Shown here: positions 1 through 64,000 of the stretch, piece by piece
Position numbering within the stretch: the first letter of the stretch is position 1
Layout of the letters: each line of letters begins with the position of its first letter
Assembly (NCBI GenBank): GCA_044892505.1
Contig: CM097882.1
Location: 25,730,001-25,794,000, forward strand
Length of the DNA: 64,000 bases
Source: Schmidtea nova
Lineage: Eukaryota
Reading direction: 5' to 3'
Notes under the pieces: generated by a model
Seen by the model: only the letters and a program-made list of their open reading frames with translations
What the model was told of the DNA's origin: nothing
The model's database searches: none
Made by a program: the position numbers and the translations under genes

Positions 1-119
1 GCTTTTCAGAAATGTCCTGAATTTTTTACATTTATTACTTATTCTACTCATCATTATTTTAAAGACCTAGTAATTGTAAAAAAATTGAAATATTCACCGG
101 AATACCCTTCTACTGAAGT

Positions 120-828
120 TCAAAAGAACATAATAAACAAGCCTTGTAAAATCATCAATTTTACGGCCAAATAATAATTTTTATTCTTAGCAACCAATTT
201 GTCCTTCATAACAGCATCAATGTCAATCATCAAATGAAAGGCCAAATAAGCAACCAATAGGCCTCCAAATGTTTCATTTATTTGCCAATAAGTGAGCAAC
301 TCGAGCTTGTTACCATCAGGCTGCGGCCTGCAATGAACACTACGAAAAAGAATAGAGAAAGGCTCTGAGATTTGTTCTGCTATTGATTTGAGACCAAGAA
401 AACCAGCACGCTTCAGGGATTTGTATAACGCTGTTGAGTTGTTTATTTGCATCATGAATAAATGGTATCACACCAGGCACAGTGAAACATTTTACGCAGT
501 CATAATCTCCTTTTATCACTTTTGCGCTGCACATCTTTGTAAATGTGATCAATGATTTAGCTAAATCCGTCCTCAAAGACACTTCTGAATCGTTGTAAAT
601 TGATATTAGAATAGTCAATAATGATGATGAAATGTTGCTGCTGTTTTCTGAATATCGTTGGCTCTGAATATACATCATGGCTTTTTGAAACGTTTCAAAA
701 TTATCATCAGGTTCAGGTGATTCTGTATAATCGGGAAGAGGCCATTCATCAAATTCTATATAATCTTCATTTAGAACTGCACTGTTCATTAGTAAAAATT
801 TGTATCTCAAATTTCCAGCCAAAATCAT
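120..828 (-). CDS. Unidentified host-like coding region in two overlapping ORFs (340-828 and 120-455); frameshifted or spliced
   Basis: Two overlapping minus-strand ORFs with ordinary amino-acid composition and higher GC than the flanks; no recognisable motif. Confidence 0.3.
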
Positions 829-1005
829 AAATCCATTGAATTATTCAAAATCATCAAAATCGAAAAATAAATTGTTCTCATAAATCCACAAATCAATTAA
901 TATTCATAATAATTCCAAAATCCATTAATCCGATCATACATTTAAAAAAAAAACCCAATCCCAAAACTCCAAAATCACACGATAAAACAAAAACTCCAAA
1001 TCCAA

Positions 1006-1093
1006 GCGCACACAGACGCTGATAGCAGAAATATACAAACTACACGCACACAGACGCGATATAAAATAAATATTTAGCTACGCACACAGACGC
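1006..1093. promoter_or_regulatory. Three copies of the motif CGCACACAGACGC upstream of the left host-like gene
   Basis: Exact 13-mer at 1007-1019, 1045-1057 and 1081-1093; reverse complement at about 63962-63974 upstream of FKBP6. Confidence 0.45.
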
Positions 1094-1113
1094 AGTACAA
1101 ATTAATAATTAAC

Positions 1114-1384
1114 GTGTTGTGTCGGACCAATTGATGACGGAATTCTTTTTTCCTGTGTTCAGTGCTGAAAGAGGTGCTGTTATGTGAGATGCGTTTTTAA
1201 TGAATCTATGGCAGAAGTTGACGATGCCTAAAAAGCTACGTAGTTGTGTCACGGTGGTTGGCAGGGAAAAGCTGCGGATTACGTCAAGTCTTTCGGGGAA
1301 AGGTTCACAACCAGTAGATGAAAGTATATGGCCAAGGAATCTGACGCGTTCTTGAAACAAGCTACATTTGTTTATGTTTATCTG
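1114..1384 (-). pseudogene. 3' part of the RT / RT-RNase H connection of Gypsy element A, truncated at about 1114
   Basis: KCSLFQERVRFLGHILS...LRSFLGIVNFCHRFIKNASHITAPL. Removing element B and one TSD copy restores the in-frame read RHNLQININKCSLF with 14291 onward. Confidence 0.9.
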
Positions 1385-2427
1385 TGTTAGAAGATGGGCG
1401 TAGAATAAAGGTTTTAAAATTAAAACATTATACAGTAGGAAATGGAAGATACAGGATAAATATACATGTGGATCAGATGGCAATGACAATTCAATAATCA
1501 ATGGAAAATATCAAATTCAACGACATTATATGATGATATTTTACTGTTGATCTCATTTGACTTTTCTTTTATTATATGATGACTATCTGGCAATTTTTAT
1601 TTTTATGGGATAATTTTATTTTGTTTCTGTTAATAAAATTTGTTGACAATTAATTTTTGTAATGACAATTTATCAGCATGACAATTTATAATTTGACAAT
1701 TTATCATTTGTGATATTGCGAACATTTATTGGCATTTTTATGGTGATGGACAAAATTTTATATAATTTTGAAAAAATATTTTGTGTTGAAAATATTTTAT
1801 GTAAATTAATTTTTTAACTATTTGGAAAATGGATTATATTTTCATTTATATTTTAATATTTTAATTCAATAAATAATAATAATAATAAAATAAATAAATA
1901 AATAGTACAGGTTGTTTAAATAAATTAAAAAAATAAATAAATTACTGTTTGTTTAAATAAATTATATTTCTGACCTACAAGGTCAGGAAAATGAAATAAT
2001 ATCTCAAGGTTAAAAAATAATTTTGAAAACAATTCTGTTTTGAAAACAACTCTATTTTCAAAAACAATTTCAATCAACTCAAGAGGCAAAATAACAATCA
2101 TTATTGACAGATTAAGTGCCTTAAAATTTAGTATATAAACTGACTGATTTTTCAGTTAAATGACCCATAAAATCTTTGCGTAAGAAGAATTTCATAGTTG
2201 TTATCGACTATTGAAATAATAATTTCGAGCATACAAGATATCGAGCTCAGAAGGCATTCACACATACACACGCATACATATATATTTACACATTATAGGA
2301 ATAACATTGTGAATCTGTAATATTTTTTAGGTAATTTGTATTTGTTGTATTTGAATAAAATCTTTGAACCAGTATTATCTTATTTATTTATATAAGATAC
2401 CAAGTTGAGATTCTGGGAACCTCAACA
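1385..2427 (+). repeat. 5' LTR of element B
   Basis: Starts TGTTAGAAG, ends CCTCAACA; matched 13248-14290 wherever compared by eye. Confidence 0.97.
2132..2359 (+). promoter_or_regulatory. Putative LTR promoter and processing signals: TATATAAA (2132), Inr-like TCAGTT (2152), splice-donor-like AG|GTAATT (2331), AATAAA (2354)
   Basis: Motifs in this order, with counterparts in the diverged solo LTRs near 18.5-18.9, 21.6-22.0 and 28.6-28.9 kb. TATA-Inr spacing is shorter than canonical. Confidence 0.5.
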
Positions 2428-2429
2428 TT

Positions 2430-2447
2430 TGGTGCCGCGAACCGGGA
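2430..2447 (+). promoter_or_regulatory. Primer-binding site, tRNA-Phe-like
   Basis: TGGTGCCGCGAACCGGGA 2 nt after the 5' LTR; complementary to a tRNA 3' end ...UCCCGGUUCGCGGCACCA. The tRNA identity (Phe) is inferred. Confidence 0.7.
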
Positions 2448-2628
2448 ATAAATTAAAGTGAATAAATCAATTTGGGGGATAGGAATTGAGATCAGAGGGA
2501 TATTATATATTGGGATTATTTATAAATATAAAAAATTATTGGACATTAAATTTTTGAGATAATAGTGAAGTAACATTGATAATCAACCCGAAATAATTTA
2601 TAATTTGAGAAACCGAATAGTATATAGA

Positions 2629-5600
2629 ATGGCGCAAAATAATGAAAATAATGATAATATAAGACATATTTGGCAAAATAGAGATGAGGATAATAATAAC
2701 CGTAACATTTTGATAAAAACATTACCCATAGAGCATTATAGGGGTGAACCTGAAAAATTTGATGATTTTTTCGATGAAATTGCTCAGTGTGCAGAAGCTT
2801 GTGGATGGACAAGAGATGAATTAAAAAGAAGAATACCGTTATATTTAAAGGGGTATGCATTACAAGCATATAATAATTTAGAGTGTAAGGGTAGAAATTG
2901 GGAAGATTTAGTTGATAATTTGAGAGGTGAAATAGTAATCGAGCGAGATTTACAAAAGATAAATGTACAAATATTTCGAAATAGATATCAAGGGAGCAGA
3001 GAAACAATTGGAGAGTATGTTTATAATTTAACTGAATTAGCTCGAAAGGCCTTCGGTGTGGGAGAACATACTACAAGACTAATTGAGGATCAATTTTGGA
3101 ATGGTATCCAAAAACATCTATACAAATCTTTGATCATGGTAGAATATGAGAATTTAAATGAGTTAGTACAAAAGGCACGAAGAATTGAAGCAATACAGAG
3201 GGATAGATTTAGTTCTGTGATTGATGCAGTAGAAATTCAGGAAATTGAAAAAGAAAAAACCAAGTCAAACGATAAAGATGATAACATTCCTTGGGAGGAG
3301 ATGAAGCAGCTATATTTGAATTATGTTAAAAATAGGAGAAAGACTAGTCCAAGTCCGAGTCGTAGTTTTGACAACAATAATAGATTTAATAGTCCGAGAG
3401 GCAGATCGAATAATCGAAATAATGATCATTTGGAATTTAATGATAAAAATACTTATGTGGGGAATTATAGAGATAATTATTATAATCGAGATAGTAGGGG
3501 TCGAGGAAACTATAATAGAGATGGTCGTTTTAGAAATAGTGGGTACAATAGAAATAATCGTTTTAACGATAATCCAAGCAACAGGAGTAATTATTTCGAA
3601 TATACCCGAACAAATCGATTTACCGAAAATAGAAATAGTGATAATAGAAACAATTTCGAAATAAATAGAAACAATTATAGAGGACGGAGAATGAGTCCCA
3701 CTCGACAAACTTTTGATAGAGATAGACGATCGAGTCCGTTTAGTAACGATGGGAGAGATAAAGTTAATTTTCGCGGAGAAATAAGATGCTTCAACTGTCA
3801 GAAATATGGCCATATGGCAAAAGCATGTAAAAATGCACGAGTCGAATCTCCAAATAGAGTTCAATTTAAGAAAGAGCCTGAAATTAAACAAATAAATAGT
3901 ATGGAGGTTAAAGAGTCGAATAATGAAATTGAGATGCTGAGAGATGAATTACAAGAATTTAAAACAAAATATGAGAGATTAATCGAAAGAAATAAAATTA
4001 ATGTTTCGATAAACGAATTTAAAACTTTCACCAATGAAGTTAAGATAGATAATGAAGAGTTGAGACAGCAAAGAGAAAGAGATGAACAGTTTTTTGCAGA
4101 ATTAGATAGACAGAATACTTTGAGACAGGAATTAGAGGAATCCTTGAGAAATTATCTAGTTGATGATAATGAAGTTTTGAGAATATTAAATAAAATTCAT
4201 GTGGAAGGAATAAATCTGGAGAATCTGAGAAATTTGATACCATCATTAGTAAAGAAACAAAGAGTAACCCAATTATTTGAATTGGAAATTGAAATTAAAG
4301 AGATGTTGAAATGTTATAGCGATTATGTTCGAAAAAACGAAAGATTACAGGAGCCACTAGAAATTACATTAGAAACAAGTGATAAAGATACACCTAGAAT
4401 AATTGTCCATAAACAAGGGGTACATGCGTGTACAAAGGTAAAAAAGATGAAACAAATAGCCAGAGCAAATTGGTATGCCGATCTAGGAATAAATGATGAG
4501 ATAATATTGCATTTTTCTGGGATGAAGATGCAAAACGAAGATTGTTTAATGGATTATGGGATAAACGCCAGTGAAAATAACGTCATAACAGTTTCAATAA
4601 AAAGTGGTTTAGGAGTAGCCAACAAGAAAATTTCAAAACTAAGCCCAGACAAAGAAGATAAGGAAGAGACCGCGAGAGGAGCTATAGGAGGTATAATGAC
4701 CTTTACGTTGGAGGAAAAAAGACTCCCAAAATTAAAGAATAATAACATTGCTGAAAAACTGAAAGAAATTGCAAACAAAACGTCAACGAAAGATAAGGAC
4801 GTTGATGTACTAGTAGAGTTAATAAAAATCATGTATCCTAAAGTATATGAACACACAGGATCTCCATCATTTATTATTAATATATATAAAAAAATTGAAG
4901 TTATAGAGTCAGAGATTAAAGGATTAACAAAGCAAGAAGCGGATGAAGGCGAAGTTTTAGATATTTTATTTACTACTGGAATTGATGAAAATAGAATTAT
5001 AACAGCAATTGCGTATCTTATTTATAGATCAGAGGATGTTCTGAAGATGAAACCAAAGAAATTAAGTAAAATTGCTAAAAGGATATTTACAAGGTTACAA
5101 AATAATGTGATACCTTGGATACATGCAAATGGAGGATGGGAAATCTTAAGAGGAAAAGATGAATCAATGGAGATAAGCGCAGAACAACAATGTACTAATG
5201 ACAAAGAAATTGAAAGAAAATTGAAGAAAATAATAGATAAAACGACGAAGAAATCAGGGAAAAGTGATCATAAATCATTTATATCCACAATAATAGTGAT
5301 GATAGCAATATTATTAAGTATATTAAAAGGGTGTACGGGCATGATAGCATACGACTGTCAGAACCCGAAATGGGGACAAAAATATTCACTATTAGATATA
5401 GAAAACTGTCCAGAAGCGAACCCGATTAACTTAATTACAACCGAACCTAGATTATATCATGTGTATCAGGAATCAGATTTTATACATACCGAAGCGAGAG
5501 AATGTATAATAAGATATTCAGAAGAGGCTTTTGTATGTCACAGCATAGCGCGGACAATCTTAAGGCCCTCATTTACACCGGATACTATTACGATAACTCC

Positions 5601-8600
5601 ACAAGAATGTGAACATGCATTTCAATCAAAAAAGATAAAAATACATGAAATTGAATTAAAAGCACAGATAGGTGCACGTGTAAAACAACGAGTTGATGTA
5701 GTTGGATGGTCTTCACATGGTGGATATTGTCAAGGTGGAGAATACAAGATATGGGGACATACTATAAAAAATGCCGTTGTGAGAAGAGAATATATTGTTG
5801 AACTTAGACAATTTAAGGCATCTTTCGATAGCGTAACACAAAAGATGATGACATACCCATTCTGTACATCAAAAGAAATAAGCTGTGATACCGGAGAATC
5901 AATTGTAATATATAAAGTCGATTCGTATGAATGTCCTTTGACCAAATTAAAATCACTAAAATTCATGACTATAAGAGGCAAACAATTTACAAACTCAGAG
6001 TCAACAAAAATAAAAGATAGAAAAAGAAAGACAATAGTAGTTCAAGAAAAAGATACACCAACGATATACATGACAGAATCTTCAGGAGAAGCAATGAGAT
6101 TTGTAAGCAAAGGAGAAAGTGTAAAGTGTGGGAGATCAATAATACAGACCAATTATAAGGGTATATATCTAAGCAAAGATGAAATAAAAGATGCAAAACT
6201 AAAAGTCAATAAATACGATGTCAAACTTTCATCCTACTTTAATAATAAGATAGATTACTTTTACCATCACCAACTAATGCAACTAGATAGAGTATACCAA
6301 GAAACTATTATAAATGATTGTAAGCTTAATCGAGAAATCTTAAGAACAAAGATGGCACTAGCTATCACAAACCCAGACTTAATGGCCCCAATGCTTTTTT
6401 CAGAAAGAGGCGCTTTTGCAAGAGTTGTAGGGGAAGTCATACAAACATTTCAATGTAAACCAGTCAGTGTAGCACTAGCCACAAACAAACAATGTACAAA
6501 CGAATTACCTGTCATATATAAAGGAGAAAGAGTTTACCTACAACCAATTACACGAATACTAACAGACAAAAACTATACACCAAAGAAGATTGATAAATGT
6601 ACAAATTTATTGGATCCTTTATATCAACTAGATGATGAAACATGGATAACAATGTCAGATAAGAAGGTAGCAATAACACCTTTGAAACTTGAAATGACAG
6701 AATTAGATAAAAAACTCGAATTCTTCGAAGTAAATGATTTTGATAGCAATGGGTTATATTCAAAAGAAGCTATAGAAAGCGCAAGAAAACACTTATTATT
6801 CCCCAATGAAAAAGAAAAGGTATTAACAGTTATCGCCAGTAAAATAATAGAGAACAGCCATGATGGAAAATATAACTTTGATATACTTCTATCAAAAGAA
6901 CACTTTAAAAAGGTAGTTTACAAAGTTTTATATAGTATTTGGGGATATTTTGCAATCTTAGGTAACACATTCTCAACTATACTTGGCATTTACTATTCAG
7001 TTGCATTACTGAAAATGATATGTTCATCATTAGTATCACTTAGACAATTAAGGCAGGTATTTGGTAATTCATTCAAAATGTTGGCTTGTTTATGTCCATT
7101 TGTTGCGAAATACTTGATAACAGCAAAACATGATAAAGATATTAAAAGGATAATTAGAAAAACGGAAGAAGACAGATTAATGGACGAAAATGTAAATGAA
7201 GAAAATAATCATACAAGTGAGTCTGAAAACATTGAACAACCACAAGGGGGACCATACATCATACATATGGAGCAATTGAAAAGTCTACAAAACGAGATTG
7301 AAGTCAAAATACCTGTGGAAAAACATAGTGGTAATATATTCACAAAAAAACCTAAAAGAATATATGGATGCTATGGAATAGAAGAAGGAGAAGAAGCAAA
7401 TGGAATGAGACCAAGAACTCAAATAAAGATAAATAATCAAACTATAAATGCGTTAGTAGACACAGGTGCAGCAGCATCATTAATAGAAAATGAGTTATTA
7501 ACTGAACAACAACGTCAAAGCATTAGACCGACAAATGATGAACTAGTATCCCTTTCTTCACACACAATACCTATCAGAGGAAATATCGAACTTACAGTTC
7601 ATTTCGAAAATCAAAGAATAAACCATGTGTTTAGGGTAGCAAATATATGCCAAAGAAAATGTATACTAGGTATAGACATCCTTAAAAAATTGAAAGGGTA
7701 TGTAATAGATCTATCAGATAATAAAATAAAAAGAAAGATAAATAAGACCCACCGAAGTGATATAAACATTTACGCAATGGAAGAATTTGAATTGGAATAC
7801 GAAAGTGATAATATTATACCTATAAAAGTAAATGTTCAAAGCGAAGATACATACGTTTTCGAACCAAATACTAACATCGCAAAAAATAACAATATTATGG
7901 TAGCAAATGAATGTGTAATGCCAAAGAAAGGTGTAATCCCAGTAAGAATTGCAAACTTTGAGAATAAAAAGGTTAAAATTCATAAAGGTACAAAGTTGGG
8001 ACAATTATCTAAATGTGATTTGAACAAACATGAAATAGGAGAATTATACATCATGGGAAATGACCTCGAAAAGAGCTTCGAACAAAATTCAAAAAATAAT
8101 ATTAAATTCTATGATAAAATTAAAATAACTAATAATTATTTGACCGCAACACAACTACAACAGTTACAAACCTTAATTGATGAGTATAATGATGTTTTTG
8201 CCAAACATGAATTTGACCTAGGAGATACTGATATTATAAAACATGTAATTGATACAGGAAATGCCAGACCATTAAAACAAAGACCTTATGTAACTCCTTA
8301 TAAACTTAGGGAAGAAATAAAAAGACAAATCAACGAATTAAAAGGAGCAGGAGTAATTAGACAAAGTTTTTCACAATGGGCATCACCTATAGTACCAGTT
8401 AGAAAGAAAGATGGTGAGATAAGGATGTGCATCGATTATAGAAAATTAAACGAAGTTACAGTTAAAGATTCATATCCGTTCCCTAAAGCACAAGAACAAT
8501 ATGATAAACTTAGAGGTGCTAAATATTTTACAGTTATAGACGCAAATAAGGGATATATGCAAATTCAAATAGAAGAAGGAGATATAGAAAAATCAGCATT

Positions 8601-11550
8601 CGTGATTGAAGATGAGTTATATGAATTTTTAAGATTACCATTCGGGATGGTAAATGCACCAGCAACATTTCAAAGATTGATGAACACCATACTAATAGAT
8701 GTTCAACACTGTGCCGTTTATATGGATGACATACTGATAGCATCAAAAACATTCGAAGGACATCTTCAAGACATAAAAAATGTATTAGAAAGATTTCGAA
8801 AATCTAAACTAAAAATCAAACCTACCAAATGTAAATGGGCAGAATCGTCTGCATTATATTTAGGACATATTGTATCAATTGATGGCATCATTCCAAATCC
8901 AGATAAGATTAAAACAGTACAACAGTTTCCTATTCCAAAAAATGTAAAAGAAATACAAGGATTCTTAGGTTTAACAGGATACTATCGAAAATTCATAGAA
9001 AATTATGCTAAAATTGCAGCCCCATTAATTGAATTAACAAAGGGAGTAAAAACAAAAGAAGATGGGAGAAAAACACAAATAGTACAAAAAATAAATAAAG
9101 ATAATGGAAAGTCACAAAAAATATGGACGCAACGACAACAAACTGCTTTTGAGCAACTCAAAGAAAAATTAGTAACAGCTCCAATATTAAGATACCCGGA
9201 TTTCACAAAACAATTCATCATTATGACGGATGCTAGTGGAAAAGCTGTAGGAGCAGTCTTAGGTCAGGAAGAAGAAAAGGGCAAAGATTACGTCATAGCA
9301 TATGCAAGTAAAACATTAAAAAGTGCGGAAACCCGATATTCAACTATAGAAAAAGAATGTTACGCAATAATGTTCGCACTTAGACAATTCAAACAATACA
9401 TATATGGATCAGAAGTATTAATACGAACGGACCACAAACCATTAGAAGGATTATGGAAACATAAAGATACATCAAGTAGATTACTAAAATGGGCAATGAA
9501 AATACAAGATATGCATGTAAAAATTATTTATAAACCTGGTCGAATAAACAAAAACGCAGACGCATTATCACGAATACCAGAATTAAGCGTATTAGAAATT
9601 TTTGCCGTGGTGGCTGAAAATCCAATAGATATATACCAAGAACAAATAGACGATTCTGAACTTAGTAAAGTAAGAGAGGAAGTTATTAAAGGAAGAAATA
9701 ACAAATTTAAATTAAGCAAAAATGTATTAATGATGGAAGATATTACAGGTAAACAACTTATAGTAGTACCACAGAAGTTGAAACAAATACTTTTATTACA
9801 ATATCACGATGGTGCACTCGGAGGACATCTTTCAGCTAGAAAAACAGCAAATAGATTATTACAAAAATACTATTGGGAAAATCTTAAAAATGATGTAAAG
9901 CAATGGTGTAACTCATGCACAATATGTGCCACTCGAAAAAATACGGGAACAAGAACAAAAGCCCCACTCCATCCAATACCGGTAATAAATTCGCCAATGG
10001 AATTATGCGCTATGGATTTTTTATGCAAATTACCCGTCACAATTAAAGGTAACAGACATATCTTAGTCTTCAGTGATTATTTTACAAAGTGGGCAGAAGC
10101 TTTTCCGACTAAAGATGAGACCGCAGAAACAGTAGCCAAATTATTAACAGAAAAAATAATATTTAGAATTGGGACACCAAAGAAGTTACTCACAGACAGA
10201 GGAAAGAATTTCATGAGTGAAATAATTCAAAGACTAGCAAATATCTTTGACATACAGAAAATAAATACGACTGCATATCACCCTCAAACAGATGGCCTAG
10301 TTGAACGATTTAATGGCACACTATTAAATAGGTTATCAGTTTTTGTAAACAAAAATCAAAACGACTGGGATGAGTATGTAAATCAATGTACCTACATTCA
10401 CAATATAACCCCTAATGAGACAACAGGATACTCTCCATATTATTTAATGTATTTACGTGAACCAATTACACCAATTGATACAACATTTGAACCGAAAATA
10501 TCACAATACTTAGATACCCCGGACTATGTCACTTTAATGCAAGAAAGACTACAAGAAGTTTACAAAATAGCTGATCTAAAAATTAAATTTCGCCAAGAAC
10601 AATATAAAGATGGATATGACAAAACAACAAAACCCCATAATTTCAAAGTAGGAGATAAGGTTAGACTTATGTCACCTCAAATAGGAAAAGGTAAAACAAA
10701 GAAATTAGCAAGACCATATAAAGGTCCATATGAAGTTGTAAAATTAACGCATGAAAACTTACATTTACAAAAACACAAAAATGATGACCCAATTATTGTC
10801 CATGTCAATAGATGTAAACTAGCAGAGAACGATTTACCAACAATAAGATCACACAGATACAATCTAAGGTCCAAACCGCAAAATATATTGATGATATCAA
10901 TAACCATTCTCACAATTATCAACATAGTCAATTCAGAATTAATTAACAATGATGATGTTACAATAAAAATAAATTACAATAACATTATAATCGTTGATAT
11001 AAAGAAAGACCTTATAAACCAGTTCTATTTAAGATTTACCAATGGTTCATACACTAAAATTGTAGAAAAAACGAAAGATAATAGAAAAAGTTATATCGCC
11101 AAATATGAAAATTTACAAGCTAATACAATATACTATTTTTGCTTAGAAACACCAATATGGGGATTTAAAAAGACTCAATGTCAAATATTAAAAACCGGAA
11201 ACCAAAAACCTACCACACCCATCACCAGATACATACCTCAAAGAATATTTAAAAATCCAAAACAACCTAAAATCTCAAAATCCCAAAAATGGATTAAAAT
11301 ACCAATAAATAAGCCCTCAACAATAATAAACAACTGGGAGGAATTCCAAAATTTATACCATCATCAACAAAAACCGTTATATAAAAGATGGCCGTTTTAT
11401 ATTATAATATTCAGTATAATATTACTAACAATAATAATAATATGGATGAGCACGCAAACCTATAGAAAGTATAAGTGGAAGAGACAGCGTTATCGGAGTC
11501 ATCTCGTCCAATACGTCCCAGGGAGATATACTTTATCTACATTATGTTAA
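2629..11550 (+). CDS. Single polyprotein: Gag(CA, CCHC NC)-Ubl-Bcl-2-like-Env (class III fusion glycoprotein)-PR-RT-RH-IN-membrane protein. True ATG at 2629
   Basis: CFNCQKYGHMAKAC (3787); LHFSGMKMQNEDCLMDYGI; PWIHANGGW; IAYDC...YSLLDIENC; LVDTGA (7453); YMDD (8719); TDASGKAVGAVL; HDGALGGH...CNSCTIC; MDF/TDRG/VERFN; GPY; two hydrophobic signal-like segments and TM segments. Confidence 0.95.
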   Translation: MAQNNENNDNIRHIWQNRDEDNNNRNILIKTLPIEHYRGEPEKFDDFFDEIAQCAEACGWTRDELKRRIPLYLKGYALQAYNNLECKGRNWEDLVDNLRGEIVIERDLQKINVQIFRNRYQGSRETIGEYVYNLTELARKAFGVGEHTTRLIEDQFWNGIQKHLYKSLIMVEYENLNELVQKARRIEAIQRDRFSSVIDAVEIQEIEKEKTKSNDKDDNIPWEEMKQLYLNYVKNRRKTSPSPSRSFDNNNRFNSPRGRSNNRNNDHLEFNDKNTYVGNYRDNYYNRDSRGRGNYNRDGRFRNSGYNRNNRFNDNPSNRSNYFEYTRTNRFTENRNSDNRNNFEINRNNYRGRRMSPTRQTFDRDRRSSPFSNDGRDKVNFRGEIRCFNCQKYGHMAKACKNARVESPNRVQFKKEPEIKQINSMEVKESNNEIEMLRDELQEFKTKYERLIERNKINVSINEFKTFTNEVKIDNEELRQQRERDEQFFAELDRQNTLRQELEESLRNYLVDDNEVLRILNKIHVEGINLENLRNLIPSLVKKQRVTQLFELEIEIKEMLKCYSDYVRKNERLQEPLEITLETSDKDTPRIIVHKQGVHACTKVKKMKQIARANWYADLGINDEIILHFSGMKMQNEDCLMDYGINASENNVITVSIKSGLGVANKKISKLSPDKEDKEETARGAIGGIMTFTLEEKRLPKLKNNNIAEKLKEIANKTSTKDKDVDVLVELIKIMYPKVYEHTGSPSFIINIYKKIEVIESEIKGLTKQEADEGEVLDILFTTGIDENRIITAIAYLIYRSEDVLKMKPKKLSKIAKRIFTRLQNNVIPWIHANGGWEILRGKDESMEISAEQQCTNDKEIERKLKKIIDKTTKKSGKSDHKSFISTIIVMIAILLSILKGCTGMIAYDCQNPKWGQKYSLLDIENCPEANPINLITTEPRLYHVYQESDFIHTEARECIIRYSEEAFVCHSIARTILRPSFTPDTITITPQECEHAFQSKKIKIHEIELKAQIGARVKQRVDVVGWSSHGGYCQGGEYKIWGHTIKNAVVRREYIVELRQFKASFDSVTQKMMTYPFCTSKEISCDTGESIVIYKVDSYECPLTKLKSLKFMTIRGKQFTNSESTKIKDRKRKTIVVQEKDTPTIYMTESSGEAMRFVSKGESVKCGRSIIQTNYKGIYLSKDEIKDAKLKVNKYDVKLSSYFNNKIDYFYHHQLMQLDRVYQETIINDCKLNREILRTKMALAITNPDLMAPMLFSERGAFARVVGEVIQTFQCKPVSVALATNKQCTNELPVIYKGERVYLQPITRILTDKNYTPKKIDKCTNLLDPLYQLDDETWITMSDKKVAITPLKLEMTELDKKLEFFEVNDFDSNGLYSKEAIESARKHLLFPNEKEKVLTVIASKIIENSHDGKYNFDILLSKEHFKKVVYKVLYSIWGYFAILGNTFSTILGIYYSVALLKMICSSLVSLRQLRQVFGNSFKMLACLCPFVAKYLITAKHDKDIKRIIRKTEEDRLMDENVNEENNHTSESENIEQPQGGPYIIHMEQLKSLQNEIEVKIPVEKHSGNIFTKKPKRIYGCYGIEEGEEANGMRPRTQIKINNQTINALVDTGAAASLIENELLTEQQRQSIRPTNDELVSLSSHTIPIRGNIELTVHFENQRINHVFRVANICQRKCILGIDILKKLKGYVIDLSDNKIKRKINKTHRSDINIYAMEEFELEYESDNIIPIKVNVQSEDTYVFEPNTNIAKNNNIMVANECVMPKKGVIPVRIANFENKKVKIHKGTKLGQLSKCDLNKHEIGELYIMGNDLEKSFEQNSKNNIKFYDKIKITNNYLTATQLQQLQTLIDEYNDVFAKHEFDLGDTDIIKHVIDTGNARPLKQRPYVTPYKLREEIKRQINELKGAGVIRQSFSQWASPIVPVRKKDGEIRMCIDYRKLNEVTVKDSYPFPKAQEQYDKLRGAKYFTVIDANKGYMQIQIEEGDIEKSAFVIEDELYEFLRLPFGMVNAPATFQRLMNTILIDVQHCAVYMDDILIASKTFEGHLQDIKNVLERFRKSKLKIKPTKCKWAESSALYLGHIVSIDGIIPNPDKIKTVQQFPIPKNVKEIQGFLGLTGYYRKFIENYAKIAAPLIELTKGVKTKEDGRKTQIVQKINKDNGKSQKIWTQRQQTAFEQLKEKLVTAPILRYPDFTKQFIIMTDASGKAVGAVLGQEEEKGKDYVIAYASKTLKSAETRYSTIEKECYAIMFALRQFKQYIYGSEVLIRTDHKPLEGLWKHKDTSSRLLKWAMKIQDMHVKIIYKPGRINKNADALSRIPELSVLEIFAVVAENPIDIYQEQIDDSELSKVREEVIKGRNNKFKLSKNVLMMEDITGKQLIVVPQKLKQILLLQYHDGALGGHLSARKTANRLLQKYYWENLKNDVKQWCNSCTICATRKNTGTRTKAPLHPIPVINSPMELCAMDFLCKLPVTIKGNRHILVFSDYFTKWAEAFPTKDETAETVAKLLTEKIIFRIGTPKKLLTDRGKNFMSEIIQRLANIFDIQKINTTAYHPQTDGLVERFNGTLLNRLSVFVNKNQNDWDEYVNQCTYIHNITPNETTGYSPYYLMYLREPITPIDTTFEPKISQYLDTPDYVTLMQERLQEVYKIADLKIKFRQEQYKDGYDKTTKPHNFKVGDKVRLMSPQIGKGKTKKLARPYKGPYEVVKLTHENLHLQKHKNDDPIIVHVNRCKLAENDLPTIRSHRYNLRSKPQNILMISITILTIINIVNSELINNDDVTIKINYNNIIIVDIKKDLINQFYLRFTNGSYTKIVEKTKDNRKSYIAKYENLQANTIYYFCLETPIWGFKKTQCQILKTGNQKPTTPITRYIPQRIFKNPKQPKISKSQKWIKIPINKPSTIINNWEEFQNLYHHQQKPLYKRWPFYIIIFSIILLTIIIIWMSTQTYRKYKWKRQRYRSHLVQYVPGRYTLSTLC

Positions 11551-11761
11551 ATTAAAATACCCAATCATAAACGATCTATTATATTATCCAATAATATTTA
11601 AAAAATTATTTTACCCAATAGAAACTGATCAAATTTTACTATATAAATGTCCAATAATTTATAAAAATCACCCATATCTAAATAGATATTATATTGCAAA
11701 TAGGGGTAATCTCTATCTTTGCATTAATATATATATTCTATTAATTATTCTTTTTAGAAAA

Positions 11762-13360
11762 ATGAATTCAAAAGAGCCATCAACTTCGAACCCAACCAAT
11801 CCAAAAACAATGAAATACACACAAATATACACATGCAAGACATACAAACACCCACTAACATTCTACAAAGCATTACAAAATAACATAAAGGCAGATGGAG
11901 AAGAACTCACAATTAGAAAATACCCACATCAAGTATGTATACCCAACGAGTTCAAGGTAGACACAGAAGAAAGAGAGATGTACCTAGTTAAGTTTAACAT
12001 AGCAAAGAGAACAAAACTTAGAGACATTATAGGCTATTTTGAACCAAGCCAGAATGTAGATAAAGATACCAAAGAAGGCAAAAGAATCCCACATAGGATA
12101 GTGATTCACGCCACGAAAACAGAACTTACAATAAAATTCAAAGAAACAACGTTAGCCACCATAAGTAAAGCAACAGCGGTGTTTAAGACAATAAAATATA
12201 GAAAAATGGCGAATGATTTTAATAACATCACGATACAAATTCATAATATACCTTGCGTAATGGCTATAGAAATCCTATATGTTCCAAAAATAAACAATCC
12301 TTTTGAAAAATCGGAAATAATTATGGCTGAGATCAGGATGAATGAAGATTTTATAGAAAACAAAACACCATTCACAAAGAAAGTATTGACGATCGAGGAA
12401 AGAAGAGAGAAAATAGTTTTTATGGATGTAAAAACAGTAAAAGATTATAATCATCAAATAAAACCCATAGATATTCATATCAGAAAATATAATGGAGACT
12501 GTGTATTTAAAACGAAAATTACCCCAAGGACTAAAATACAAATGGACAAAATAGAGAAAGATTCAATATTGGGGAATATGGATGAATTCGAAGCACTAAT
12601 AGAAATAAAAAAACATTTATACAATAAAATAATTATCGGATTTGACATTATGGAAAAATTAAGAAGTATATACATCAGTTTAGATGATGTTTTAGGAATA
12701 AGAGAAATGTCAAATAATGTCTATACGAAAACTTTTGTAAAGAATGTCCCGGAAGATAAGATAAGATTATCTAATCTTGCTTTCCAGATCATCAAACTCA
12801 AAAGCGATTTACGGAGAAATAAAAAACTCAACGACATTCTACTTAAACCAGAGCCATTTAGCGTACAAGACACCTGTATGATAGTCAGGATTCTATACTT
12901 GATAACTGAAAACGACTGGGAAAATTACATAGAACAGCAAATGAAAGAAATAACTAAGAAACCCAGAAATGAGAGCACAAGCAATCAAACGAATCAAACA
13001 GAGGATGAGGACGAAGTGCAATTCATCAAAGAAGAGCGACCAAATGTTGAACTTATGGACACAATAGAAGATGAACTAGGACCAGAGCCAATGATCACTA
13101 TAGAGGACACACAAGAAGAAAAATATATCACATTAATATATGATAAAAACATTAAAATGACAACAGTAACAATAGATGAAGATGAAATAGATGTATTCTT
13201 TGTAAAAAAAGGTTATGAGGACATAACCTTAACGCCCCAGGGAGTAATGTTAGAAGATGGGCGTAGAATAAAGGTTTTAAAATTAAAACATTATACAGTA
13301 GGAAATGGAAGATACAGGATAAATATACATGTGGATCAGATGGCAATGACAATTCAATAA
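11762..13360 (+). CDS. Accessory ORF2 of element B (532 aa, unknown function); its 3' end lies inside the 3' LTR
   Basis: Long open frame with the element's codon bias, preceded by a splice-acceptor-like TTATTCTTTTTAG ending at 11757; stop at 13360 lies inside the LTR that starts at 13248. Confidence 0.85.
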   Translation: MNSKEPSTSNPTNPKTMKYTQIYTCKTYKHPLTFYKALQNNIKADGEELTIRKYPHQVCIPNEFKVDTEEREMYLVKFNIAKRTKLRDIIGYFEPSQNVDKDTKEGKRIPHRIVIHATKTELTIKFKETTLATISKATAVFKTIKYRKMANDFNNITIQIHNIPCVMAIEILYVPKINNPFEKSEIIMAEIRMNEDFIENKTPFTKKVLTIEERREKIVFMDVKTVKDYNHQIKPIDIHIRKYNGDCVFKTKITPRTKIQMDKIEKDSILGNMDEFEALIEIKKHLYNKIIIGFDIMEKLRSIYISLDDVLGIREMSNNVYTKTFVKNVPEDKIRLSNLAFQIIKLKSDLRRNKKLNDILLKPEPFSVQDTCMIVRILYLITENDWENYIEQQMKEITKKPRNESTSNQTNQTEDEDEVQFIKEERPNVELMDTIEDELGPEPMITIEDTQEEKYITLIYDKNIKMTTVTIDEDEIDVFFVKKGYEDITLTPQGVMLEDGRRIKVLKLKHYTVGNGRYRINIHVDQMAMTIQ

Positions 13361-14290
13361 TCAATGGAAAATATCAAATTCAACGACATTATATGATGAT
13401 ATTTTACTGTTGATCTCATTTGACTTTTCTTTTATTATATGATGACTATCTGGCAATTTTTATTTTTATGGGATAATTTTATTTTGTTTCTGTTAATAAA
13501 ATTTGTTGACAATTAATTTTTGTAATGACAATTTATCAGCATGACAATTTATAATTTGACAATTTATCATTTGTGATATTGCGAACATTTATTGGCATTT
13601 TTATGGTGATGGACAAAATTTTATATAATTTTGAAAAAATATTTTGTGTTGAAAATATTTTATGTAAATTAATTTTTTAACTATTTGGAAAATGGATTAT
13701 ATTTTCATTTATATTTTAATATTTTAATTCAATAAATAATAATAATAATAAAATAAATAAATAAATAGTACAGGTTGTTTAAATAAATTAAAAAAATAAA
13801 TAAATTACTGTTTGTTTAAATAAATTATATTTCTGACCTACAAGGTCAGGAAAATGAAATAATATCTCAAGGTTAAAAAATAATTTTGAAAACAATTCTG
13901 TTTTGAAAACAACTCTATTTTCAAAAACAATTTCAATCAACTCAAGAGGCAAAATAACAATCATTATTGACAGATTAAGTGCCTTAAAATTTAGTATATA
14001 AACTGACTGATTTTTCAGTTAAATGACCCATAAAATCTTTGCGTAAGAAGAATTTCATAGTTGTTATCGACTATTGAAATAATAATTTCGAGCATACAAG
14101 ATATCGAGCTCAGAAGGCATTCACACATACACACGCATACATATATATTTACACATTATAGGAATAACATTGTGAATCTGTAATATTTTTTAGGTAATTT
14201 GTATTTGTTGTATTTGAATAAAATCTTTGAACCAGTATTATCTTATTTATTTATATAAGATACCAAGTTGAGATTCTGGGAACCTCAACA
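13248..14290 (+). repeat. 3' LTR of element B
   Basis: Same termini and length as 1385-2427; preceded by a short purine tract AGGGAGTAA. Confidence 0.97.
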
Positions 14291-15480
14291 TCTGTAAGTT
14301 GTGACGGTTCAATATATCAAGGATCGTGTGTAAATCGTTTTTGTGGCTTTCTCGATCCGGGGACGCTATGATGATATCGTCAAGGTATGCGAAAGTGTGA
14401 GGGACATCGCGAAAAATTGTGTCCATGAAACGTTGTGGGGACTGAGCTGCGTTTCTAAGACCAAAAGGCATGAACATGTATTCAAAATTCCCAAATGGTG
14501 TAGTGACAGCCGTTTTGTGGACGTCGTCCGTATGGATGGGAAATTGGTGGTATGCTTTCGAGAGGTCTATAGTTGAGAACACTGTAGATTGTGAAAAGCG
14601 TGTTATTAAATCTTTAATGAGTGGCATTGGGTAGGCGTCGTGGACTGTTACTTGGTTGAGCTGTCGATAATCTCCACAGGGTCTGAATGACCCGTCTTTT
14701 TTTGTTACTACGTGTATTGGCAAAGCCCATGGTGAAGATGAACGACGTATAATGCCTGCGTTTTCTAGACTAACAAATTCAGCTTTGACTGCGTCGAGTT
14801 TCGTGGAAGAGAGAGGTCTGGCTCGATTGTGTTGTGGTATGCATGGTAATGTGTGAATATAGTGAGTCGATAGGGTAGTGGGTGGTATGGTATCGGATTT
14901 AGTTATGAGGTTTGGATATTTGGTTGAAATTAATTTGATCATGTCATCGATCGTATCTAGATTGGCTGATTGGTCGATGTCCAACGTGTTTTTATCGTTT
15001 TCCATCGTGGAATCTTGATGAATCGAGTTGAGTTGTGTCGGTGTAAATGTCTGCGTTGAAATTGATGTTACATTTGACGATGAAATTGTCGGTATATTGG
15101 CAATGTCTTGTTTTACAGTGAACAACTTACGATTTTTGCAATCTACCATGATGGATTCGTTGCTTAAAAAATCGGAGCCTAATATTGGGTGGATAGTGTC
15201 TGCTATGTGGAAGGTGTGAGGGAAAGTTGAGTTTAATGTTGATATTGTGAATGAGAGTTTTTTTGTTCCCAAAAATTGGATCGGTGTGCTGTTAGCGGCC
15301 AAGGCAGTGAACGAAGATTTGAAGTCTGGTGTGAAAGTTGTTGGAAGGATTGAAAATGACGAGCCCGAATCTATGAGAAAATGAATTGATGAGCTGGAGT
15401 CGAAGTCTGCTTCAACAGTGAAGATACTGTTGATCGCAAGGACGCTGCCTGAAAATCCAGGGTTGACAGACAGTGGCGCT
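14291..15480 (-). pseudogene. Pol (protease + RT) of element A, 5' portion
   Basis: FLIDSGSSFSILP, ILGSDFL, SSSPWALPIHVVTKKDGSFRPCGDYRQLN, PFGLRNA, YLDDIII. The ORF-track tail (MLRFPESQ...) is read-through into the LTR. Confidence 0.9.
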
Positions 15481-15490
15481 AGTTTTTTTT
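15479..15490 (-). promoter_or_regulatory. Putative -1 ribosomal frameshift site at the gag-pol junction of element A
   Basis: Minus strand AAAAAAC immediately followed by the gag TAG; the pol frame continues into the protease. Confidence 0.6.
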
Positions 15491-16389
15491 GGGAGAATTG
15501 AAATTGTTTTTGTCGTATGATTTATTTGAGGAACGGTTTACAAAAGTGCAACCTGAAAGGCATTTTTGTGCATGTATACCGAGATATTGTGATAGATGCA
15601 AATAGAAATGATCCTCAAAGTGGAAGGAGGGTTTGGCCATGAACATCCTATATGGCATGTTCTTGCGTCGGATGAGAATTTCTTGTGAAAAAAACAAGTC
15701 AGAGGGGGGAAAGAATTTGGTTTATCGTTTCTTTGGGTGTGTGTAGTTAGCTGAGAGGAGTTGAGTATCGCGTCGACTGTTTTTGTCAGAGAAGATATCT
15801 GTTCCTGTAATGAAGGGTCGGAAACTGATGCGATGGTAGTTGGTGCGTTTCGGATGGGGGGTCGAGTAACCAACTTATCAGCAATTTTTGCAAGGTGAAA
15901 AGGATCATCGGAATCCACGACGAGAAGTGAGGTCTGGATGTGATGTGGAAGAGCTGTTAAAAATTGATGGCATAAGAGAGCAGTGTTTTTTGATAAACCG
16001 GTGTGGGCGGCCTCGAGTTCGCGTACTAGTTGCGATAAAAAGGATGATGGGGGTTGACCGGCGTATGGGGTGGGTTTTGATAACTTTTCGATCGCTGAAG
16101 TGCGCGTGGGTGAATATTTTTTTTCTATGACCGCTTTGATTGATTCATAAAGGGTTTCTGAGTTTAATGCGTCAGCTATTTGTGAGCCTAATTCTGACAT
16201 TAACTCGTCGGGTATTGCATCCAGCAGAAGATCTTGCCTAGACTTGGGATTGGCTCTAGTGCGCGATTCAAAAATGCGGAACCAAGATGATGGTGTGCCG
16301 TCTGCGTCTAAAAATATCAGTTGAGTGCGACCTATGGACGTGGGAGGGTTATGATCATTGTTAGTTTTGGCACCGCCTCTTGCCCGCAT
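15479..16389 (-). CDS. Gag of element A with two CxxHxx(F/Y)xxxAxxCxxxC knuckles (second one frameshifted)
   Basis: CFFHKKFSSDARTCHIGCSW; the second knuckle CIYH / QYLGIHAQKCLSGCTF is split across frames and ends SPKKN*. Confidence 0.85.
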
Positions 16390-16829
16390 GAAGAGTGTTA
16401 TTATTGCGTTTGTTGGGACTGAAAGAGGATCTGTGATGGGAACTCCGTTATTTAAAATAAAGAAGTCGTTGTGTTCTATTAAAAAAAACGTTTAATATCG
16501 TTAAAAAAGTTTGTCGTGGTAATTTTAACTGAGTGAATAATATTTTTGTGGCGTACAGTGATGTTGAGTAAGCCGTCATGAAGGGTAAATGGTTGTGAAC
16601 AGGTAGAGGAAACTGTTGTAGTGTTGGTTATAGGAGTATGAAAATTATTATTAAAATAATTATTAAAATTTTTATTGAATATTTTATTAAAATTATTATT
16701 AATATAAATGGAGTAATTAGATGAATTTAAATATTCACATAATAAATTCAAAAAGCTTACGTTTGTCACTTCTGACACCAATTGTAGGAATGCTAAAAGC
16801 AAATAAGATTTTATTAATAGAAATTGATC

Positions 16830-17261
16830 TCCAATTGACAAGTTGGTCTTTGGCAACCGGAAATCCTGACCGATGATAACAAGAGTTGAAATGAGCAAGC
16901 TCCATGACAGTCCGTATTGATTGATTTCTGGTGCTGGCGAATAATCGTTTAATCGAGATTGATTGTGATCCAATGTATTGATTTGTAAATTTTTTGAATT
17001 ATACATTTCAGATTTGTCTGGATAGTATATTAATATTGATCCAGTTGTTGTCAAGCATCTTCCAGTTTGTACGGCTTCTTTACGCATTCCAGCAGCGAAA
17101 CATTTCTGCAATCTACGGAACTGGCAATTGTTTCTTCTTTGAATATCGACTACACAATCTCCTCTAGAGTAGAACTGATAATTGTTGTCATTTGATGAAA
17201 ACGAGTCGCTGTGGATGTCTTGAGTGAATGGGTATATCGAATCATTGTTAACAGCTTGCAT
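16830..17261 (-). pseudogene. Degenerate nuclear receptor fragment (second C4 finger plus T-box, possible LBD start), NR2-like
   Basis: RGDCVVDIQRRNNCQFRRLQKCFAAGMRKEAVQTGR. Two zinc-ligand Cys are replaced and the first finger is not recognisable. Confidence 0.75.
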
Positions 17262-17472
17262 TTTTTTTGATCAGCGTGAAAAAAGTGAAAATATGTAAAT
17301 ATTAAAACAACATCTAATTTAATCCATTTAATAATTAATTAATTTATAAAATTGAAAATTTAATCTAAGGCACTACAATTGCTATTATTATTTTTTATTA
17401 TTATCGTTCTTGGTGTTGTTATTGATGTTATTATTATTATTATTATTATTATTAATATTATTTTGTTTTGTT

Positions 17473-17503
<31 letters not shown>

Positions 17504-17536
17504 TTAATATTATTAATATTACTGTTCATTTTTCTT

Positions 17537-17765
17537 AAAAAGGAAAATTGTTGAAGTCAACAAAACGAGCACTTAGTGCTCAAAAAAACAAATAAAATTT
17601 ACATTTTCACTCCTAAAAAAGAAAATTGTTGAAGTCAACAAAACGAGCACTTAGTGCTCAAAAAAACAAATAAAATTTACATTTTCACTCCTAAAAAAGA
17701 AAATTGTTGAAGTCAACAAAACGAGCACTTAGTGTTCAAGAAAGCAAATAAAATTTACATTTTCG
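17537..17765 (+). repeat. 78-bp tandem repeat, about 3 copies, each with two short palindromes
   Basis: ATTGTTGAAGTC at 17547, 17625 and 17703; contains TTGTTGA-AG-TCAACAA and GAGCACT-T-AGTGCTC. Confidence 0.9.
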
Positions 17766-18299
17766 ATTTTGTCCATGCACTGTAACTTTTATTTATTAAG
17801 TGCTTTGTAGTAATTAAAATTGTTACATTTTATAATTTCTATATCCTGCAACTAAATGTTTTTGGTCCTAATAGGGTTGTCAATGTTGTGCCAATGCTGA
17901 TTCGAGGGGATATAAAAAAATATTTAGTCTTTGCAAATAATCAAAATATGTACTTTTCTAACTGAATAACATTTATAGGCACGCCTATTATAACACAATG
18001 CTAATTGCAATCATTCCAGTTCATAACATTTCCTTTTTTTGGAATGTAGTCTCTAATTTTGTTCAGATAACACTATTTTATAGTATCACAACTACCACGC
18101 TACAATTGGTCTGTCTACTTCGTACATTTAAGCAAGGATACAACCAAATCCTTATTAAAATACATAAAACAAGTTTAAAATTGCATTTTTTGTCACTGCA
18201 CCTTTTATCAACAATTTCTATTATGGAGTATTAAAATAAGAATAAAATTTTGATGAAGTTGTTTTCTGCTGAATTGTAAATATATAATAATAAACAAGT

Positions 18300-18686
18300 A
18301 AAATTAAAATATGACAATTAAAACAAAAAAATATGAGGCAATAGATATGAAAATTAATGTAAATGGCGATACATAAATATCGACTAAATATAGAAAACCA
18401 AATTATTAACCTCAGGGATGATACTAAAAATAGGAATTACGTATTGTACTTTAAAATAAGGGAAATTTCGCTGAGTAAACAGCATAATGGGCAAATAAAA
18501 TGTGTTGACAGAGAGATTAAAGATTTTACTATATATACGGACTGATTTCTCAGTCAAATCACCCAAAAATCAAAAGCCTTAAAGAAGAGTTGTAAATTCA
18601 ATAAATTGATATTACAAAATAATTTGAGCATACCTATTTACACATCCGAGCTCAGGAAGCTGCAAATATTCACACACACACACGCA

Positions 18687-18729
<43 letters not shown>

Positions 18730-18897
18730 AGTTGAAATTGATATATATATATATATATATATTCATCTGTGAGGTAATTGTTTAATTTTTATCAAATTTG
18801 TAAATTATTATAATTTAAATAAAGTTTTGAAAAGAACCAGTCTTTGACTTATTTATTTATATAAGTTCATCAAGTTGAGATTCTTGGAACCTCAACA
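18300..18897 (+). repeat. Diverged solo or partial LTR related to element B (left boundary unresolved)
   Basis: Ends CAAGTTGAGATTCTTGGAACCTCAACA; shares TATA/TCAGT, CGAGCTCAG, (CA)n(TA)n and GGTAAT motifs with the B LTR. Confidence 0.75.
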
Positions 18898-20221
18898 CGT
18901 AATTTATTATCAATTAGCTGTATTGAGAATATTTTAATACTATTACTGTGCTTTACAGTGAGGAAAACAAGAGTATAGTAATAAATGCAAAAAGAAAAAT
19001 TAATACTAAAGATATTTTCGCTGCTTTTACACCATGTTTTACTCACTAAAAGCAGCTATAATGCATGTGAGGGTGCCTTAAAAAGTTATCAGATTTTTAA
19101 TTTTATATATCATAGGCATTTTTAAACTTATTTTCAGGTAAGTTAATTTATTAAGTTAATTTTTAGGGCTTATATTTTGATCTCATAAAGATATGAAAGA
19201 TTTTCTATGTTCTATAATTTATTTTTTTCAGATTCATATGAATAGTCACAAAATGAAATTAAAATACAAAGAAAAATGAGTGCAAATTAATTTACCTATT
19301 TTTTTATTAACTTGTTGGGCTGGTAGAATCAAAAATAAAATTTGTTTAAAATGCATTGAAAATAAATGTATACAAAAAGAATTGAATTCAAGGCGCACGA
19401 TAGAGCATTAGGCAGTAAAATAAGACAAAATATTATAAATTACTAAAATCTGACACAGGCGCTTAAGAAACTCCCTAAAAATATGCCATATAAGTATATA
19501 ATTCAAAAATACTTATAAATTTAAATTAAAACAGATATTTGCAAGAAGTAAACACGAATTTTGGTGAAAGAGTATTATTTGTTATAATAGAATATAAATT
19601 ACTGAAATAAAATGAAAGAAAGTATAACTACGTACTGTCAATATCATGCGTTGAAATAGTATCTTACTATACAAATATTTCTAATCACCTCATTTTCAGT
19701 GGTTCCGAATTCCGTGAATAGTGAGAATAATTTTTAATTTTGCTTATTTTGGAAATGATGACGATGTAAATTAGTAGAATACCGCTTGAAATTGTCATGA
19801 ATACACATGGTAAATATGTCATTGTAATTATGAATAAATAACATCTTTCGGAGTTCATCGATTGATTTTCGATTTTAAACAATGAACGTCAATGGTAAAG
19901 TTAAATTGCGATCATCCTGTATTTCTTTTGAGAAGTTGTAATTGAGAAAGTGAATACGTTTATTTTCATTAAAGGTGACTTGCCATCGATCCGGATTTGT
20001 CTTTCTCTTATAATAATGGATCGTCATCATAAATTTGTTTGATATTGGTTAAGTTTCCGTAGTTCGAGAACTGAGCTTTGCTATTATCTGGCGCTCATCC
20101 AGTACTACCTGAATCTTATTAGTTATAAAAATATTTACCTATTCTTGATATTTACTCCTGCGTGAAATAGTTGTTTCGTTATCAATGATTTATACTTTCA
20201 ATCGATCCACTTTGCTGTTGA

Positions 20222-20652
20222 CGTTAGAAGATGGATGAACCACGCAAATTTTGAAATTAAAACATTATACAGTAGAGGACAACAAATACAGAATCAAAAT
20301 AAATATACAAGAATGATGCAAGATGCCAGCAATTCAGTTTACCCATCAAAAATTATCTAATAACAATTTGCGATATTGACTAACTTGATTACTTTGAAAA
20401 TTATTTGAAGTTATCTTTATTAGTTTTATTTCATGTGACTAATTAATATTTGGATTTATGTGATAATTCTTATCAACTTTGTGTGAATTTGACAATTTAT
20501 TTTATTTTTATGTGAAAATAATTTGTTTGGTTATTTTATGATTTAAATAATATTGTGATTTTGATTATTAATTTTCACATCTTTATTTTTGTGTTCCACA
20601 ATATAAACATGGTAACGATTTGATTGAAAAAAATAAAAGGTTATCCCGGGTC

Positions 20653-20683
<31 letters not shown>

Positions 20684-22019
20684 TTTTAATAAAATTATAA
20701 GTAATTAATGCCCACTAAAGGCTAATCAGTATCATTTTTGTAAGGCGCTAGGCGTCGTTTTTTATTTTCCATTTTGATCGACGCTAGGCATCTTAAGTTG
20801 AAAAACAGCACTTCAAGTGCTTCAAAAAAAATTAAGTGCAAGAAATAATAATAATATTAATATGATTATCGAAATAATAATAATAATAATAATAGTAATA
20901 AAAATAATAAAAATAATAATAATAACAACAATAATAGTAGTAGTAATAACGATAATAATAATGATTATAATAATATTAAAGACAAATTTTGAAATAATAA
21001 GAACAATACCAAGAGTATAGTAATCATTTAAAATGCATCAAAAATAAAATTTTAAATTATTGCTTGAAAAACTTGTTAAGGCCGCATACACATCAGGAAT
21101 CAACATAATATTTGATAAGTTAATTCATAAAAATATTGACAATAACAACATTTCTGGTATATACTACCATATTAATCCAGATTCTATTTTGATGAATAAA
21201 AGAAACATTAATAAAAATATATGGTAATAATATTAATATTAATGAATATATTAATGAATATATTAACAAATATAATAATGATTATATTCAAATTTCCATC
21301 AGATAGGTGTCGCTGAGGCAAAGAAATTCATTTAATTAAATATTCAAATTAAAACGAAAAAATCAAAGAGTCAAAAAAATATAATTTAACATCGAAAAGA
21401 TGAGTTAAATGATACACAAACATCAACCCTTGATATATAAGTACCAACCCTCGCATTTTAAGCTCAAGGATGCTGTGAATAAAGATAACCCTAAAAATAG
21501 TAACTTATGTCTGTACTTTTAAAAATAAAAATTTGTTGATTAAAAATAAATATTATTAACATATGATAAGCGTTGACACTCAAAATGAAGAACATCAAGA
21601 TTTTACTATATAAGCAAACGTTTTCCTCAGTTAAACCACCTATAAAATCTTTGCGTAAGAAGAATTTCATTGTTGTTATCGACTACTGAAATAATAAATT
21701 AAAGCATACAAGATATCGANNNNNNNNNNNNNNNNNNNNNNNNNNNNNNNNNNNNNNNNNNNNNNNNNNNNNNNNNNNNNNNNNNNNNNNNNNNNNNNNN
21801 NNNNNNNNNNNNNNNNNNNNNNNNNNNNNNNNNNNNNNNNNNNNNNNNNNNNNNNNNNNNNNNNNNNNNNNNNNNNNNNNNNNNNNNNNNNNNNNNNNNG
21901 ATCTGTAATATTTTGTTCAGGTAATTTGTAATTGTTATAAATTTGAATAAAATTTTTTAACCAGTGTTATCTTTTTTATTTATATAAGATACCAAGTTGA
22001 GATTCTGGGAACCTCAACA
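20222..22019 (+). repeat. Solo LTR related to element B (contains an N gap and an (AAT)n tract)
   Basis: Starts CGTTAGAAGATGG (B: TGTTAGAAGATGG) and ends GATTCTGGGAACCTCAACA; imperfect 4-bp TSD TTGA/CTGA. Confidence 0.8.
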
Positions 22020-23264
22020 CTGAGATATATTATTTCGTATTGAGCCTTTACCTTTATGCATCGATTATTCATATAGGTTCCCTTATCATTAAAGAGTTTC
22101 TTGATTTATACTATTGAAAGACTATGAGTAAGATTTTCTGGTAATTTTTCGTATTTGACAAAAGATTTCCTGTTATTTAGCGTGTCAATTGTATAGTTTA
22201 GAAAAATTTGACTTTAAGTTGTTTTCCTGCCTTCCAATATACACAAATTTCATTTATCATCGGTTCGATTTCAGAAGAATTCCTCCATTCTTTTGTCCAA
22301 ATGCAAATTTGTATTAAATCGTATTTTACTTAAGTAGCCTTTTTTCTAAAATTATCATCTTAATTTTCTTCCCATATGATATCAAAAAATGAAACCAATT
22401 ACATTTATAATACATTAGACATTTTTGTTTATTACTGCTACAAAGTTTGGAATGAAATTAAATTTATAGTTCAAATCATTTTCCAATTAAATACTACCAA
22501 TAGCTAAAATCATTTTATTTTTCGAAGATTTCAATTTCTTTAAATTTACATTTGACAGAATGAAATAGTAGCTTCTAATCGGATTTCTTCTTAATTCATT
22601 ACAAATTGAGAGTTAAATTGTTCACAGCTGTGGAGTAAATTTTATTATTTAATTCACAATTGGATCCAATACGATTTCCTCATTTGAAATAAATAACACT
22701 AACATAGACAATGCAAATATAATTCTTTTAAGATGAACTAATGTACTCAAAATGATATTTAATTATTTCTTTATGTTTACTTTCTTAAAACTTCAATTGA
22801 ATCCATATTAATTTAACAATCATATATAAAAACACTCAAATTTTAAAATCTTGTATCAATATTACATGCATATTCTTTGAGCCCTTTGCATTTGCATTGA
22901 ACTTTCATAACTTCAGTAATAGATTTATTATTTTTCAAATTTTCATTGTTTCTGGCACTTGACATTAACTCATTATTGTAAATCGGTAAGTTCATATGGA
23001 CGGTATTCTTTGTGACGTTTATGAGTTCATATAGTATAGATTTACTAAAAACAATTGTGGAATGACCATTAAATGTTTTGAGATTTACTATTTTTAAAAT
23101 AAATCTATTATGTTTATCAAATACAATATCTTTTTCTTTCACTGAAACAAATTGAGGTTGGATACAGGATTTATTAACAAAGTAAGCATTTTCATTTTTT
23201 GTAAAACAACTCAATTCATACTTAACACTTTGCAATTTAACAACTGTATCATCTGACTATAAAT

Positions 23265-25847
23265 CATATTTTGTTGGATAAAAACTTAGAGTTGTTCGAA
23301 TGAAGCGGTAACACAGTTAGTGTAGTTAGGGTAGCCTTGTTTGCGGTGACGATGGGTGTTGGTGACAGTGGAAACGGAGTTGCTGTCTGTGGCGGCTGTG
23401 GTAGAATGTGTGTGTAATCCATGTGGGTTTGGCGTCGGAAAAGATGATCGGTGCTTCTGGTATTGTTGGTGGTGTTTCTGATGGTATTGTGAATGTTGCT
23501 GCTGGTAGTGATGCGGGTGGTGTTCTGTGTGGTGTGATTGGTGATGTTGTTGTGGGTGTTGTTGCTAGTGTTGTGCAAGGTGTGCTGGTTGGTTCTTGTT
23601 CTGGTGTTGGTGCTTGTATTGGTATTGGTGATGGTGTAGTGTGAGAAAATATTACTGTGGAGAGGGTAGCGGTTGTTTCTGAAATGGTGCTTGCTGGCGC
23701 AGTTGGTCGTATGTGCGTTGGACGTGGTTGGATGTGAGAAAGAGAATTCACTGGCGGTAACTCATCGGGGCGTCCAGGAATGTCCGATGACTGGGTTAGT
23801 ATTTTGAAGGATGGACGTCATTTGTGCGCCAGGTGCATCCCTCGAGGCACGATCTGGCTTCATTCTTGTAGAGCTGATGGTGAATACACACTGGGATTAT
23901 TGGATTCTGATGTGTAAGGAATTCGGACTTGCAACCGACGCAACATTTCTGTGCATGTTGTCTAAATCTGTTGTGGTAAAAGCAAATTGATTGCGCGCCA
24001 TTATTGGGTTGTATGTTTTGTGTGCGTGTCATTGGTGGGTGGTTGGAATGTTGTACATTATGTGAAGACGACGTGTGGTTGGATTATCTTTCAACGTTGC
24101 GAGTGTAGGGGTTAGCAGGTGTATATGTTGCGTTAACGATTGGAGATGATGGTGGTGGTGTGTAAATATCGGCTCGAGGTTTATGGGGTTGAAGTGCGTG
24201 AATGCGATCGGCTATTTTAGCAAGATGGTATGGGTCTGTCAAGTCTACCAATGCGAGAGAGGTTTATAGGTGGTATGAAAGTGAGAAAAGAAATTGGTGT
24301 TTAGAGCTGTATGTTTTTGGAAATATCAGGTATGGCGATGTCGTTGGAGAGAATGATCTATGCCAAAAATAGGCTCGGTTGTTGGCCTGCGTAACGTTGT
24401 AGTGCTAGTAGTTTTTGCAAGGCTTGTGTCTGTGAGAAAGTGTATTTGGAACTTATGAGTGCTTTTAAGTTCTCGTATTGATTCTCTGAGTCTAGGGAGT
24501 CAGCGATTTTGGGTGCCAGTTCCGATATGAATTCAGAAGGTAAACTGTCGAGAAGATGATATGCGCGTGATTTCGGGAAGGAGGACGTACAGGCTTCGAA
24601 AATGCAATGCGACGACGAAAGGTAGATCCTGATGAGGAAGATGGTTCTGCTGCATTACGCACACCTCCTAGGATGCGACAATGGATGTCTAATATGGTAT
24701 TGCGCTGAATCTCTGTGATCTAAGAAATTCGGAAACCGTTATATAGTATATAAAAAGAAGTTTTATCGATGTGGAGAGAGGCGGAAATGTCGTTGTAAAG
24801 GTCAATATTAAAAGCTATTTGGCTTATTATGTTGTTGAAGCGTATAAGGATATAGGTTGGTGTAATGGAGGAAGCTGTGGGGAAAGAATAAATGTTGTGG
24901 GTTGGCTCTTGTGTTTGAATGCGAGTGTGGTTTGCAGTTAAAATGGGGAATTAGGGCGAGGTAGATGGAGTGTATATAAAATTTTTATAGATAAATTTAT
25001 AATAAAATAAAATTAATAAATTTTATGATAATTACAAATAAAATTTTATATAAGATAATATAATAAAAAATACGTGCTATAATAACATGCTTCGTTGAAG
25101 CTTGTTGGAAAGTGGAGGCTTTTATTACCATAGTTTGAACTAGTTTCGATAGTTTCTTTGACGATGCTTTTAAATGAATCGATGAAATGTTCGATATTGA
25201 CCGAGTATTCTCTTGATTTTCAATATTCACTTCCTGATGCTGGAGAGCTGTCAATTCTGACACCAGTTGTAGTAACTCTGAAATAAATTACTATCAATAA
25301 CGAACGTTTATCATAATAAAAATGTCGGTGCGTTGAGTTTTGAATTGCTTCCTTCTTCATATTTAAATAAATCGCCATCTTTGAATTTGCATGCTGCTTC
25401 TTATTTAATAAATCTGTCATCTTTGCATTTGAATTTGCTTGCTGCTTTTTATTTAATTAATCAGTCATCTTTGCATTTGAATATTTTGCTGCCTTTTATT
25501 TAATAAATCTGTTATCTTCGCATTTGAATTTGTTTGCTGCTTTTTATTTAATGAAACTGTCATCTTTGCATTTGAATTTTTTCTGCCTTTTATTAAATAA
25601 ATCTGTCATCTTTGCATTAAAGTTTGCTTGTTGCTTTTTATTTAATGAAACTGTATTTTTTTGCATTTGAATTTGTTTACTTGCCATTTTTTGTCAACAT
25701 TAAAACAACGATTACTCAATTTGTATATAAACTATATTTAATTTAATAATATATATATTTATATAATATATAACAATAATTTAAAAGGTATATATATATA
25801 TATAGAAATAGTCAGAAATTTATACCAACTTACAAATAAACCCTACA
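23265..25847 (-). mobile_element. Degenerate Gypsy element C, same family as A: LTR, PBS and gag, truncated at the protease start
   Basis: PBS TGGTGTCAGAATTG at about 25252-25265 next to LTR end TGTAG (25268); candidate outer end ...CCCTACA at 25847; gag LLDSLPSEFISELAPKIADSLDSENQYENLKALI parallels A; knuckles CFYHNRFRQHAQKC and CIHHQLYKNEARSC. Confidence 0.8.
25365..25690 (+). repeat. About 48-bp tandem repeat (about 7 copies) inside the LTR of element C
   Basis: Unit TTTGCATTTGAATTTGCTTGCTGCTTTTTATTTAATAAATCTGTCATC; GAAT at 25383, 25431, 25479, 25526. Confidence 0.9.
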
Positions 25848-26199
25848 AATATAACACGTTCGATAAAGGAAAAAGTCGATGATCGAGTATACTCTAAAAA
25901 AGTAAAGTGAAAGAGTGTGTACACCCTTCAGTCTGCAACCTTGAGATGAATCGAGAATTAAGTGATGAATAGCTTTGGTAATATAGCTCACCAACATAAT
26001 TATCAAAGCGTAGTTATGGGTACATGAGTTAGGTCATTATGAGATATTATGAAGGTGTCAAGGTTACTGTAGCTATAGAATCAATAAAAATATAATGACT
26101 CACACACTGAAAAAATCATTTGCTTATTTTTCTTAATACTCCACAATATGTATAAATTTAAGATTCAAGATTTTATAAAACATTAATTCGTATCAGACA

Positions 26200-27500
26200 A
26201 AATACCTTTAATTACCAATTAAGCATTATCAAAAACCTTTTTGAAATCATAAACCTGATGAGATGACGCAAATACATAATTGAATTTTGTTTACAAGCAA
26301 TAATAATTGATATCAAAACTTTCCAAGTTTCTTGGCACAACAGAAGCACCACAATTAACAATAAAATACTCAAATAGAGACAAATGAATAGCAAAGATAA
26401 GGAATGAAACAGAATTATTAAAAGAACAAGTATTGAATTAAATAATGAATAAAAATCATACAAAAAACGATAAGTTAATGATAAAAAAGAACAAAAAAGA
26501 AAGATGGTAGACTAAACCAATGATGGTGTAAAAAACAAAACTTAGACCAATGAAGCCGAACAATAAAAGCACGACAAATGAGAGAAAATAATTTACACGT
26601 AAATAATTGATTTAAAACGAAAAGAATGTCAGGAAATGATGGACGAGAAACGTGATTGGTAGAAAAAGGAACACCCACGTAAAACTAGCAATATTTAAAT
26701 AAGGATCAACCAATCACTTTTAGTCGTTTTCAACCATTGTTCATAAAACTTTCAACAATTAAAATACACTTGTACCGTTAGGCTGCATTAACTACCAGTA
26801 CTATTTATTTGGGACAATTTCTTTTCAAGGACAGATTTGTTAATCATTGGAAAAGTACGTATTTTAATTATTCAAAAAACATTTTACAAAATCTCATATT
26901 TGTAATGCCGACCATATCTTAAGGATTTTGAGTGATTGGATCTGAAAGGAACCCAGAAACTCTCTTCTCGATATCAACCGTGACAATCTATGCTCTAACA
27001 ATGCGCCAGCCAATGTTCTCCGGATGGATTCAAGGAATATTAACTTTTCTCTAAATAAAAGTTTTTAGAAGGGGTAAAAAATGAAACACGAGGAACTTTG
27101 AGTAAAGCACGAGATTTCAAATAATCTCTTTTTGGAGGAAAAGGAAAGAACGATTAAAAAACCTTTGTACATCAGTATCATGGAAAAGTGTGAGTTAGGC
27201 AGTTATAATTGATAAAAAACTTCAAATATAATATTTTATAGTGAGAGGAACCTTAAACAGACAAATTGTCGTTCTACAAACTAGGATAAGCAACATGAAT
27301 TAGAACGAATTACGTCTGCATTAAGCTATGGCAACAGCGAGGAAGATAATGACAAAGTTTGTGACAACTTTGTCCAGGGAATCCGATAATTTGGTTTTCA
27401 ATAGATTGACTATCATGTTCATAAACTCAGCCGTCAGCTTTTACTTTCTACAAATCGAAGCAGCATCACATACTGATGCTTGTAACACAATTGCTAGTTG
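26200..27500 (+). pseudogene. Heavily decayed retroelement pol (RT-like) remnant
   Basis: Scattered RT-like peptides (LDLKG, NNAPANVLRM, EKCELG) among many stops; weak. Confidence 0.3.
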
Positions 27501-28200
27501 GTAACCATAAGGAAAACACGTAACACTCTAACTTGGTGATGATGTCTATATTTTCATCTAAATCTGAAAAGTAATAGTATCACATTCAGACAATTTTCGT
27601 AAAAGAAATGTAGGAAAGTTAAAATACATAAAGGTAAAATACTTAGAAATCGAAATTATAAAGTAAAGATGATCATTAAGAACCGTTCAAGAAATTTGTC
27701 ATAGTTTTGCTTAAGTCCGAAAGAGCAAACATATGTCAAACACCCCCAAAGATCTAGTCTCACAAATATGGATAAAGTCTTAAAGACATTCTTTTAGGAC
27801 TTAGAAAATAATTATTTATATTTTCGTGCATATTTCGGTACACTAGAATCCAATTTCGTGGTAGCTAGGCACTTTCAAGCTCCCTATTTGAAAATGCGCT
27901 TTTTGTAAATGTGTATATAAAGTTCTTATAGCAAGCTCACTGTTAAAGAAAGTCATCGATCATGGGTGTACATTACCAACGTGGTTAGTTTTCAGGTGCC
28001 TAGCCAGTAGTACATCTTGTGAGAATGCAGATGAAGGTGGTTGGTATAGTGAGGTAATATTAGTGACAAAGGAAAAGAGATTGAAGGCAAGTAAGGGTGC
28101 GCACCAACAACCCACCAAATTTTTATTTTGTCACTTTTCGAAAAACCACAAAACTTTGATTTATTTCTGTTAATTTTAATATCTGACCTACTTAATTTAA

Positions 28201-28439
28201 CCCCTTTACCGGTAGACCCGAGGATACTCGTCAAGTTGAAACCGGTTGATAACCGGTAGACCCGAGTTAACTCGTTTTATAGATTTATAGATAAAAAATT
28301 ATACTGTTATTCGTTATTAGTTGTTCGTTATTGTTGATAACGATGATTGAAAACAAATTAAAAAATTAAATTTTTTTATAATCGCCAATAAAGTCGCCAA
28401 TTAAGGGTCGATTTCAAAAAAATGTTGACGGTAAAGGGG
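28201..28439. mobile_element. piggyBac-type MITE (239 bp)
   Basis: TIR CCCCTTTACCG / CGGTAAAGGGG flanked on both sides by TTAA (28197-28200, 28440-28443). Confidence 0.85.
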
Positions 28440-28596
28440 TTAACATAAGATAGTCATGTGATCATAGTAATCATTGACCTTCTTTTACTAAAAGGACGAA
28501 GTTTGATCTATATCTAACGGAAATCAAGTTTATCTAAGAAAATTTTGAATTCCGTTGAAATAACATGTGTTTTGATTGAGGCTCAAATATATATAT

Positions 28597-29650
28597 TTTT
28601 GAGGTTCACAGAATCTCAACATGATGATCTTATATAAATAAATAAGTCAATACTGGTTCATAGAATTTTATTTAATCAAAACAAATATAACAATTACCAA
28701 AATAAAATAATATTCCATTCACCAGTTTAATTGTTTTTGTATTTGTGTGTATATGTCATATATGCAATGTGTAATGCTGAATGCGGTTCTGAGCTCGATT
28801 TACTGTATACTCTTTTTTAAAAGTTTCGATAGCTGATAACAACTATGAAATTTTATTACATCGCAATGATTTTAGGGGTTATTGAACTGGATAATAAGTC
28901 AGTTTACATTCTAATTTTTAAGGCACTTTATCTGTCAATAAATTTTGTTATTTTTTTATTTAAGTTAATTGAAAATAAAATTATTTTCAAAACAAAATTG
29001 TTTTCATAACAGAATTATTTTGTAACCTTGGAATTGAAAATATTATTTCATTTTGCTGATCTTTGTAGGTCATAAATATAATTTATTTAAACAAACTATA
29101 AAAAATTAATTTTATTATTTATTTATTTTAATTTTATTATTATTATTGCTATTATTTTTAATAAAAATAAAGTAACCATATCAATAATCTGAAACAATAT
29201 TTCAACAAAATTTTGAGATTTTATTTTATTACAGTAGACCTGTTAATCGATATTTTGTATCCATATTAAATAATTTTCTATTAATATTGGGGTTATATTT
29301 ATTAACATTCTGAAAATATTTTTAATCAAAAATATATTATTTTTCTGGTTAAAAGCTGTAAAATAAAATAATTAGTTGTTTCACATTTTTAATGTTCCTT
29401 GCATAAATTCACGTCAGATTACTAGTTGCTGTAAAATAAAATAATTAGTTGTTTCACATTTTTAATGTTCCTTGCATAAATTCACGTCAGATTACTAGTT
29501 GCTTGCTATAAAATAGGGTTATTTTTTATCATTATCTCTTCCACTGAATCAAAACATCTTTCAAAATTCAAATCAAAATACAAACCATTTTCCAAATAGT
29601 TTCAAAAAATAATTTACATAAAATATTTTCAAAAATATAAAATAACATCA
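28597..29650 (-). repeat. Diverged solo or partial LTR of the element B family, reverse orientation; contains a tandem duplication of about 72 bp (about 29355-29500)
   Basis: The reverse complement matches the B LTR (TTTCATAGTTGTTATC, CGAGCTCAGAA, GTTGAGATTCTGTGAACCTCAA, AAAATATTTTATGTAAAT). Confidence 0.85.
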
Positions 29651-29874
29651 TAATCATTTTTCAAAAAAATTTAAAATAAAATTAATTAACATAAAAAATA
29701 CTTTTTCAAAATCACATAAAATTATTTTCGAATATATATATATATATAGATTTATAAAATAAAATGCAATAGAAATTACTCTTGTCCATTTCTTTACGTT
29801 TACGTTTACTTTGTACGTACTTGGACGATTCAATACTAAAATATATTTCTTATATATATATATATATATATGTG

Positions 29875-44329: not shown

Positions 44330-46830
44330 GATTCAACCTCAAAATCACATCTTTTTCATTTGGTTAATTGCTTCTTATTACAGAGACGTCAATGAGTTCA
44401 ATGACGTCAATTTGAATTAAAATGTTATGAATAGCCGCATGGCTGCTGTTGATGAGTTTCATGAACCTATTCACGGTTTGGATCATTTACTCATCTAATA
44501 CGCATTTCTCTTTTGGGGAATACATTATTGCATCCGCTAGTGGGCTTTTTTGCGTGAGATCCAGAATTGGTTTTTAATAGAGTTCTTAATCTTTCATCAA
44601 ATGTTTCAATGTGAGTTTTCGTGTCATCTTCAGCTTGGAGAAGAAAGATGAATTTAGAATAACAGAAGATGTTATAGGCCTCGATCTTTTGATGTGCTCT
44701 TGACTTGTTGTGTAGGCTAATTCTGACTGGGAAACTATCTGATTTAGGAGAATTTGCTTTTGATAGTGTTTAAATTTATTTTGAAAACGTAAAAAATTAA
44801 AACCAAGAAAAAAGGCACTTCTAAAAGTCAGATTGAGCTGAAACTTTCAAAATTGACACATAACCCGATTCATCAAAAGAAATTCAAATTTGAAATTAAA
44901 AATAGGTCATCTGCGTAGGCAAGGATGCTTATCTTTTCGGTTGCTATTTCAATGCCAAGGTTTGATTGTATTAGTCTTTGGAGGACATATTCTATACAAA
45001 GACTAAAAATAGTCATTAATAGAGGGCATCCTTATTTAACTCCTCTTGATTGTATAATCTCGTTGGAAATGGTATTACCACTTTTGAAGGTTGAGTAGCA
45101 GTCCCTATAACATTCTTTCAAATTCTCTAGGGTGTTTCTATGGAGACCCATCTTTGATAGAGTGTGCCAGATTATGTCATATGGGATACTTCCAAATGCA
45201 TCTGCAAGATCAAGAAACACAAGGTGAGTTTCTTGTCCTTTGTATCTTTTCCTGTTGATCCTTTCCTTGCAGGCGAGAATAATATAGTTATACTCGTCAC
45301 AGCAATTAGCTTTATTAACAGCCTTTTGCCATTCTGATATAAGGTCGTTTATTCCGATCCATTTTAGAATTCTTTCGTTCATTATCTTCATATATATTCT
45401 GTAGCTAACCGGCATGATTGTTATGGGTCTCCAGTTGGATGTGATATTTGGATGTTCTGTTTTTCCCGGTTTGATAATAAGTTTGGTTTCGTATTTCTTC
45501 CATGAATTTGGGATAGTATTTGAGTTTTTGATTCTATTAAATATAGGATTAAGACATTCTTGTTGATTATACTCTTTCCATTTTCTTAGTGGGATTCTGT
45601 CCTCGTCTGGTCCAGAATCGTCTATATCCAGCATCATATATTTCGGAGTCAGTTATTCTTTGTATGGTTATCCATTCAGGAGCATTCTTTTTAATTTTGA
45701 TTTTCTTTAATGCTGGTATCGGAGGCTCTCTGGTAAAGTAATTGTTCATGGACTCGTTGTAAGGTCTGGTACAACTATTTTGTCGTTAGTTATTTCCTTG
45801 ATTGCTCTCCCACAACTCAGTTTATACAATCTTTGGATTTGGTATGAGCACTGGATTAGCTTTTTCTCGTTTCGGGATTTCCTTTTCGGGATAAGGTCTT
45901 CATTAAAGTAGTTTTCAAACCATTTGAGAACATCATCGATGCTTAATTGATGTAGTTTAAATAGTTGTATTGTTTTTGAAATTTCTTCTTTTCCTTTGAA
46001 TGGTATTTGATCATTTTGTGTTTTCATTGTGTTTTCATTACAAAAACTCCACAATCGTATTCATTATTTTGTTTTGGATATCTCGGTATTTTGAATTCAT
46101 TTATTCCATTATTTGCATTCGCAGTTATTTCTAGAAATTGATCCATCTTTTTTCTGATATGGTTTTTGTCGATGTCATTTATTTGATCATCAGGATCCAT
46201 TATTACGGAGTTCAGTGTTTGTTTATTCCAGTTAATTAGCCATATTGCCATTTGCCAACCAACAATAGTCTAGGTGTAGGCTGTTAAATAATGCAGTTCT
46301 GTTGTGACTGATCAGATGGTTTGCTGTAATTGTGTTAATATAGCAAATGTTGGTATGACTGTTAGGTTGACTATTGACAATAAATTTGATATATATTTCC
46401 ATTGCCGCAAGGGAAAGCGGACTTGATATTGATGGGATGTCTGATTCCATTACTTTATCATTTGACATGTGGATTAGTCTTCTGCACAGCTTCTCATTTT
46501 GATGTGTTTCAATATGACTTTCAGCGTCTTTGGACCAATTTCACATTGGACGCATTTGATAATGATGTCGATTGGTTTAATCCTGTGGCTTCTGTTGAGA
46601 TGTTGAGTAAATTCCATCAATTGTCCATCAAAGGTCATTTCTGCAATTGCGTCAATCATTTATAAGGTGCTCTTTGGATGGAGCAGAAGAGTTTTTCTTC
46701 AAGTATTTCCAGTCATCAGGAATGCTAGTGATTCAAGAAATCTATCCATTTCATTTCGGGTATCTGGAGGCTTTCCAAATGTTGGTTTAGGATTGTTTCA
46801 ATCAGATAAAACACACGGTCCATAAATCCT
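44330..46830 (-). mobile_element. NeSL-like non-LTR retrotransposon remnant: zinc finger(s), Ulp1-like protease, RT
   Basis: KCVQC...KHIKMRSC; PKQNNEYDCGVFV; NWRPITIM; VFLDLADAFGSIP; GVK*GCP; ILAYADDL near 44910; multiple frameshifts. Confidence 0.8.
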
Positions 46831-47337
46831 TATCAACAATTACAATCCTTATTACCATTGTCAATGACAGCACCTCAAAGTAATTCACCATTTTCACTCG
46901 AATCAACCACTTATTTAAATGAGCAATTGTCAAACAGTCAGCCTGCTTCTGTTGAAGCAAATATTTCAACTGATACCAGCAGAGCCATTGAAACTACAAC
47001 CATTTCCAACAATTTTCAGAGCTATGATAATAATTATTCTCAAACAAAACTTCATTGTAAATTGATTAAAAAGGAATCTTGGAATTTTTTCGAAAGTTTT
47101 GGAAGTTTATTAAAAAACATTTTGGACTTTTTTGATTTTGTTTATGGGCATCTATAAAATTATTTTTGGATTATTATTATTATTATTATTAATATTATAA
47201 TTATTATTACTCCGTCATTTTATATGTTATTATATTATTTATATGTAGAAATTTAATTAAATATCATTATATTTATATATTAAAATCAATTATTAATTTA
47301 TTTATAAAAAAAATCGATTTGTTTAAATCACAAAAAA

Positions 47338-47715
47338 ATGGCACTTTTCACCTTATTCAAAAAACCACAAGCAAAAAGGAATTTAAAAAAAATGGAAGCT
47401 GCACCAATTAAAACCCAACGCAAACCACAAAGTTACCAATTGAATGTTGTTAATAAAAAGAACGCAAATCGTACGAATGAATTCAGTGAGCACAAGAGGC
47501 GATTGAGAAAATCAATCACTCCAGTTATTGCTACAAGCACAAAGATCGATATTTCTACCATTGATATACCAGAGCGCATTAAAGACAGCTATTTCATGAA
47601 GGAAAAGAAGACCAAATCAACTGTGAAATCTGATGATATATCTGCAGCTAAGAAAGAACAATTTGTCTTATTAAATATATTTTCAGCTGCTAAACTAAAA
47701 TTCTTATTATTATGA
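47338..47715 (+). CDS. Basic hypothetical protein (Polinton-associated?)
   Basis: 125-aa ORF with ATG after an AT-rich spacer; no motif recognised. Confidence 0.4.
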   Translation: MALFTLFKKPQAKRNLKKMEAAPIKTQRKPQSYQLNVVNKKNANRTNEFSEHKRRLRKSITPVIATSTKIDISTIDIPERIKDSYFMKEKKTKSTVKSDDISAAKKEQFVLLNIFSAAKLKFLLL

Positions 47716-47876
47716 AAAATTAAAAACTAATGTTTTTTGATAAAAATTTATTAAAATAACAAAGTAAGAAGTTTTCAAAAAACATAAATTTTTAAAAATA
47801 AAACAAGTGAGAATTTATCAACATTTATTAATAAATACACATATATGCGACATCAATGTTATTTATTCGATTCCAT

Positions 47877-48320
47877 CTATCCAATTCTAGCGCTTTTTAT
47901 TTTCCAAATTGGAGACATTGATTCTTTTGGATCGATTTTATATCCTTGGATGGATATATCAATAAACCAATTTTCATTATCCGAATATTCAACTGATTGA
48001 AATGCATCATGAAATTCGGTGTTCCTGTTGTTGATGAATATTGTTTCATTGCAAGATAATTTCTTGTTGATTTTCGTCAACACTTTATTGATTGCAACAA
48101 CATCTTCTTTATAAATCTGACCAATCAAGTTGGAATATTGCGAAGTCGACAGCTTTACCGGATTTGGGACCTTGAAAAAGATTTCGTTTACCAAGAAAAA
48201 CATTTGGTAATCGTGAAACATCTGAACCGGTTGTAAATCAAATTTGTTTTGAATTGATTTGTTATCGTTCCTAACTGGTTTCATTTTAATTGGACTCGAT
48301 TTGATGAAAATATTTTGCAT
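47877..48320 (-). CDS. Hypothetical protein (Polinton-associated?)
   Basis: 147-aa ORF with normal composition; 5' end may be lost in the gap or duplication. Confidence 0.45.
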   Translation of the reverse strand: MQNIFIKSSPIKMKPVRNDNKSIQNKFDLQPVQMFHDYQMFFLVNEIFFKVPNPVKLSTSQYSNLIGQIYKEDVVAINKVLTKINKKLSCNETIFINNRNTEFHDAFQSVEYSDNENWFIDISIQGYKIDPKESMSPIWKIKSARIG

Positions 48321-49210
48321 TTTATGAACAAGACTATTTTTATTCTATTATTTATACTCTTCATTGTCTTTGTGCATCCAATCAAATTTTTGCACGTGTC
48401 TTGCAAATCGATTACACATGTATGCAAGTTGACGATTATCTCTCTACCTCAATTTCTTTCTATTGTAAGTTATTTACATATCTATNNNNNNNNNNNNNNN
48501 NNNNNNNNNNNNNNNNNNNNNNNNNNNNNNNNNNNNNNNNNNNNNNNNNNNNNNNNNNNNNNNNNNNNNNNNNNNNNNNNNNNNNNNNNNNNNNNNNNNN
48601 NNNNNNNNNNNNNNNNNNNNNNACATAAAAAATCAACAAAATTAAAAACTAATGTTTTTTTGTGTTTTGATAAACCTAATATATAAACAATAAAACGACA
48701 AAAGAACATTTTTAAAATAAATATTTATTTATTTACATCAAGCTTTCGTTCATAACGATCCAGCTGATATAAGATTTCCTCGCGATCTTTTAAATTTATA
48801 CTCTTCATTGTCTGTGTGCATCCAATCAAATTTTTGCACGTGTCTTGCAAATCGATTACACATGTATGCAAGTTGACGATTATCTCTCTACCTCAATTTC
48901 TTTCTATTGTAAGTTATTTACATATCTATNNNNNNNNNNNNNNNNNNNNNNNNNNNNNNNNNNNNNNNNNNNNNNNNNNNNNNNNNNNNNNNNNNNNNNN
49001 NNNNNNNNNNNNNNNNNNNNNNNNNNNNNNNNNNNNNNNNNNNNNNNNNNNNNNNNNNNNNNNNNNNNNNNNNNNNNNNNNNNNNNNNNNNNNNNNNNNN
49101 NNNNNNNNACATAAAAAATCAACAAAATTAAAAACTAATGTTTTTTTGTGTTTTGATAAACCTAATATATAAACAATAAAACGACAAAAGAACATTTTTA
49201 AAATAAATAT

Positions 49211-49470
49211 TTATTTATTTACATCAAGCTTTCGTTCATAACGATCCAGCTGATATAAGATTTCCTCGCGATCTTTTAAATATGTCCAATTGGGACAACA
49301 TTTGCAATGAAAGCAGCAAATCGGTTCAATTTTCAACTGATTTTTCTTCCTATGCTCTGTAATGATATCCTTGATATCGATTCCAGTAAGCATAAATATT
49401 TTTACTGGGATCAATTCTGGAGCCCAGTACGTTAAATCCTTCAACCGTTTCGATAAATACTTGGGTAAGT
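49211..49470 (-). CDS. Small Cys-rich hypothetical protein
   Basis: KNLPKYLSKRLKDLTYWAPELIP...ICCFHCKCCPNW; start unresolved. Confidence 0.4.
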
Positions 49471-49648
49471 TCTTCTAAATATAAAATTAATAAAAATTAA
49501 TATATTATTTAAAGATATTTACCGACTGTAGATTTATCTTGCATTTTGATAAAAATAATGAATAATTTACGTGTTTATATATGAAATATAGTAACACACA
49601 ACAACCAATAAAAAACATACACACTCATTACGTATACATTACAAATAC

Positions 49649-50118
49649 TTAGGTAATACTTAGTAAAAAGTTTAGGAATTCTTCCTCATCAATCATCGAT
49701 TTTATTTCGTTAACAATTTGTTCAACCAAATCATGATAATCCAAAGTTTTAATACCAAGTATTACTATTTTGCCACTTGCAAAAACGTTTACACATAATG
49801 GATTAAATTTAGAATATCTCAAAGCTGGAAATATTTCTGGTTCATAAACACAATTAGATTTTTTCAATAATAAATATAAATTAACATGGGATCCTATATC
49901 TGCAGTCACTGTAATTGATTGAATTTGAATATTTTCTATTGGATATTGTAAATCTTCATTTTTAAAGGTTTTTTGCACCCCATAATTTGACATTTACCTG
50001 ATTTGAAAAATATAATCGTATACTTTCCACTTCTATCGACAATTTGTTGAGGTTTCCCCATTGGAAATTGCATGTGCGAAACTGAGCATTTACCTTTATA
50101 ATTTATGTTGGTCAACAT
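49649..50118 (-). pseudogene. TATA-binding-protein-like gene, single frameshift near 49960
   Basis: Repeat 1 TIIFFKSGKCQIMGCK; repeat 2 IQIQSITVTADIG...YEPEIFPALRY...VNVFASGKIVILGIK, matching TBP YEPELFPGLIY...IFVSGKVVLTGAK. Confidence 0.85.
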
Positions 50119-50573
50119 TTATGATGTAATAATAATTTAAATATTTTTTATTCGTGTAAAACAATTAATTAAAACAAATATAAACAATAACAATTTCTTT
50201 AATATTTTAAATGGAATTGAGAAACGATGCAGTATATCAAATTGTCGGTCCAAGTGGAGGTGGAAAAACTTTATTTGTTTGTAAATTATTACAATCAAAA
50301 TTATTCAAATCAAAATTTAATAAAATTTATTGGCATAGGGGAGCTGATGATGAACATGGAATGACTCAAGATCAATTCTGTAAAATTAAAATGACAAAAG
50401 GGATTCGATAAAAACTGATCGTCTAGATTACGAAGTTGTGATGTAATTATTATTGATGATTTGTATCAAGAAGCAAATAAAGAGAAGGATTTCAATAATT
50501 TATTCACAAAAATTGCTAGGCATAAAGGAGTTACAGTTATTTTTATTACTCAGAATTTATTTCATCAGGGTGG

Positions 50574-51013
50574 TGTAATGTTCTGTAGACACACCAATCT
50601 ATCAAATAGTGTTTTGGAGTTTTTATTATTATGTTGATGTATCTCTTGTTTCATTGTATATTCTACACACCATAATAACTCTCGTCGGTAACGTTTGAAT
50701 ATATATTTTTAACTGTATATGTTTATTTATGTCTGTTCGAATTAATAATTACCAATTGTGTTTTCTGTTCGCTGATGATAACATTACATCATTTGATTAG
50801 AGATGTGATTATCATTGAATGCTTTGTCTTATTTATATTTAATGTTATGTAATTAATTAAAGTTATGTGAATTAATGTTATGAAAAAAAAATGTTAAAAA
50901 TCTAGTAATCCTAAATATTTTATTATTTGTTTAAAAAACTTGTTAAGCGGTTAACCCGCACGATATCACAAATAAAAAAATATATTGGTTATCGATTACT
51001 TGTTAATTAAATG

Positions 51014-51057
<44 letters not shown>

Positions 51058-52575
51058 GAAATTCTCGACTTTGATATTCAAAGGTAAAGAAGTTGATGAA
51101 CACTTCAGAAACCACACTCTGATTCATATCAAAAAGTTGCAAACAGAATCCATCAAACTGGCCTTGTTGTTCGACTCAATAATATGTTTATTTTATTCAC
51201 TTTCTAGGATCGGTTCGTTTTATGTCAATGTTTTGCGTTTTACTTGGTACTACGACTATGAGCTTATCTATCCTTGGGTAGCTATCCTAATTGATGTTTT
51301 GCTCACTTTGATCAATGTGTTGGTATCCCTAGTTCATCCAAGTGAAATCGAAAACGTCGTAATTCGGATGTTATTTCAAATTATATATTTCACTGTTGTT
51401 CGAGTAATTCTGACTCTTATTATTTCTAGTTTGCCATACGTAACCAGCTATATGATTGGTGAACCTCTATTTTACATTTGGAGGTACCAAAGTAGATACG
51501 TAACTTTTATTTTATTCGGAATGGTAGATCACTGCTTTTATCATGGTTGCCATTATTTTATCAAAATCATAACATTAATTCCTATGACAGCTTTCACTGC
51601 GTATTCGTTTTTTTTGAAGAGTGTGGCTATCTCAAAGTTATTAGGATCCAGAGGAGTTTAGAGGAATGTACAAGTTACATTCAAATTTTTTACTACTATG
51701 ACAATTGCTTAGCGTATTTATTTTTAACATTTCAATTGCTCGAAATCCTATCAGTAATTTATTTTGTAATTCGACAAAATGAAAAGATTATTCGCGTTCT
51801 TTTCTATGCGGAACGCGAAGCGTCAATAAGAAAGCGAGAATCTAAACGAGCTAAAAAGGTTGCAGAAAATCTCCTATATAACGTAATCCCGGACTTATAC
51901 TGTCCGCGGAATCCAATCGTGATATTTTTACTCATTATTGTACACAGTCATCAAATGTTACAGATTACTTATTCGACCTCCTCATTACTGGTAAAAGTTT
52001 ATTACTACGCGTTATTAAATGGCTGAAGACATTTGGCAATTGTAAAATATTCTGTCAAACAAATATTTGCGCATGTGGGTTGACAAATGTCCTACGCTGT
52101 TGCCAGAACTATCTAGGCGTACAACATGTAAAAACACAAGGATTAAAAATCGCCGTTACTGATATAAAAAAATAACATTAAATATGTGTTTTTATTCAAA
52201 TTATAGAACTATGAGTGAACTAGCATCTGACAATTATATCAGCGCAATCCGAATTATTGGACAAGCATTTTCTAATAAGAAAACCTCCAGTGGAACACTC
52301 CCTTATGAGATCCACCTTGGGGAAGTACCCGACGATTCCGATCGACCGTTGGTTTATCCTGGAATCCATCTTACGTTTCTATTTGGCATGAATGAGTGCA
52401 TGGTAACAAATTTCCGTAAATTGAATACAGCCTATAAATATTCCAAGACAAAAGTATTGTTAAATTTATTTATAAGATTATGTAAGATTAAAAGCGAGTG
52501 AACAAATATAAAATTGATGAATCGGCAACCACACCAAAAATCAGAATACCTTGGTGTGATTTCCGGTTCATCAAA
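50574..52575 (+). mobile_element. 2-kb insertion of unknown class inside the ATPase
   Basis: Flanked by direct repeat GGTGG (50569-50573, 52576-52580); begins TGTAATG; removal restores HQGGSHR in frame. Confidence 0.7.
51056..52026 (+). pseudogene. Multi-pass membrane protein fragment resembling the transmembrane-to-catalytic linker of membrane adenylyl cyclases; no catalytic domain
   Basis: Several hydrophobic segments followed by FVIRQNEKIIRVLFYAEREASIRKRESKRAKKVAENLLYNVIP; frameshift near 51655. Confidence 0.55.
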
Positions 52576-52856
52576 GGTGGTAGTCATCGAACTCGAAATT
52601 TGAATGTTCAATATCTAGTTATTTTTAAAAATCCTAGAGATGCTACAGTTATTGATTTTCTTGCAAGACAAGCTTACCCTAATAATCGGAATTTCTTGAT
52701 CAATGCATTTTAAGATGCAACTAAAATCCCACATGGATATATTTTTCTCGATTTTACTCAACAATGTAGCGATGAATTACGTGTTAGAACTGATATTTTT
52801 AACAAAGAAGGAGCAATGGTTTATAAACAAAGTTAAATTCGTGTTCGAAATTAATC

Positions 52857-53402
52857 ATGAGACTTAAAGCACGAGCTAAACATCCAAAGCTATCAAAACT
52901 AAGAAAAGTTAATAAAAAGAATCGTGAAACATTAATTCCATCTAAAACGAGTTTCACAACTCCGAAAAAATTAATAACCGAAAATTTTCCCAAAATGAAT
53001 CTAATTTCACACAATTCAAAACCCGATACACCAAAGATACCAAAGGCAACTGCAAGTAAAAATTCTAAAAATCAACGCAGTTTTCCATTTTTCAATGCCT
53101 TACTCAAGGCTCCAAGCATTAGAAGAATGAGTATTTTACAATCGTTTCCCAATTATGTTATTGATGATTTACTTGATGTTATAGTGAAAATTGTCAGAGG
53201 TAAAATTAATATCAGTAAATCAAACAAAAATGTATTGAACAAACACAAGAAACCATTATTATCACTCGTAAATACTAAAAATCGAAAACAAATGCGTAAA
53301 ATAATATATAAACAACATGGAGGGTTTATTGCTGCTCTATTACCATTAGCATTATCTTTATTGGGTGGAGCAGGATTACTGGGAAAACCTTCAACATCAT
53401 AA
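52857..53402 (+). CDS. Basic Polinton protein with C-terminal QHGGFIAALLPLALSLLGG motif (putative core or membrane-active virion protein)
   Basis: 181-aa Lys-rich ORF; GG motifs resemble adenain cleavage sites. Confidence 0.7.
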   Translation: MRLKARAKHPKLSKLRKVNKKNRETLIPSKTSFTTPKKLITENFPKMNLISHNSKPDTPKIPKATASKNSKNQRSFPFFNALLKAPSIRRMSILQSFPNYVIDDLLDVIVKIVRGKINISKSNKNVLNKHKKPLLSLVNTKNRKQMRKIIYKQHGGFIAALLPLALSLLGGAGLLGKPSTS

Positions 53403-53479
53403 ACAATGGGACAAACTCCTTTGAGTCATTTATCTAATCTTACATTAAATTTTAAATCTTCTTGTTGTAATGCAGAAGA

Positions 53480-54524
53480 TATGGACAAATCCAAAAGACC
53501 CGGCAGGTTTCGGTGGAGTCGAAAAGCTAAAGAAAAAAGTCCCAAACTCGAAAAAAGAAACTCAAAAATGGTTATCGGGACAACTGGAATACAATCTAAA
53601 CAAACCGGCATTGAAACGATTTCCAACAAGAGCATATTAAACATATGGCATTAATGACTTGTGGCAAATGGATTTGATGGAAATGATTCCCTATTCAAAT
53701 ATTAACAAGGGATATAAATATATTTTAACATGTATCGATGTTTTCAATAGATTTGCTAGGGCTATTCCAACTAAAACAAAGTCTGCAAACGAAATGGCTG
53801 TTGCGATCAAAACAATGTTTGAATCTGATCGTCCAAAGAATTTACAAACTGATTTGGGTAAGAATGTATACTAATTTTATCCGTTTTTAATTATAATTTA
53901 GGTAAAGAATTTTACAATAGTAAAGTCAAAGAAGTTTTGGCCGGGATTAATCACTATTCGGTGTTCTCTCAATTCAAAGCAGCCCATGTTGAAAGATTTA
54001 ATCGTACATTAAGAGATCGACTAAAAAAATATTTTGTGCATCAAGGTAATAAAACATGGATTAATGTACTACTAAAAATAATACATAGTTATAATCATTC
54101 GCCGCATAAAGGAATAAATGGATTGAGACCTATTGATGTTTCAACGAAAAATACTGGATCTCACAAATTAAAAACTAATATAAAGAAACCGAAATATAAA
54201 ATTGGTGATCATGTTCGAATTAGTAAGATTAGCGCTTCGCCATTCATCAAAAATTTTGATAGTAATTGGAGTGATGAGGTATTTCACATCTCAAAAATTA
54301 ATACTATCCAAGATCCTGTCATGTATGTTATTTCTGACTCTGACAATAATGTCGTCAGTGGGAAATTTTATGAACAAGAATTACAAGTTATTCCTCCGCC
54401 AACTGTATTTAGAATTCAAAAAATATTAAAAACTAAAATTGTGGGTAATAATAAACAATACTACGTAAAGTGGCATGGATATCAAAACCCGTCATGGATA
54501 TCATCAAAAGATCTAGTAAAATGA
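53480..54524 (+). pseudogene. Polinton rve integrase with C-terminal chromodomain; one 44-nt intron (53858-53901); 5' part frameshifted
   Basis: WQMDLMEM, IDVFNRFA, LQTDLG^KEFYN, HVERFNRTLR, YYVKWHGY. Confidence 0.92.
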
Positions 54525-55516
54525 ATTTTTATATGATTTTACCAAGTAATAGTTGCCCATTAATTCATCCAGATAATCAAGCTAGTAAATTCATGATCAA
54601 TTTACAAAATACAATTTATTTACGTGGTAATTGGGAAGTTGCATTGCAAGATTTCACATTTGTATATAACAATTTTCCTTATTACAGTCAATGCAAAATT
54701 TACTACACGATAGTTAGAACTGAAACTGTAAATGAATACTTTCAAGTTCAAATTAATTATGAAGATACTCAATATTTGAATGATAAAGTTGAATTACATA
54801 TAGATAAAATATATTTACATATAAATTGTGATATAACACCATTTTATTTTAAGTTTGAAAATATAGAAGATGCGAATAAATTTGGGTTTAATGAATTAAA
54901 AATCATTAGCAACAATTCAACTTATAAAATGCTTATTCCTTCTGATTATTCATCAGAGAAAATGCATATATCAATAAGTTATGATTTAGAAACAGATTTA
55001 CTTTATGAATTCCAAGATGAAATATACATGACAAAAGTTGAAGATTTATATAATTATTTGTCAATTTTCTGTTCTCATATATTTCAAGGTGTTGAAATTA
55101 TTGACAATGTATTCAAATTTAAACTGAAAGACGAAGTGAAAGAAGTTATATTTGATCAAAGACTGATCAATACACTTGGATTAAAATATGAAAAATATCA
55201 AGATAGAGAAGTTAAAGGAATTCGCAAAGCCAAATTATTTAATCATCATCAACAAATGTTTATTTACAGTAACATTATTGAACCAATTATTGTCGGTGAT
55301 TCTCTAGTTCCTTTACTGAAATCAGTTTGGATTAATAAATATGAACAAGATGAAGTAGTACAAATTGTTGTTGATAATCCCATGTATTTATCGCTTTCAA
55401 ATTCATGTATAAACAATATTGAGATTAATATTCGTGACGATAGTGGAAAGCTTATCAACTTTTCAAAAGATTCAAAAACACATTTGACATTACATTTTCG
55501 TAAATTAGATGATTAA
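54521..55516 (+). CDS. Minor capsid (penton-like) protein
   Basis: MNFYMILPSNS...WEVAL...FIYSNIIEPIIVGDSLVPLL...IEINIRDDSG...LTLHFR; ATGA overlap with the integrase stop. Confidence 0.85.
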   Translation: MNFYMILPSNSCPLIHPDNQASKFMINLQNTIYLRGNWEVALQDFTFVYNNFPYYSQCKIYYTIVRTETVNEYFQVQINYEDTQYLNDKVELHIDKIYLHINCDITPFYFKFENIEDANKFGFNELKIISNNSTYKMLIPSDYSSEKMHISISYDLETDLLYEFQDEIYMTKVEDLYNYLSIFCSHIFQGVEIIDNVFKFKLKDEVKEVIFDQRLINTLGLKYEKYQDREVKGIRKAKLFNHHQQMFIYSNIIEPIIVGDSLVPLLKSVWINKYEQDEVVQIVVDNPMYLSLSNSCINNIEINIRDDSGKLINFSKDSKTHLTLHFRKLDD

Positions 55517-55901
55517 TCCGGACATAATTTCACTGTATAGTAACGTACAAACTGGTGAGGAGATACCATATTTTGTTGGGAAACAGTATGGATCTGGTTG
55601 GTTAAGGACTATTGGGCGATTTGCACTCCCAATTCTTAAACGATTAGGTAGTTTTGGTTTGAAAACTGCCAAAGATGTGATCATGAATGATCAGAAAATA
55701 TTCCCATCATTGAAAACAAATGCATTGTCTGCTATTGGCAAAGTACTGCCTACTGTGATTAGTATGATTCCTGGTGTAACAAGTATGTTTAATAAAGATG
55801 AACCTGAACCTGAACCGGAACAAGTGGGGCCTAGACGTAAAAAACATCGAAGGTATATAAACAATAGAATGAAAGGACATGGAACTATATTTGCAAAATG
55901 A
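55509..55901 (+). CDS. Conserved Polinton virion protein upstream of the MCP, with amphipathic GSGWLRTIGRFALPILK segment
   Basis: QYGSGWLRTIGRFALPILKRLG motif; position between minor and major capsid genes. Confidence 0.7.
   Translation: MINPDIISLYSNVQTGEEIPYFVGKQYGSGWLRTIGRFALPILKRLGSFGLKTAKDVIMNDQKIFPSLKTNALSAIGKVLPTVISMIPGVTSMFNKDEPEPEPEQVGPRRKKHRRYINNRMKGHGTIFAK

Positions 55902-64000: not shown

What the first reader, a model, noticed from the sequence alone, without database searches (positions are those of the whole stretch)
2629..11550. Virus-like LTR element with a single Gag-Ubl-Bcl2-Env-Pol-membrane-protein polyprotein
Seen: one stop-free frame containing, in order, capsid and CCHC knuckle, a ubiquitin-like domain, a Bcl-2-like domain, a signal-like hydrophobic segment, a Cys-rich glycoprotein with TM, then PR, RT, RNase H, integrase, a second signal-like segment, a small ectodomain and a TM anchor. 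Known: env-bearing Ty3/Gypsy elements (errantiviruses) normally place env in a separate ORF 3' of pol. Inference: this polyprotein would be threaded through the ER and cut by both signal peptidase and the retropepsin, as in flavivirus or alphavirus polyproteins. It could represent an undescribed enveloped retroelement lineage with its own anti-death module. I do not recall this architecture being described.
Basis: partly seen in the sequence, partly recalled or inferred. Interest (0 to 1): 0.96.

Follow-up and report, generated by a model that had tools for sequence, protein, structure and literature searches.

The report
Compact Burro-like enveloped retroelement, already-described layout
The giant reading frame is real and belongs to an intact, very recently inserted virus-like LTR element, but its striking layout (capsid, ubiquitin-like, Bcl-2-like, envelope protein and polymerase in one frame) was already published for the "Burro" retroelements of planarian flatworms.

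Summary
Window 2629-11550 is one stop-free frame of 2973 codons. It encodes Gag/CCHC, a ubiquitin-like domain, a Bcl-2-like domain, a hydrophobic signal, a class III chuvirus/gB-like fusion glycoprotein with a TM, PR, RT, RNase H and IN. It ends in a second signal-ectodomain-TM module.

The frame lies inside a complete 12.9 kb Ty3/gypsy-type element (1385-14290). The element has 100% identical 1043-bp LTRs, a 4-bp target duplication, a PBS-like site, a PPT and a second ORF (11762-13360) derived from an ISG20-like exonuclease.

Eight divergent relatives from four metagenome assemblies carry the envelope gene upstream of pol. Seven have the post-integrase membrane module and four the exonuclease-type ORF.

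The novelty claim fails. Arkhipova & Yushenova 2019 (PMC6431247) describe planarian Burro elements with the same in-frame order: Gag, SUMO/ubiquitin-like, BCL2, env, PR, dUTPase-like, RT-RH-IN. Chary & Hayashi 2026 (PMC13524379) report GAG-ENV-POL elements with gB-type Env in flatworms, nematodes and bryozoans.

This copy is a compact new member. I did not find the C-terminal membrane glycoprotein module or the exonuclease ORF in the texts I could read. ER threading with signal-peptidase cleavage is plausible but untested.

The parts
1381..1384 (.). Left copy of the 4-bp target-site duplication (TCTG)
   Evidence: Same four bases at 14291-14294.
1385..2427 (+). 5' LTR, 1043 bp, TG...CA ends
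   Evidence: 100% identical to 13248-14290. The 3' end is confirmed by three other LTR remnants in the window that end on the same bases.
2430..2447 (+). PBS-like 18-mer starting TGG, 2 nt after the LTR
   Evidence: Read from the sequence. The tRNA was not identified; there are no tRNA genes in the window.
2629..11550 (+). Single polyprotein ORF, 2973 aa plus stop (stop-free from 2605)
2629..3858 (+). Gag: capsid-like region, N/R-rich basic linker and one CCHC knuckle (3784-3834)
   Evidence: zf-CCHC at 23.2 bits. dArc2 capsid E=0.0027. Homology to gag ORFs of relatives, one of which hits Retrotrans_gag. Linker composition.
3859..4380 (+). Helix-rich, charged linker between Gag and the Ubl; no family assignment
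   Evidence: No Pfam hit. Aligns with relatives as part of the long Gag-to-Ubl alignment.
4381..4623 (+). Ubiquitin-like domain without a C-terminal di-glycine
   Evidence: Alignment A4. Profile hits to ISG15, ubiquilin and ubiquitin. Pfam ubiquitin in 3 of 6 members and Rad60-SLD in 2 of 6. The window's own copy scores only E=0.1.
4696..5163 (+). Bcl-2-like domain; the significant similarity covers the BH1-BH2 part, aa 775-839
   Evidence: The fold was not confirmed: the AF2 single-sequence model had pLDDT 36.6.
5278..5334 (+). Hydrophobic segment 1: signal or signal-anchor of the glycoprotein, about 45 aa after the Bcl-2-like domain
   Evidence: Hydropathy 2.37. Basic N-flank. The equivalent segment precedes G in every relative.
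5284..7236 (+). Envelope glycoprotein: class III fusion protein of the chuvirus/mononegavirus type, with TM core at 6979-7035
   Evidence: PF24664 E=6e-87. AF2 model pLDDT 58.8. Foldseek gives herpesvirus gB at E=1e-13 and chuvirus-like G proteins at E=2e-35. The ectodomain has 18 Cys.
7408..7701 (+). Retropepsin (D-T-G present)
   Evidence: RVP E=8e-9. Motif seen.
7768..8031 (+). Possible degenerate dUTPase-like region between PR and RT
   Evidence: Pfam dUTPase E=0.023, below the cut-off. Burro has a dUTPase-like motif at the same position.
8398..8874 (+). Reverse transcriptase (Y-M-D-D present)
   Evidence: RVT_1 E=2e-35. Ty3 Gag-Pol 7q5b E=6e-108 over RT-RH-IN.
9124..9510 (+). RNase H
   Evidence: RT_RNaseH and RT_RNaseH_2, E about 1e-36.
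9766..10875 (+). Integrase: H2C2 zinc domain, catalytic core and C-terminal domain with GPY
   Evidence: About 197 aa after the core align with all relatives.
10885..10941 (+). Hydrophobic segment 3: internal signal or signal-anchor after integrase
   Evidence: A counterpart is present in all 7 relatives that reach this far.
10942..11394 (+). Small presumed luminal domain (about 150 aa, 2 Cys, 1 N-x-S/T); no detectable homologue
11395..11547 (+). Hydrophobic segment 4 (TM anchor, 11395-11451) and a short basic tail
   Evidence: Hydropathy 2.69. 7 K/R in the C-flank.
11762..13360 (+). ORF2, 532 aa, an accessory gene derived from an ISG20-like DEDDh exonuclease. It runs 113 nt into the 3' LTR. 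Two of the five catalytic positions are not conserved in this copy.
   Evidence: Homologous to post-pol ORFs of L001, L004 and L002. Alignment A5. The family profile hits ISG20L2 at E=3e-17. RNase_T in the L005 ORF. The window copy has no Pfam hit of its own.
13239..13247 (+). Polypurine tract-like run abutting the 3' LTR
13248..14290 (+). 3' LTR
14291..14294 (.). Right copy of the target-site duplication (TCTG)

Best explanation
This is an intact, very recently integrated endogenous retrovirus-like element of the Ty3/gypsy (Metaviridae) type. It belongs to the group with env between gag and pol, of which the planarian Burro elements are the described example. It is a compact 12.9 kb member.

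Likely mechanism. The parts are shown; the cleavages, topology and roles below are inferred.
1. The full-length RNA is translated into one polyprotein.
2. Gag, the ubiquitin-like domain and the Bcl-2-like domain stay in the cytosol.
3. The first hydrophobic segment targets the chain to the ER and is cut by signal peptidase. This would leave Gag-Ubl-Bcl-2 tail-anchored or free.
4. The class III glycoprotein folds in the lumen and is anchored by its TM.
5. PR-RT-RH-IN follows on the cytosolic side as a giant tail, and the retropepsin releases the pieces.
6. After integrase, a second signal-anchor puts a small, fast-evolving type I membrane protein into the membrane.
7. ORF2, a degenerate ISG20-like exonuclease homologue, is a separate accessory product.
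8. The Bcl-2-like and Ubl modules probably interfere with host cell-death and ubiquitin pathways, as already proposed for Burro.
For: Element:
- Identical LTRs, TG..CA ends, TSD, PBS-like site and PPT.
- Clean insertion: the two flanks are the two halves of an older element's RT, meeting at the same residue.
- Four further LTR remnants in the window.

Domains:
- Pfam.
- Ty3 Gag-Pol E=6e-108.
- PF24664 E=6e-87 and a gB/chuvirus-G fold.
- Ubl profile.
- Bcl-2 profile.

Family:
- Eight relatives (P0001-P0004; L005-L007; P0005 and others) carry G upstream of PR-RT-RH-IN.
- Three of them are also single Gag/Ubl...G...Pol frames (L003, L005, L007).
- All seven that reach the end of pol have the signal-ectodomain-TM module.
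- ORF2 homologues follow pol in four loci.

Topology: charge bias of +3, -3, +5, -4 across the four segments.

Literature: Burro layout; GAG-ENV-POL elements with gB-type Env in flatworms; BURRO1 is described as abundant, active and transcribed.
Against: - No direct sequence comparison with Burro or any named element was possible, so membership rests on domain order and on the AT-rich (29.5% GC) metazoan context.
- The element lacks Burro's MATH_TRAF_C, BIR, ankyrin and Smc motifs and is less than half its size.
- Bcl-2 is below Pfam's gathering score. Nothing matched in 1.8 or 5.8 billion proteins, and the fold prediction failed.
- The window's own Ubl copy is the most divergent of the six (14-20% identity).
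- Charge bias in the relatives is weaker or mixed, and one relative has extra hydrophobic segments between G and PR.
- No RNA or protein data exist here, so signal-peptidase cleavage, PR sites and one-polyprotein expression are untested.
- In some relatives Gag or Gag-Ubl-Bcl2 is a separate ORF: one by an overlapping frame change, one by a single in-frame stop. Full fusion is therefore not obligatory for the family.
Confidence: 0.8

Rival explanations
1. Env and the terminal membrane protein are made from spliced subgenomic RNAs, as in retroviruses. The in-frame arrangement is then only compact packing and not a membrane-threaded polyprotein. Gag(-Pol) would be read from another message.
For: Retroviruses express env by splicing (established knowledge). 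G carries its own signal, with a Met about 36 aa upstream in the same frame. Relatives tolerate breaks of the frame at the Gag|Ubl and Bcl-2|G borders, which shows these are module boundaries.
Against: In the window, L003, L005 and L007 there is no stop between Gag or Ubl and Pol. A message that skips env would need precise in-frame splicing. PR always lies directly after G's tail, in 2-3 copies in relatives, which fits processing of a fused chain. No splice evidence of any kind is available.
Confidence: 0.25
2. The glycoprotein is an unrelated endogenous RNA-virus fragment (a chuvirus-like EVE), or an assembly chimera, that landed in a gypsy element by chance. The long frame would be an accident or artefact.
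For: Chuvirus-like glycoprotein EVEs are common in invertebrate genomes (PMC7642597, PMC10084718).
Against: The frame is stop-free for 2981 codons at P about 1e-116. The LTRs are identical, with a TSD and a clean empty-site signature. The same G-then-PR-RT-RH-IN order is present in eight divergent contigs from four assemblies at 22-49% G identity.
Confidence: 0.02
3. The Ubl and Bcl-2-like assignments are false positives. The 480 aa between CCHC and the signal would then be a lineage-specific linker of unknown fold.
For: Both are below Pfam gathering scores in the window copy. AF2 gave pLDDT 36.6. There were zero hits in the exhaustive 1.8-billion search and in the 5.8-billion search with the profile.
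Against: Independent libraries agree: Pfam E=7e-5, and the top PDB matches are almost all Bcl-2 family chains. The signal strengthens when family members are added (1.2e-5; about 1e-6 for ISG15). Two of 3 and 3 of 6 members hit the same Pfam families on their own. HHpred found the same two motifs at the same positions in Burro.
Confidence: 0.1
4. The locus is a domesticated or dead provirus whose frame is kept by host selection, for example co-opted Env or Bcl-2, rather than a currently competent element.
For: Env and gag co-option is common (established knowledge). ORF2 has lost two of its five exonuclease catalytic positions.
Against: 100% identical 1043-bp LTRs and an intact TSD indicate an insertion too recent for domestication. 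The PR, RT and IN motifs are all present. The element sits inside another retroelement in a TE-rich stretch.
Confidence: 0.05

Closest known systems
Burro (GYPSM1) giant gypsy-like LTR retrotransposons of planarians (Grohme et al. 2018; Arkhipova & Yushenova 2019, PMC6431247)
   Same: One polyprotein with Gag plus CCHC, a Ubi2/SUMO-like motif, a BCL2-like motif, env in frame between gag and pol with hits to mononegavirus fusion glycoproteins, PR, a dUTPase-like region, RT, RH and IN. Accessory ORFs are present. The host genome is AT-rich.
   Different: 12.9 kb against more than 30 kb, and 2973 aa against 4873-5140 aa. No MATH_TRAF_C, BIR, ankyrin, Smc/AIR1 or midasin motifs; ankyrin repeats occur only in relative L002. 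One CCHC knuckle against two or three. No sequence of Burro was available, so kinship is not measured.
GAG-ENV-POL 'errantiviruses' with HSV/gB-type Env in Platyhelminthes, Nematoda and Bryozoa (Chary & Hayashi 2026, PMC13524379; Sacco et al. 2022, J Gen Virol 103:001739, not held)
   Same: Ty3/gypsy Pol, class III gB-like Env placed between gag and pol, multicopy with LTRs and a tRNA PBS.
   Different: That survey treats GAG, ENV and POL as ORFs and mentions no ubiquitin, Bcl-2 or polyprotein (0 occurrences). My recollection that Sacco et al. describe a continuous gag-env-pro-pol ORF is from memory and unverified.
Anakin and other BEL/Pao or gypsy elements of arthropods with chuvirus-derived glycoprotein (Dezordi et al. 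2020, PMC7642597)
   Same: The same glycoprotein family (PF24664-type, chuvirus-like), captured by an LTR retroelement.
   Different: There env lies downstream of pol as a separate ORF, and in Anakin the backbone is BEL/Pao. Here it is in frame upstream of PR in a Ty3/gypsy backbone.
Bdelloid rotifer Vesta/Juno LTR elements with extra ORF3s (Rodriguez et al. 2017, PMC5408684)
   Same: Post-pol accessory ORFs encoding a DEDD-type 3'-5' exonuclease or small proteins with two TM segments. A dUTPase lies next to PR.
   Different: The rotifer exonuclease is RNase D-like DEDDy; here it is ISG20-like DEDDh. The two-TM module here is fused to the end of Pol rather than a separate ORF.
Polytopic viral polyproteins (flaviviruses, pestiviruses, alphavirus structural polyprotein) and viral Bcl-2 homologues of large DNA viruses
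   Same: What it works like: alternating signal and stop-transfer segments, with host signal peptidase plus a viral protease dividing one chain. A virus-borne Bcl-2-fold protein is also shared.
   Different: No homology. This is a reverse-transcribing element with an aspartic protease. Cleavage and anti-death activity are inferred, not shown.

Membership tests
Ty3/gypsy (Metaviridae) LTR retroelement | LTRs with TG..CA ends, 4-6 bp TSD, PBS next to the 5' LTR, PPT next to the 3' LTR | tested here: met
   The tRNA matching the PBS was not identified.
Ty3/gypsy (Metaviridae) LTR retroelement | Pol order PR-RT-RH-IN, with RT/IN closest to Ty3-type | tested here: met
   Ty3 Gag-Pol 7q5b E=6e-108, ahead of caulimovirus, foamy virus and gammaretrovirus. 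GPY in the IN C-terminal domain. No GyDB/Repbase phylogeny was possible.
Burro-like planarian elements | env in frame between gag and pol in one polyprotein | tested here: met
   against the description.
Burro-like planarian elements | Ubi2/SUMO-like motif followed by a BCL2-like motif upstream of env | tested here: met
   Both are supported at profile level; the window copy alone is sub-threshold.
Burro-like planarian elements | dUTPase-like region between PR and RT | tested here: inconclusive
   Pfam dUTPase E=0.023, 14.9 bits against a cut-off of 22.
Burro-like planarian elements | MATH_TRAF_C, BIR, ankyrin and Smc/AIR1 motifs; total length above 30 kb | tested here: not met
   None of these Pfam families appears in the window polyprotein. 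The element is 12.9 kb.
Burro-like planarian elements | Sequence kinship (RT/IN clade) with Burro1-4/GYPSM1; planarian host | not testable with these tools
   No Burro sequence or flatworm genome is in the collections. The window's proteins are not on record. Only 29.5% GC and a nuclear-receptor exon point to an AT-rich metazoan.
Class III viral fusion glycoprotein (PF24664 Monjiviricetes_fusion; gB / rhabdovirus G / chuvirus G) | Family HMM above the gathering score | tested here: met
   292.5 bits against 27, covering 636 of 653 profile positions.
Class III viral fusion glycoprotein (PF24664 Monjiviricetes_fusion; gB / rhabdovirus G / chuvirus G) | Class III fold, N-terminal signal, C-terminal TM | tested here: met
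   Model pLDDT 58.8, with residues 60-240 at 70-90. gB E=1e-13, prob 1.0 but TM-score only about 0.3. Chuvirus-like G E=2e-35, TM-score about 0.5. Hydrophobic segments. Fusion loops and trimerisation were not tested.
Bcl-2 family | PF00452 above the gathering score | tested here: not met
   23.7 bits against 31.4, E=7e-5.
Bcl-2 family | Significant similarity over BH1-BH2, conserved in relatives | tested here: met
   PDB E=0.0018 alone and 1.2e-5 with profile A2. The invariant columns include the G-G-W of the BH2 region.
Bcl-2 family | Eight-helix bundle fold | tested here: inconclusive
   The single-sequence AF2 model is all-helical over this part, but pLDDT is 36.6.
Bcl-2 family | BH3 binding or regulation of cell death | not testable with these tools
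   No functional data.
Ubiquitin-like (beta-grasp) domain | Family HMM or profile similarity | tested here: met
   Profile A4 against the PDB: ISG15 about 1e-6, ubiquilin 3e-5, mono-ubiquitin 1e-4. Pfam ubiquitin in 3 of 6 members, best 5.9e-5. The window copy is only 12.9 bits.
Ubiquitin-like (beta-grasp) domain | C-terminal di-glycine for conjugation or de-ubiquitinase cleavage | tested here: not met
   None of the six aligned sequences has it at the end of the domain.
DEDDh exonuclease (ISG20/REXO type) for ORF2 | Family similarity | tested here: met
   Profile A5 against ISG20L2 E=3e-17, plus ISG20 and SDN1. RNase_T in the L005 and L004 ORFs. The window ORF2 is homologous to them (E=7e-19).
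DEDDh exonuclease (ISG20/REXO type) for ORF2 | Complete catalytic D-E-D-D-h set | tested here: not met
   In alignment A5 the window copy keeps three of the five positions. It also has no Pfam hit of its own.
Polytopic, signal-peptidase-processed viral polyprotein (works-like only) | Alternating signal and stop-transfer segments with matching charge bias | tested here: met
   Four segments, net charge differences +3, -3, +5, -4. The relatives are weaker.
Polytopic, signal-peptidase-processed viral polyprotein (works-like only) | Actual cleavage by signal peptidase and by the element's protease | not testable with these tools
   Small residues at -1/-3 after segments 1 and 3 were seen by eye only.

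The most novel reading that the evidence does not exclude
The signal-ectodomain-TM module fused to the end of integrase is conserved in position in all seven relatives but unalignable between them. It has 139-375 aa, 2-12 Cys and 1-14 glycosylation sequons. It may be a second, fast-evolving envelope component, for example a receptor-binding or superinfection-blocking partner of the class III fusogen. Together with the ISG20-like ORF it would define a lineage of flatworm-type enveloped retroelements with a richer virion and host-interference toolkit than has been described. The lineage's wide presence in environmental assemblies would then hint at current circulation.
Probability: 0.25. Interest if true: 0.65.

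Novelty: new member of a known kind. Interest (0 to 1): 0.38.

Why it matters
This is a pristine copy: identical LTRs and no stops in 2973 codons. That makes it a convenient compact reference for a rare retroelement design, in which the envelope protein sits inside the Gag-Pol polyprotein alongside captured host-like ubiquitin and Bcl-2 modules.

It adds three things to the published Burro description:
- The design also exists in a form less than half the size.
- The Ubl module recurs in five, and the Bcl-2-like module in two, of the divergent relatives from environmental assemblies.
- Two further conserved parts deserve annotation: a terminal type I membrane protein and an ISG20-like exonuclease ORF.

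It does not open a new category.

Tried and rejected
- AF2 on aa 575-870 without an alignment gave pLDDT 36.6 and was unusable, so I ran no fold search on it.
- Exhaustive phmmer of the Ubl+Bcl-2 region against 1.8 billion representatives gave 0 hits.
- The A2 profile against 5.8 billion proteins gave none at E<=10.
- A metagenome scan with the mid region found no relative.
- An IMG/VR scan with the G alignment found none.
- Exact look-ups of the polyprotein, ORF2 and a flanking FKBP ORF in public assemblies returned nothing on record, so the host is not identified.
- Rfam and tRNA scans of the window found nothing.
- The C-terminal module against Pfam and the PDB gave only sub-threshold noise, such as gp41 constructs at E=0.006 with no stretch passing. 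A profile of two relatives' modules gave nothing.
- Sacco et al. 2022 could not be read.
- I first leaned towards a nematode or rotifer host. The leads were that the best single Bcl-2 PDB hit is Trichuris suis BCL-2, and that one relative has bacterial-type genes beside it. I dropped this as unsupported.
- I considered de-ubiquitinase cleavage of the Ubl, as in cytopathic pestiviruses, and rejected it because no di-glycine is present.
Full report
**1. Observation**

The + strand has one ORF from 2605 to 11550 (2981 codons). With the frame's own composition (43% A, 25% T), the chance of no stop in that many codons is about 1e-116. The frame is real coding sequence.

**2. The element around it**

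- A 1044-nt exact direct repeat lies at 1385 and 13248.
- Three other LTR remnants in the window end on the same bases and are followed by unrelated sequence. The true LTR is therefore 1043 bp (1385-2427 and 13248-14290), with TG..CA ends and 100% identity.
- The element is flanked by a TCTG duplication (1381-1384 and 14291-14294).
- An 18-nt PBS-like site starting TGG lies at 2430-2447, and a purine run abuts the 3' LTR.
- The left and right flanks are, on the minus strand, the two halves of the RT of an older gypsy-like element, meeting at the same residue. This is a clean nested insertion and argues against mis-assembly.
- A second ORF (11762-13360, 532 aa) follows the polyprotein and runs into the 3' LTR.

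**3. Domains of the polyprotein (aa from the ATG)**

*Gag.* There is one CCHC knuckle at 386-402. The N-terminal part resembles the dArc2 capsid (E=0.0027). It is also homologous to gag ORFs of relatives (E=1e-24), one of which hits Retrotrans_gag.

*Pol.* PR 1594-1691, RT 1924-2082, RNase H 2166-2294, IN from 2380. The D-T-G, Y-M-D-D and GPY motifs are present. The best solved relative is Ty3 Gag-Pol (E=6e-108). The backbone is Ty3/gypsy.

*Env.*
- aa 886-1536 match PF24664 (Monjiviricetes viral fusion glycoprotein) at E=6e-87 over nearly the whole profile.
- The ectodomain has 18 Cys.
- An AF2 model built with five homologues from the protein search (pLDDT 58.8; 70-90 over residues 60-240) matches herpesvirus gB (Foldseek E=1e-13). 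It matches chuvirus-like and other mononegavirus glycoproteins even better (E=2e-35).
- It is a class III fusogen of RNA-virus type.

**4. The two host-like modules**

*Bcl-2-like, window copy alone.*
- PF00452 gives E=7e-5 but 23.7 bits, below the gathering score of 31.4.
- The PDB search gives E=0.0018. The top 58 of the 60 listed hits are Bcl-2 family chains, all over aa 775-839. The best is 6V4M, which is Trichuris suis BCL-2 according to PMC7456325.

*Ubiquitin-like, window copy alone.* The Pfam ubiquitin hit is only E=0.1.

*Support from relatives.*
- The pre-Env regions of the related loci are homologous to the window's.
- A three-member alignment of the Bcl-2-like region (A2) has invariant columns in the BH1 and BH2 parts. 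As a profile it hits more than 100 Bcl-xL/Bcl-2 chains, best E=1.2e-5. Two of its three members hit PF00452 on their own.
- A six-member alignment of the Ubl region (A4) hits ISG15 (about 1e-6), ubiquilin (3e-5) and mono-ubiquitin (1e-4). Three of six members hit Pfam ubiquitin and two hit Rad60-SLD/SUMO-like.
- None of the six has a terminal di-glycine, so conjugation or de-ubiquitinase cleavage is unlikely.

*Limits.*
- Single-sequence AF2 of this part failed (pLDDT 36.6).
- Neither giant protein library gave any hit.

I regard both modules as supported by sequence profiles. They are not confirmed by structure.

**5. Membrane segments**

Four strongly hydrophobic segments exist: 884-902, 1451-1469, 2753-2771 and 2923-2941.
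- Their flanking net charges differ by +3, -3, +5 and -4.
- This is the alternation expected if Gag-Ubl-Bcl-2 is cytosolic, G luminal, Pol cytosolic, the last 150-aa segment luminal and the basic tail cytosolic.
- Small residues at -1/-3 follow segments 1 and 3 (read by eye).
- The first segment lies about 45 aa after the Bcl-2-like domain, where Bcl-2 proteins carry their tail anchor. It may therefore serve both neighbours. This is inference.

**6. Relatives**

*What was found.*
- Searching with the Gag-to-Env part found four giant proteins (P0001-P0004, 2099-3761 aa) from two ENA assemblies.
- Searching with G found five more proteins.
- A metagenome scan found three JGI contigs (L005-L007).
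- G identity to the window ranges from 21% to 49%, and Pol identity from 39% to 44%.

*Shared order.* In every case G lies upstream of PR-RT-RH-IN.

*How the frames are arranged.*
- L003, L005 and L007 are single frames of 3761, 3419 and 2693 aa.
- L001 has gag in an overlapping other frame.
- L002 is split into two ORFs.
- In L006 one in-frame stop separates Gag-Ubl-Bcl-2 from G.

*Cargo and shared modules.*
- Relatives carry two or three PR copies, and one has ankyrin repeats. Cargo is variable.
- All seven that reach the end of pol end with a hydrophobic segment, then 139-375 aa with 2-12 Cys and 1-14 sequons, then a TM and a tail. These modules cannot be aligned with the window's.
- ORF2 is homologous to the post-pol ORFs of L001, L004 and L002.
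- The ORF2 family profile hits ISG20L2 (E=3e-17), ISG20 and SDN1.
- The window copy keeps three of the five DEDDh positions and is probably not an active nuclease.

**7. What is known**

- Arkhipova & Yushenova 2019 (PMC6431247) describe the planarian Burro/GYPSM1 elements. These have one 4873-aa polyprotein with Gag and CCHC knuckles, MATH_TRAF_C, a Ubi2/SUMO-like motif, BCL2, env with hits to mononegavirus fusion glycoproteins 'in-frame between gag and pol', PR, a dUTPase-like region and RT-RH-IN, plus BIR and ankyrin. The authors already suggest that it meddles with apoptosis and ubiquitination and may be a provirus.
- Chary & Hayashi 2026 (PMC13524379) report multicopy GAG-ENV-POL Ty3/gypsy elements with gB-type Env in Platyhelminthes, Nematoda and Bryozoa. 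They cite Sacco et al. 2022 for the nematode ones; that paper is not held.
- BURRO1 is described as abundant, active and transcribed in planarian tissues (PMC8532177).
- Exonuclease and two-TM accessory ORFs are known in rotifer LTR elements (PMC5408684).

The window is 29.5% GC, TE-rich and metazoan (a nuclear-receptor exon is present). This fits a planarian from general knowledge, but I could not name the host.

**8. Verdict**

The ER-threading model is coherent but untested. The architecture is not new.

This is a compact, pristine member of the Burro-like / GAG-ENV-POL group. It lacks Burro's MATH, BIR, ankyrin and Smc motifs. A weak dUTPase signal lies at the expected place (E=0.023).

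The terminal membrane-protein module and the ISG20-like ORF are conserved family parts. I did not find them mentioned in the texts I could read, but figures and supplements were not available.

**9. Slips and limits, stated as required**

The motif statements above rest on tool alignments only.
- Consensus lines printed by the alignment tool were not used.
- Later local HMMER searches used other segments of the fetched loci.

Noticed in passing
window 1145-1384 and 14292-14879, minus strand: The element is inserted inside the RT domain of an older, different gypsy-like element (33-37% identity to this element's RT). The two flanks continue each other at the same residue.
   Followed up: partly
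window 18783-18897, 20223-20275, 21602-22019 (around an N run), 28599-29169 (minus), 39459-39505: Remnants of related LTRs at 75-91% identity. Three end on the same terminal bases with no PBS after them, which suggests solo LTRs or truncated older copies. The family has hit this region repeatedly.
   Followed up: partly
window 17378-17523 and 17533-17766: An AT-rich 9-nt-period simple repeat, followed by three tandem copies of a 78-bp unit (91-100% identity) that contains a short palindrome.
   Followed up: no
window 16482-17261 (minus), 15541-16389 (minus), 62692-63759 (minus): Host-like ORFs: a nuclear-receptor fragment (second half of the zf-C4 domain, E=2e-7), a DUF7041 ORF (weak) and an FKBP-type isomerase ORF (E=2e-11). 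These are the only hints that the host is a metazoan.
   Followed up: partly
window 45035-45637 (minus) and 53937-54521 (plus): Further retroelement debris: an RT fragment (E=2e-12) and an integrase C-terminus with a chromodomain (weak). Several 200-350 aa ORFs at 51-62 kb have no Pfam match.
   Followed up: no
window 13248-13360: ORF2 ends 113 nt inside the 3' LTR, and the polypurine tract lies within its coding sequence. The 5' LTR therefore carries the same coding tail.
   Followed up: no
L001 1-7000 (ERZ25039515 contig_69536): The relative in L001 has LTR-like repeats about 15.3 kb apart. On one side it is flanked by fragmented bacterial-type genes (MacB, ABC ATPase, YknX-like, TetR) at 50% GC, and on the other by 29% GC sequence. 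This could be a chimeric contig or a host rich in acquired bacterial genes.
   Followed up: no
L001, L003, L004, L005 polyproteins; L002 second ORF: Relatives carry two or three retropepsin domains: after Env, before RT and after IN. L002 has ankyrin repeats after IN. L005 has three extra hydrophobic segments between Env and PR.
   Followed up: partly
window 3316-3783 (aa 230-385): The Gag linker before the CCHC knuckle is extremely N- and R-rich (23% N, 20% R), so it is low-complexity and probably disordered.
   Followed up: no

Follow-up and report, generated by a model that had tools for sequence, protein, structure and literature searches.

A Bcl-2-like domain between the capsid and envelope genes of an endogenous retrovirus

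Organization of the element

Analysis of a 64,000-nucleotide stretch of an animal genome (hereafter, the window) identified a complete, very young copy of a Ty3/gypsy-type LTR element at positions 1385-14290. The two LTRs are identical over a run of 1,044 nt, begin with TG and end with CA, and are flanked by a 4-bp target-site duplication; a primer-binding site lies two bases after the 5′ LTR. The insertion splits the reverse transcriptase of an older element. A flanking FKBP ORF was noted, and an Rfam search of the window returned nothing. The element has the following parts, all on the + strand.

1381-1384, +: target-site duplication TCTG, left copy (the right copy is at 14291-14294)
1385-2427, +: 5′ LTR, 100% identical to the 3′ LTR
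2430-2447, +: primer-binding site (TGG..., complementary to a tRNA 3′ end), read directly from the sequence
2605-11550, +: single polyprotein ORF of 2,981 codons, first ATG at 2629, without stops or frameshifts
2629-4209, +: Gag-like region with a CCHC zinc knuckle (3784-3834; Pfam zf-CCHC) and a coiled-coil-rich C-terminal part, similar to Gag of relatives
4210-4605, +: helical block plus ubiquitin-like domain (UBL, about 4360-4584), shared with five related elements
4795-5154, +: Bcl-2-like domain (aa about 731-850), with BH1-like (4966-5019) and BH2-like (5107-5148) segments; the N-terminal boundary is uncertain
5155-5277, +: lysine-rich linker between the Bcl-2-like domain and the hydrophobic segment
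5278-5340, +: hydrophobic segment (aa 892-912), internal signal peptide of the glycoprotein and putative C-terminal membrane anchor of the Bcl-2-like domain
5284-7236, +: class III fusion glycoprotein (Pfam Monjiviricetes_fusion) with its own membrane anchor (about 6937-7035)
7408-7701, +: retroviral aspartyl protease (Pfam RVP)
8398-9510, +: reverse transcriptase (8398-8874; RVT_1) and RNase H (9124-9510; RT_RNaseH_2, RT_RNaseH)
9766-10284, +: integrase, H2C2 zinc domain and catalytic core (Integrase_H2C2, rve)
10873-11547, +: C-terminal tail of the polyprotein, with a second signal-like segment, an ectodomain of about 150 aa and a membrane anchor; no family match, but comparable tails occur in relatives
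11762-13360, +: ORF2, 532 codons, intact, an ISG20/REXO-like DEDDh exonuclease homologue that runs into the 3′ LTR
13248-14290, +: 3′ LTR

The LTRs, target-site duplication and primer-binding site, the CCHC-containing Gag and the PR-RT-RNaseH-IN order with gypsy-type RT_RNaseH_2 and Integrase_H2C2 domains place the element among Ty3/gypsy (Metaviridae) elements of the GAG-ENV-POL, errantivirus-like type. The envelope fusogen (PF24664, aa 894-1544) falls between the zinc knuckle (aa 394-410) and the protease (aa 1602-1699), a layout found in 11 relatives. It scores 292.5 bits (E 6e-87) against a cutoff of 27, over profile positions 3-638 of 653, and is 36-43% identical to the glycoproteins of 12 relatives; no solved structure is related to it by sequence. 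The hydrophobic segment at its start (Kyte-Doolittle peak 2.37) carries small residues at -1/-3 before a conserved mature N-terminus, x-x-[AG]-Y-D-C, shared with relatives. The polyprotein contains neither a 2A-type skipping motif nor a late-domain motif.

Two further modules are the ubiquitin-like domain and the exonuclease-like ORF2. A profile of the relatives' sequences hits aa 536-667 of the window's polyprotein with E 4.8e-10, and a five-sequence profile matches, in PDB, ISG15 (E 1.7e-5), mono-ubiquitin (about 1e-4) and polyubiquitin (down to 1e-37, by repeat summation), whereas the window's sequence alone reaches only E 0.07 with Pfam ubiquitin. A profile of ORF2 hits ISG20L2 at E 3.9e-17 and ISG20 at 4.6e-10; however, the window's copy lacks two of the five catalytic DEDDh residues that two related elements, L001 and L002, keep.

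Sequence evidence for the Bcl-2-like domain

The domain was first suspected from a sequence-only reading, which placed a Bcl-2-family domain with BH1 and BH2 at correct helix spacing, a BH4-like N-terminal helix, an altered BH1 (NWGR to DENR) and a degenerate BH3 within a retroelement polyprotein at 4790-5148. The observation itself is confirmed. All three peptides on which it rested are present in one frame of the + strand inside the long ORF: DVDVLVELIKIMY at aa 732-744 (nt 4798-4836), LFTTGIDENRIITAIAYL at aa 788-805 (nt 4966-5019) and RLQNNVIPWIHANGGWEIL at aa 830-848 (nt 5092-5148). The start coordinate given, 4790, is out of frame by one base, which is of no consequence. The assignment to a retroelement polyprotein holds, as does the spacing, HMMER aligning aa 783-848 to the BH1-BH2 part of Bcl-2 proteins with a single one-residue gap. 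In contrast, the BH4-like helix has no support: the BH4 family was not among the matches at E<=10, and aa 701-829 alone give no Bcl-2 hit. Neither BH3 nor BH4 was detected, and only BH1-BH2 is recognisable in the single sequence.

The match is more than chance would give. The BH2 signature W[ILVM]xx[NDE]GGW occurs once, against about 2e-4 occurrences expected in the six-frame translation of the window and 2e-5 in the polyprotein. Pfam Bcl-2 (PF00452) is the only meaningful family on the segment. It scores 19.0 bits (E 2.2e-3) on the whole polyprotein and 23.8-25.3 bits on segments (E 6.9e-5 on the segment, 2.2e-5 on aa 783-852, 5.7e-5 on aa 726-860), always at profile positions 36-100, yet every one of these scores is below Pfam's gathering threshold of 31.4 bits. 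TIGR00865 (bcl-2) is the top NCBIfam hit, at E 1.4e-3. In a phmmer search of PDB the best 58 hits are all Bcl-2/Bcl-xL, the best being Trichuris suis BCL-2 (6v4m; PMC7456325) with E 7.4e-4, about 30% identity over 64 residues, and PWIHANGGW identical. BH2 alone scores 13.2 bits and BH1-BH2 together 25.3 bits, so that about 12 bits come from BH1/α5/α6 in register.

The BH2 motif, W-x3-GGW at the α7-α8 turn, is present as WIHANGGW at aa 838-845. At the position of the BH1 NWGR, at the start of α5, the window has DENR, retaining the Arg but not the W and G; the flanking G-I and the hydrophobic α5 are kept, and T. suis BCL-2 also lacks the Gly.

Direct searches for relatives of the segment gave nothing: phmmer against 1.84 billion representative proteins returned 0 hits, a word-indexed protein search found none whether the segment was part of the long polyprotein or a 192-aa piece, and pattern scans of IMG/VR and JGI metagenomes with the segment were equally negative. 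Homologues were found only indirectly, by retrieving loci through the glycoprotein alignment and reading the region upstream of the glycoprotein. Three related elements from a JGI metagenome (L006, L007 and L008) carry a 17-23% identical domain at the same place before the glycoprotein signal peptide. The columns conserved among the four are mostly hydrophobic core positions plus the final Trp of BH2; GGW is kept in L006 and L008, whereas the BH1 Arg is not conserved in L006 and L007, making canonical BH3 binding doubtful. The polyprotein ORFs of L006 and L007 are also uninterrupted, which fits retention of the domain. At least eight related elements lack it. The variable region of the ENA relatives P0001-P0007 was considered as a cryptic, further diverged Bcl-2 domain, but this was rejected, since phmmer and two profiles give no signal and the sequences look disordered.

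Profiles built from the homologues again find the Bcl-2 family. The three-sequence profile hits fowlpox FPV039 at E 3.4e-5 over profile 6-136 against chain 11-145 of 148, although with a 9.9-bit composition correction, and A1/BFL-1 at E 2e-3 over 34-133; these are the only proteins to which the N-terminal half of the domain aligns, and it does so only with the multi-sequence profile. The top 60 hits of the four-sequence profile are entirely Bcl-2 family, with Bcl-xL at 1.4e-4 and FPV039 aligned over the whole domain. L008 on its own has Pfam Bcl-2 as its only family (15.1 bits, E 0.034) at the same profile positions, whereas L006 and L007 alone give no Pfam Bcl-2 hit. Without the window's sequence the signal is marginal: the profile reaches only E 0.019 for Bcl-2 and is outranked by de novo designed helical repeat proteins, indicating that the domain is also "generic helical" to HMMER. 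Even so, nearly all natural-protein hits of this profile are Bcl-2 family at the same coordinates.

The Bcl-2 fold is an eight-helix bundle around a central hydrophobic α5-α6 hairpin. AlphaFold2 models of aa 701-912 and aa 726-853, made without an alignment, are all-helical but have pLDDT of only 40 and 50. Foldseek searches of PDB with both models gave no hit at E<0.5; Bcl-xL heads the lists, with TM 0.2-0.42 and an rmsd of about 10 Å, but we do not count this as evidence because Foldseek also scores amino-acid similarity. A hydrophobic segment (aa 892-910) lies 44 residues after BH2 and is preceded by a basic linker, the position of a cellular Bcl-2 tail anchor. The resemblance is one of form only, as the same segment is the signal peptide of the glycoprotein.

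Interpretation

We consider it more likely than not that the element, a Ty3/gypsy-type endogenous retrovirus with Gag-Env-Pol gene order translated as one polyprotein, encodes between the Gag/ubiquitin-like block and the glycoprotein signal peptide a helical domain of about 120 residues that is a diverged member of the Bcl-2 family, most similar to pro-survival members (Bcl-2, Bcl-xL, A1/BFL-1, fowlpox FPV039). This reading is supported but not proven. In this view, four hydrophobic segments predict that Gag, the UBL and the Bcl-2-like domain face the cytosol, that the glycoprotein ectodomain faces the ER lumen, and that Pol returns to the cytosol. Signal-peptidase cleavage after the first hydrophobic segment, together with cleavage by the element's protease upstream, would release the Bcl-2-like domain as a tail-anchored membrane protein, the native arrangement of cellular Bcl-2. 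Its most likely role would be to modulate host cell death or stress/innate signalling while glycoprotein and particles are being made, as viral Bcl-2 homologues do. Our analysis shows the sequence homology (within the limits set by the subthreshold scores), the position of the domain, its conservation in three related elements and the intactness of the element, whereas the fold, the cleavages, the topology and the function, including any binding of BH3 ligands or effect on cell death, are inferred. The interpretation offered by the sequence-only reading is thus partly supported: the presence of a Bcl-2-family domain in a retroelement polyprotein is backed by three HMM libraries, by PDB sequence searches and, most importantly, by the homologues, but the proposal that it is a captured apoptosis or innate-signalling modulator protecting the producing cell is plausible only by analogy with viral Bcl-2 proteins, and its capture from the host remains an inference.

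Two other explanations were weighed. The domain might descend from Bcl-2 but no longer regulate cell death through BH3 binding, having been taken over as a structural or membrane-targeting module, functionally like a retroviral matrix protein, that would tether the Gag part of the polyprotein to the membrane next to the glycoprotein; alternatively, it might act as an innate-signalling antagonist, like the BH-less Bcl-2-fold proteins of poxviruses. The poorly kept groove-defining BH1 residues, the undetectable BH3 and BH4, the mainly hydrophobic-core conservation and the fusion in cis between Gag and the glycoprotein signal peptide in all four elements speak for this view. However, the best matches are bona fide pro-survival proteins, including a viral Bcl-2 homologue, T. 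suis BCL-2 shares the loss of the BH1 Gly, and elements that lack the domain still have the same Gag-Env-Pol layout, so that it is not needed for tethering. We regard this possibility as unlikely, though not negligible.

Less likely still is a chance resemblance, in which a lineage-specific helical linker domain of this retroelement family happens to carry a BH2-like motif in the window's copy, without common descent with Bcl-2 or a Bcl-2 fold. The subthreshold scores, the fact that half of the single-sequence score comes from a nine-residue motif, the marginal profile obtained without the window's copy, the uninformative models and the absence of Pfam hits in L006 and L007 would be consistent with it. 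Against it stand the rarity expected for the BH2 motif, the further bits from BH1/α5/α6 at the right spacing, the finding that adding three diverged homologues keeps or improves the Bcl-2 hits and extends the alignment to the whole domain, the independent Pfam match of L008, the Bcl-2 hits that persist without the window, and the location just before a membrane segment.

A bolder reading, which we put forward only tentatively, is that a lineage of invertebrate endogenous retroviruses (at least four elements) has carried a functional Bcl-2 homologue since before its known members diverged, expressed as a tail-anchored cleavage product of the Gag-Env-Pol polyprotein alongside a ubiquitin-like domain and an ISG20-like exonuclease. 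To our knowledge, this would be the first case of a reverse-transcribing element with a cell-death regulator, and would show that small retroelements can assemble a set of host-derived accessory modules of the kind seen in large DNA viruses. Mimicry of Bcl-2 is a classic strategy of herpes-, pox-, adeno-, asfar- and iridoviruses; we know of no retrovirus or LTR retroelement reported to carry a Bcl-2 homologue, and full-text literature searches found none. If the domain is a working Bcl-2 homologue, control of host cell death would matter even for small germline-resident retroelements that bud with a fusogenic envelope, and a polyprotein could deliver a tail-anchored host-like regulator simply by placing it in front of an internal signal peptide. 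If it has been re-used for another job, it adds a new branch to the radiation of Bcl-2-fold proteins. The presence of the ubiquitin-like domain and the ISG20-like exonuclease in the same elements makes this little-known Gag-Env-Pol family a compact model for how host genes are recruited by reverse-transcribing elements.

Comparison with known systems

Cellular pro-survival Bcl-2 proteins (Bcl-xL, Bcl-2, A1/BFL-1, and T. suis BCL-2 "A" as best single match) share with the domain a colinear BH1-α5-α6-BH2 region with one gap, the hydrophobic α5 and a downstream hydrophobic segment preceded by basic residues. They are stand-alone proteins, whereas the domain is part of a 2,981-residue polyprotein, has the W and G of NWGR replaced and no recognisable BH3 or BH4, scores below the Pfam threshold, and has a "tail anchor" that doubles as the signal peptide of a viral glycoprotein. 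Among viral Bcl-2 homologues of large DNA viruses, the one returned here, fowlpox virus FPV039 (PDB 5TZP), is likewise a diverged Bcl-2-like domain carried by a virus-like element and aligns with the four-element profile over nearly its whole length; weak BH motifs are typical of viral members. The carrier here is a reverse-transcribing LTR element rather than a large DNA virus, and the domain is made as part of Gag-Env-Pol rather than from its own gene, with its function inferred from sequence alone.

Ty3/gypsy "errantiviruses" with GAG-ENV-POL order and a gB-type (class III) envelope have been described in Nematoda, Bryozoa and Platyhelminthes (PMC13524379). They have in common with the present element the LTRs, the tRNA primer-binding site, a Gag with zinc knuckle, a class III fusogen placed between Gag and Pol, the PR-RT-RH-IN order and near-identical LTRs indicating recent activity. 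That paper contains no occurrence of "Bcl-2", "ubiquitin" or "apoptosis"; here everything is one ORF, with UBL and Bcl-2-like domains in front of Env, a second small membrane protein after IN and an exonuclease-like ORF2. Mosquito BEL/Pao elements that captured a chuvirus-like glycoprotein (PMC7642597) and bdelloid rotifer LTR elements that captured extra ORFs such as DEDDy exonucleases (PMC5408684) belong to different retroelement families with a different gene order, and neither report (for PMC7642597, judged from its abstract) mentions a Bcl-2-like or ubiquitin-like domain. What they share with the present element is the modular acquisition, by LTR elements, of a negative-strand-RNA-virus-type glycoprotein and of host-like enzymatic ORFs, ORF2 here being an ISG20-like DEDD exonuclease homologue.

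A complete Gag-Env-Pol retroelement

The three peptides on which the sequence-only reading based its claim of a Bcl-2-family domain in a retroelement polyprotein are all present in one reading frame of the + strand. They map as follows:

4798-4836 (+), aa 732-744: DVDVLVELIKIMY
4966-5019 (+), aa 788-805: LFTTGIDENRIITAIAYL
5092-5148 (+), aa 830-848: RLQNNVIPWIHANGGWEIL

All three lie inside an open reading frame of 2,981 codons (2605-11550) that has its first ATG at 2629 and no stop; the observation itself thus holds. The BH2-type signature W[ILVM]xx[NDE]GGW occurs once in the window, whereas the amino-acid composition predicts about 2e-4 occurrences in all six frames and 2e-5 in the polyprotein.

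The ORF belongs to a complete LTR retroelement at 1385-14290. The LTRs (1385-2427 and 13248-14290) are 100% identical over 1,044 nt, begin with TG and end with CA, and are flanked by a 4-bp duplication, TCTG. The 5′ LTR is followed after two bases by an 18-nt primer-binding site starting with TGG. The element sits inside the reverse transcriptase (RT) of an older gypsy-like element on the minus strand (1145-1384 and 14292-14795, extending to about 17261), whose RT continues across the insertion. This independently fixes the ends of the younger element, whose nested insertion interrupts that RT once (other breaks were left out of this count). Upstream ORFs on the same strand match DUF7041 (15538-16386) and a nuclear-receptor zf-C4 finger (16479-17258); the nuclear-receptor finger suggests an animal host. 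Absence of stops and frameshifts in the polyprotein and in a second ORF (ORF2, see below), together with the identity of the LTRs, points to a very recent insertion. None of the runs of N in the window (21720-21899, 34040-35416, 38423-39001, 48486-49108 and 61833-62994; 3,160 bases in all) touches the element.

Comparison of the polyprotein with Pfam gave the following order of domains (residue numbers):

394-410: zf-CCHC
783-845: Bcl-2, sub-threshold, 19.0 bits
894-1544: Monjiviricetes_fusion glycoprotein, 292 bits
1602-1699: retroviral protease
1932-2090: reverse transcriptase
2174-2302: RNase H
2388-2560: integrase

This is a Ty3/gypsy-type element with Gag-Env-Pol order. Four hydrophobic segments (aa 892-910, 1459-1477, 2761-2779 and 2931-2949) give a self-consistent predicted topology, in which Gag and everything up to aa 891 would be cytosolic, the glycoprotein ectodomain lumenal, PR-RT-RH-IN cytosolic, and a small C-terminal ectodomain lumenal again.

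Elsewhere in the window, a further RT fragment (45032-45634, minus strand; Pfam RVT_1, E 1.6e-12) derives from an unrelated retroelement remnant, and an ORF with an FKBP-type peptidyl-prolyl isomerase domain (62689-63756, minus strand; E 2.3e-11) is probably a host gene or exon.

Sequence evidence for a Bcl-2-like domain

Pfam PF00452 is the only meaningful family on the segment, scoring 23.8 bits (E 6.9e-5) with aa 701-892 and 25.3 bits (E 2.2e-5) with aa 783-852. The match is always to profile positions 36-100, the BH1-to-BH2 part, and all scores fall below the curated cutoff of 31.4 bits. In NCBIfam, TIGR00865 “bcl-2” is the top hit (E 1.4e-3 to 5.4e-3). When all PDB sequences were searched with phmmer, the 58 best hits were all Bcl-2 or Bcl-xL. 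The best of these (6v4m_A, E 7.4e-4) is the BCL-2 “A” protein of the nematode Trichuris suis (PMC7456325); the alignment is colinear with one gap, shows about 30% identity over 64 residues, and PWIHANGGW is identical. As an isolated chance match of WIxxNGGW had been named beforehand as the outcome that would refute the Bcl-2 reading, we split the score. The BH2 piece alone gives 13.2 bits (E 0.14) and the BH1/α5/α6 piece alone no reportable hit, whereas the two together give 25.3 bits. About 12 bits therefore come from the upstream 43 residues in the correct register. On the other hand, aa 701-829 (everything before BH2) give no Bcl-2 signal in Pfam or PDB, and the BH4-like N-terminal helix proposed in the sequence-only reading has no support.

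Direct searches with the segment found no homologue. A search with the glycoprotein, however, identified seven polyproteins with the same layout in ENA metagenome assemblies (P0001-P0007; 36-41% identity in the glycoprotein), and an alignment of the glycoproteins then recovered five JGI metagenome contigs (L006-L010). The ENA relatives have an unrelated, disordered-looking stretch of 130-280 residues where the window has its Bcl-2-like domain. In contrast, three JGI elements from one metagenome (L006, L007 and L008) carry a recognisable homologue at exactly the same place, just upstream of the signal peptide of the glycoprotein, with the same internal spacing as in the window and 17-23% identity to the window's domain. 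L008 was detected by the three-sequence profile at E 1.9e-14. The polyprotein ORFs of L006 (3,426 codons, running to the contig end) and L007 (3,703 codons) are uninterrupted, whereas in L008 one in-frame stop separates the upstream ORF from the glycoprotein. Across the four domains, the invariant columns include hydrophobic α5 positions and the last Trp of BH2; GGW and the first aromatic residue of BH2 are each kept in three of the four.

Profiles built from these sequences were then compared with the PDB. The profile of the window, L006 and L007 has fowlpox virus FPV039 as its best hit (E 3.4e-5, 27 bits after a 9.9-bit composition correction), in an alignment that covers the whole domain (profile 6-136, chain 11-145 of 148). 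A1/BFL-1 follows (E 2e-3, from α2 to BH2), then about 50 Bcl-xL entries. Inclusion of L008 gave 108 hits at E<=1, the top 60 of which are all Bcl-2 family (Bcl-xL 1.4e-4, Bcl-2 1.8e-4, FPV039 2.8e-4). A control profile without the window (L006, L007 and L008) performed more weakly: five de novo designed helical-repeat proteins come first and, although nearly every natural hit after them is Bcl-2 family at the same coordinates, the best E is 0.019. In Pfam, L008 alone has Bcl-2 as its only family (E 0.034, profile 35-100), while L006 and L007 alone have none. Thus, adding three very divergent homologues does not dilute the Bcl-2 signal but improves the Bcl-xL E-value about tenfold and extends the alignment to the N-terminal half, as homology predicts and chance does not. 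The control also shows that the well-kept BH2 motif of the window carries much of the statistical weight. On balance, we consider common descent with the Bcl-2 family likely. The two AlphaFold2 models, both computed without an alignment, are all-helical but of low confidence (pLDDT 40 and 50). Foldseek searches of the PDB with these models found nothing at E<0.5; Bcl-xL entries dominate both lists, but at TM 0.2-0.42 and rmsd about 10 Å.

Predicted processing, putative role and history of the domain

The domain ends at aa about 850 and is followed by a lysine-rich linker of 41 residues and then by the strongest hydrophobic segment of the N-terminal half (aa 892-910). Directly after this comes the conserved mature N-terminus of the glycoprotein (x-x-[AG]-Y-D-C in all relatives), preceded by small residues at -1 and -3. 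This segment is therefore very likely an internal signal peptide cut by signal peptidase. Such a cut would leave the upstream protein anchored in the ER membrane by its C-terminus with the Bcl-2-like domain in the cytosol, which is the topology of cellular Bcl-2; separation from Gag would need the element's own protease.

While the sequence matches, the position of the domain and its presence in three related elements are direct results of the analysis, the fold, the cleavages, the membrane arrangement, any effect on cell death and any origin from a host gene are inferred. Of the interpretation offered by the sequence-only reading, the structural claim, a Bcl-2-family domain inside a retroelement polyprotein, is supported, whereas the functional inference, a captured apoptosis or innate-signalling modulator that protects the host cell, is plausible only by analogy. 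By analogy with viral Bcl-2 homologues, the likeliest role would be to restrain cell death or stress/innate signalling while glycoprotein and particles are produced. Caution is called for, however, as the BH1 residues that shape the BH3-binding groove are poorly conserved: the window has DENR where Bcl-xL has NWGR, and the Arg at that position is not kept in L006 and L007. A re-used, BH3-independent role, as a membrane tether or a signalling antagonist, is therefore a serious rival.

The codon composition of the domain does not differ from the rest of the element (GC3 is 0.19, against 0.19-0.30 elsewhere); the 17-23% identity among bearers also argues for an old acquisition. In a neighbour-joining tree of RT-IN, the window sits on a long, deep branch, whereas L006 and L007 group next to ENA elements that lack the domain. 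The bearers are therefore not a clade in this rough tree, which implies later loss or replacement, or recombination.

Other host-like modules and comparison with known elements

The element carries additional modules in the following positions:

4210-4605 (+): block between Gag and the Bcl-2-like domain, with a ubiquitin-like (UBL) domain at about 4360-4584
10873-11547 (+): C-terminal end of the polyprotein, after integrase
11762-13360 (+): ORF2, running about 110 nt into the 3′ LTR

The first block is shared with five related elements (E 4.8e-10), and the family profile of its ubiquitin-like domain hits ISG15 (E 1.7e-5) and ubiquitin (about 1e-4) in PDB. L007 appears to have two UBL-type matches. 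The C-terminal end of the polyprotein comprises a second signal-like segment, an ectodomain of about 150 aa and a membrane anchor with a basic tail. This small membrane protein has no family match; relatives have longer, cysteine-rich tails of the same design, and it may be a second envelope-associated protein. ORF2 is a conserved post-pol gene of this family, also found after pol in L001 and L002 (contigs carrying related elements). As a profile, it matches the ISG20L2 and ISG20 DEDDh 3′-5′ exonucleases at E 3.9e-17. The window's copy lacks two of the five catalytic residues kept in L001 and L002 and so may be catalytically inactive. Outside the element, a short tblastn match to the C-terminal end of ORF2 (20218-20313, plus strand; 50% over 32 aa, E 1e-4) may be a remnant of another copy or of an LTR-borne ORF end.

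Related elements (P0001, P0003, P0004, P0005; L002-L004) carry other extras, namely three aspartyl-protease domains per polyprotein, C2H2 zinc fingers between the glycoprotein and Pol, and a downstream ORF with ankyrin repeats (L004, L005), so that the family is unusually modular. The contig that carries P0001 (L002) also has, at positions 1-6700, short, fragmented bacterial-type genes (MacB, ABC transporter, TetR). These could reflect a chimeric assembly or horizontally acquired and decaying genes in the host.

A Bcl-2-like domain in a reverse-transcribing element is not known to us, and full-text literature searches found no report of one. The surrounding architecture has precedents. The Gag-Env-Pol gypsy backbone was recently described for gB-type “errantiviruses” of nematodes, bryozoans and flatworms (PMC13524379), and capture of viral glycoproteins and of exonucleases by LTR elements is also known (PMC7642597, PMC5408684). 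On our reading, the element would extend the viral mimicry of Bcl-2, itself already known, to a new class of carrier with a new, predicted mode of expression.

What the first reader, a model, noticed from the sequence alone, without database searches (positions are those of the whole stretch)
5341..7120. Chuvirus-G/gB-like class III fusogen placed between gag and pol
Seen: IAYDC...YSLLDIENC at the start; ARVVGEVIQTFQC...CTNELPVIYKGERVYLQPITRIL; GLYSKEAIESARKHLLFP; then a TM region. Known: this motif series resembles chuvirus-type glycoproteins captured by BEL/Pao elements and the gB-like env of nematode elements. Inference: here it is carried by an element whose Pol looks Ty3/Gypsy, and it sits upstream of the protease. 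That suggests an independent capture and leaves Pol as the cytoplasmic tail of Env until cleaved.
Basis: partly seen in the sequence, partly recalled or inferred. Interest (0 to 1): 0.86.

Follow-up and report, generated by a model that had tools for sequence, protein, structure and literature searches.

The report
Retrovirus-like element with chuvirus-type envelope
An intact, very recently inserted Ty3/gypsy retrovirus-like element in an animal genome carries a chuvirus-type membrane-fusion glycoprotein in frame between its gag and pol genes. This layout was already described in nematodes, bryozoans and flatworms, so it is a new member of a known kind.

Summary
Window 5341-7119 encodes a 593-aa glycoprotein that matches Pfam PF24664 (Monjiviricetes fusion glycoprotein, E 1.7e-81). 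It aligns full-length with chuvirus glycoproteins. With a 104-sequence alignment it folds at pLDDT 90.6 into a class III fusogen. The best solved matches are all herpesvirus gB, and the best predicted viral matches are chu-like virus glycoproteins.

It lies inside one uninterrupted 2981-codon ORF: Gag, a Bcl-2-like module, a signal/TM segment, G with its TM anchor, then PR-RT-RH-IN and a small membrane module. The element spans 1385-14290. It has identical 1044-bp LTRs and a 4-bp target duplication, and it is nested in an older pol remnant. Pol is Ty3/gypsy, not BEL/Pao.

At least 21 diverged metagenomic relatives keep G fused to Pol or Gag. Their G domains form one clade, apart from the stand-alone chuvirus-type glycoproteins.

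The gag-env-pol order with class III Env in Ty3/gypsy elements is published (Sacco 2022; Chary and Hayashi 2026). Processing of the membrane-spanning polyprotein is inferred, not demonstrated.

Side findings are a conserved Bcl-2-like module before Env and an exonuclease-like ORF3. The host phylum was not determined.

The parts
1385..2427 (+). 5' LTR (TG...CA ends), with short internal tandem repeats
   Evidence: 1044-base exact match to 13248-14291 (alignment).
2429..2446 (+). Primer-binding-site-like stretch starting TGG just after the 5' LTR. The tRNA was not identified.
   Evidence: Sequence context printed. No tRNA gene in the window to compare with.
2605..11550 (+). Single uninterrupted ORF of 2981 codons (first ATG at 2629): Gag, middle region, G, PR-RT-RH-IN, C-terminal membrane module
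   Evidence: Zero internal stops.
2629..3840 (+). Gag: capsid-like part and CCHC zinc knuckle (3787-3828)
   Evidence: Pfam zf-CCHC. Weak match to the dArc2 capsid 6taq, E 0.0027, over residues 41-188.
4951..5148 (+). Bcl-2-like module (BH1 to BH2 region), directly upstream of the Env signal segment
   Evidence: Pfam Bcl-2 E 4e-4, below cut-off. phmmer against PDB gives more than 60 Bcl-2/Bcl-xL chains. A profile of the window plus 3 relatives gives E 5.7e-6 and 93 Bcl-2-family sequences. The same module lies upstream of G in 6 relatives.
5278..5340 (+). Hydrophobic segment 1: internal signal or signal-anchor of the glycoprotein. It sits where stand-alone relatives have their N-terminal signal peptide.
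   Evidence: Kyte-Doolittle peak 2.37. A hydrophobic segment lies within 40 aa before G in 15 of 20 polyprotein relatives.
5341..7119 (+). Chuvirus-type class III fusion glycoprotein (ectodomain to about 6939, membrane anchor 6940-7041, start of the tail)
   Evidence: PF24664 E 1.7e-81. AF2 pLDDT 90.6. Foldseek matches to gB at E 3e-14 and to chu-like virus G at E 2e-41.
7408..7701 (+). Retropepsin (aspartic protease)
   Evidence: Pfam RVP E 3e-9.
8398..9510 (+). Reverse transcriptase (8398-8874, YMDD motif) and RNase H (9124-9510)
   Evidence: Pfam RVT_1 E 8e-36 and RT_RNaseH E 5.5e-37. Ty3 RT 4ol8 E 4e-77.
9766..10284 (+). Integrase: H2C2 zinc domain and catalytic core. A GPY motif lies further downstream.
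   Evidence: Pfam Integrase_H2C2 E 4.5e-19 and rve E 2e-11. Ty3 Gag-Pol 7q5b is aligned through this region.
10876..11547 (+). C-terminal module with two hydrophobic segments (10885-10929 and 11389-11451) around a stretch of about 150 aa. No known family.
   Evidence: No Pfam hit. No tblastn match in relatives L001-L003.
11762..13360 (+). ORF3, 532 aa: exonuclease-like accessory gene that runs into the 3' LTR
   Evidence: tblastn to ORFs downstream of pol in L001 (E 4.5e-19) and L003. Those ORFs carry Pfam RNase_T above cut-off. Alignment.
13248..14290 (+). 3' LTR, identical to the 5' LTR. A short purine-rich stretch lies just upstream.
14291..14294 (.). Target-site duplication TCTG (the other copy is at 1381-1384)
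   Evidence: Flank sequences printed.

Best explanation
This is a complete, recently integrated Ty3/gypsy (Metaviridae-type) endogenous retrovirus-like element of 12.9 kb. Its envelope gene is a chuvirus-type class III fusion glycoprotein lying in frame between gag and pol.

Shown:
- the element's bounds, its identical LTRs and its target duplication;
- the single ORF;
- the identity and fold of G;
- the Ty3/gypsy identity of Pol;
- the conservation of the G-Pol or Gag-G fusion in a diverged lineage.

Inferred mechanism:
- The genomic RNA is translated into one membrane-spanning polyprotein.
- The hydrophobic segment before G acts as an internal signal and puts the G ectodomain into the ER lumen.
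- The G anchor returns the chain to the cytosol, so Gag and Pol both stay cytosolic. The last module after integrase dips into the membrane again.
- Host signal peptidase would free the N-terminus of G, and the element's own protease would cut on the cytosolic side.
- The released trimeric G would then serve as the particle's fusion protein, as in the published gag-env-pol elements.

The element belongs to that known kind. It is not evidence of a new capture.
For: - Element anatomy. Both flanks match one older RT on the opposite strand, and the two matches meet at the same residue. This shows a clean insertion.
- The ORF is intact over 2981 codons.
- G: PF24664 E 1.7e-81. It has a full-length match to a named chuvirus glycoprotein, P0033, at E 1e-41, and further named chuvirus-like neighbours. 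pLDDT is 90.6. The top 50 PDB matches are all herpesvirus gB with probability 1.0 over about 620 columns. BFVD top hits are chu-like virus G, with TM up to 0.68. All 14 ectodomain cysteines are at conserved columns. There is no RxK/RR site in G.
- Pol: Ty3 7q5b at E 3.5e-110. Pfam gives the order PR-RT-RH-IN.
- Fusion conserved: 10 polyproteins of 2099-4029 aa with about 40% identity in G. They are co-linear with the window's ORF, and seven include Gag in the same ORF. Hydrophobic segments flank G in most relatives. All 21 polyprotein-borne G form one NJ clade.
- Literature: GAG-ENV-POL Ty3/gypsy elements with HSV/gB-type Env. Their ectodomain is flanked 'by two transmembrane domains' in some cases (PMC13524379).
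Against: - No transcript or protein data exist here, so translation as one polyprotein, the cleavage sites and the fusion activity are all untested.
- Flank charges fit the positive-inside rule for segments 1, 3 and 4 but are neutral for the G anchor.
- There is only one N-glycosylation sequon in the ectodomain.
- The NJ tree has no support values and is midpoint-rooted.
- The host phylum is unknown, so membership in the published nematode, bryozoan or flatworm clades rests on architecture alone.
- Equal amounts of Gag, Env and Pol from one ORF is unusual for retroviruses.
Confidence: 0.75

Rival explanations
1. Env is made mainly from a spliced subgenomic mRNA, as in retroviruses and insect errantiviruses. 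Gag-Pol would come from a message lacking env, and the shared reading frame would be a by-product of tight packing rather than the expression route.
For: Retroviruses and Drosophila errantiviruses use spliced env mRNA (general knowledge). Some relatives have Gag in a separate, overlapping ORF upstream of G-Pol, for example L001, L005 and L004. The layout is therefore not rigid.
Against: The frame is kept open across Gag-G-Pol or G-Pol in more than 20 relatives that share only 25-45% identity. A signal-like segment sits exactly before G inside the ORF. No splice prediction or RNA data are available here.
Confidence: 0.25
2. This is a fresh capture of a chuvirus glycoprotein by a Ty3/gypsy element, independent of the published gag-env-pol lineages as well as of the BEL/Pao carriers.
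For: Pol is Ty3/gypsy, not BEL/Pao. GAG-ENV-POL elements are reported not to be monophyletic in Pol trees (PMC13524379), so several captures or rearrangements are possible in principle.
Against: The window's G is only 22-28% identical to stand-alone chuvirus-type G but 38-50% identical to other polyprotein-borne G. All of those form one clade with no stand-alone G inside. That points to one old event shared by a lineage. The layout matches what is already published.
Confidence: 0.12
3. The glycoprotein no longer serves entry. It would be kept for another role, such as anchoring assembly at internal membranes or cell-to-cell transfer within the host, or it would be on its way to decay.
For: No activity data exist. 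There is only one N-glycosylation sequon. The element is endogenous.
Against: All family-conserved cysteines are kept and the fold is predicted with high confidence over the full ectodomain. The ORF is intact and the LTRs are identical, which indicates a very young copy. The anchor is conserved in relatives.
Confidence: 0.1
4. The arrangement is a chance juxtaposition or an assembly chimera of a non-retroviral chuvirus insertion with a retrotransposon.
For: Chuvirus-derived insertions are common in animal genomes (PMC7642597, PMC10084718). The window has several N gaps.
Against: There is no N run inside 1385-14290. G is in frame with Gag and Pol within one LTR pair and a target duplication. 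The same arrangement appears in independent contigs from other samples.
Confidence: 0.02

Closest known systems
Non-canonical nematode endogenous retroviruses (Sacco, Lau, Godinez-Vidal and Kaloshian 2022, J Gen Virol 103:001739)
   Same: By its title, and as cited in PMC13524379, this describes a metavirus (Ty3/gypsy) that captured an RNA-virus glycoprotein gene, with env placed before pol. From my own memory of the abstract (unverified, the paper is not held), it describes one continuous gag-env-pro-pol ORF with chuvirus/nyamivirus-like Env. That is the window's layout.
   Different: The host of the window is not known to be a nematode. The published sequences could not be compared. I found no mention in the searchable literature of the Bcl-2-like module or the exonuclease-like ORF3 for that family. 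I could not read the paper itself.
GAG-ENV-POL Ty3/gypsy 'errantiviruses' of Nematoda, Bryozoa and Platyhelminthes (Chary and Hayashi, eLife 2026, PMC13524379)
   Same: Ty3/gypsy Pol, HSV/gB-type class III Env, env between gag and pol, an ectodomain sometimes flanked by two transmembrane segments, and many intact young copies.
   Different: The paper does not discuss single-ORF fusion or polyprotein topology. It does not mention Bcl-2-like or exonuclease modules. Clade membership was not tested here.
Anakin and other mosquito BEL/Pao elements with chuvirus-like glycoprotein (Dezordi et al. 2020, PMC7642597)
   Same: A Jingchuvirales-type glycoprotein carried by an LTR retroelement.
   Different: Those have BEL/Pao Pol. 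Here Pol is Ty3/gypsy and env is fused between gag and pol.
Glycoproteins of exogenous Jingchuvirales (chuviruses) and relatives, Pfam PF24664
   Same: The same protein family over the full length, with the same conserved cysteines.
   Different: Only 22-28% identity. The viral proteins are stand-alone, about 650-700 aa, with an N-terminal signal peptide. Here the signal is internal to a polyprotein and the tail continues into Pol.
Herpesvirus glycoprotein B (post-fusion structures)
   Same: The best solved structural match, over about 620 aligned columns at probability 1.0. This is the class III fold with a long central helix.
   Different: 9-12% identity, TM-score only 0.4-0.45, and no sequence-level match. 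This is likeness of fold, not family membership.
Insect errantiviruses (gypsy, ZAM and others)
   Same: Env-carrying Ty3/gypsy elements with LTRs.
   Different: According to PMC13524379, these have an F-type Env placed after pol and expressed separately.
Bdelloid rotifer LTR elements with a DEDDy exonuclease ORF3 (Rodriguez et al. 2017, PMC5408684)
   Same: An exonuclease-type third ORF downstream of pol in an LTR retroelement.
   Different: That is a DEDDy type, whereas relatives here match RNase_T (PF00929). The window's copy lacks two catalytic-motif residues. The two were not compared directly.

Membership tests
Pfam PF24664 Monjiviricetes fusion glycoprotein (chuvirus-type G) | Score above the curated gathering cut-off over most of the profile | tested here: met
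   274.6 bits against a cut-off of 27. The best stretch covers profile positions 240-600 of 653, in two matched stretches. Relatives match positions 5-632.
Pfam PF24664 Monjiviricetes fusion glycoprotein (chuvirus-type G) | Full-length homology to glycoproteins of named Jingchuvirales | tested here: met
   P0033, a named chuvirus glycoprotein, at E 1e-41 with query 2-589 aligned. P0095 and P0114 are also named.
Class III viral fusion proteins | Multi-domain fold shared with gB, rhabdovirus G and gp64, including the long central helix | tested here: met
   pLDDT 90.6, with a helix at 296-343. Foldseek gives gB at E 3e-14 and probability 1.0. Chu-like, nyami-like and rhabdo-like G appear in BFVD.
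Class III viral fusion proteins | Two internal hydrophobic fusion loops at the tip of the fusion domain | not tested
Class III viral fusion proteins | Homotrimer | not testable with these tools
Class III viral fusion proteins | C-terminal membrane anchor and no need for an internal priming cleavage | tested here: met
   Hydrophobic anchor at ORF residues 1446-1479 and no RxK/RR motif in G.
Ty3/gypsy (Metaviridae-type) LTR retroelements | Pol order PR-RT-RH-IN, with RT, RH and IN closest to Ty3-type enzymes | tested here: met
   Pfam order. Ty3 Gag-Pol 7q5b at E 3.5e-110 across RT-RH-IN, and Ty3 RT 4ol8 at E 4e-77.
Ty3/gypsy (Metaviridae-type) LTR retroelements | LTRs with TG...CA ends and a 4-6 bp target duplication | tested here: met
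   TG...CA ends and a 4-bp TCTG duplication. The criteria are as stated in PMC12440569.
Ty3/gypsy (Metaviridae-type) LTR retroelements | GPF/Y motif in the integrase C-terminal region. PMC12440569 calls it a hallmark, though some lineages lack it. | tested here: met
   A GPY motif is present downstream of the integrase core in the translation.
BEL/Pao carriers of chuvirus G (Anakin type) | BEL/Pao-type Pol (Pao peptidase and associated Pfam families) | tested here: not met
   No BEL/Pao family appears among the Pfam hits at E<=0.01. The hits are RVP, RT_RNaseH_2 and Integrase_H2C2. Which Pfam families mark BEL/Pao is my own knowledge.
Published GAG-ENV-POL Ty3/gypsy elements (nematode ERVs of Sacco 2022; Chary and Hayashi 2026) | Class III Env located between gag and pol of a Ty3/gypsy element | tested here: met
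.
Published GAG-ENV-POL Ty3/gypsy elements (nematode ERVs of Sacco 2022; Chary and Hayashi 2026) | Host in Nematoda, Bryozoa or Platyhelminthes, and placement inside the published Pol and Env clades | not testable with these tools
   The host was not identified. The published sequences are not held.
Bcl-2 family (for the module at 4951-5148) | Pfam Bcl-2 score above the gathering cut-off | tested here: not met
   21.3 bits against a cut-off of 31.4. Relative P0009 scores 19.4 bits.
Bcl-2 family (for the module at 4951-5148) | BH1-BH2 region homology, followed by a C-terminal hydrophobic tail | tested here: inconclusive
   The profile of 4 elements against PDB gives E 5.7e-6, and 93 hits are all Bcl-2 family. 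The conserved GGW motif is kept. A hydrophobic segment follows at 5278-5340. The N-terminal half (BH4/BH3) is not matched, and no structure was predicted.

The most novel reading that the evidence does not exclude
A subclade of these env-carrying Ty3/gypsy elements has captured a cellular Bcl-2-like module. It is placed between Gag and Env, and the hydrophobic tail that follows it doubles as the internal signal of the glycoprotein. Together with an exonuclease-like ORF3, this would make the element a retrovirus-like agent with host-manipulating accessory functions (cell-death control, RNA or DNA end processing). I could find neither described for gag-env-pol elements.
Probability: 0.35. Interest if true: 0.65.

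Novelty: new member of a known kind. Interest (0 to 1): 0.4.

Why it matters
The finding adds a complete, apparently very young copy to the known group of invertebrate Ty3/gypsy elements that carry a class III envelope gene before pol. It has zero stops in 2981 codons and identical LTRs.

It also shows, from independent metagenomic contigs, that the in-frame fusion of Env with Pol, and often with Gag, is a conserved trait of a diverged lineage. This makes the polyprotein's membrane topology a concrete question for descriptive work on transcripts, peptides and structure.

The Bcl-2-like module upstream of Env and the exonuclease-like ORF3 are the parts most likely to be new. Retroelement-encoded cell-death regulators would be of interest to virologists and transposon biologists alike.

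Tried and rejected
**Approaches that gave nothing useful**
- The sequence search of G against solved structures gave only chance EF-hand hits.
- The single-sequence AF2 model was useless at pLDDT 32. It was replaced by the alignment-based model.
- Sacco et al. 2022 could not be read. Supplements of PMC13524379 are not held, so PBS types could not be matched.

**Host identification failed**
- Exact look-ups of ORF1 and ORF3 were not on record.
- There are no Rfam or tRNA hits in the window.
- The FKBP-TPR gene search returned unnamed proteins. Only one exon maps.
- The metagenome scan returned only two unnamed contigs.

**Ideas checked and dropped**
- A ubiquitin-like stretch seen by eye at about ORF residues 590-670 has no Pfam support. 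I dropped it.
- ORF3 and the C-terminal module have no Pfam or PDB match of their own.
- The chance-juxtaposition or chimera reading was considered and rejected (see rivals).

**Not done**
- Fusion loops were not mapped.

- My recollection of the Sacco abstract is marked as memory wherever it is used.

Full report
**The observation**

The + strand carries one uninterrupted ORF from 2605 to 11550. It has 2981 codons, and the first ATG is at 2629. The stretch 5341-7119 (593 aa) starts right after a strongly hydrophobic segment (5278-5340) and ends after a second one (6940-7041).

This 593-aa piece matches Pfam PF24664, 'Monjiviricetes_fusion, viral fusion glycoprotein', at E 1.7e-81. The end coordinate is off by one base only.

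**The element around it**

- Direct repeats of 1044 bases at 1385-2428 and 13248-14291 are 100% identical.
- With TG...CA ends, the LTRs are 1385-2427 and 13248-14290. They are flanked by a 4-bp duplication, TCTG.
- A TGG-initiated primer-binding-like stretch follows the 5' LTR.
- The sequence on both sides of the element matches one older reverse transcriptase on the opposite strand. The two separate matches meet at the same residue. The element is therefore a clean, nested insertion.
- No N run lies inside it.
- Related LTR fragments of 75-91% identity occur elsewhere in the window, so the family has other members nearby.
- The main element has no breaks: no stops in ORF1, and ORF3 is open.

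**Domain order of ORF1**

1. Gag, with a CCHC knuckle and a weak match to the Ty3-derived dArc2 capsid.
2. A middle region of about 480 residues that ends in a Bcl-2-like module.
3. Hydrophobic segment 1.
4. The glycoprotein, with its anchor.
5. Retropepsin, RT, RNase H and integrase.
6. A module of about 220 residues with two more hydrophobic segments and no known family.

A further ORF (11762-13360) follows and runs into the 3' LTR.

**What the glycoprotein is**

- A sequence search of solved structures found nothing meaningful, and a single-sequence model was useless.
- An exhaustive profile-free search found 1200 relatives at E<=1e-3.
  - The nearest are long polyproteins at 38-42% identity.
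  - They are followed by many stand-alone proteins of about 650-700 aa at 22-28% identity, aligned end to end.
- Named members of the stand-alone group are glycoproteins of chuviruses and chuvirus-like viruses, plus a beetle genomic copy.
- In a 104-sequence alignment, all 14 cysteines of the window's ectodomain fall in columns that are at least 90% conserved.
- With that alignment, AlphaFold2 gave mean pLDDT 90.6.
- Foldseek against the PDB returned only herpesvirus gB in the top 50. The best E was 3e-14, with probability 1.0 over about 620 aligned columns and TM about 0.42-0.45.
- Foldseek against predicted viral structures was led by chu-like virus glycoproteins (E 2e-41, TM up to 0.68). 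Qin-, xinmo-, nyami- and rhabdo-like G came next, and gB further down.

The protein is therefore a chuvirus-type class III fusogen by sequence family and by fold. Fusion loops and trimer formation were not examined.

**What Pol is**

- The best solved relative is the Ty3 Gag-Pol polyprotein (7q5b, E 3.5e-110), aligned from RT through integrase. Ty3 RT (4ol8) comes next.
- Pfam gives RVP, RVT_1, RT_RNaseH, Integrase_H2C2 and rve, and no BEL/Pao family.
- A GPY motif follows the integrase core. PMC12440569 names this motif as a hallmark of Metaviridae/Gypsy integrases.

**Is the fusion real and conserved?**

- Ten polyproteins of 2099-4029 aa from metagenome assemblies combine PF24664 with PR, RT, RH and IN.
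- BLASTP shows them co-linear with the window's ORF. Seven (P0009, P0010, P0011, P0013, P0014, P0016, P0029) also have Gag in the same ORF. In others, Gag is a separate overlapping ORF.
- A hydrophobic segment lies within 40 residues before G in 15 of 20 relatives, and at the end of G in 19 of 21.
- In a neighbour-joining tree of 110 G domains, all 21 polyprotein-borne G plus three short fragments form one clade. None of the 85 stand-alone proteins falls inside it. The tree has no support values and is midpoint-rooted.
- This fits one old capture inherited by a lineage.

**How it most likely works**

This part is inferred, not shown.

- There are four hydrophobic segments, an even number, so Gag and Pol can both be cytosolic while the G ectodomain and the small last module face the lumen.
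- Flank charges agree with this for segments 1, 3 and 4. They are uninformative for the G anchor.
- Segment 1 sits exactly where stand-alone relatives have their signal peptide.
- I therefore propose co-translational insertion of a polytopic Gag-G-Pol precursor. Signal peptidase would release the N-terminus of G, and the element's protease would cut on the cytosolic side.
- The main rival is a spliced env message. It cannot be excluded without RNA data.

**Comparison with what is known**

- Chary and Hayashi (eLife 2026, PMC13524379) report env-carrying Ty3/gypsy elements across metazoans, with F-type or HSV/gB-type Env.
  - Elements of Nematoda, Bryozoa and Platyhelminthes carry only HSV/gB-type Env, in the order GAG-ENV-POL.
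  - That order was first reported by Sacco et al. [quoted passage not shown] - Some Env ectodomains are flanked by two transmembrane domains.
- I could not read Sacco et al. From memory only, its abstract describes one continuous gag-env-pro-pol ORF with chuvirus/nyamivirus-like Env, which is this layout.
- The kind is therefore known. The window adds a member.
- Whether it belongs to a published clade could not be tested, because the host phylum stayed undetermined. The window does hold animal gene fragments: a nuclear-receptor zinc finger and an FKBP-TPR gene.

**Side findings**

Bcl-2-like module:
- ORF residues 783-848 match Bcl-2 weakly in Pfam (E 4e-4, below cut-off). In the PDB they match Bcl-2 and Bcl-xL chains almost exclusively.
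- The best PDB hit is 6v4m. According to PMC7456325, that is the Trichuris suis BCL-2.
- A profile of the window plus three relatives raises this to E 5.7e-6, with 93 Bcl-2-family hits.
- The same profile finds the module just upstream of G in three more relatives. It is absent from the others.

ORF3:
- It is homologous to ORFs downstream of pol in two relatives that carry an RNase_T exonuclease domain above cut-off.
- The window's copy lacks the glutamate of the first motif and the histidine of the last. It is probably not an active exonuclease.
- A DEDDy exonuclease ORF3 is known in bdelloid LTR elements (PMC5408684).
- I found no report of either module in gag-env-pol elements. The literature search was limited.

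**Verdict**

This is a new member of a known kind, of moderate interest. The Bcl-2-like module is the most novel lead.

Noticed in passing
window 4951-5148 (module), with relatives L004:4457-5005, L005:6001-6450, L006:2859-3401: A Bcl-2-like module (BH1 to BH2, with a conserved GGW) lies inside the polyprotein, just before the Env signal segment. It is found in 7 elements in all and is absent from the other relatives. The best solved match of the window's piece is the Trichuris suis BCL-2 (6v4m).
   Followed up: partly
window 11762-13360; L001:19559-21610; L003:12411-13970 and 14249-15685: ORF3 downstream of pol is homologous to RNase_T-type exonuclease ORFs of relatives. The window's copy, and one of the two L003 copies, lack residues of the catalytic motifs. 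L003 carries two paralogues in tandem.
   Followed up: partly
window 10876-11547: After the integrase, the same ORF continues into a signal-like segment, about 150 residues with an N-glycosylation sequon, and a strong membrane anchor with a basic tail. This looks like a small second membrane protein of unknown family. It is not conserved in sequence in L001-L003.
   Followed up: partly
window 1145-1384 and 14292-15302, minus strand: Both flanks of the element belong to one older Ty3/gypsy-like pol remnant (34-37% identity to the element's RT), so the element is nested in an older retroelement. The pieces were compared apart and not joined.
   Followed up: partly
window 18783-18897, 21602-21719, 21901-22019, 28599-29169 (minus), 39459-39505: There are fragments 75-91% identical to parts of the element's LTR. 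Two of them border an N gap. They are probably solo or partial LTRs of related family members.
   Followed up: no
window 45035-45637, minus strand: A further reverse-transcriptase fragment (Pfam RVT_1, E 1.6e-12), unrelated in position to the element.
   Followed up: no
window 16482-17261 (minus) and 63028-63771 (minus): These are host gene fragments: a nuclear-receptor C4 zinc finger, and an FKBP domain whose nearest database protein (88% identity) also has TPR repeats. They show an animal host but did not reveal the phylum.
   Followed up: partly
window 1662-1710, 1878-1964, 2020-2069 (and the same places in the 3' LTR): Short tandem repeats lie inside the LTR: units of 15-16 nt about 3 times, 37 nt about 2.2 times, and 17 nt about 2.9 times. 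They are possible regulatory repeats.
   Followed up: no
relatives P0006, P0007, P0010, P0011, P0012, P0016 (proteins); P0009 and L005:10817-12652: Several relatives carry one or more extra retropepsin-like domains after the integrase, and two carry ankyrin repeats. The lineage seems to pick up extra modules freely.
   Followed up: no
L001:2334-5753: The contig with relative P0006 also holds short, fragmented bacterial-type genes (MacB, ABC ATPase, YknX-like, TetR). This could be horizontal transfer into a eukaryote or a chimeric metagenome contig. Another relative (P0015) is labelled as a Flavobacteriaceae MAG protein in NCBI, which is surely a binning error.
   Followed up: no

What the first reader, a model, noticed from the sequence alone, without database searches (positions are those of the whole stretch)
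49649..50211. Polinton-like virus encoding its own TBP-like factor head-to-head with the packaging ATPase
Seen: a compact two-repeat TBP-like protein (about 155 aa, no N-terminal extension, divergent first repeat) starting 92 nt from the ATPase ATG on the opposite strand, intronless and with virus-like spacing. Known: TBP homologues occur in large NCLDVs but are not among the standard Polinton core genes (pPolB, INT, ATPase, PRO, MCP, mCP). Inference: a viral transcription factor redirecting host polymerase to viral promoters, relevant to the Polinton-NCLDV relationship.
Basis: partly seen in the sequence, partly recalled or inferred. Interest (0 to 1): 0.8.

Follow-up and report, generated by a model that had tools for sequence, protein, structure and literature searches.

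The report
Polinton carries its own late-gene TBP
A virus-like Polinton element, present in many copies in an animal genome, carries its own shrunken TATA-binding protein (broken in this copy, open in most others examined) and a private TATA variant in front of its capsid, packaging and integrase genes, so it likely switches those genes on itself with the host's RNA polymerase II, as herpesviruses do.

Summary
The gene is real. Window 49649-50118 (-) encodes a TBP-fold protein of about 156 aa, 92 nt head-to-head with a Polinton packaging ATPase. This copy is dead: the TBP is frameshifted and the ATPase is split. About 111 of the 150 best copies in the genome have the open frame. It is no retrocopy (27% identical to host TBPs). 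It belongs to a family under purifying selection that sits in Polintons in metagenomes; head-to-head placement is not conserved.

The model keeps the TBP saddle, three of four intercalating Phe and both TFIIB-binding Glu. It loses the N-lobe helices and has a polar DNA face. (T/C)ATAAAC lies upstream of 55 of 60 starts in the capsid-packaging-integrase block, on the sense strand, peaking 31-41 nt before ATG. It lies before only 3 of 37 TBP starts, 19 of which have a canonical TATA.

Best reading (0.62, inferred): an early-made viral TBP drives late genes with host TFIIB and Pol II. Binding and expression are untested, I found no TBP-less control, and an NCLDV link is not shown. This scan noted the same gene before on other genomes; in print I found only a figure-legend label.

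The parts
49649..50118 (-). Compact TBP gene (about 156 codons), frameshifted near 49,960 in this copy
50119..50210 (.). 92-nt spacer between the TBP and ATPase starts
50179..50186 (+). TATAAACA, putative late promoter of the ATPase, 32 nt before ATG
50211..52836 (+). A32-like packaging ATPase, frameshifted and split by an insertion (207 aa in other copies); end approximate
   Evidence: (Pox_A32 E=1.6e-6 on L004)
50575..52575 (.). 2-kb insertion in the ATPase; its first 400 nt recur in the genome, several times in pairs about 7 kb apart, as an LTR would
52822..52829 (+). TATAAACA, 35 nt before orf52857
52857..53402 (+). Basic 181-aa protein conserved in the clade, no Pfam match (script label 'PY' is only a working label)
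53398..54524 (+). CATAAACA followed by a retroviral-type integrase with chromodomain, in two frames in this copy
   Evidence: rve E=2e-9 on L162
54494..55516 (+). 340-aa protein, likely the minor capsid protein by place and size (not tested by fold); ATAAACA 43 nt upstream
55509..55901 (+). 130-aa conserved protein (script label 'PX' is only a working label); TATAAACA 101 nt upstream
55856..57102 (+). TATAAACA (42 nt before ATG) and major capsid protein, in two frames in this copy; the homologue in L162 folds as a double jelly-roll capsid
57201..57470 (+). Adenovirus-type cysteine protease (open stretch)
   Evidence: Peptidase_C5 E=1.6e-5
57550..58006 (+). TATAAACA and orf57572 (144 aa, no Pfam match); its homologue lies directly upstream of TBP in many relatives
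60287..61696 (+). C-terminal part of the protein-primed DNA polymerase B; about 2.2 kb present in other copies is absent here
   Evidence: PF03175 on the relative L094
47877..48320 (-). orf47877, 147 aa, conserved neighbour of TBP in one group of relatives; lacks the late word
47716..62850 (.). Approximate extent of this Polinton copy as matched by other copies; the ends lie in simple repeats and were not resolved

Best explanation
The gene is a Polinton-encoded compact TBP that likely acts as the element's late transcription factor, predicted to bind the TATA variant (T/C)ATAAAC(A/G) in front of the capsid, packaging, protease and integrase genes and to recruit the host's TFIIB and RNA polymerase II. 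Shown: TBP fold, lineage-wide conservation in Polintons, purifying selection, the residue pattern, and the word with its strand, spacing and gene specificity. Inferred steps: (1) host TBP transcribes the TBP gene early from a canonical TATA/initiator promoter; (2) the viral TBP reads the variant word through its altered face, whose N-lobe changes lie on the side that meets position 7 of the box; (3) the kept acidic stirrup docks host TFIIB, since the element encodes none; (4) loss of the N-lobe helices removes the surface for Mot1, TAF1, TFIIA and Brf1, so host control is bypassed. The window copy itself is a dead relic.
For: Family of 134 homologues, mostly 145-160 aa. Of 80 metagenome loci, 35 carry a core Polinton gene, 18 of 20 among loci of 4 kb or more (hand count). 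dN/dS median 0.31, max 0.63, over the 90 of 1275 pairs with 0.1<dS<1.5. Model pLDDT 94.7 with no helix of 4 or more residues in residues 1-61. F214, F288, F305, N167, E284 and E286 equivalents are kept; the F197 equivalent is Pro in 100 of 101; V220->R, T222->M, I292->R, V301->C, L303->N are each in 100 or 101 of 101. Full-length relatives share F197->P, V220->R, T222->M and L303->N in 33-36 of 36. ATAAAC precedes 55 of 60 late-block starts on the sense strand, 1 antisense, about 7 expected; it precedes 3 of 37 TBP starts, while canonical TATAWAWR precedes 19 of 37 (5.4 expected). YATAAACR strand count in 15 loci is 112 against 6. A subfamily fetched afterwards has the word before 7 of 7 listed late-block starts and not before TBP or polB. 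No TFIIB in 87 Polinton loci; the host exon control rings. Precedent: KSHV ORF24, polar face and TATTWAA (10.1101/2025.08.25.672222, passages).
Against: No binding, transcript or start-site data. No TBP-less Polinton was obtained, so it is untested whether the word depends on the gene. The word was first seen by eye in the data it was then counted on, after earlier scan notes had mentioned a shared word. The loci are related, so counts are not independent. Wild-type TBP has been crystallised on the C(-25) box variant through Hoogsteen pairing (PDB 1qn3 title; PMC4402545 passages), so host TBP may read the word. The canonical early TATA is missing before 18 of 37 TBP starts, and I saw none before the TBP gene in the window or in L162. 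One intercalating Phe is lost. In PMC7221094 (passages) viral TBPs nearly always come with a viral TFIIB, which this one lacks.
Confidence: 0.62

Rival explanations
1. Host TBP reads the word, and the viral TBP works against the host, as a competitor that ties up TFIIB or occupies host promoters, or as a mere booster.
For: The acidic TFIIB stirrup is kept. Host TBP can bind a box with C at position 7 in crystals.
Against: A decoy needs no set of near-invariant new residues on the DNA face. The word keeps a C that the moderate-frequency eukaryotic consensus YWTAWADN excludes (PMC1935006 passages), in elements whose capsids are only 27-59% identical.
Confidence: 0.15
2. The element depends on a helper large DNA virus, and the word and TBP serve that virus's own RNA polymerase, as virophage promoters match their giant virus.
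For: NCLDV TBPs are the nearest viral structural matches. Virophage and PLV papers on helper-matched promoters exist (search listing only).
Against: Many TBP genes carry host-type TATA, initiator and CCAAT signals. The TFIIB-binding glutamates are of the host type, whereas that position is only about 40% conserved in other viral TBPs. No helper was looked for.
Confidence: 0.08
3. The protein bends or holds DNA for replication, integration or packaging and has no part in transcription.
For: It lies next to the ATPase in many loci and has lost one Phe and two helices.
Against: Its position varies. Glutamates known only for TFIIB binding are kept in 96-100 of 101. The word lies at promoter distance before genes.
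Confidence: 0.07
4. The word is a host Forkhead site (ATAAACA fits RYAAAYA, recalled) and the TBP is unrelated to it.
For: The match to the recalled consensus.
Against: Strict strand bias (112 against 6) and a fixed distance to ATG. The Forkhead word GTAAAYA shows no bias in the same loci (39 against 47). T or C is preferred before ATAAAC (49 of 54), which extends it into a TATA box.
Confidence: 0.05
5. A captured host TBP retrocopy riding along without function.
For: The window copy and 18 other loci are frameshifted at the same codon. The host has intronless TBP paralogues.
Against: 27% identity to host TBPs; the other side of a branch in the tree (SH-aLRT 94); dN/dS about 0.3; about 111 of 150 copies open; kept across diverse Polintons.
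Confidence: 0.02

Closest known systems
Cellular and archaeal TBP (Pfam PF00352; PDB 7egb_P, 7o4i_O, 2z8u)
   Same: Two-lobed saddle over 141-146 aligned residues; N167, F214, F288, F305, P289, E284 and E286 equivalents kept.
   Different: About 25 residues shorter in the N-lobe (34 against 47 and 19 against 32 residues in two segments), with no predicted N-lobe helices; F197 equivalent is Pro; polar DNA face; 23-29% identity.
Beta- and gammaherpesvirus vTBP (KSHV ORF24, EBV BcRF1, HCMV UL87) with TATT late promoters
   Same: Works like it by inference: viral TBP, polar DNA face, a private TATA variant on late genes, host Pol II (10.1101/2025.08.25.672222, passages).
   Different: ORF24 keeps four Phe, lacks the TFIIB glutamates, binds Pol II through its own domain and needs five viral partners. 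This protein is 156 aa, keeps the glutamates and has no identified partner. BcRF1 is only a weak structural match (E=5.9e-4).
NCLDV TBP-TFIIB systems (PMC7221094, passages and section on the N-lobe; the word Polinton does not occur in its main text)
   Same: Viral TBP without the eukaryotic N-lobe regulatory patch.
   Different: Those viruses mostly encode their own TFIIB (and, by recall, their own RNA polymerase); none was found here. Common origin not shown.
Polintons/Mavericks/adintoviruses (Starrett et al. 2021, PMC8502044; passages and section 3.4 read, figures not seen)
   Same: pPolB, integrase, ATPase, protease and double jelly-roll capsid. [quoted passage not shown]
   Different: The paper gives only that label, its single TBP mention in the main text: no family, fold, promoter word or mechanism. 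I could not see which element carries it.

Membership tests
Polinton/Maverick | Protein-primed DNA polymerase B | tested here: met
   Window polB pieces are 40-43% identical to the L094 polymerase, which hits PF03175 at E=1.9e-21; the window pieces and the L163 polymerase had no PF03175 hit of their own
Polinton/Maverick | Retroviral-type integrase | tested here: met
   rve E=2e-9 on L162; rve_3 and chromo below cut-off on the window piece
Polinton/Maverick | A32-like packaging ATPase | tested here: met
   Pox_A32 E=1.6e-6, over cut-off, on L004
Polinton/Maverick | Adenovirus-type cysteine protease | tested here: met
   Peptidase_C5 E=1.6e-5, over cut-off
Polinton/Maverick | Double jelly-roll major capsid protein | tested here: met
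   Model of the L162 homologue (pLDDT 76) matches iridovirus, PBCV-1, mavirus and Sputnik capsids at E 3e-14 to 6e-11
Polinton/Maverick | Minor capsid protein | not tested
   Assigned by place and size only
Polinton/Maverick | Terminal inverted repeats and 6-bp target duplication | tested here: inconclusive
   The left end region of copy L133 matches the right end of the window copy in both orientations, inside simple repeats; no clean ends or target duplication were defined
TBP superfamily | PF00352 over the curated cut-off | tested here: met
   64.2 bits against 22.9
TBP superfamily | Two-lobed saddle fold | tested here: met
   VIA Z 12.7, rmsd 2.6 A, model 1-144 on chain 164-337; the best non-TBP row has Z 6.6
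Canonical TBP | Four intercalating phenylalanines | tested here: not met
   Three kept; the F197 position is Pro in 100 of 101 and 33 of 36 (placement by sequence alignment through the full-length relatives)
Canonical TBP | Acidic C-lobe stirrup for TFIIB | tested here: met
   E in 96 (D in 5) and 100 of 101
Canonical eukaryotic TBP | N-lobe helix H2 basic patch for TFIIA, TAF1, Mot1, Brf1 | tested here: not met
   Helix absent in the model and segment 13 residues shorter; role of the patch from PMC7221094
Canonical TBP | Binds and bends a TATA box | not testable with these tools
   Needs biochemistry
Host TBP/TRF retrocopy | High identity to, or nesting among, host TBP genes | tested here: not met
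   27%; separate in the tree
NCLDV TBP-TFIIB system | Own TFIIB in the same genome | tested here: not met
   0 hits in 3376 six-frame peptides of 87 loci apart from the host control; many loci are partial and a very divergent TFIIB could be missed
NCLDV TBP-TFIIB system | Nesting among NCLDV TBPs | tested here: inconclusive
   Quick tree only, 6 IMG/VR rows (4 different), long branches, midpoint root
Herpesvirus vTBP late system | Private TATA variant confined to late genes | tested here: met
   By sequence only: 55 of 60 against 3 of 37
Herpesvirus vTBP late system | Large protein with own Pol II-binding domain, no TFIIB glutamates, five viral partners | tested here: not met
   156 aa, glutamates kept; contrast

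The most novel reading that the evidence does not exclude
A whole clade of Polintons runs a true early-late viral transcription programme with a single 17-kDa factor: a minimal orthogonal TBP that reads (T/C)ATAAAC, plugs into host TFIIB and Pol II, and has shed step by step the N-lobe surface through which the cell controls TBP. This would be the smallest known way to give host Pol II a new core-promoter specificity, reached independently of herpesviruses, and strong evidence that these elements are regulated viruses rather than passive transposons.
Probability: 0.5. Interest if true: 0.82.

Novelty: new variant of a known kind. Interest (0 to 1): 0.66.

Why it matters
How Polintons control their capsid genes, and whether they have a viral cycle at all, is open for animal elements. 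A dedicated TBP with a matching word on the virion and integrase genes gives a one-protein, one-oligo test of an early-late cascade. The family is also a natural experiment on TBP. Full-length and reduced forms share the same DNA-face changes and the same word, so they show which parts of TBP can be dropped and how the saddle can be retuned to a C at position 7, with possible use as an orthogonal promoter system.

Tried and rejected

TBP-less Polinton control: IMG/VR scans with ATPase and integrase gave no loci. The polB scan gave two unrelated elements. One of them, L165, has ATAAAC before 2 of 10 starts, at 10 and 97 nt, and is too distant to count. All three subfamilies seen in G000 carry the gene.

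Context of the most distant full-length TBPs: the wide alignment could not be searched and a narrower one found nothing. Only the L084/L091/L094/L098 group is shown to be Polinton-linked. The prokaryote genome scan gave one weak partial hit.

Expression: no RNA holder listed; contigs of two runs of unknown kind cover the stretch and say nothing on expression. The complex with TFIIB was not folded, so there is no verdict. The Atlas search with a homologue returned only TBP clusters. The careful tree did not finish; the quick tree is used, and one row (P0179) was mislabelled as canonical. No initiator signal was visible downstream of the late word. Patikoglou 1999 is not held.

Rejected: retrocopy, conserved head-to-head layout, Forkhead site.

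Full report
The observation. The reverse strand from 50118 to 49649 reads as a TBP-like protein, and the ATPase ATG is at 50211, 92 nt away. In this copy the first third and the rest lie in different frames, with the break near 49,960, so the longest ORF is 114 aa. That ORF hits Pfam TBP at 2.7e-14. The ATPase is broken too, by a frameshift and a 2-kb LTR-like insertion. Integrase and major capsid are each in two frames and part of polB is missing. The copy is a relic.

The family in this genome. About 111 of the 150 have a 156-aa open frame (hand count). The window and 18 other loci share a break at codon 54 in a homopolymer run; shared descent and recurrent slippage or assembly error cannot be told apart. 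Two further subfamilies carry a TBP 57-59% identical, also head-to-head with the ATPase. The host has its own TBP genes with introns and two intronless paralogues. The element's protein is 27% identical to the two compared. The host TFIIB exon matches animal TFIIBs, so the host is taken to be an animal.

The element. It has an A32-like ATPase, an rve integrase with chromodomain, an adenovirus-type protease and a protein-primed polB. The capsid homologue folds as a double jelly roll. It is a Polinton/Maverick; its ends were not resolved.

The family elsewhere. A natural open copy (L030) finds 134 homologues, mostly 145-160 aa and from metagenomes. A profile finds 62 representatives at E<=1e-30. 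Of 80 metagenome loci, 35 hold a core Polinton gene, 18 of 20 among those of 4 kb or more; 20 more hold one of the two accessory neighbours; five look like ordinary TBP matches (hand counts). Among 24 loci with both genes, TBP is directly head-to-head with the ATPase in one, divergent at a distance in one, convergent in one and co-oriented in 21. Nei-Gojobori dN/dS has median 0.31 and maximum 0.63 over the 90 of 1275 pairs with usable dS; the ATPase gives 0.15 over 16 of 105 pairs (pairs are not independent).

Anatomy. The model (pLDDT 94.7) aligns over both lobes of human, yeast and archaeal TBP (Z 12.7, rmsd 2.4-2.6 A in the top three rows; best non-TBP row Z 6.6). The N-lobe keeps its strands but has no helix. 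The two segments that hold H1 and H2 are each 13 residues shorter than in human TBP; family medians are 37 and 19 residues in the 76 of 100 measurable, against 47 and 32. With human numbering, N167, F214, F288, F305, E284 and E286 are kept in 96-101 of 101. F197 is Pro in 100 of 101. V169, V220, T222, N257, I292, V301 and L303 become N, R, M, S, R, C and N in 97-101 of 101. That these positions face DNA is recalled, not computed. A wider group of 160-180 aa keeps longer N-lobe segments but shares the Pro, Arg, Met and Asn changes in 33-36 of 36. Four Polinton-linked loci fall in that group. All Polinton-type rows lie on one side of a branch (SH-aLRT 94) away from host, protist and archaeal-type TBPs (quick tree, midpoint root). 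So the DNA face likely changed first and the helices were lost later. The origin, and any NCLDV link, is unresolved.

The promoter word. Earlier scan notes on other genomes mentioned a shared TATA-like word; I then tested it. In 100-nt upstream stretches, thinned to drop near-copies and doubtful starts, ATAAAC is on the sense strand before 55 of 60 starts of the ATPase, orf52857, the likely minor capsid, orf55509, major capsid, protease and orf57572. One is antisense and about 7 are expected from shuffles. 32 of 61 occurrences lie 30-40 nt before ATG. The word precedes 3 of 37 TBP starts and 0 of 10 orf47877 starts. Canonical TATAWAWR precedes 19 of 37 TBP starts (5.4 expected) and CCAAT 12 (5.7 expected); in many of them a TCA initiator-like word follows about 30 nt later. 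Across 15 loci YATAAACR counts 112 on the late-gene strand against 6, while the Forkhead-type GTAAAYA counts 39 against 47. In the window the word sits at 50179, 52822, 53398, 54451 (ATAAACA only), 55408, 55856 and 57550, with a few further occurrences not tied to starts. Against the reading: I saw no canonical TATA before the TBP gene in the window or in L162, the loci are related, and no TBP-less Polinton could be fetched as control.

Mechanism. The word is a TATA box with C at position 7, which the moderate-frequency consensus YWTAWADN excludes (PMC1935006, passages). One Phe pair of TBP enters between positions 7 and 8 (same paper). That it is the N-lobe pair is recalled, and it is the N-lobe where F197 is replaced and V220 becomes Arg. 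Cellular TBP can still bind such a box through Hoogsteen pairing (PMC4402545, passages; PDB 1qn3 title), which keeps the host-TBP rival alive. No TFIIB was found in 87 Polinton loci, and the stirrup glutamates are kept, so host TFIIB is the likely adaptor. The N-lobe patch that binds TFIIA, TAF1, Mot1 and Brf1 (PMC7221094, section read) is gone. I put 0.62 on a late transcription factor using host TFIIB and Pol II.

What is known. It works like the herpesvirus vTBP/TATT system by inference (10.1101/2025.08.25.672222, passages) but fails that family's other features. It also lacks the viral TFIIB typical of NCLDV TBPs. Searches for Polinton, Maverick or adintovirus with TBP, TATA or promoter terms (listings only unless stated) gave one direct trace: the label 'TBP' in figure legends of Starrett et al. 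(PMC8502044 and its preprint; passages and section 3.4 read, figures not seen; one supplementary file searched without a hit). A 2026 PLV survey (10.64898/2026.06.19.733378, passages) and PMC6431247 (passages) do not mention TBP in the main text. Preprint supplements, Repbase reports and subscription papers were not seen and may describe the gene.

Verdict. A real, conserved Polinton accessory gene with a coherent and testable late-promoter model; a new variant of the viral-TBP theme. This copy is dead. Interest 0.66.

Noticed in passing
L118:1207-1818 (-) and L119:1285-1737 (-): Two intronless, divergent host TBP paralogues that pair in the tree (support 99). L118 lacks both N-lobe phenylalanines. 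Possibly tissue-specific TBP retrogenes.
   Followed up: partly
L116, L117, L120: Two intron-containing host TBP genes; L120 is a truncated inverted near-copy of L117 about 11 kb away.
   Followed up: no
L126, L128, L129, L130: At least four host TFIIB-family genes; L128 is TFIIB, L126 and L130 look Brf-like, L129 is a divergent TFIIB-like gene about 107 kb from L128.
   Followed up: partly
window 47338-47715 (+): ORF with a ribosomal protein L6e match (E=4.6e-8) abuts the left end of the Polinton copy.
   Followed up: no
window 44000-46540 (-): Decayed non-LTR retrotransposon: reverse transcriptase (PF00078 E=1.6e-12) with upstream open stretches, one with a protease-like motif (recalled, untested).
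   Followed up: no
window 40800-43200: Fragment of polB from another Polinton subfamily (41900-42400, endonuclease VII-like domain), amid 60-140-bp repeats.
   Followed up: partly
window 48300-49280: Internal tandem duplication of about 490 bp in this copy, downstream of the TBP gene.
   Followed up: no
window 49211-49474 (-); L125:2052-2558, L162:3503-4039: Gene directly downstream of TBP in the own-genome subfamilies, with a CxxxCxxC motif and acidic tail, no Pfam match and no late word; decayed in the window. A candidate early regulator.
   Followed up: partly
L058:1918-3330, L068, L075: Some TBP-bearing Polintons carry a leucine-rich-repeat protein (LRR_8 E=1e-16) with a hydrophobic N-terminus.
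   Followed up: no
L094 (also L084, L091, L098, L099): The group with full-length TBP carries a phospholipase A2-like gene and a C2H2 zinc-finger gene, some members also KilA-N, and still uses the same late word.
   Followed up: partly
L112:869-2566 and L114: IMG/VR contigs with a TBP-like domain at the start of a 565-aa basic protein.
   Followed up: no
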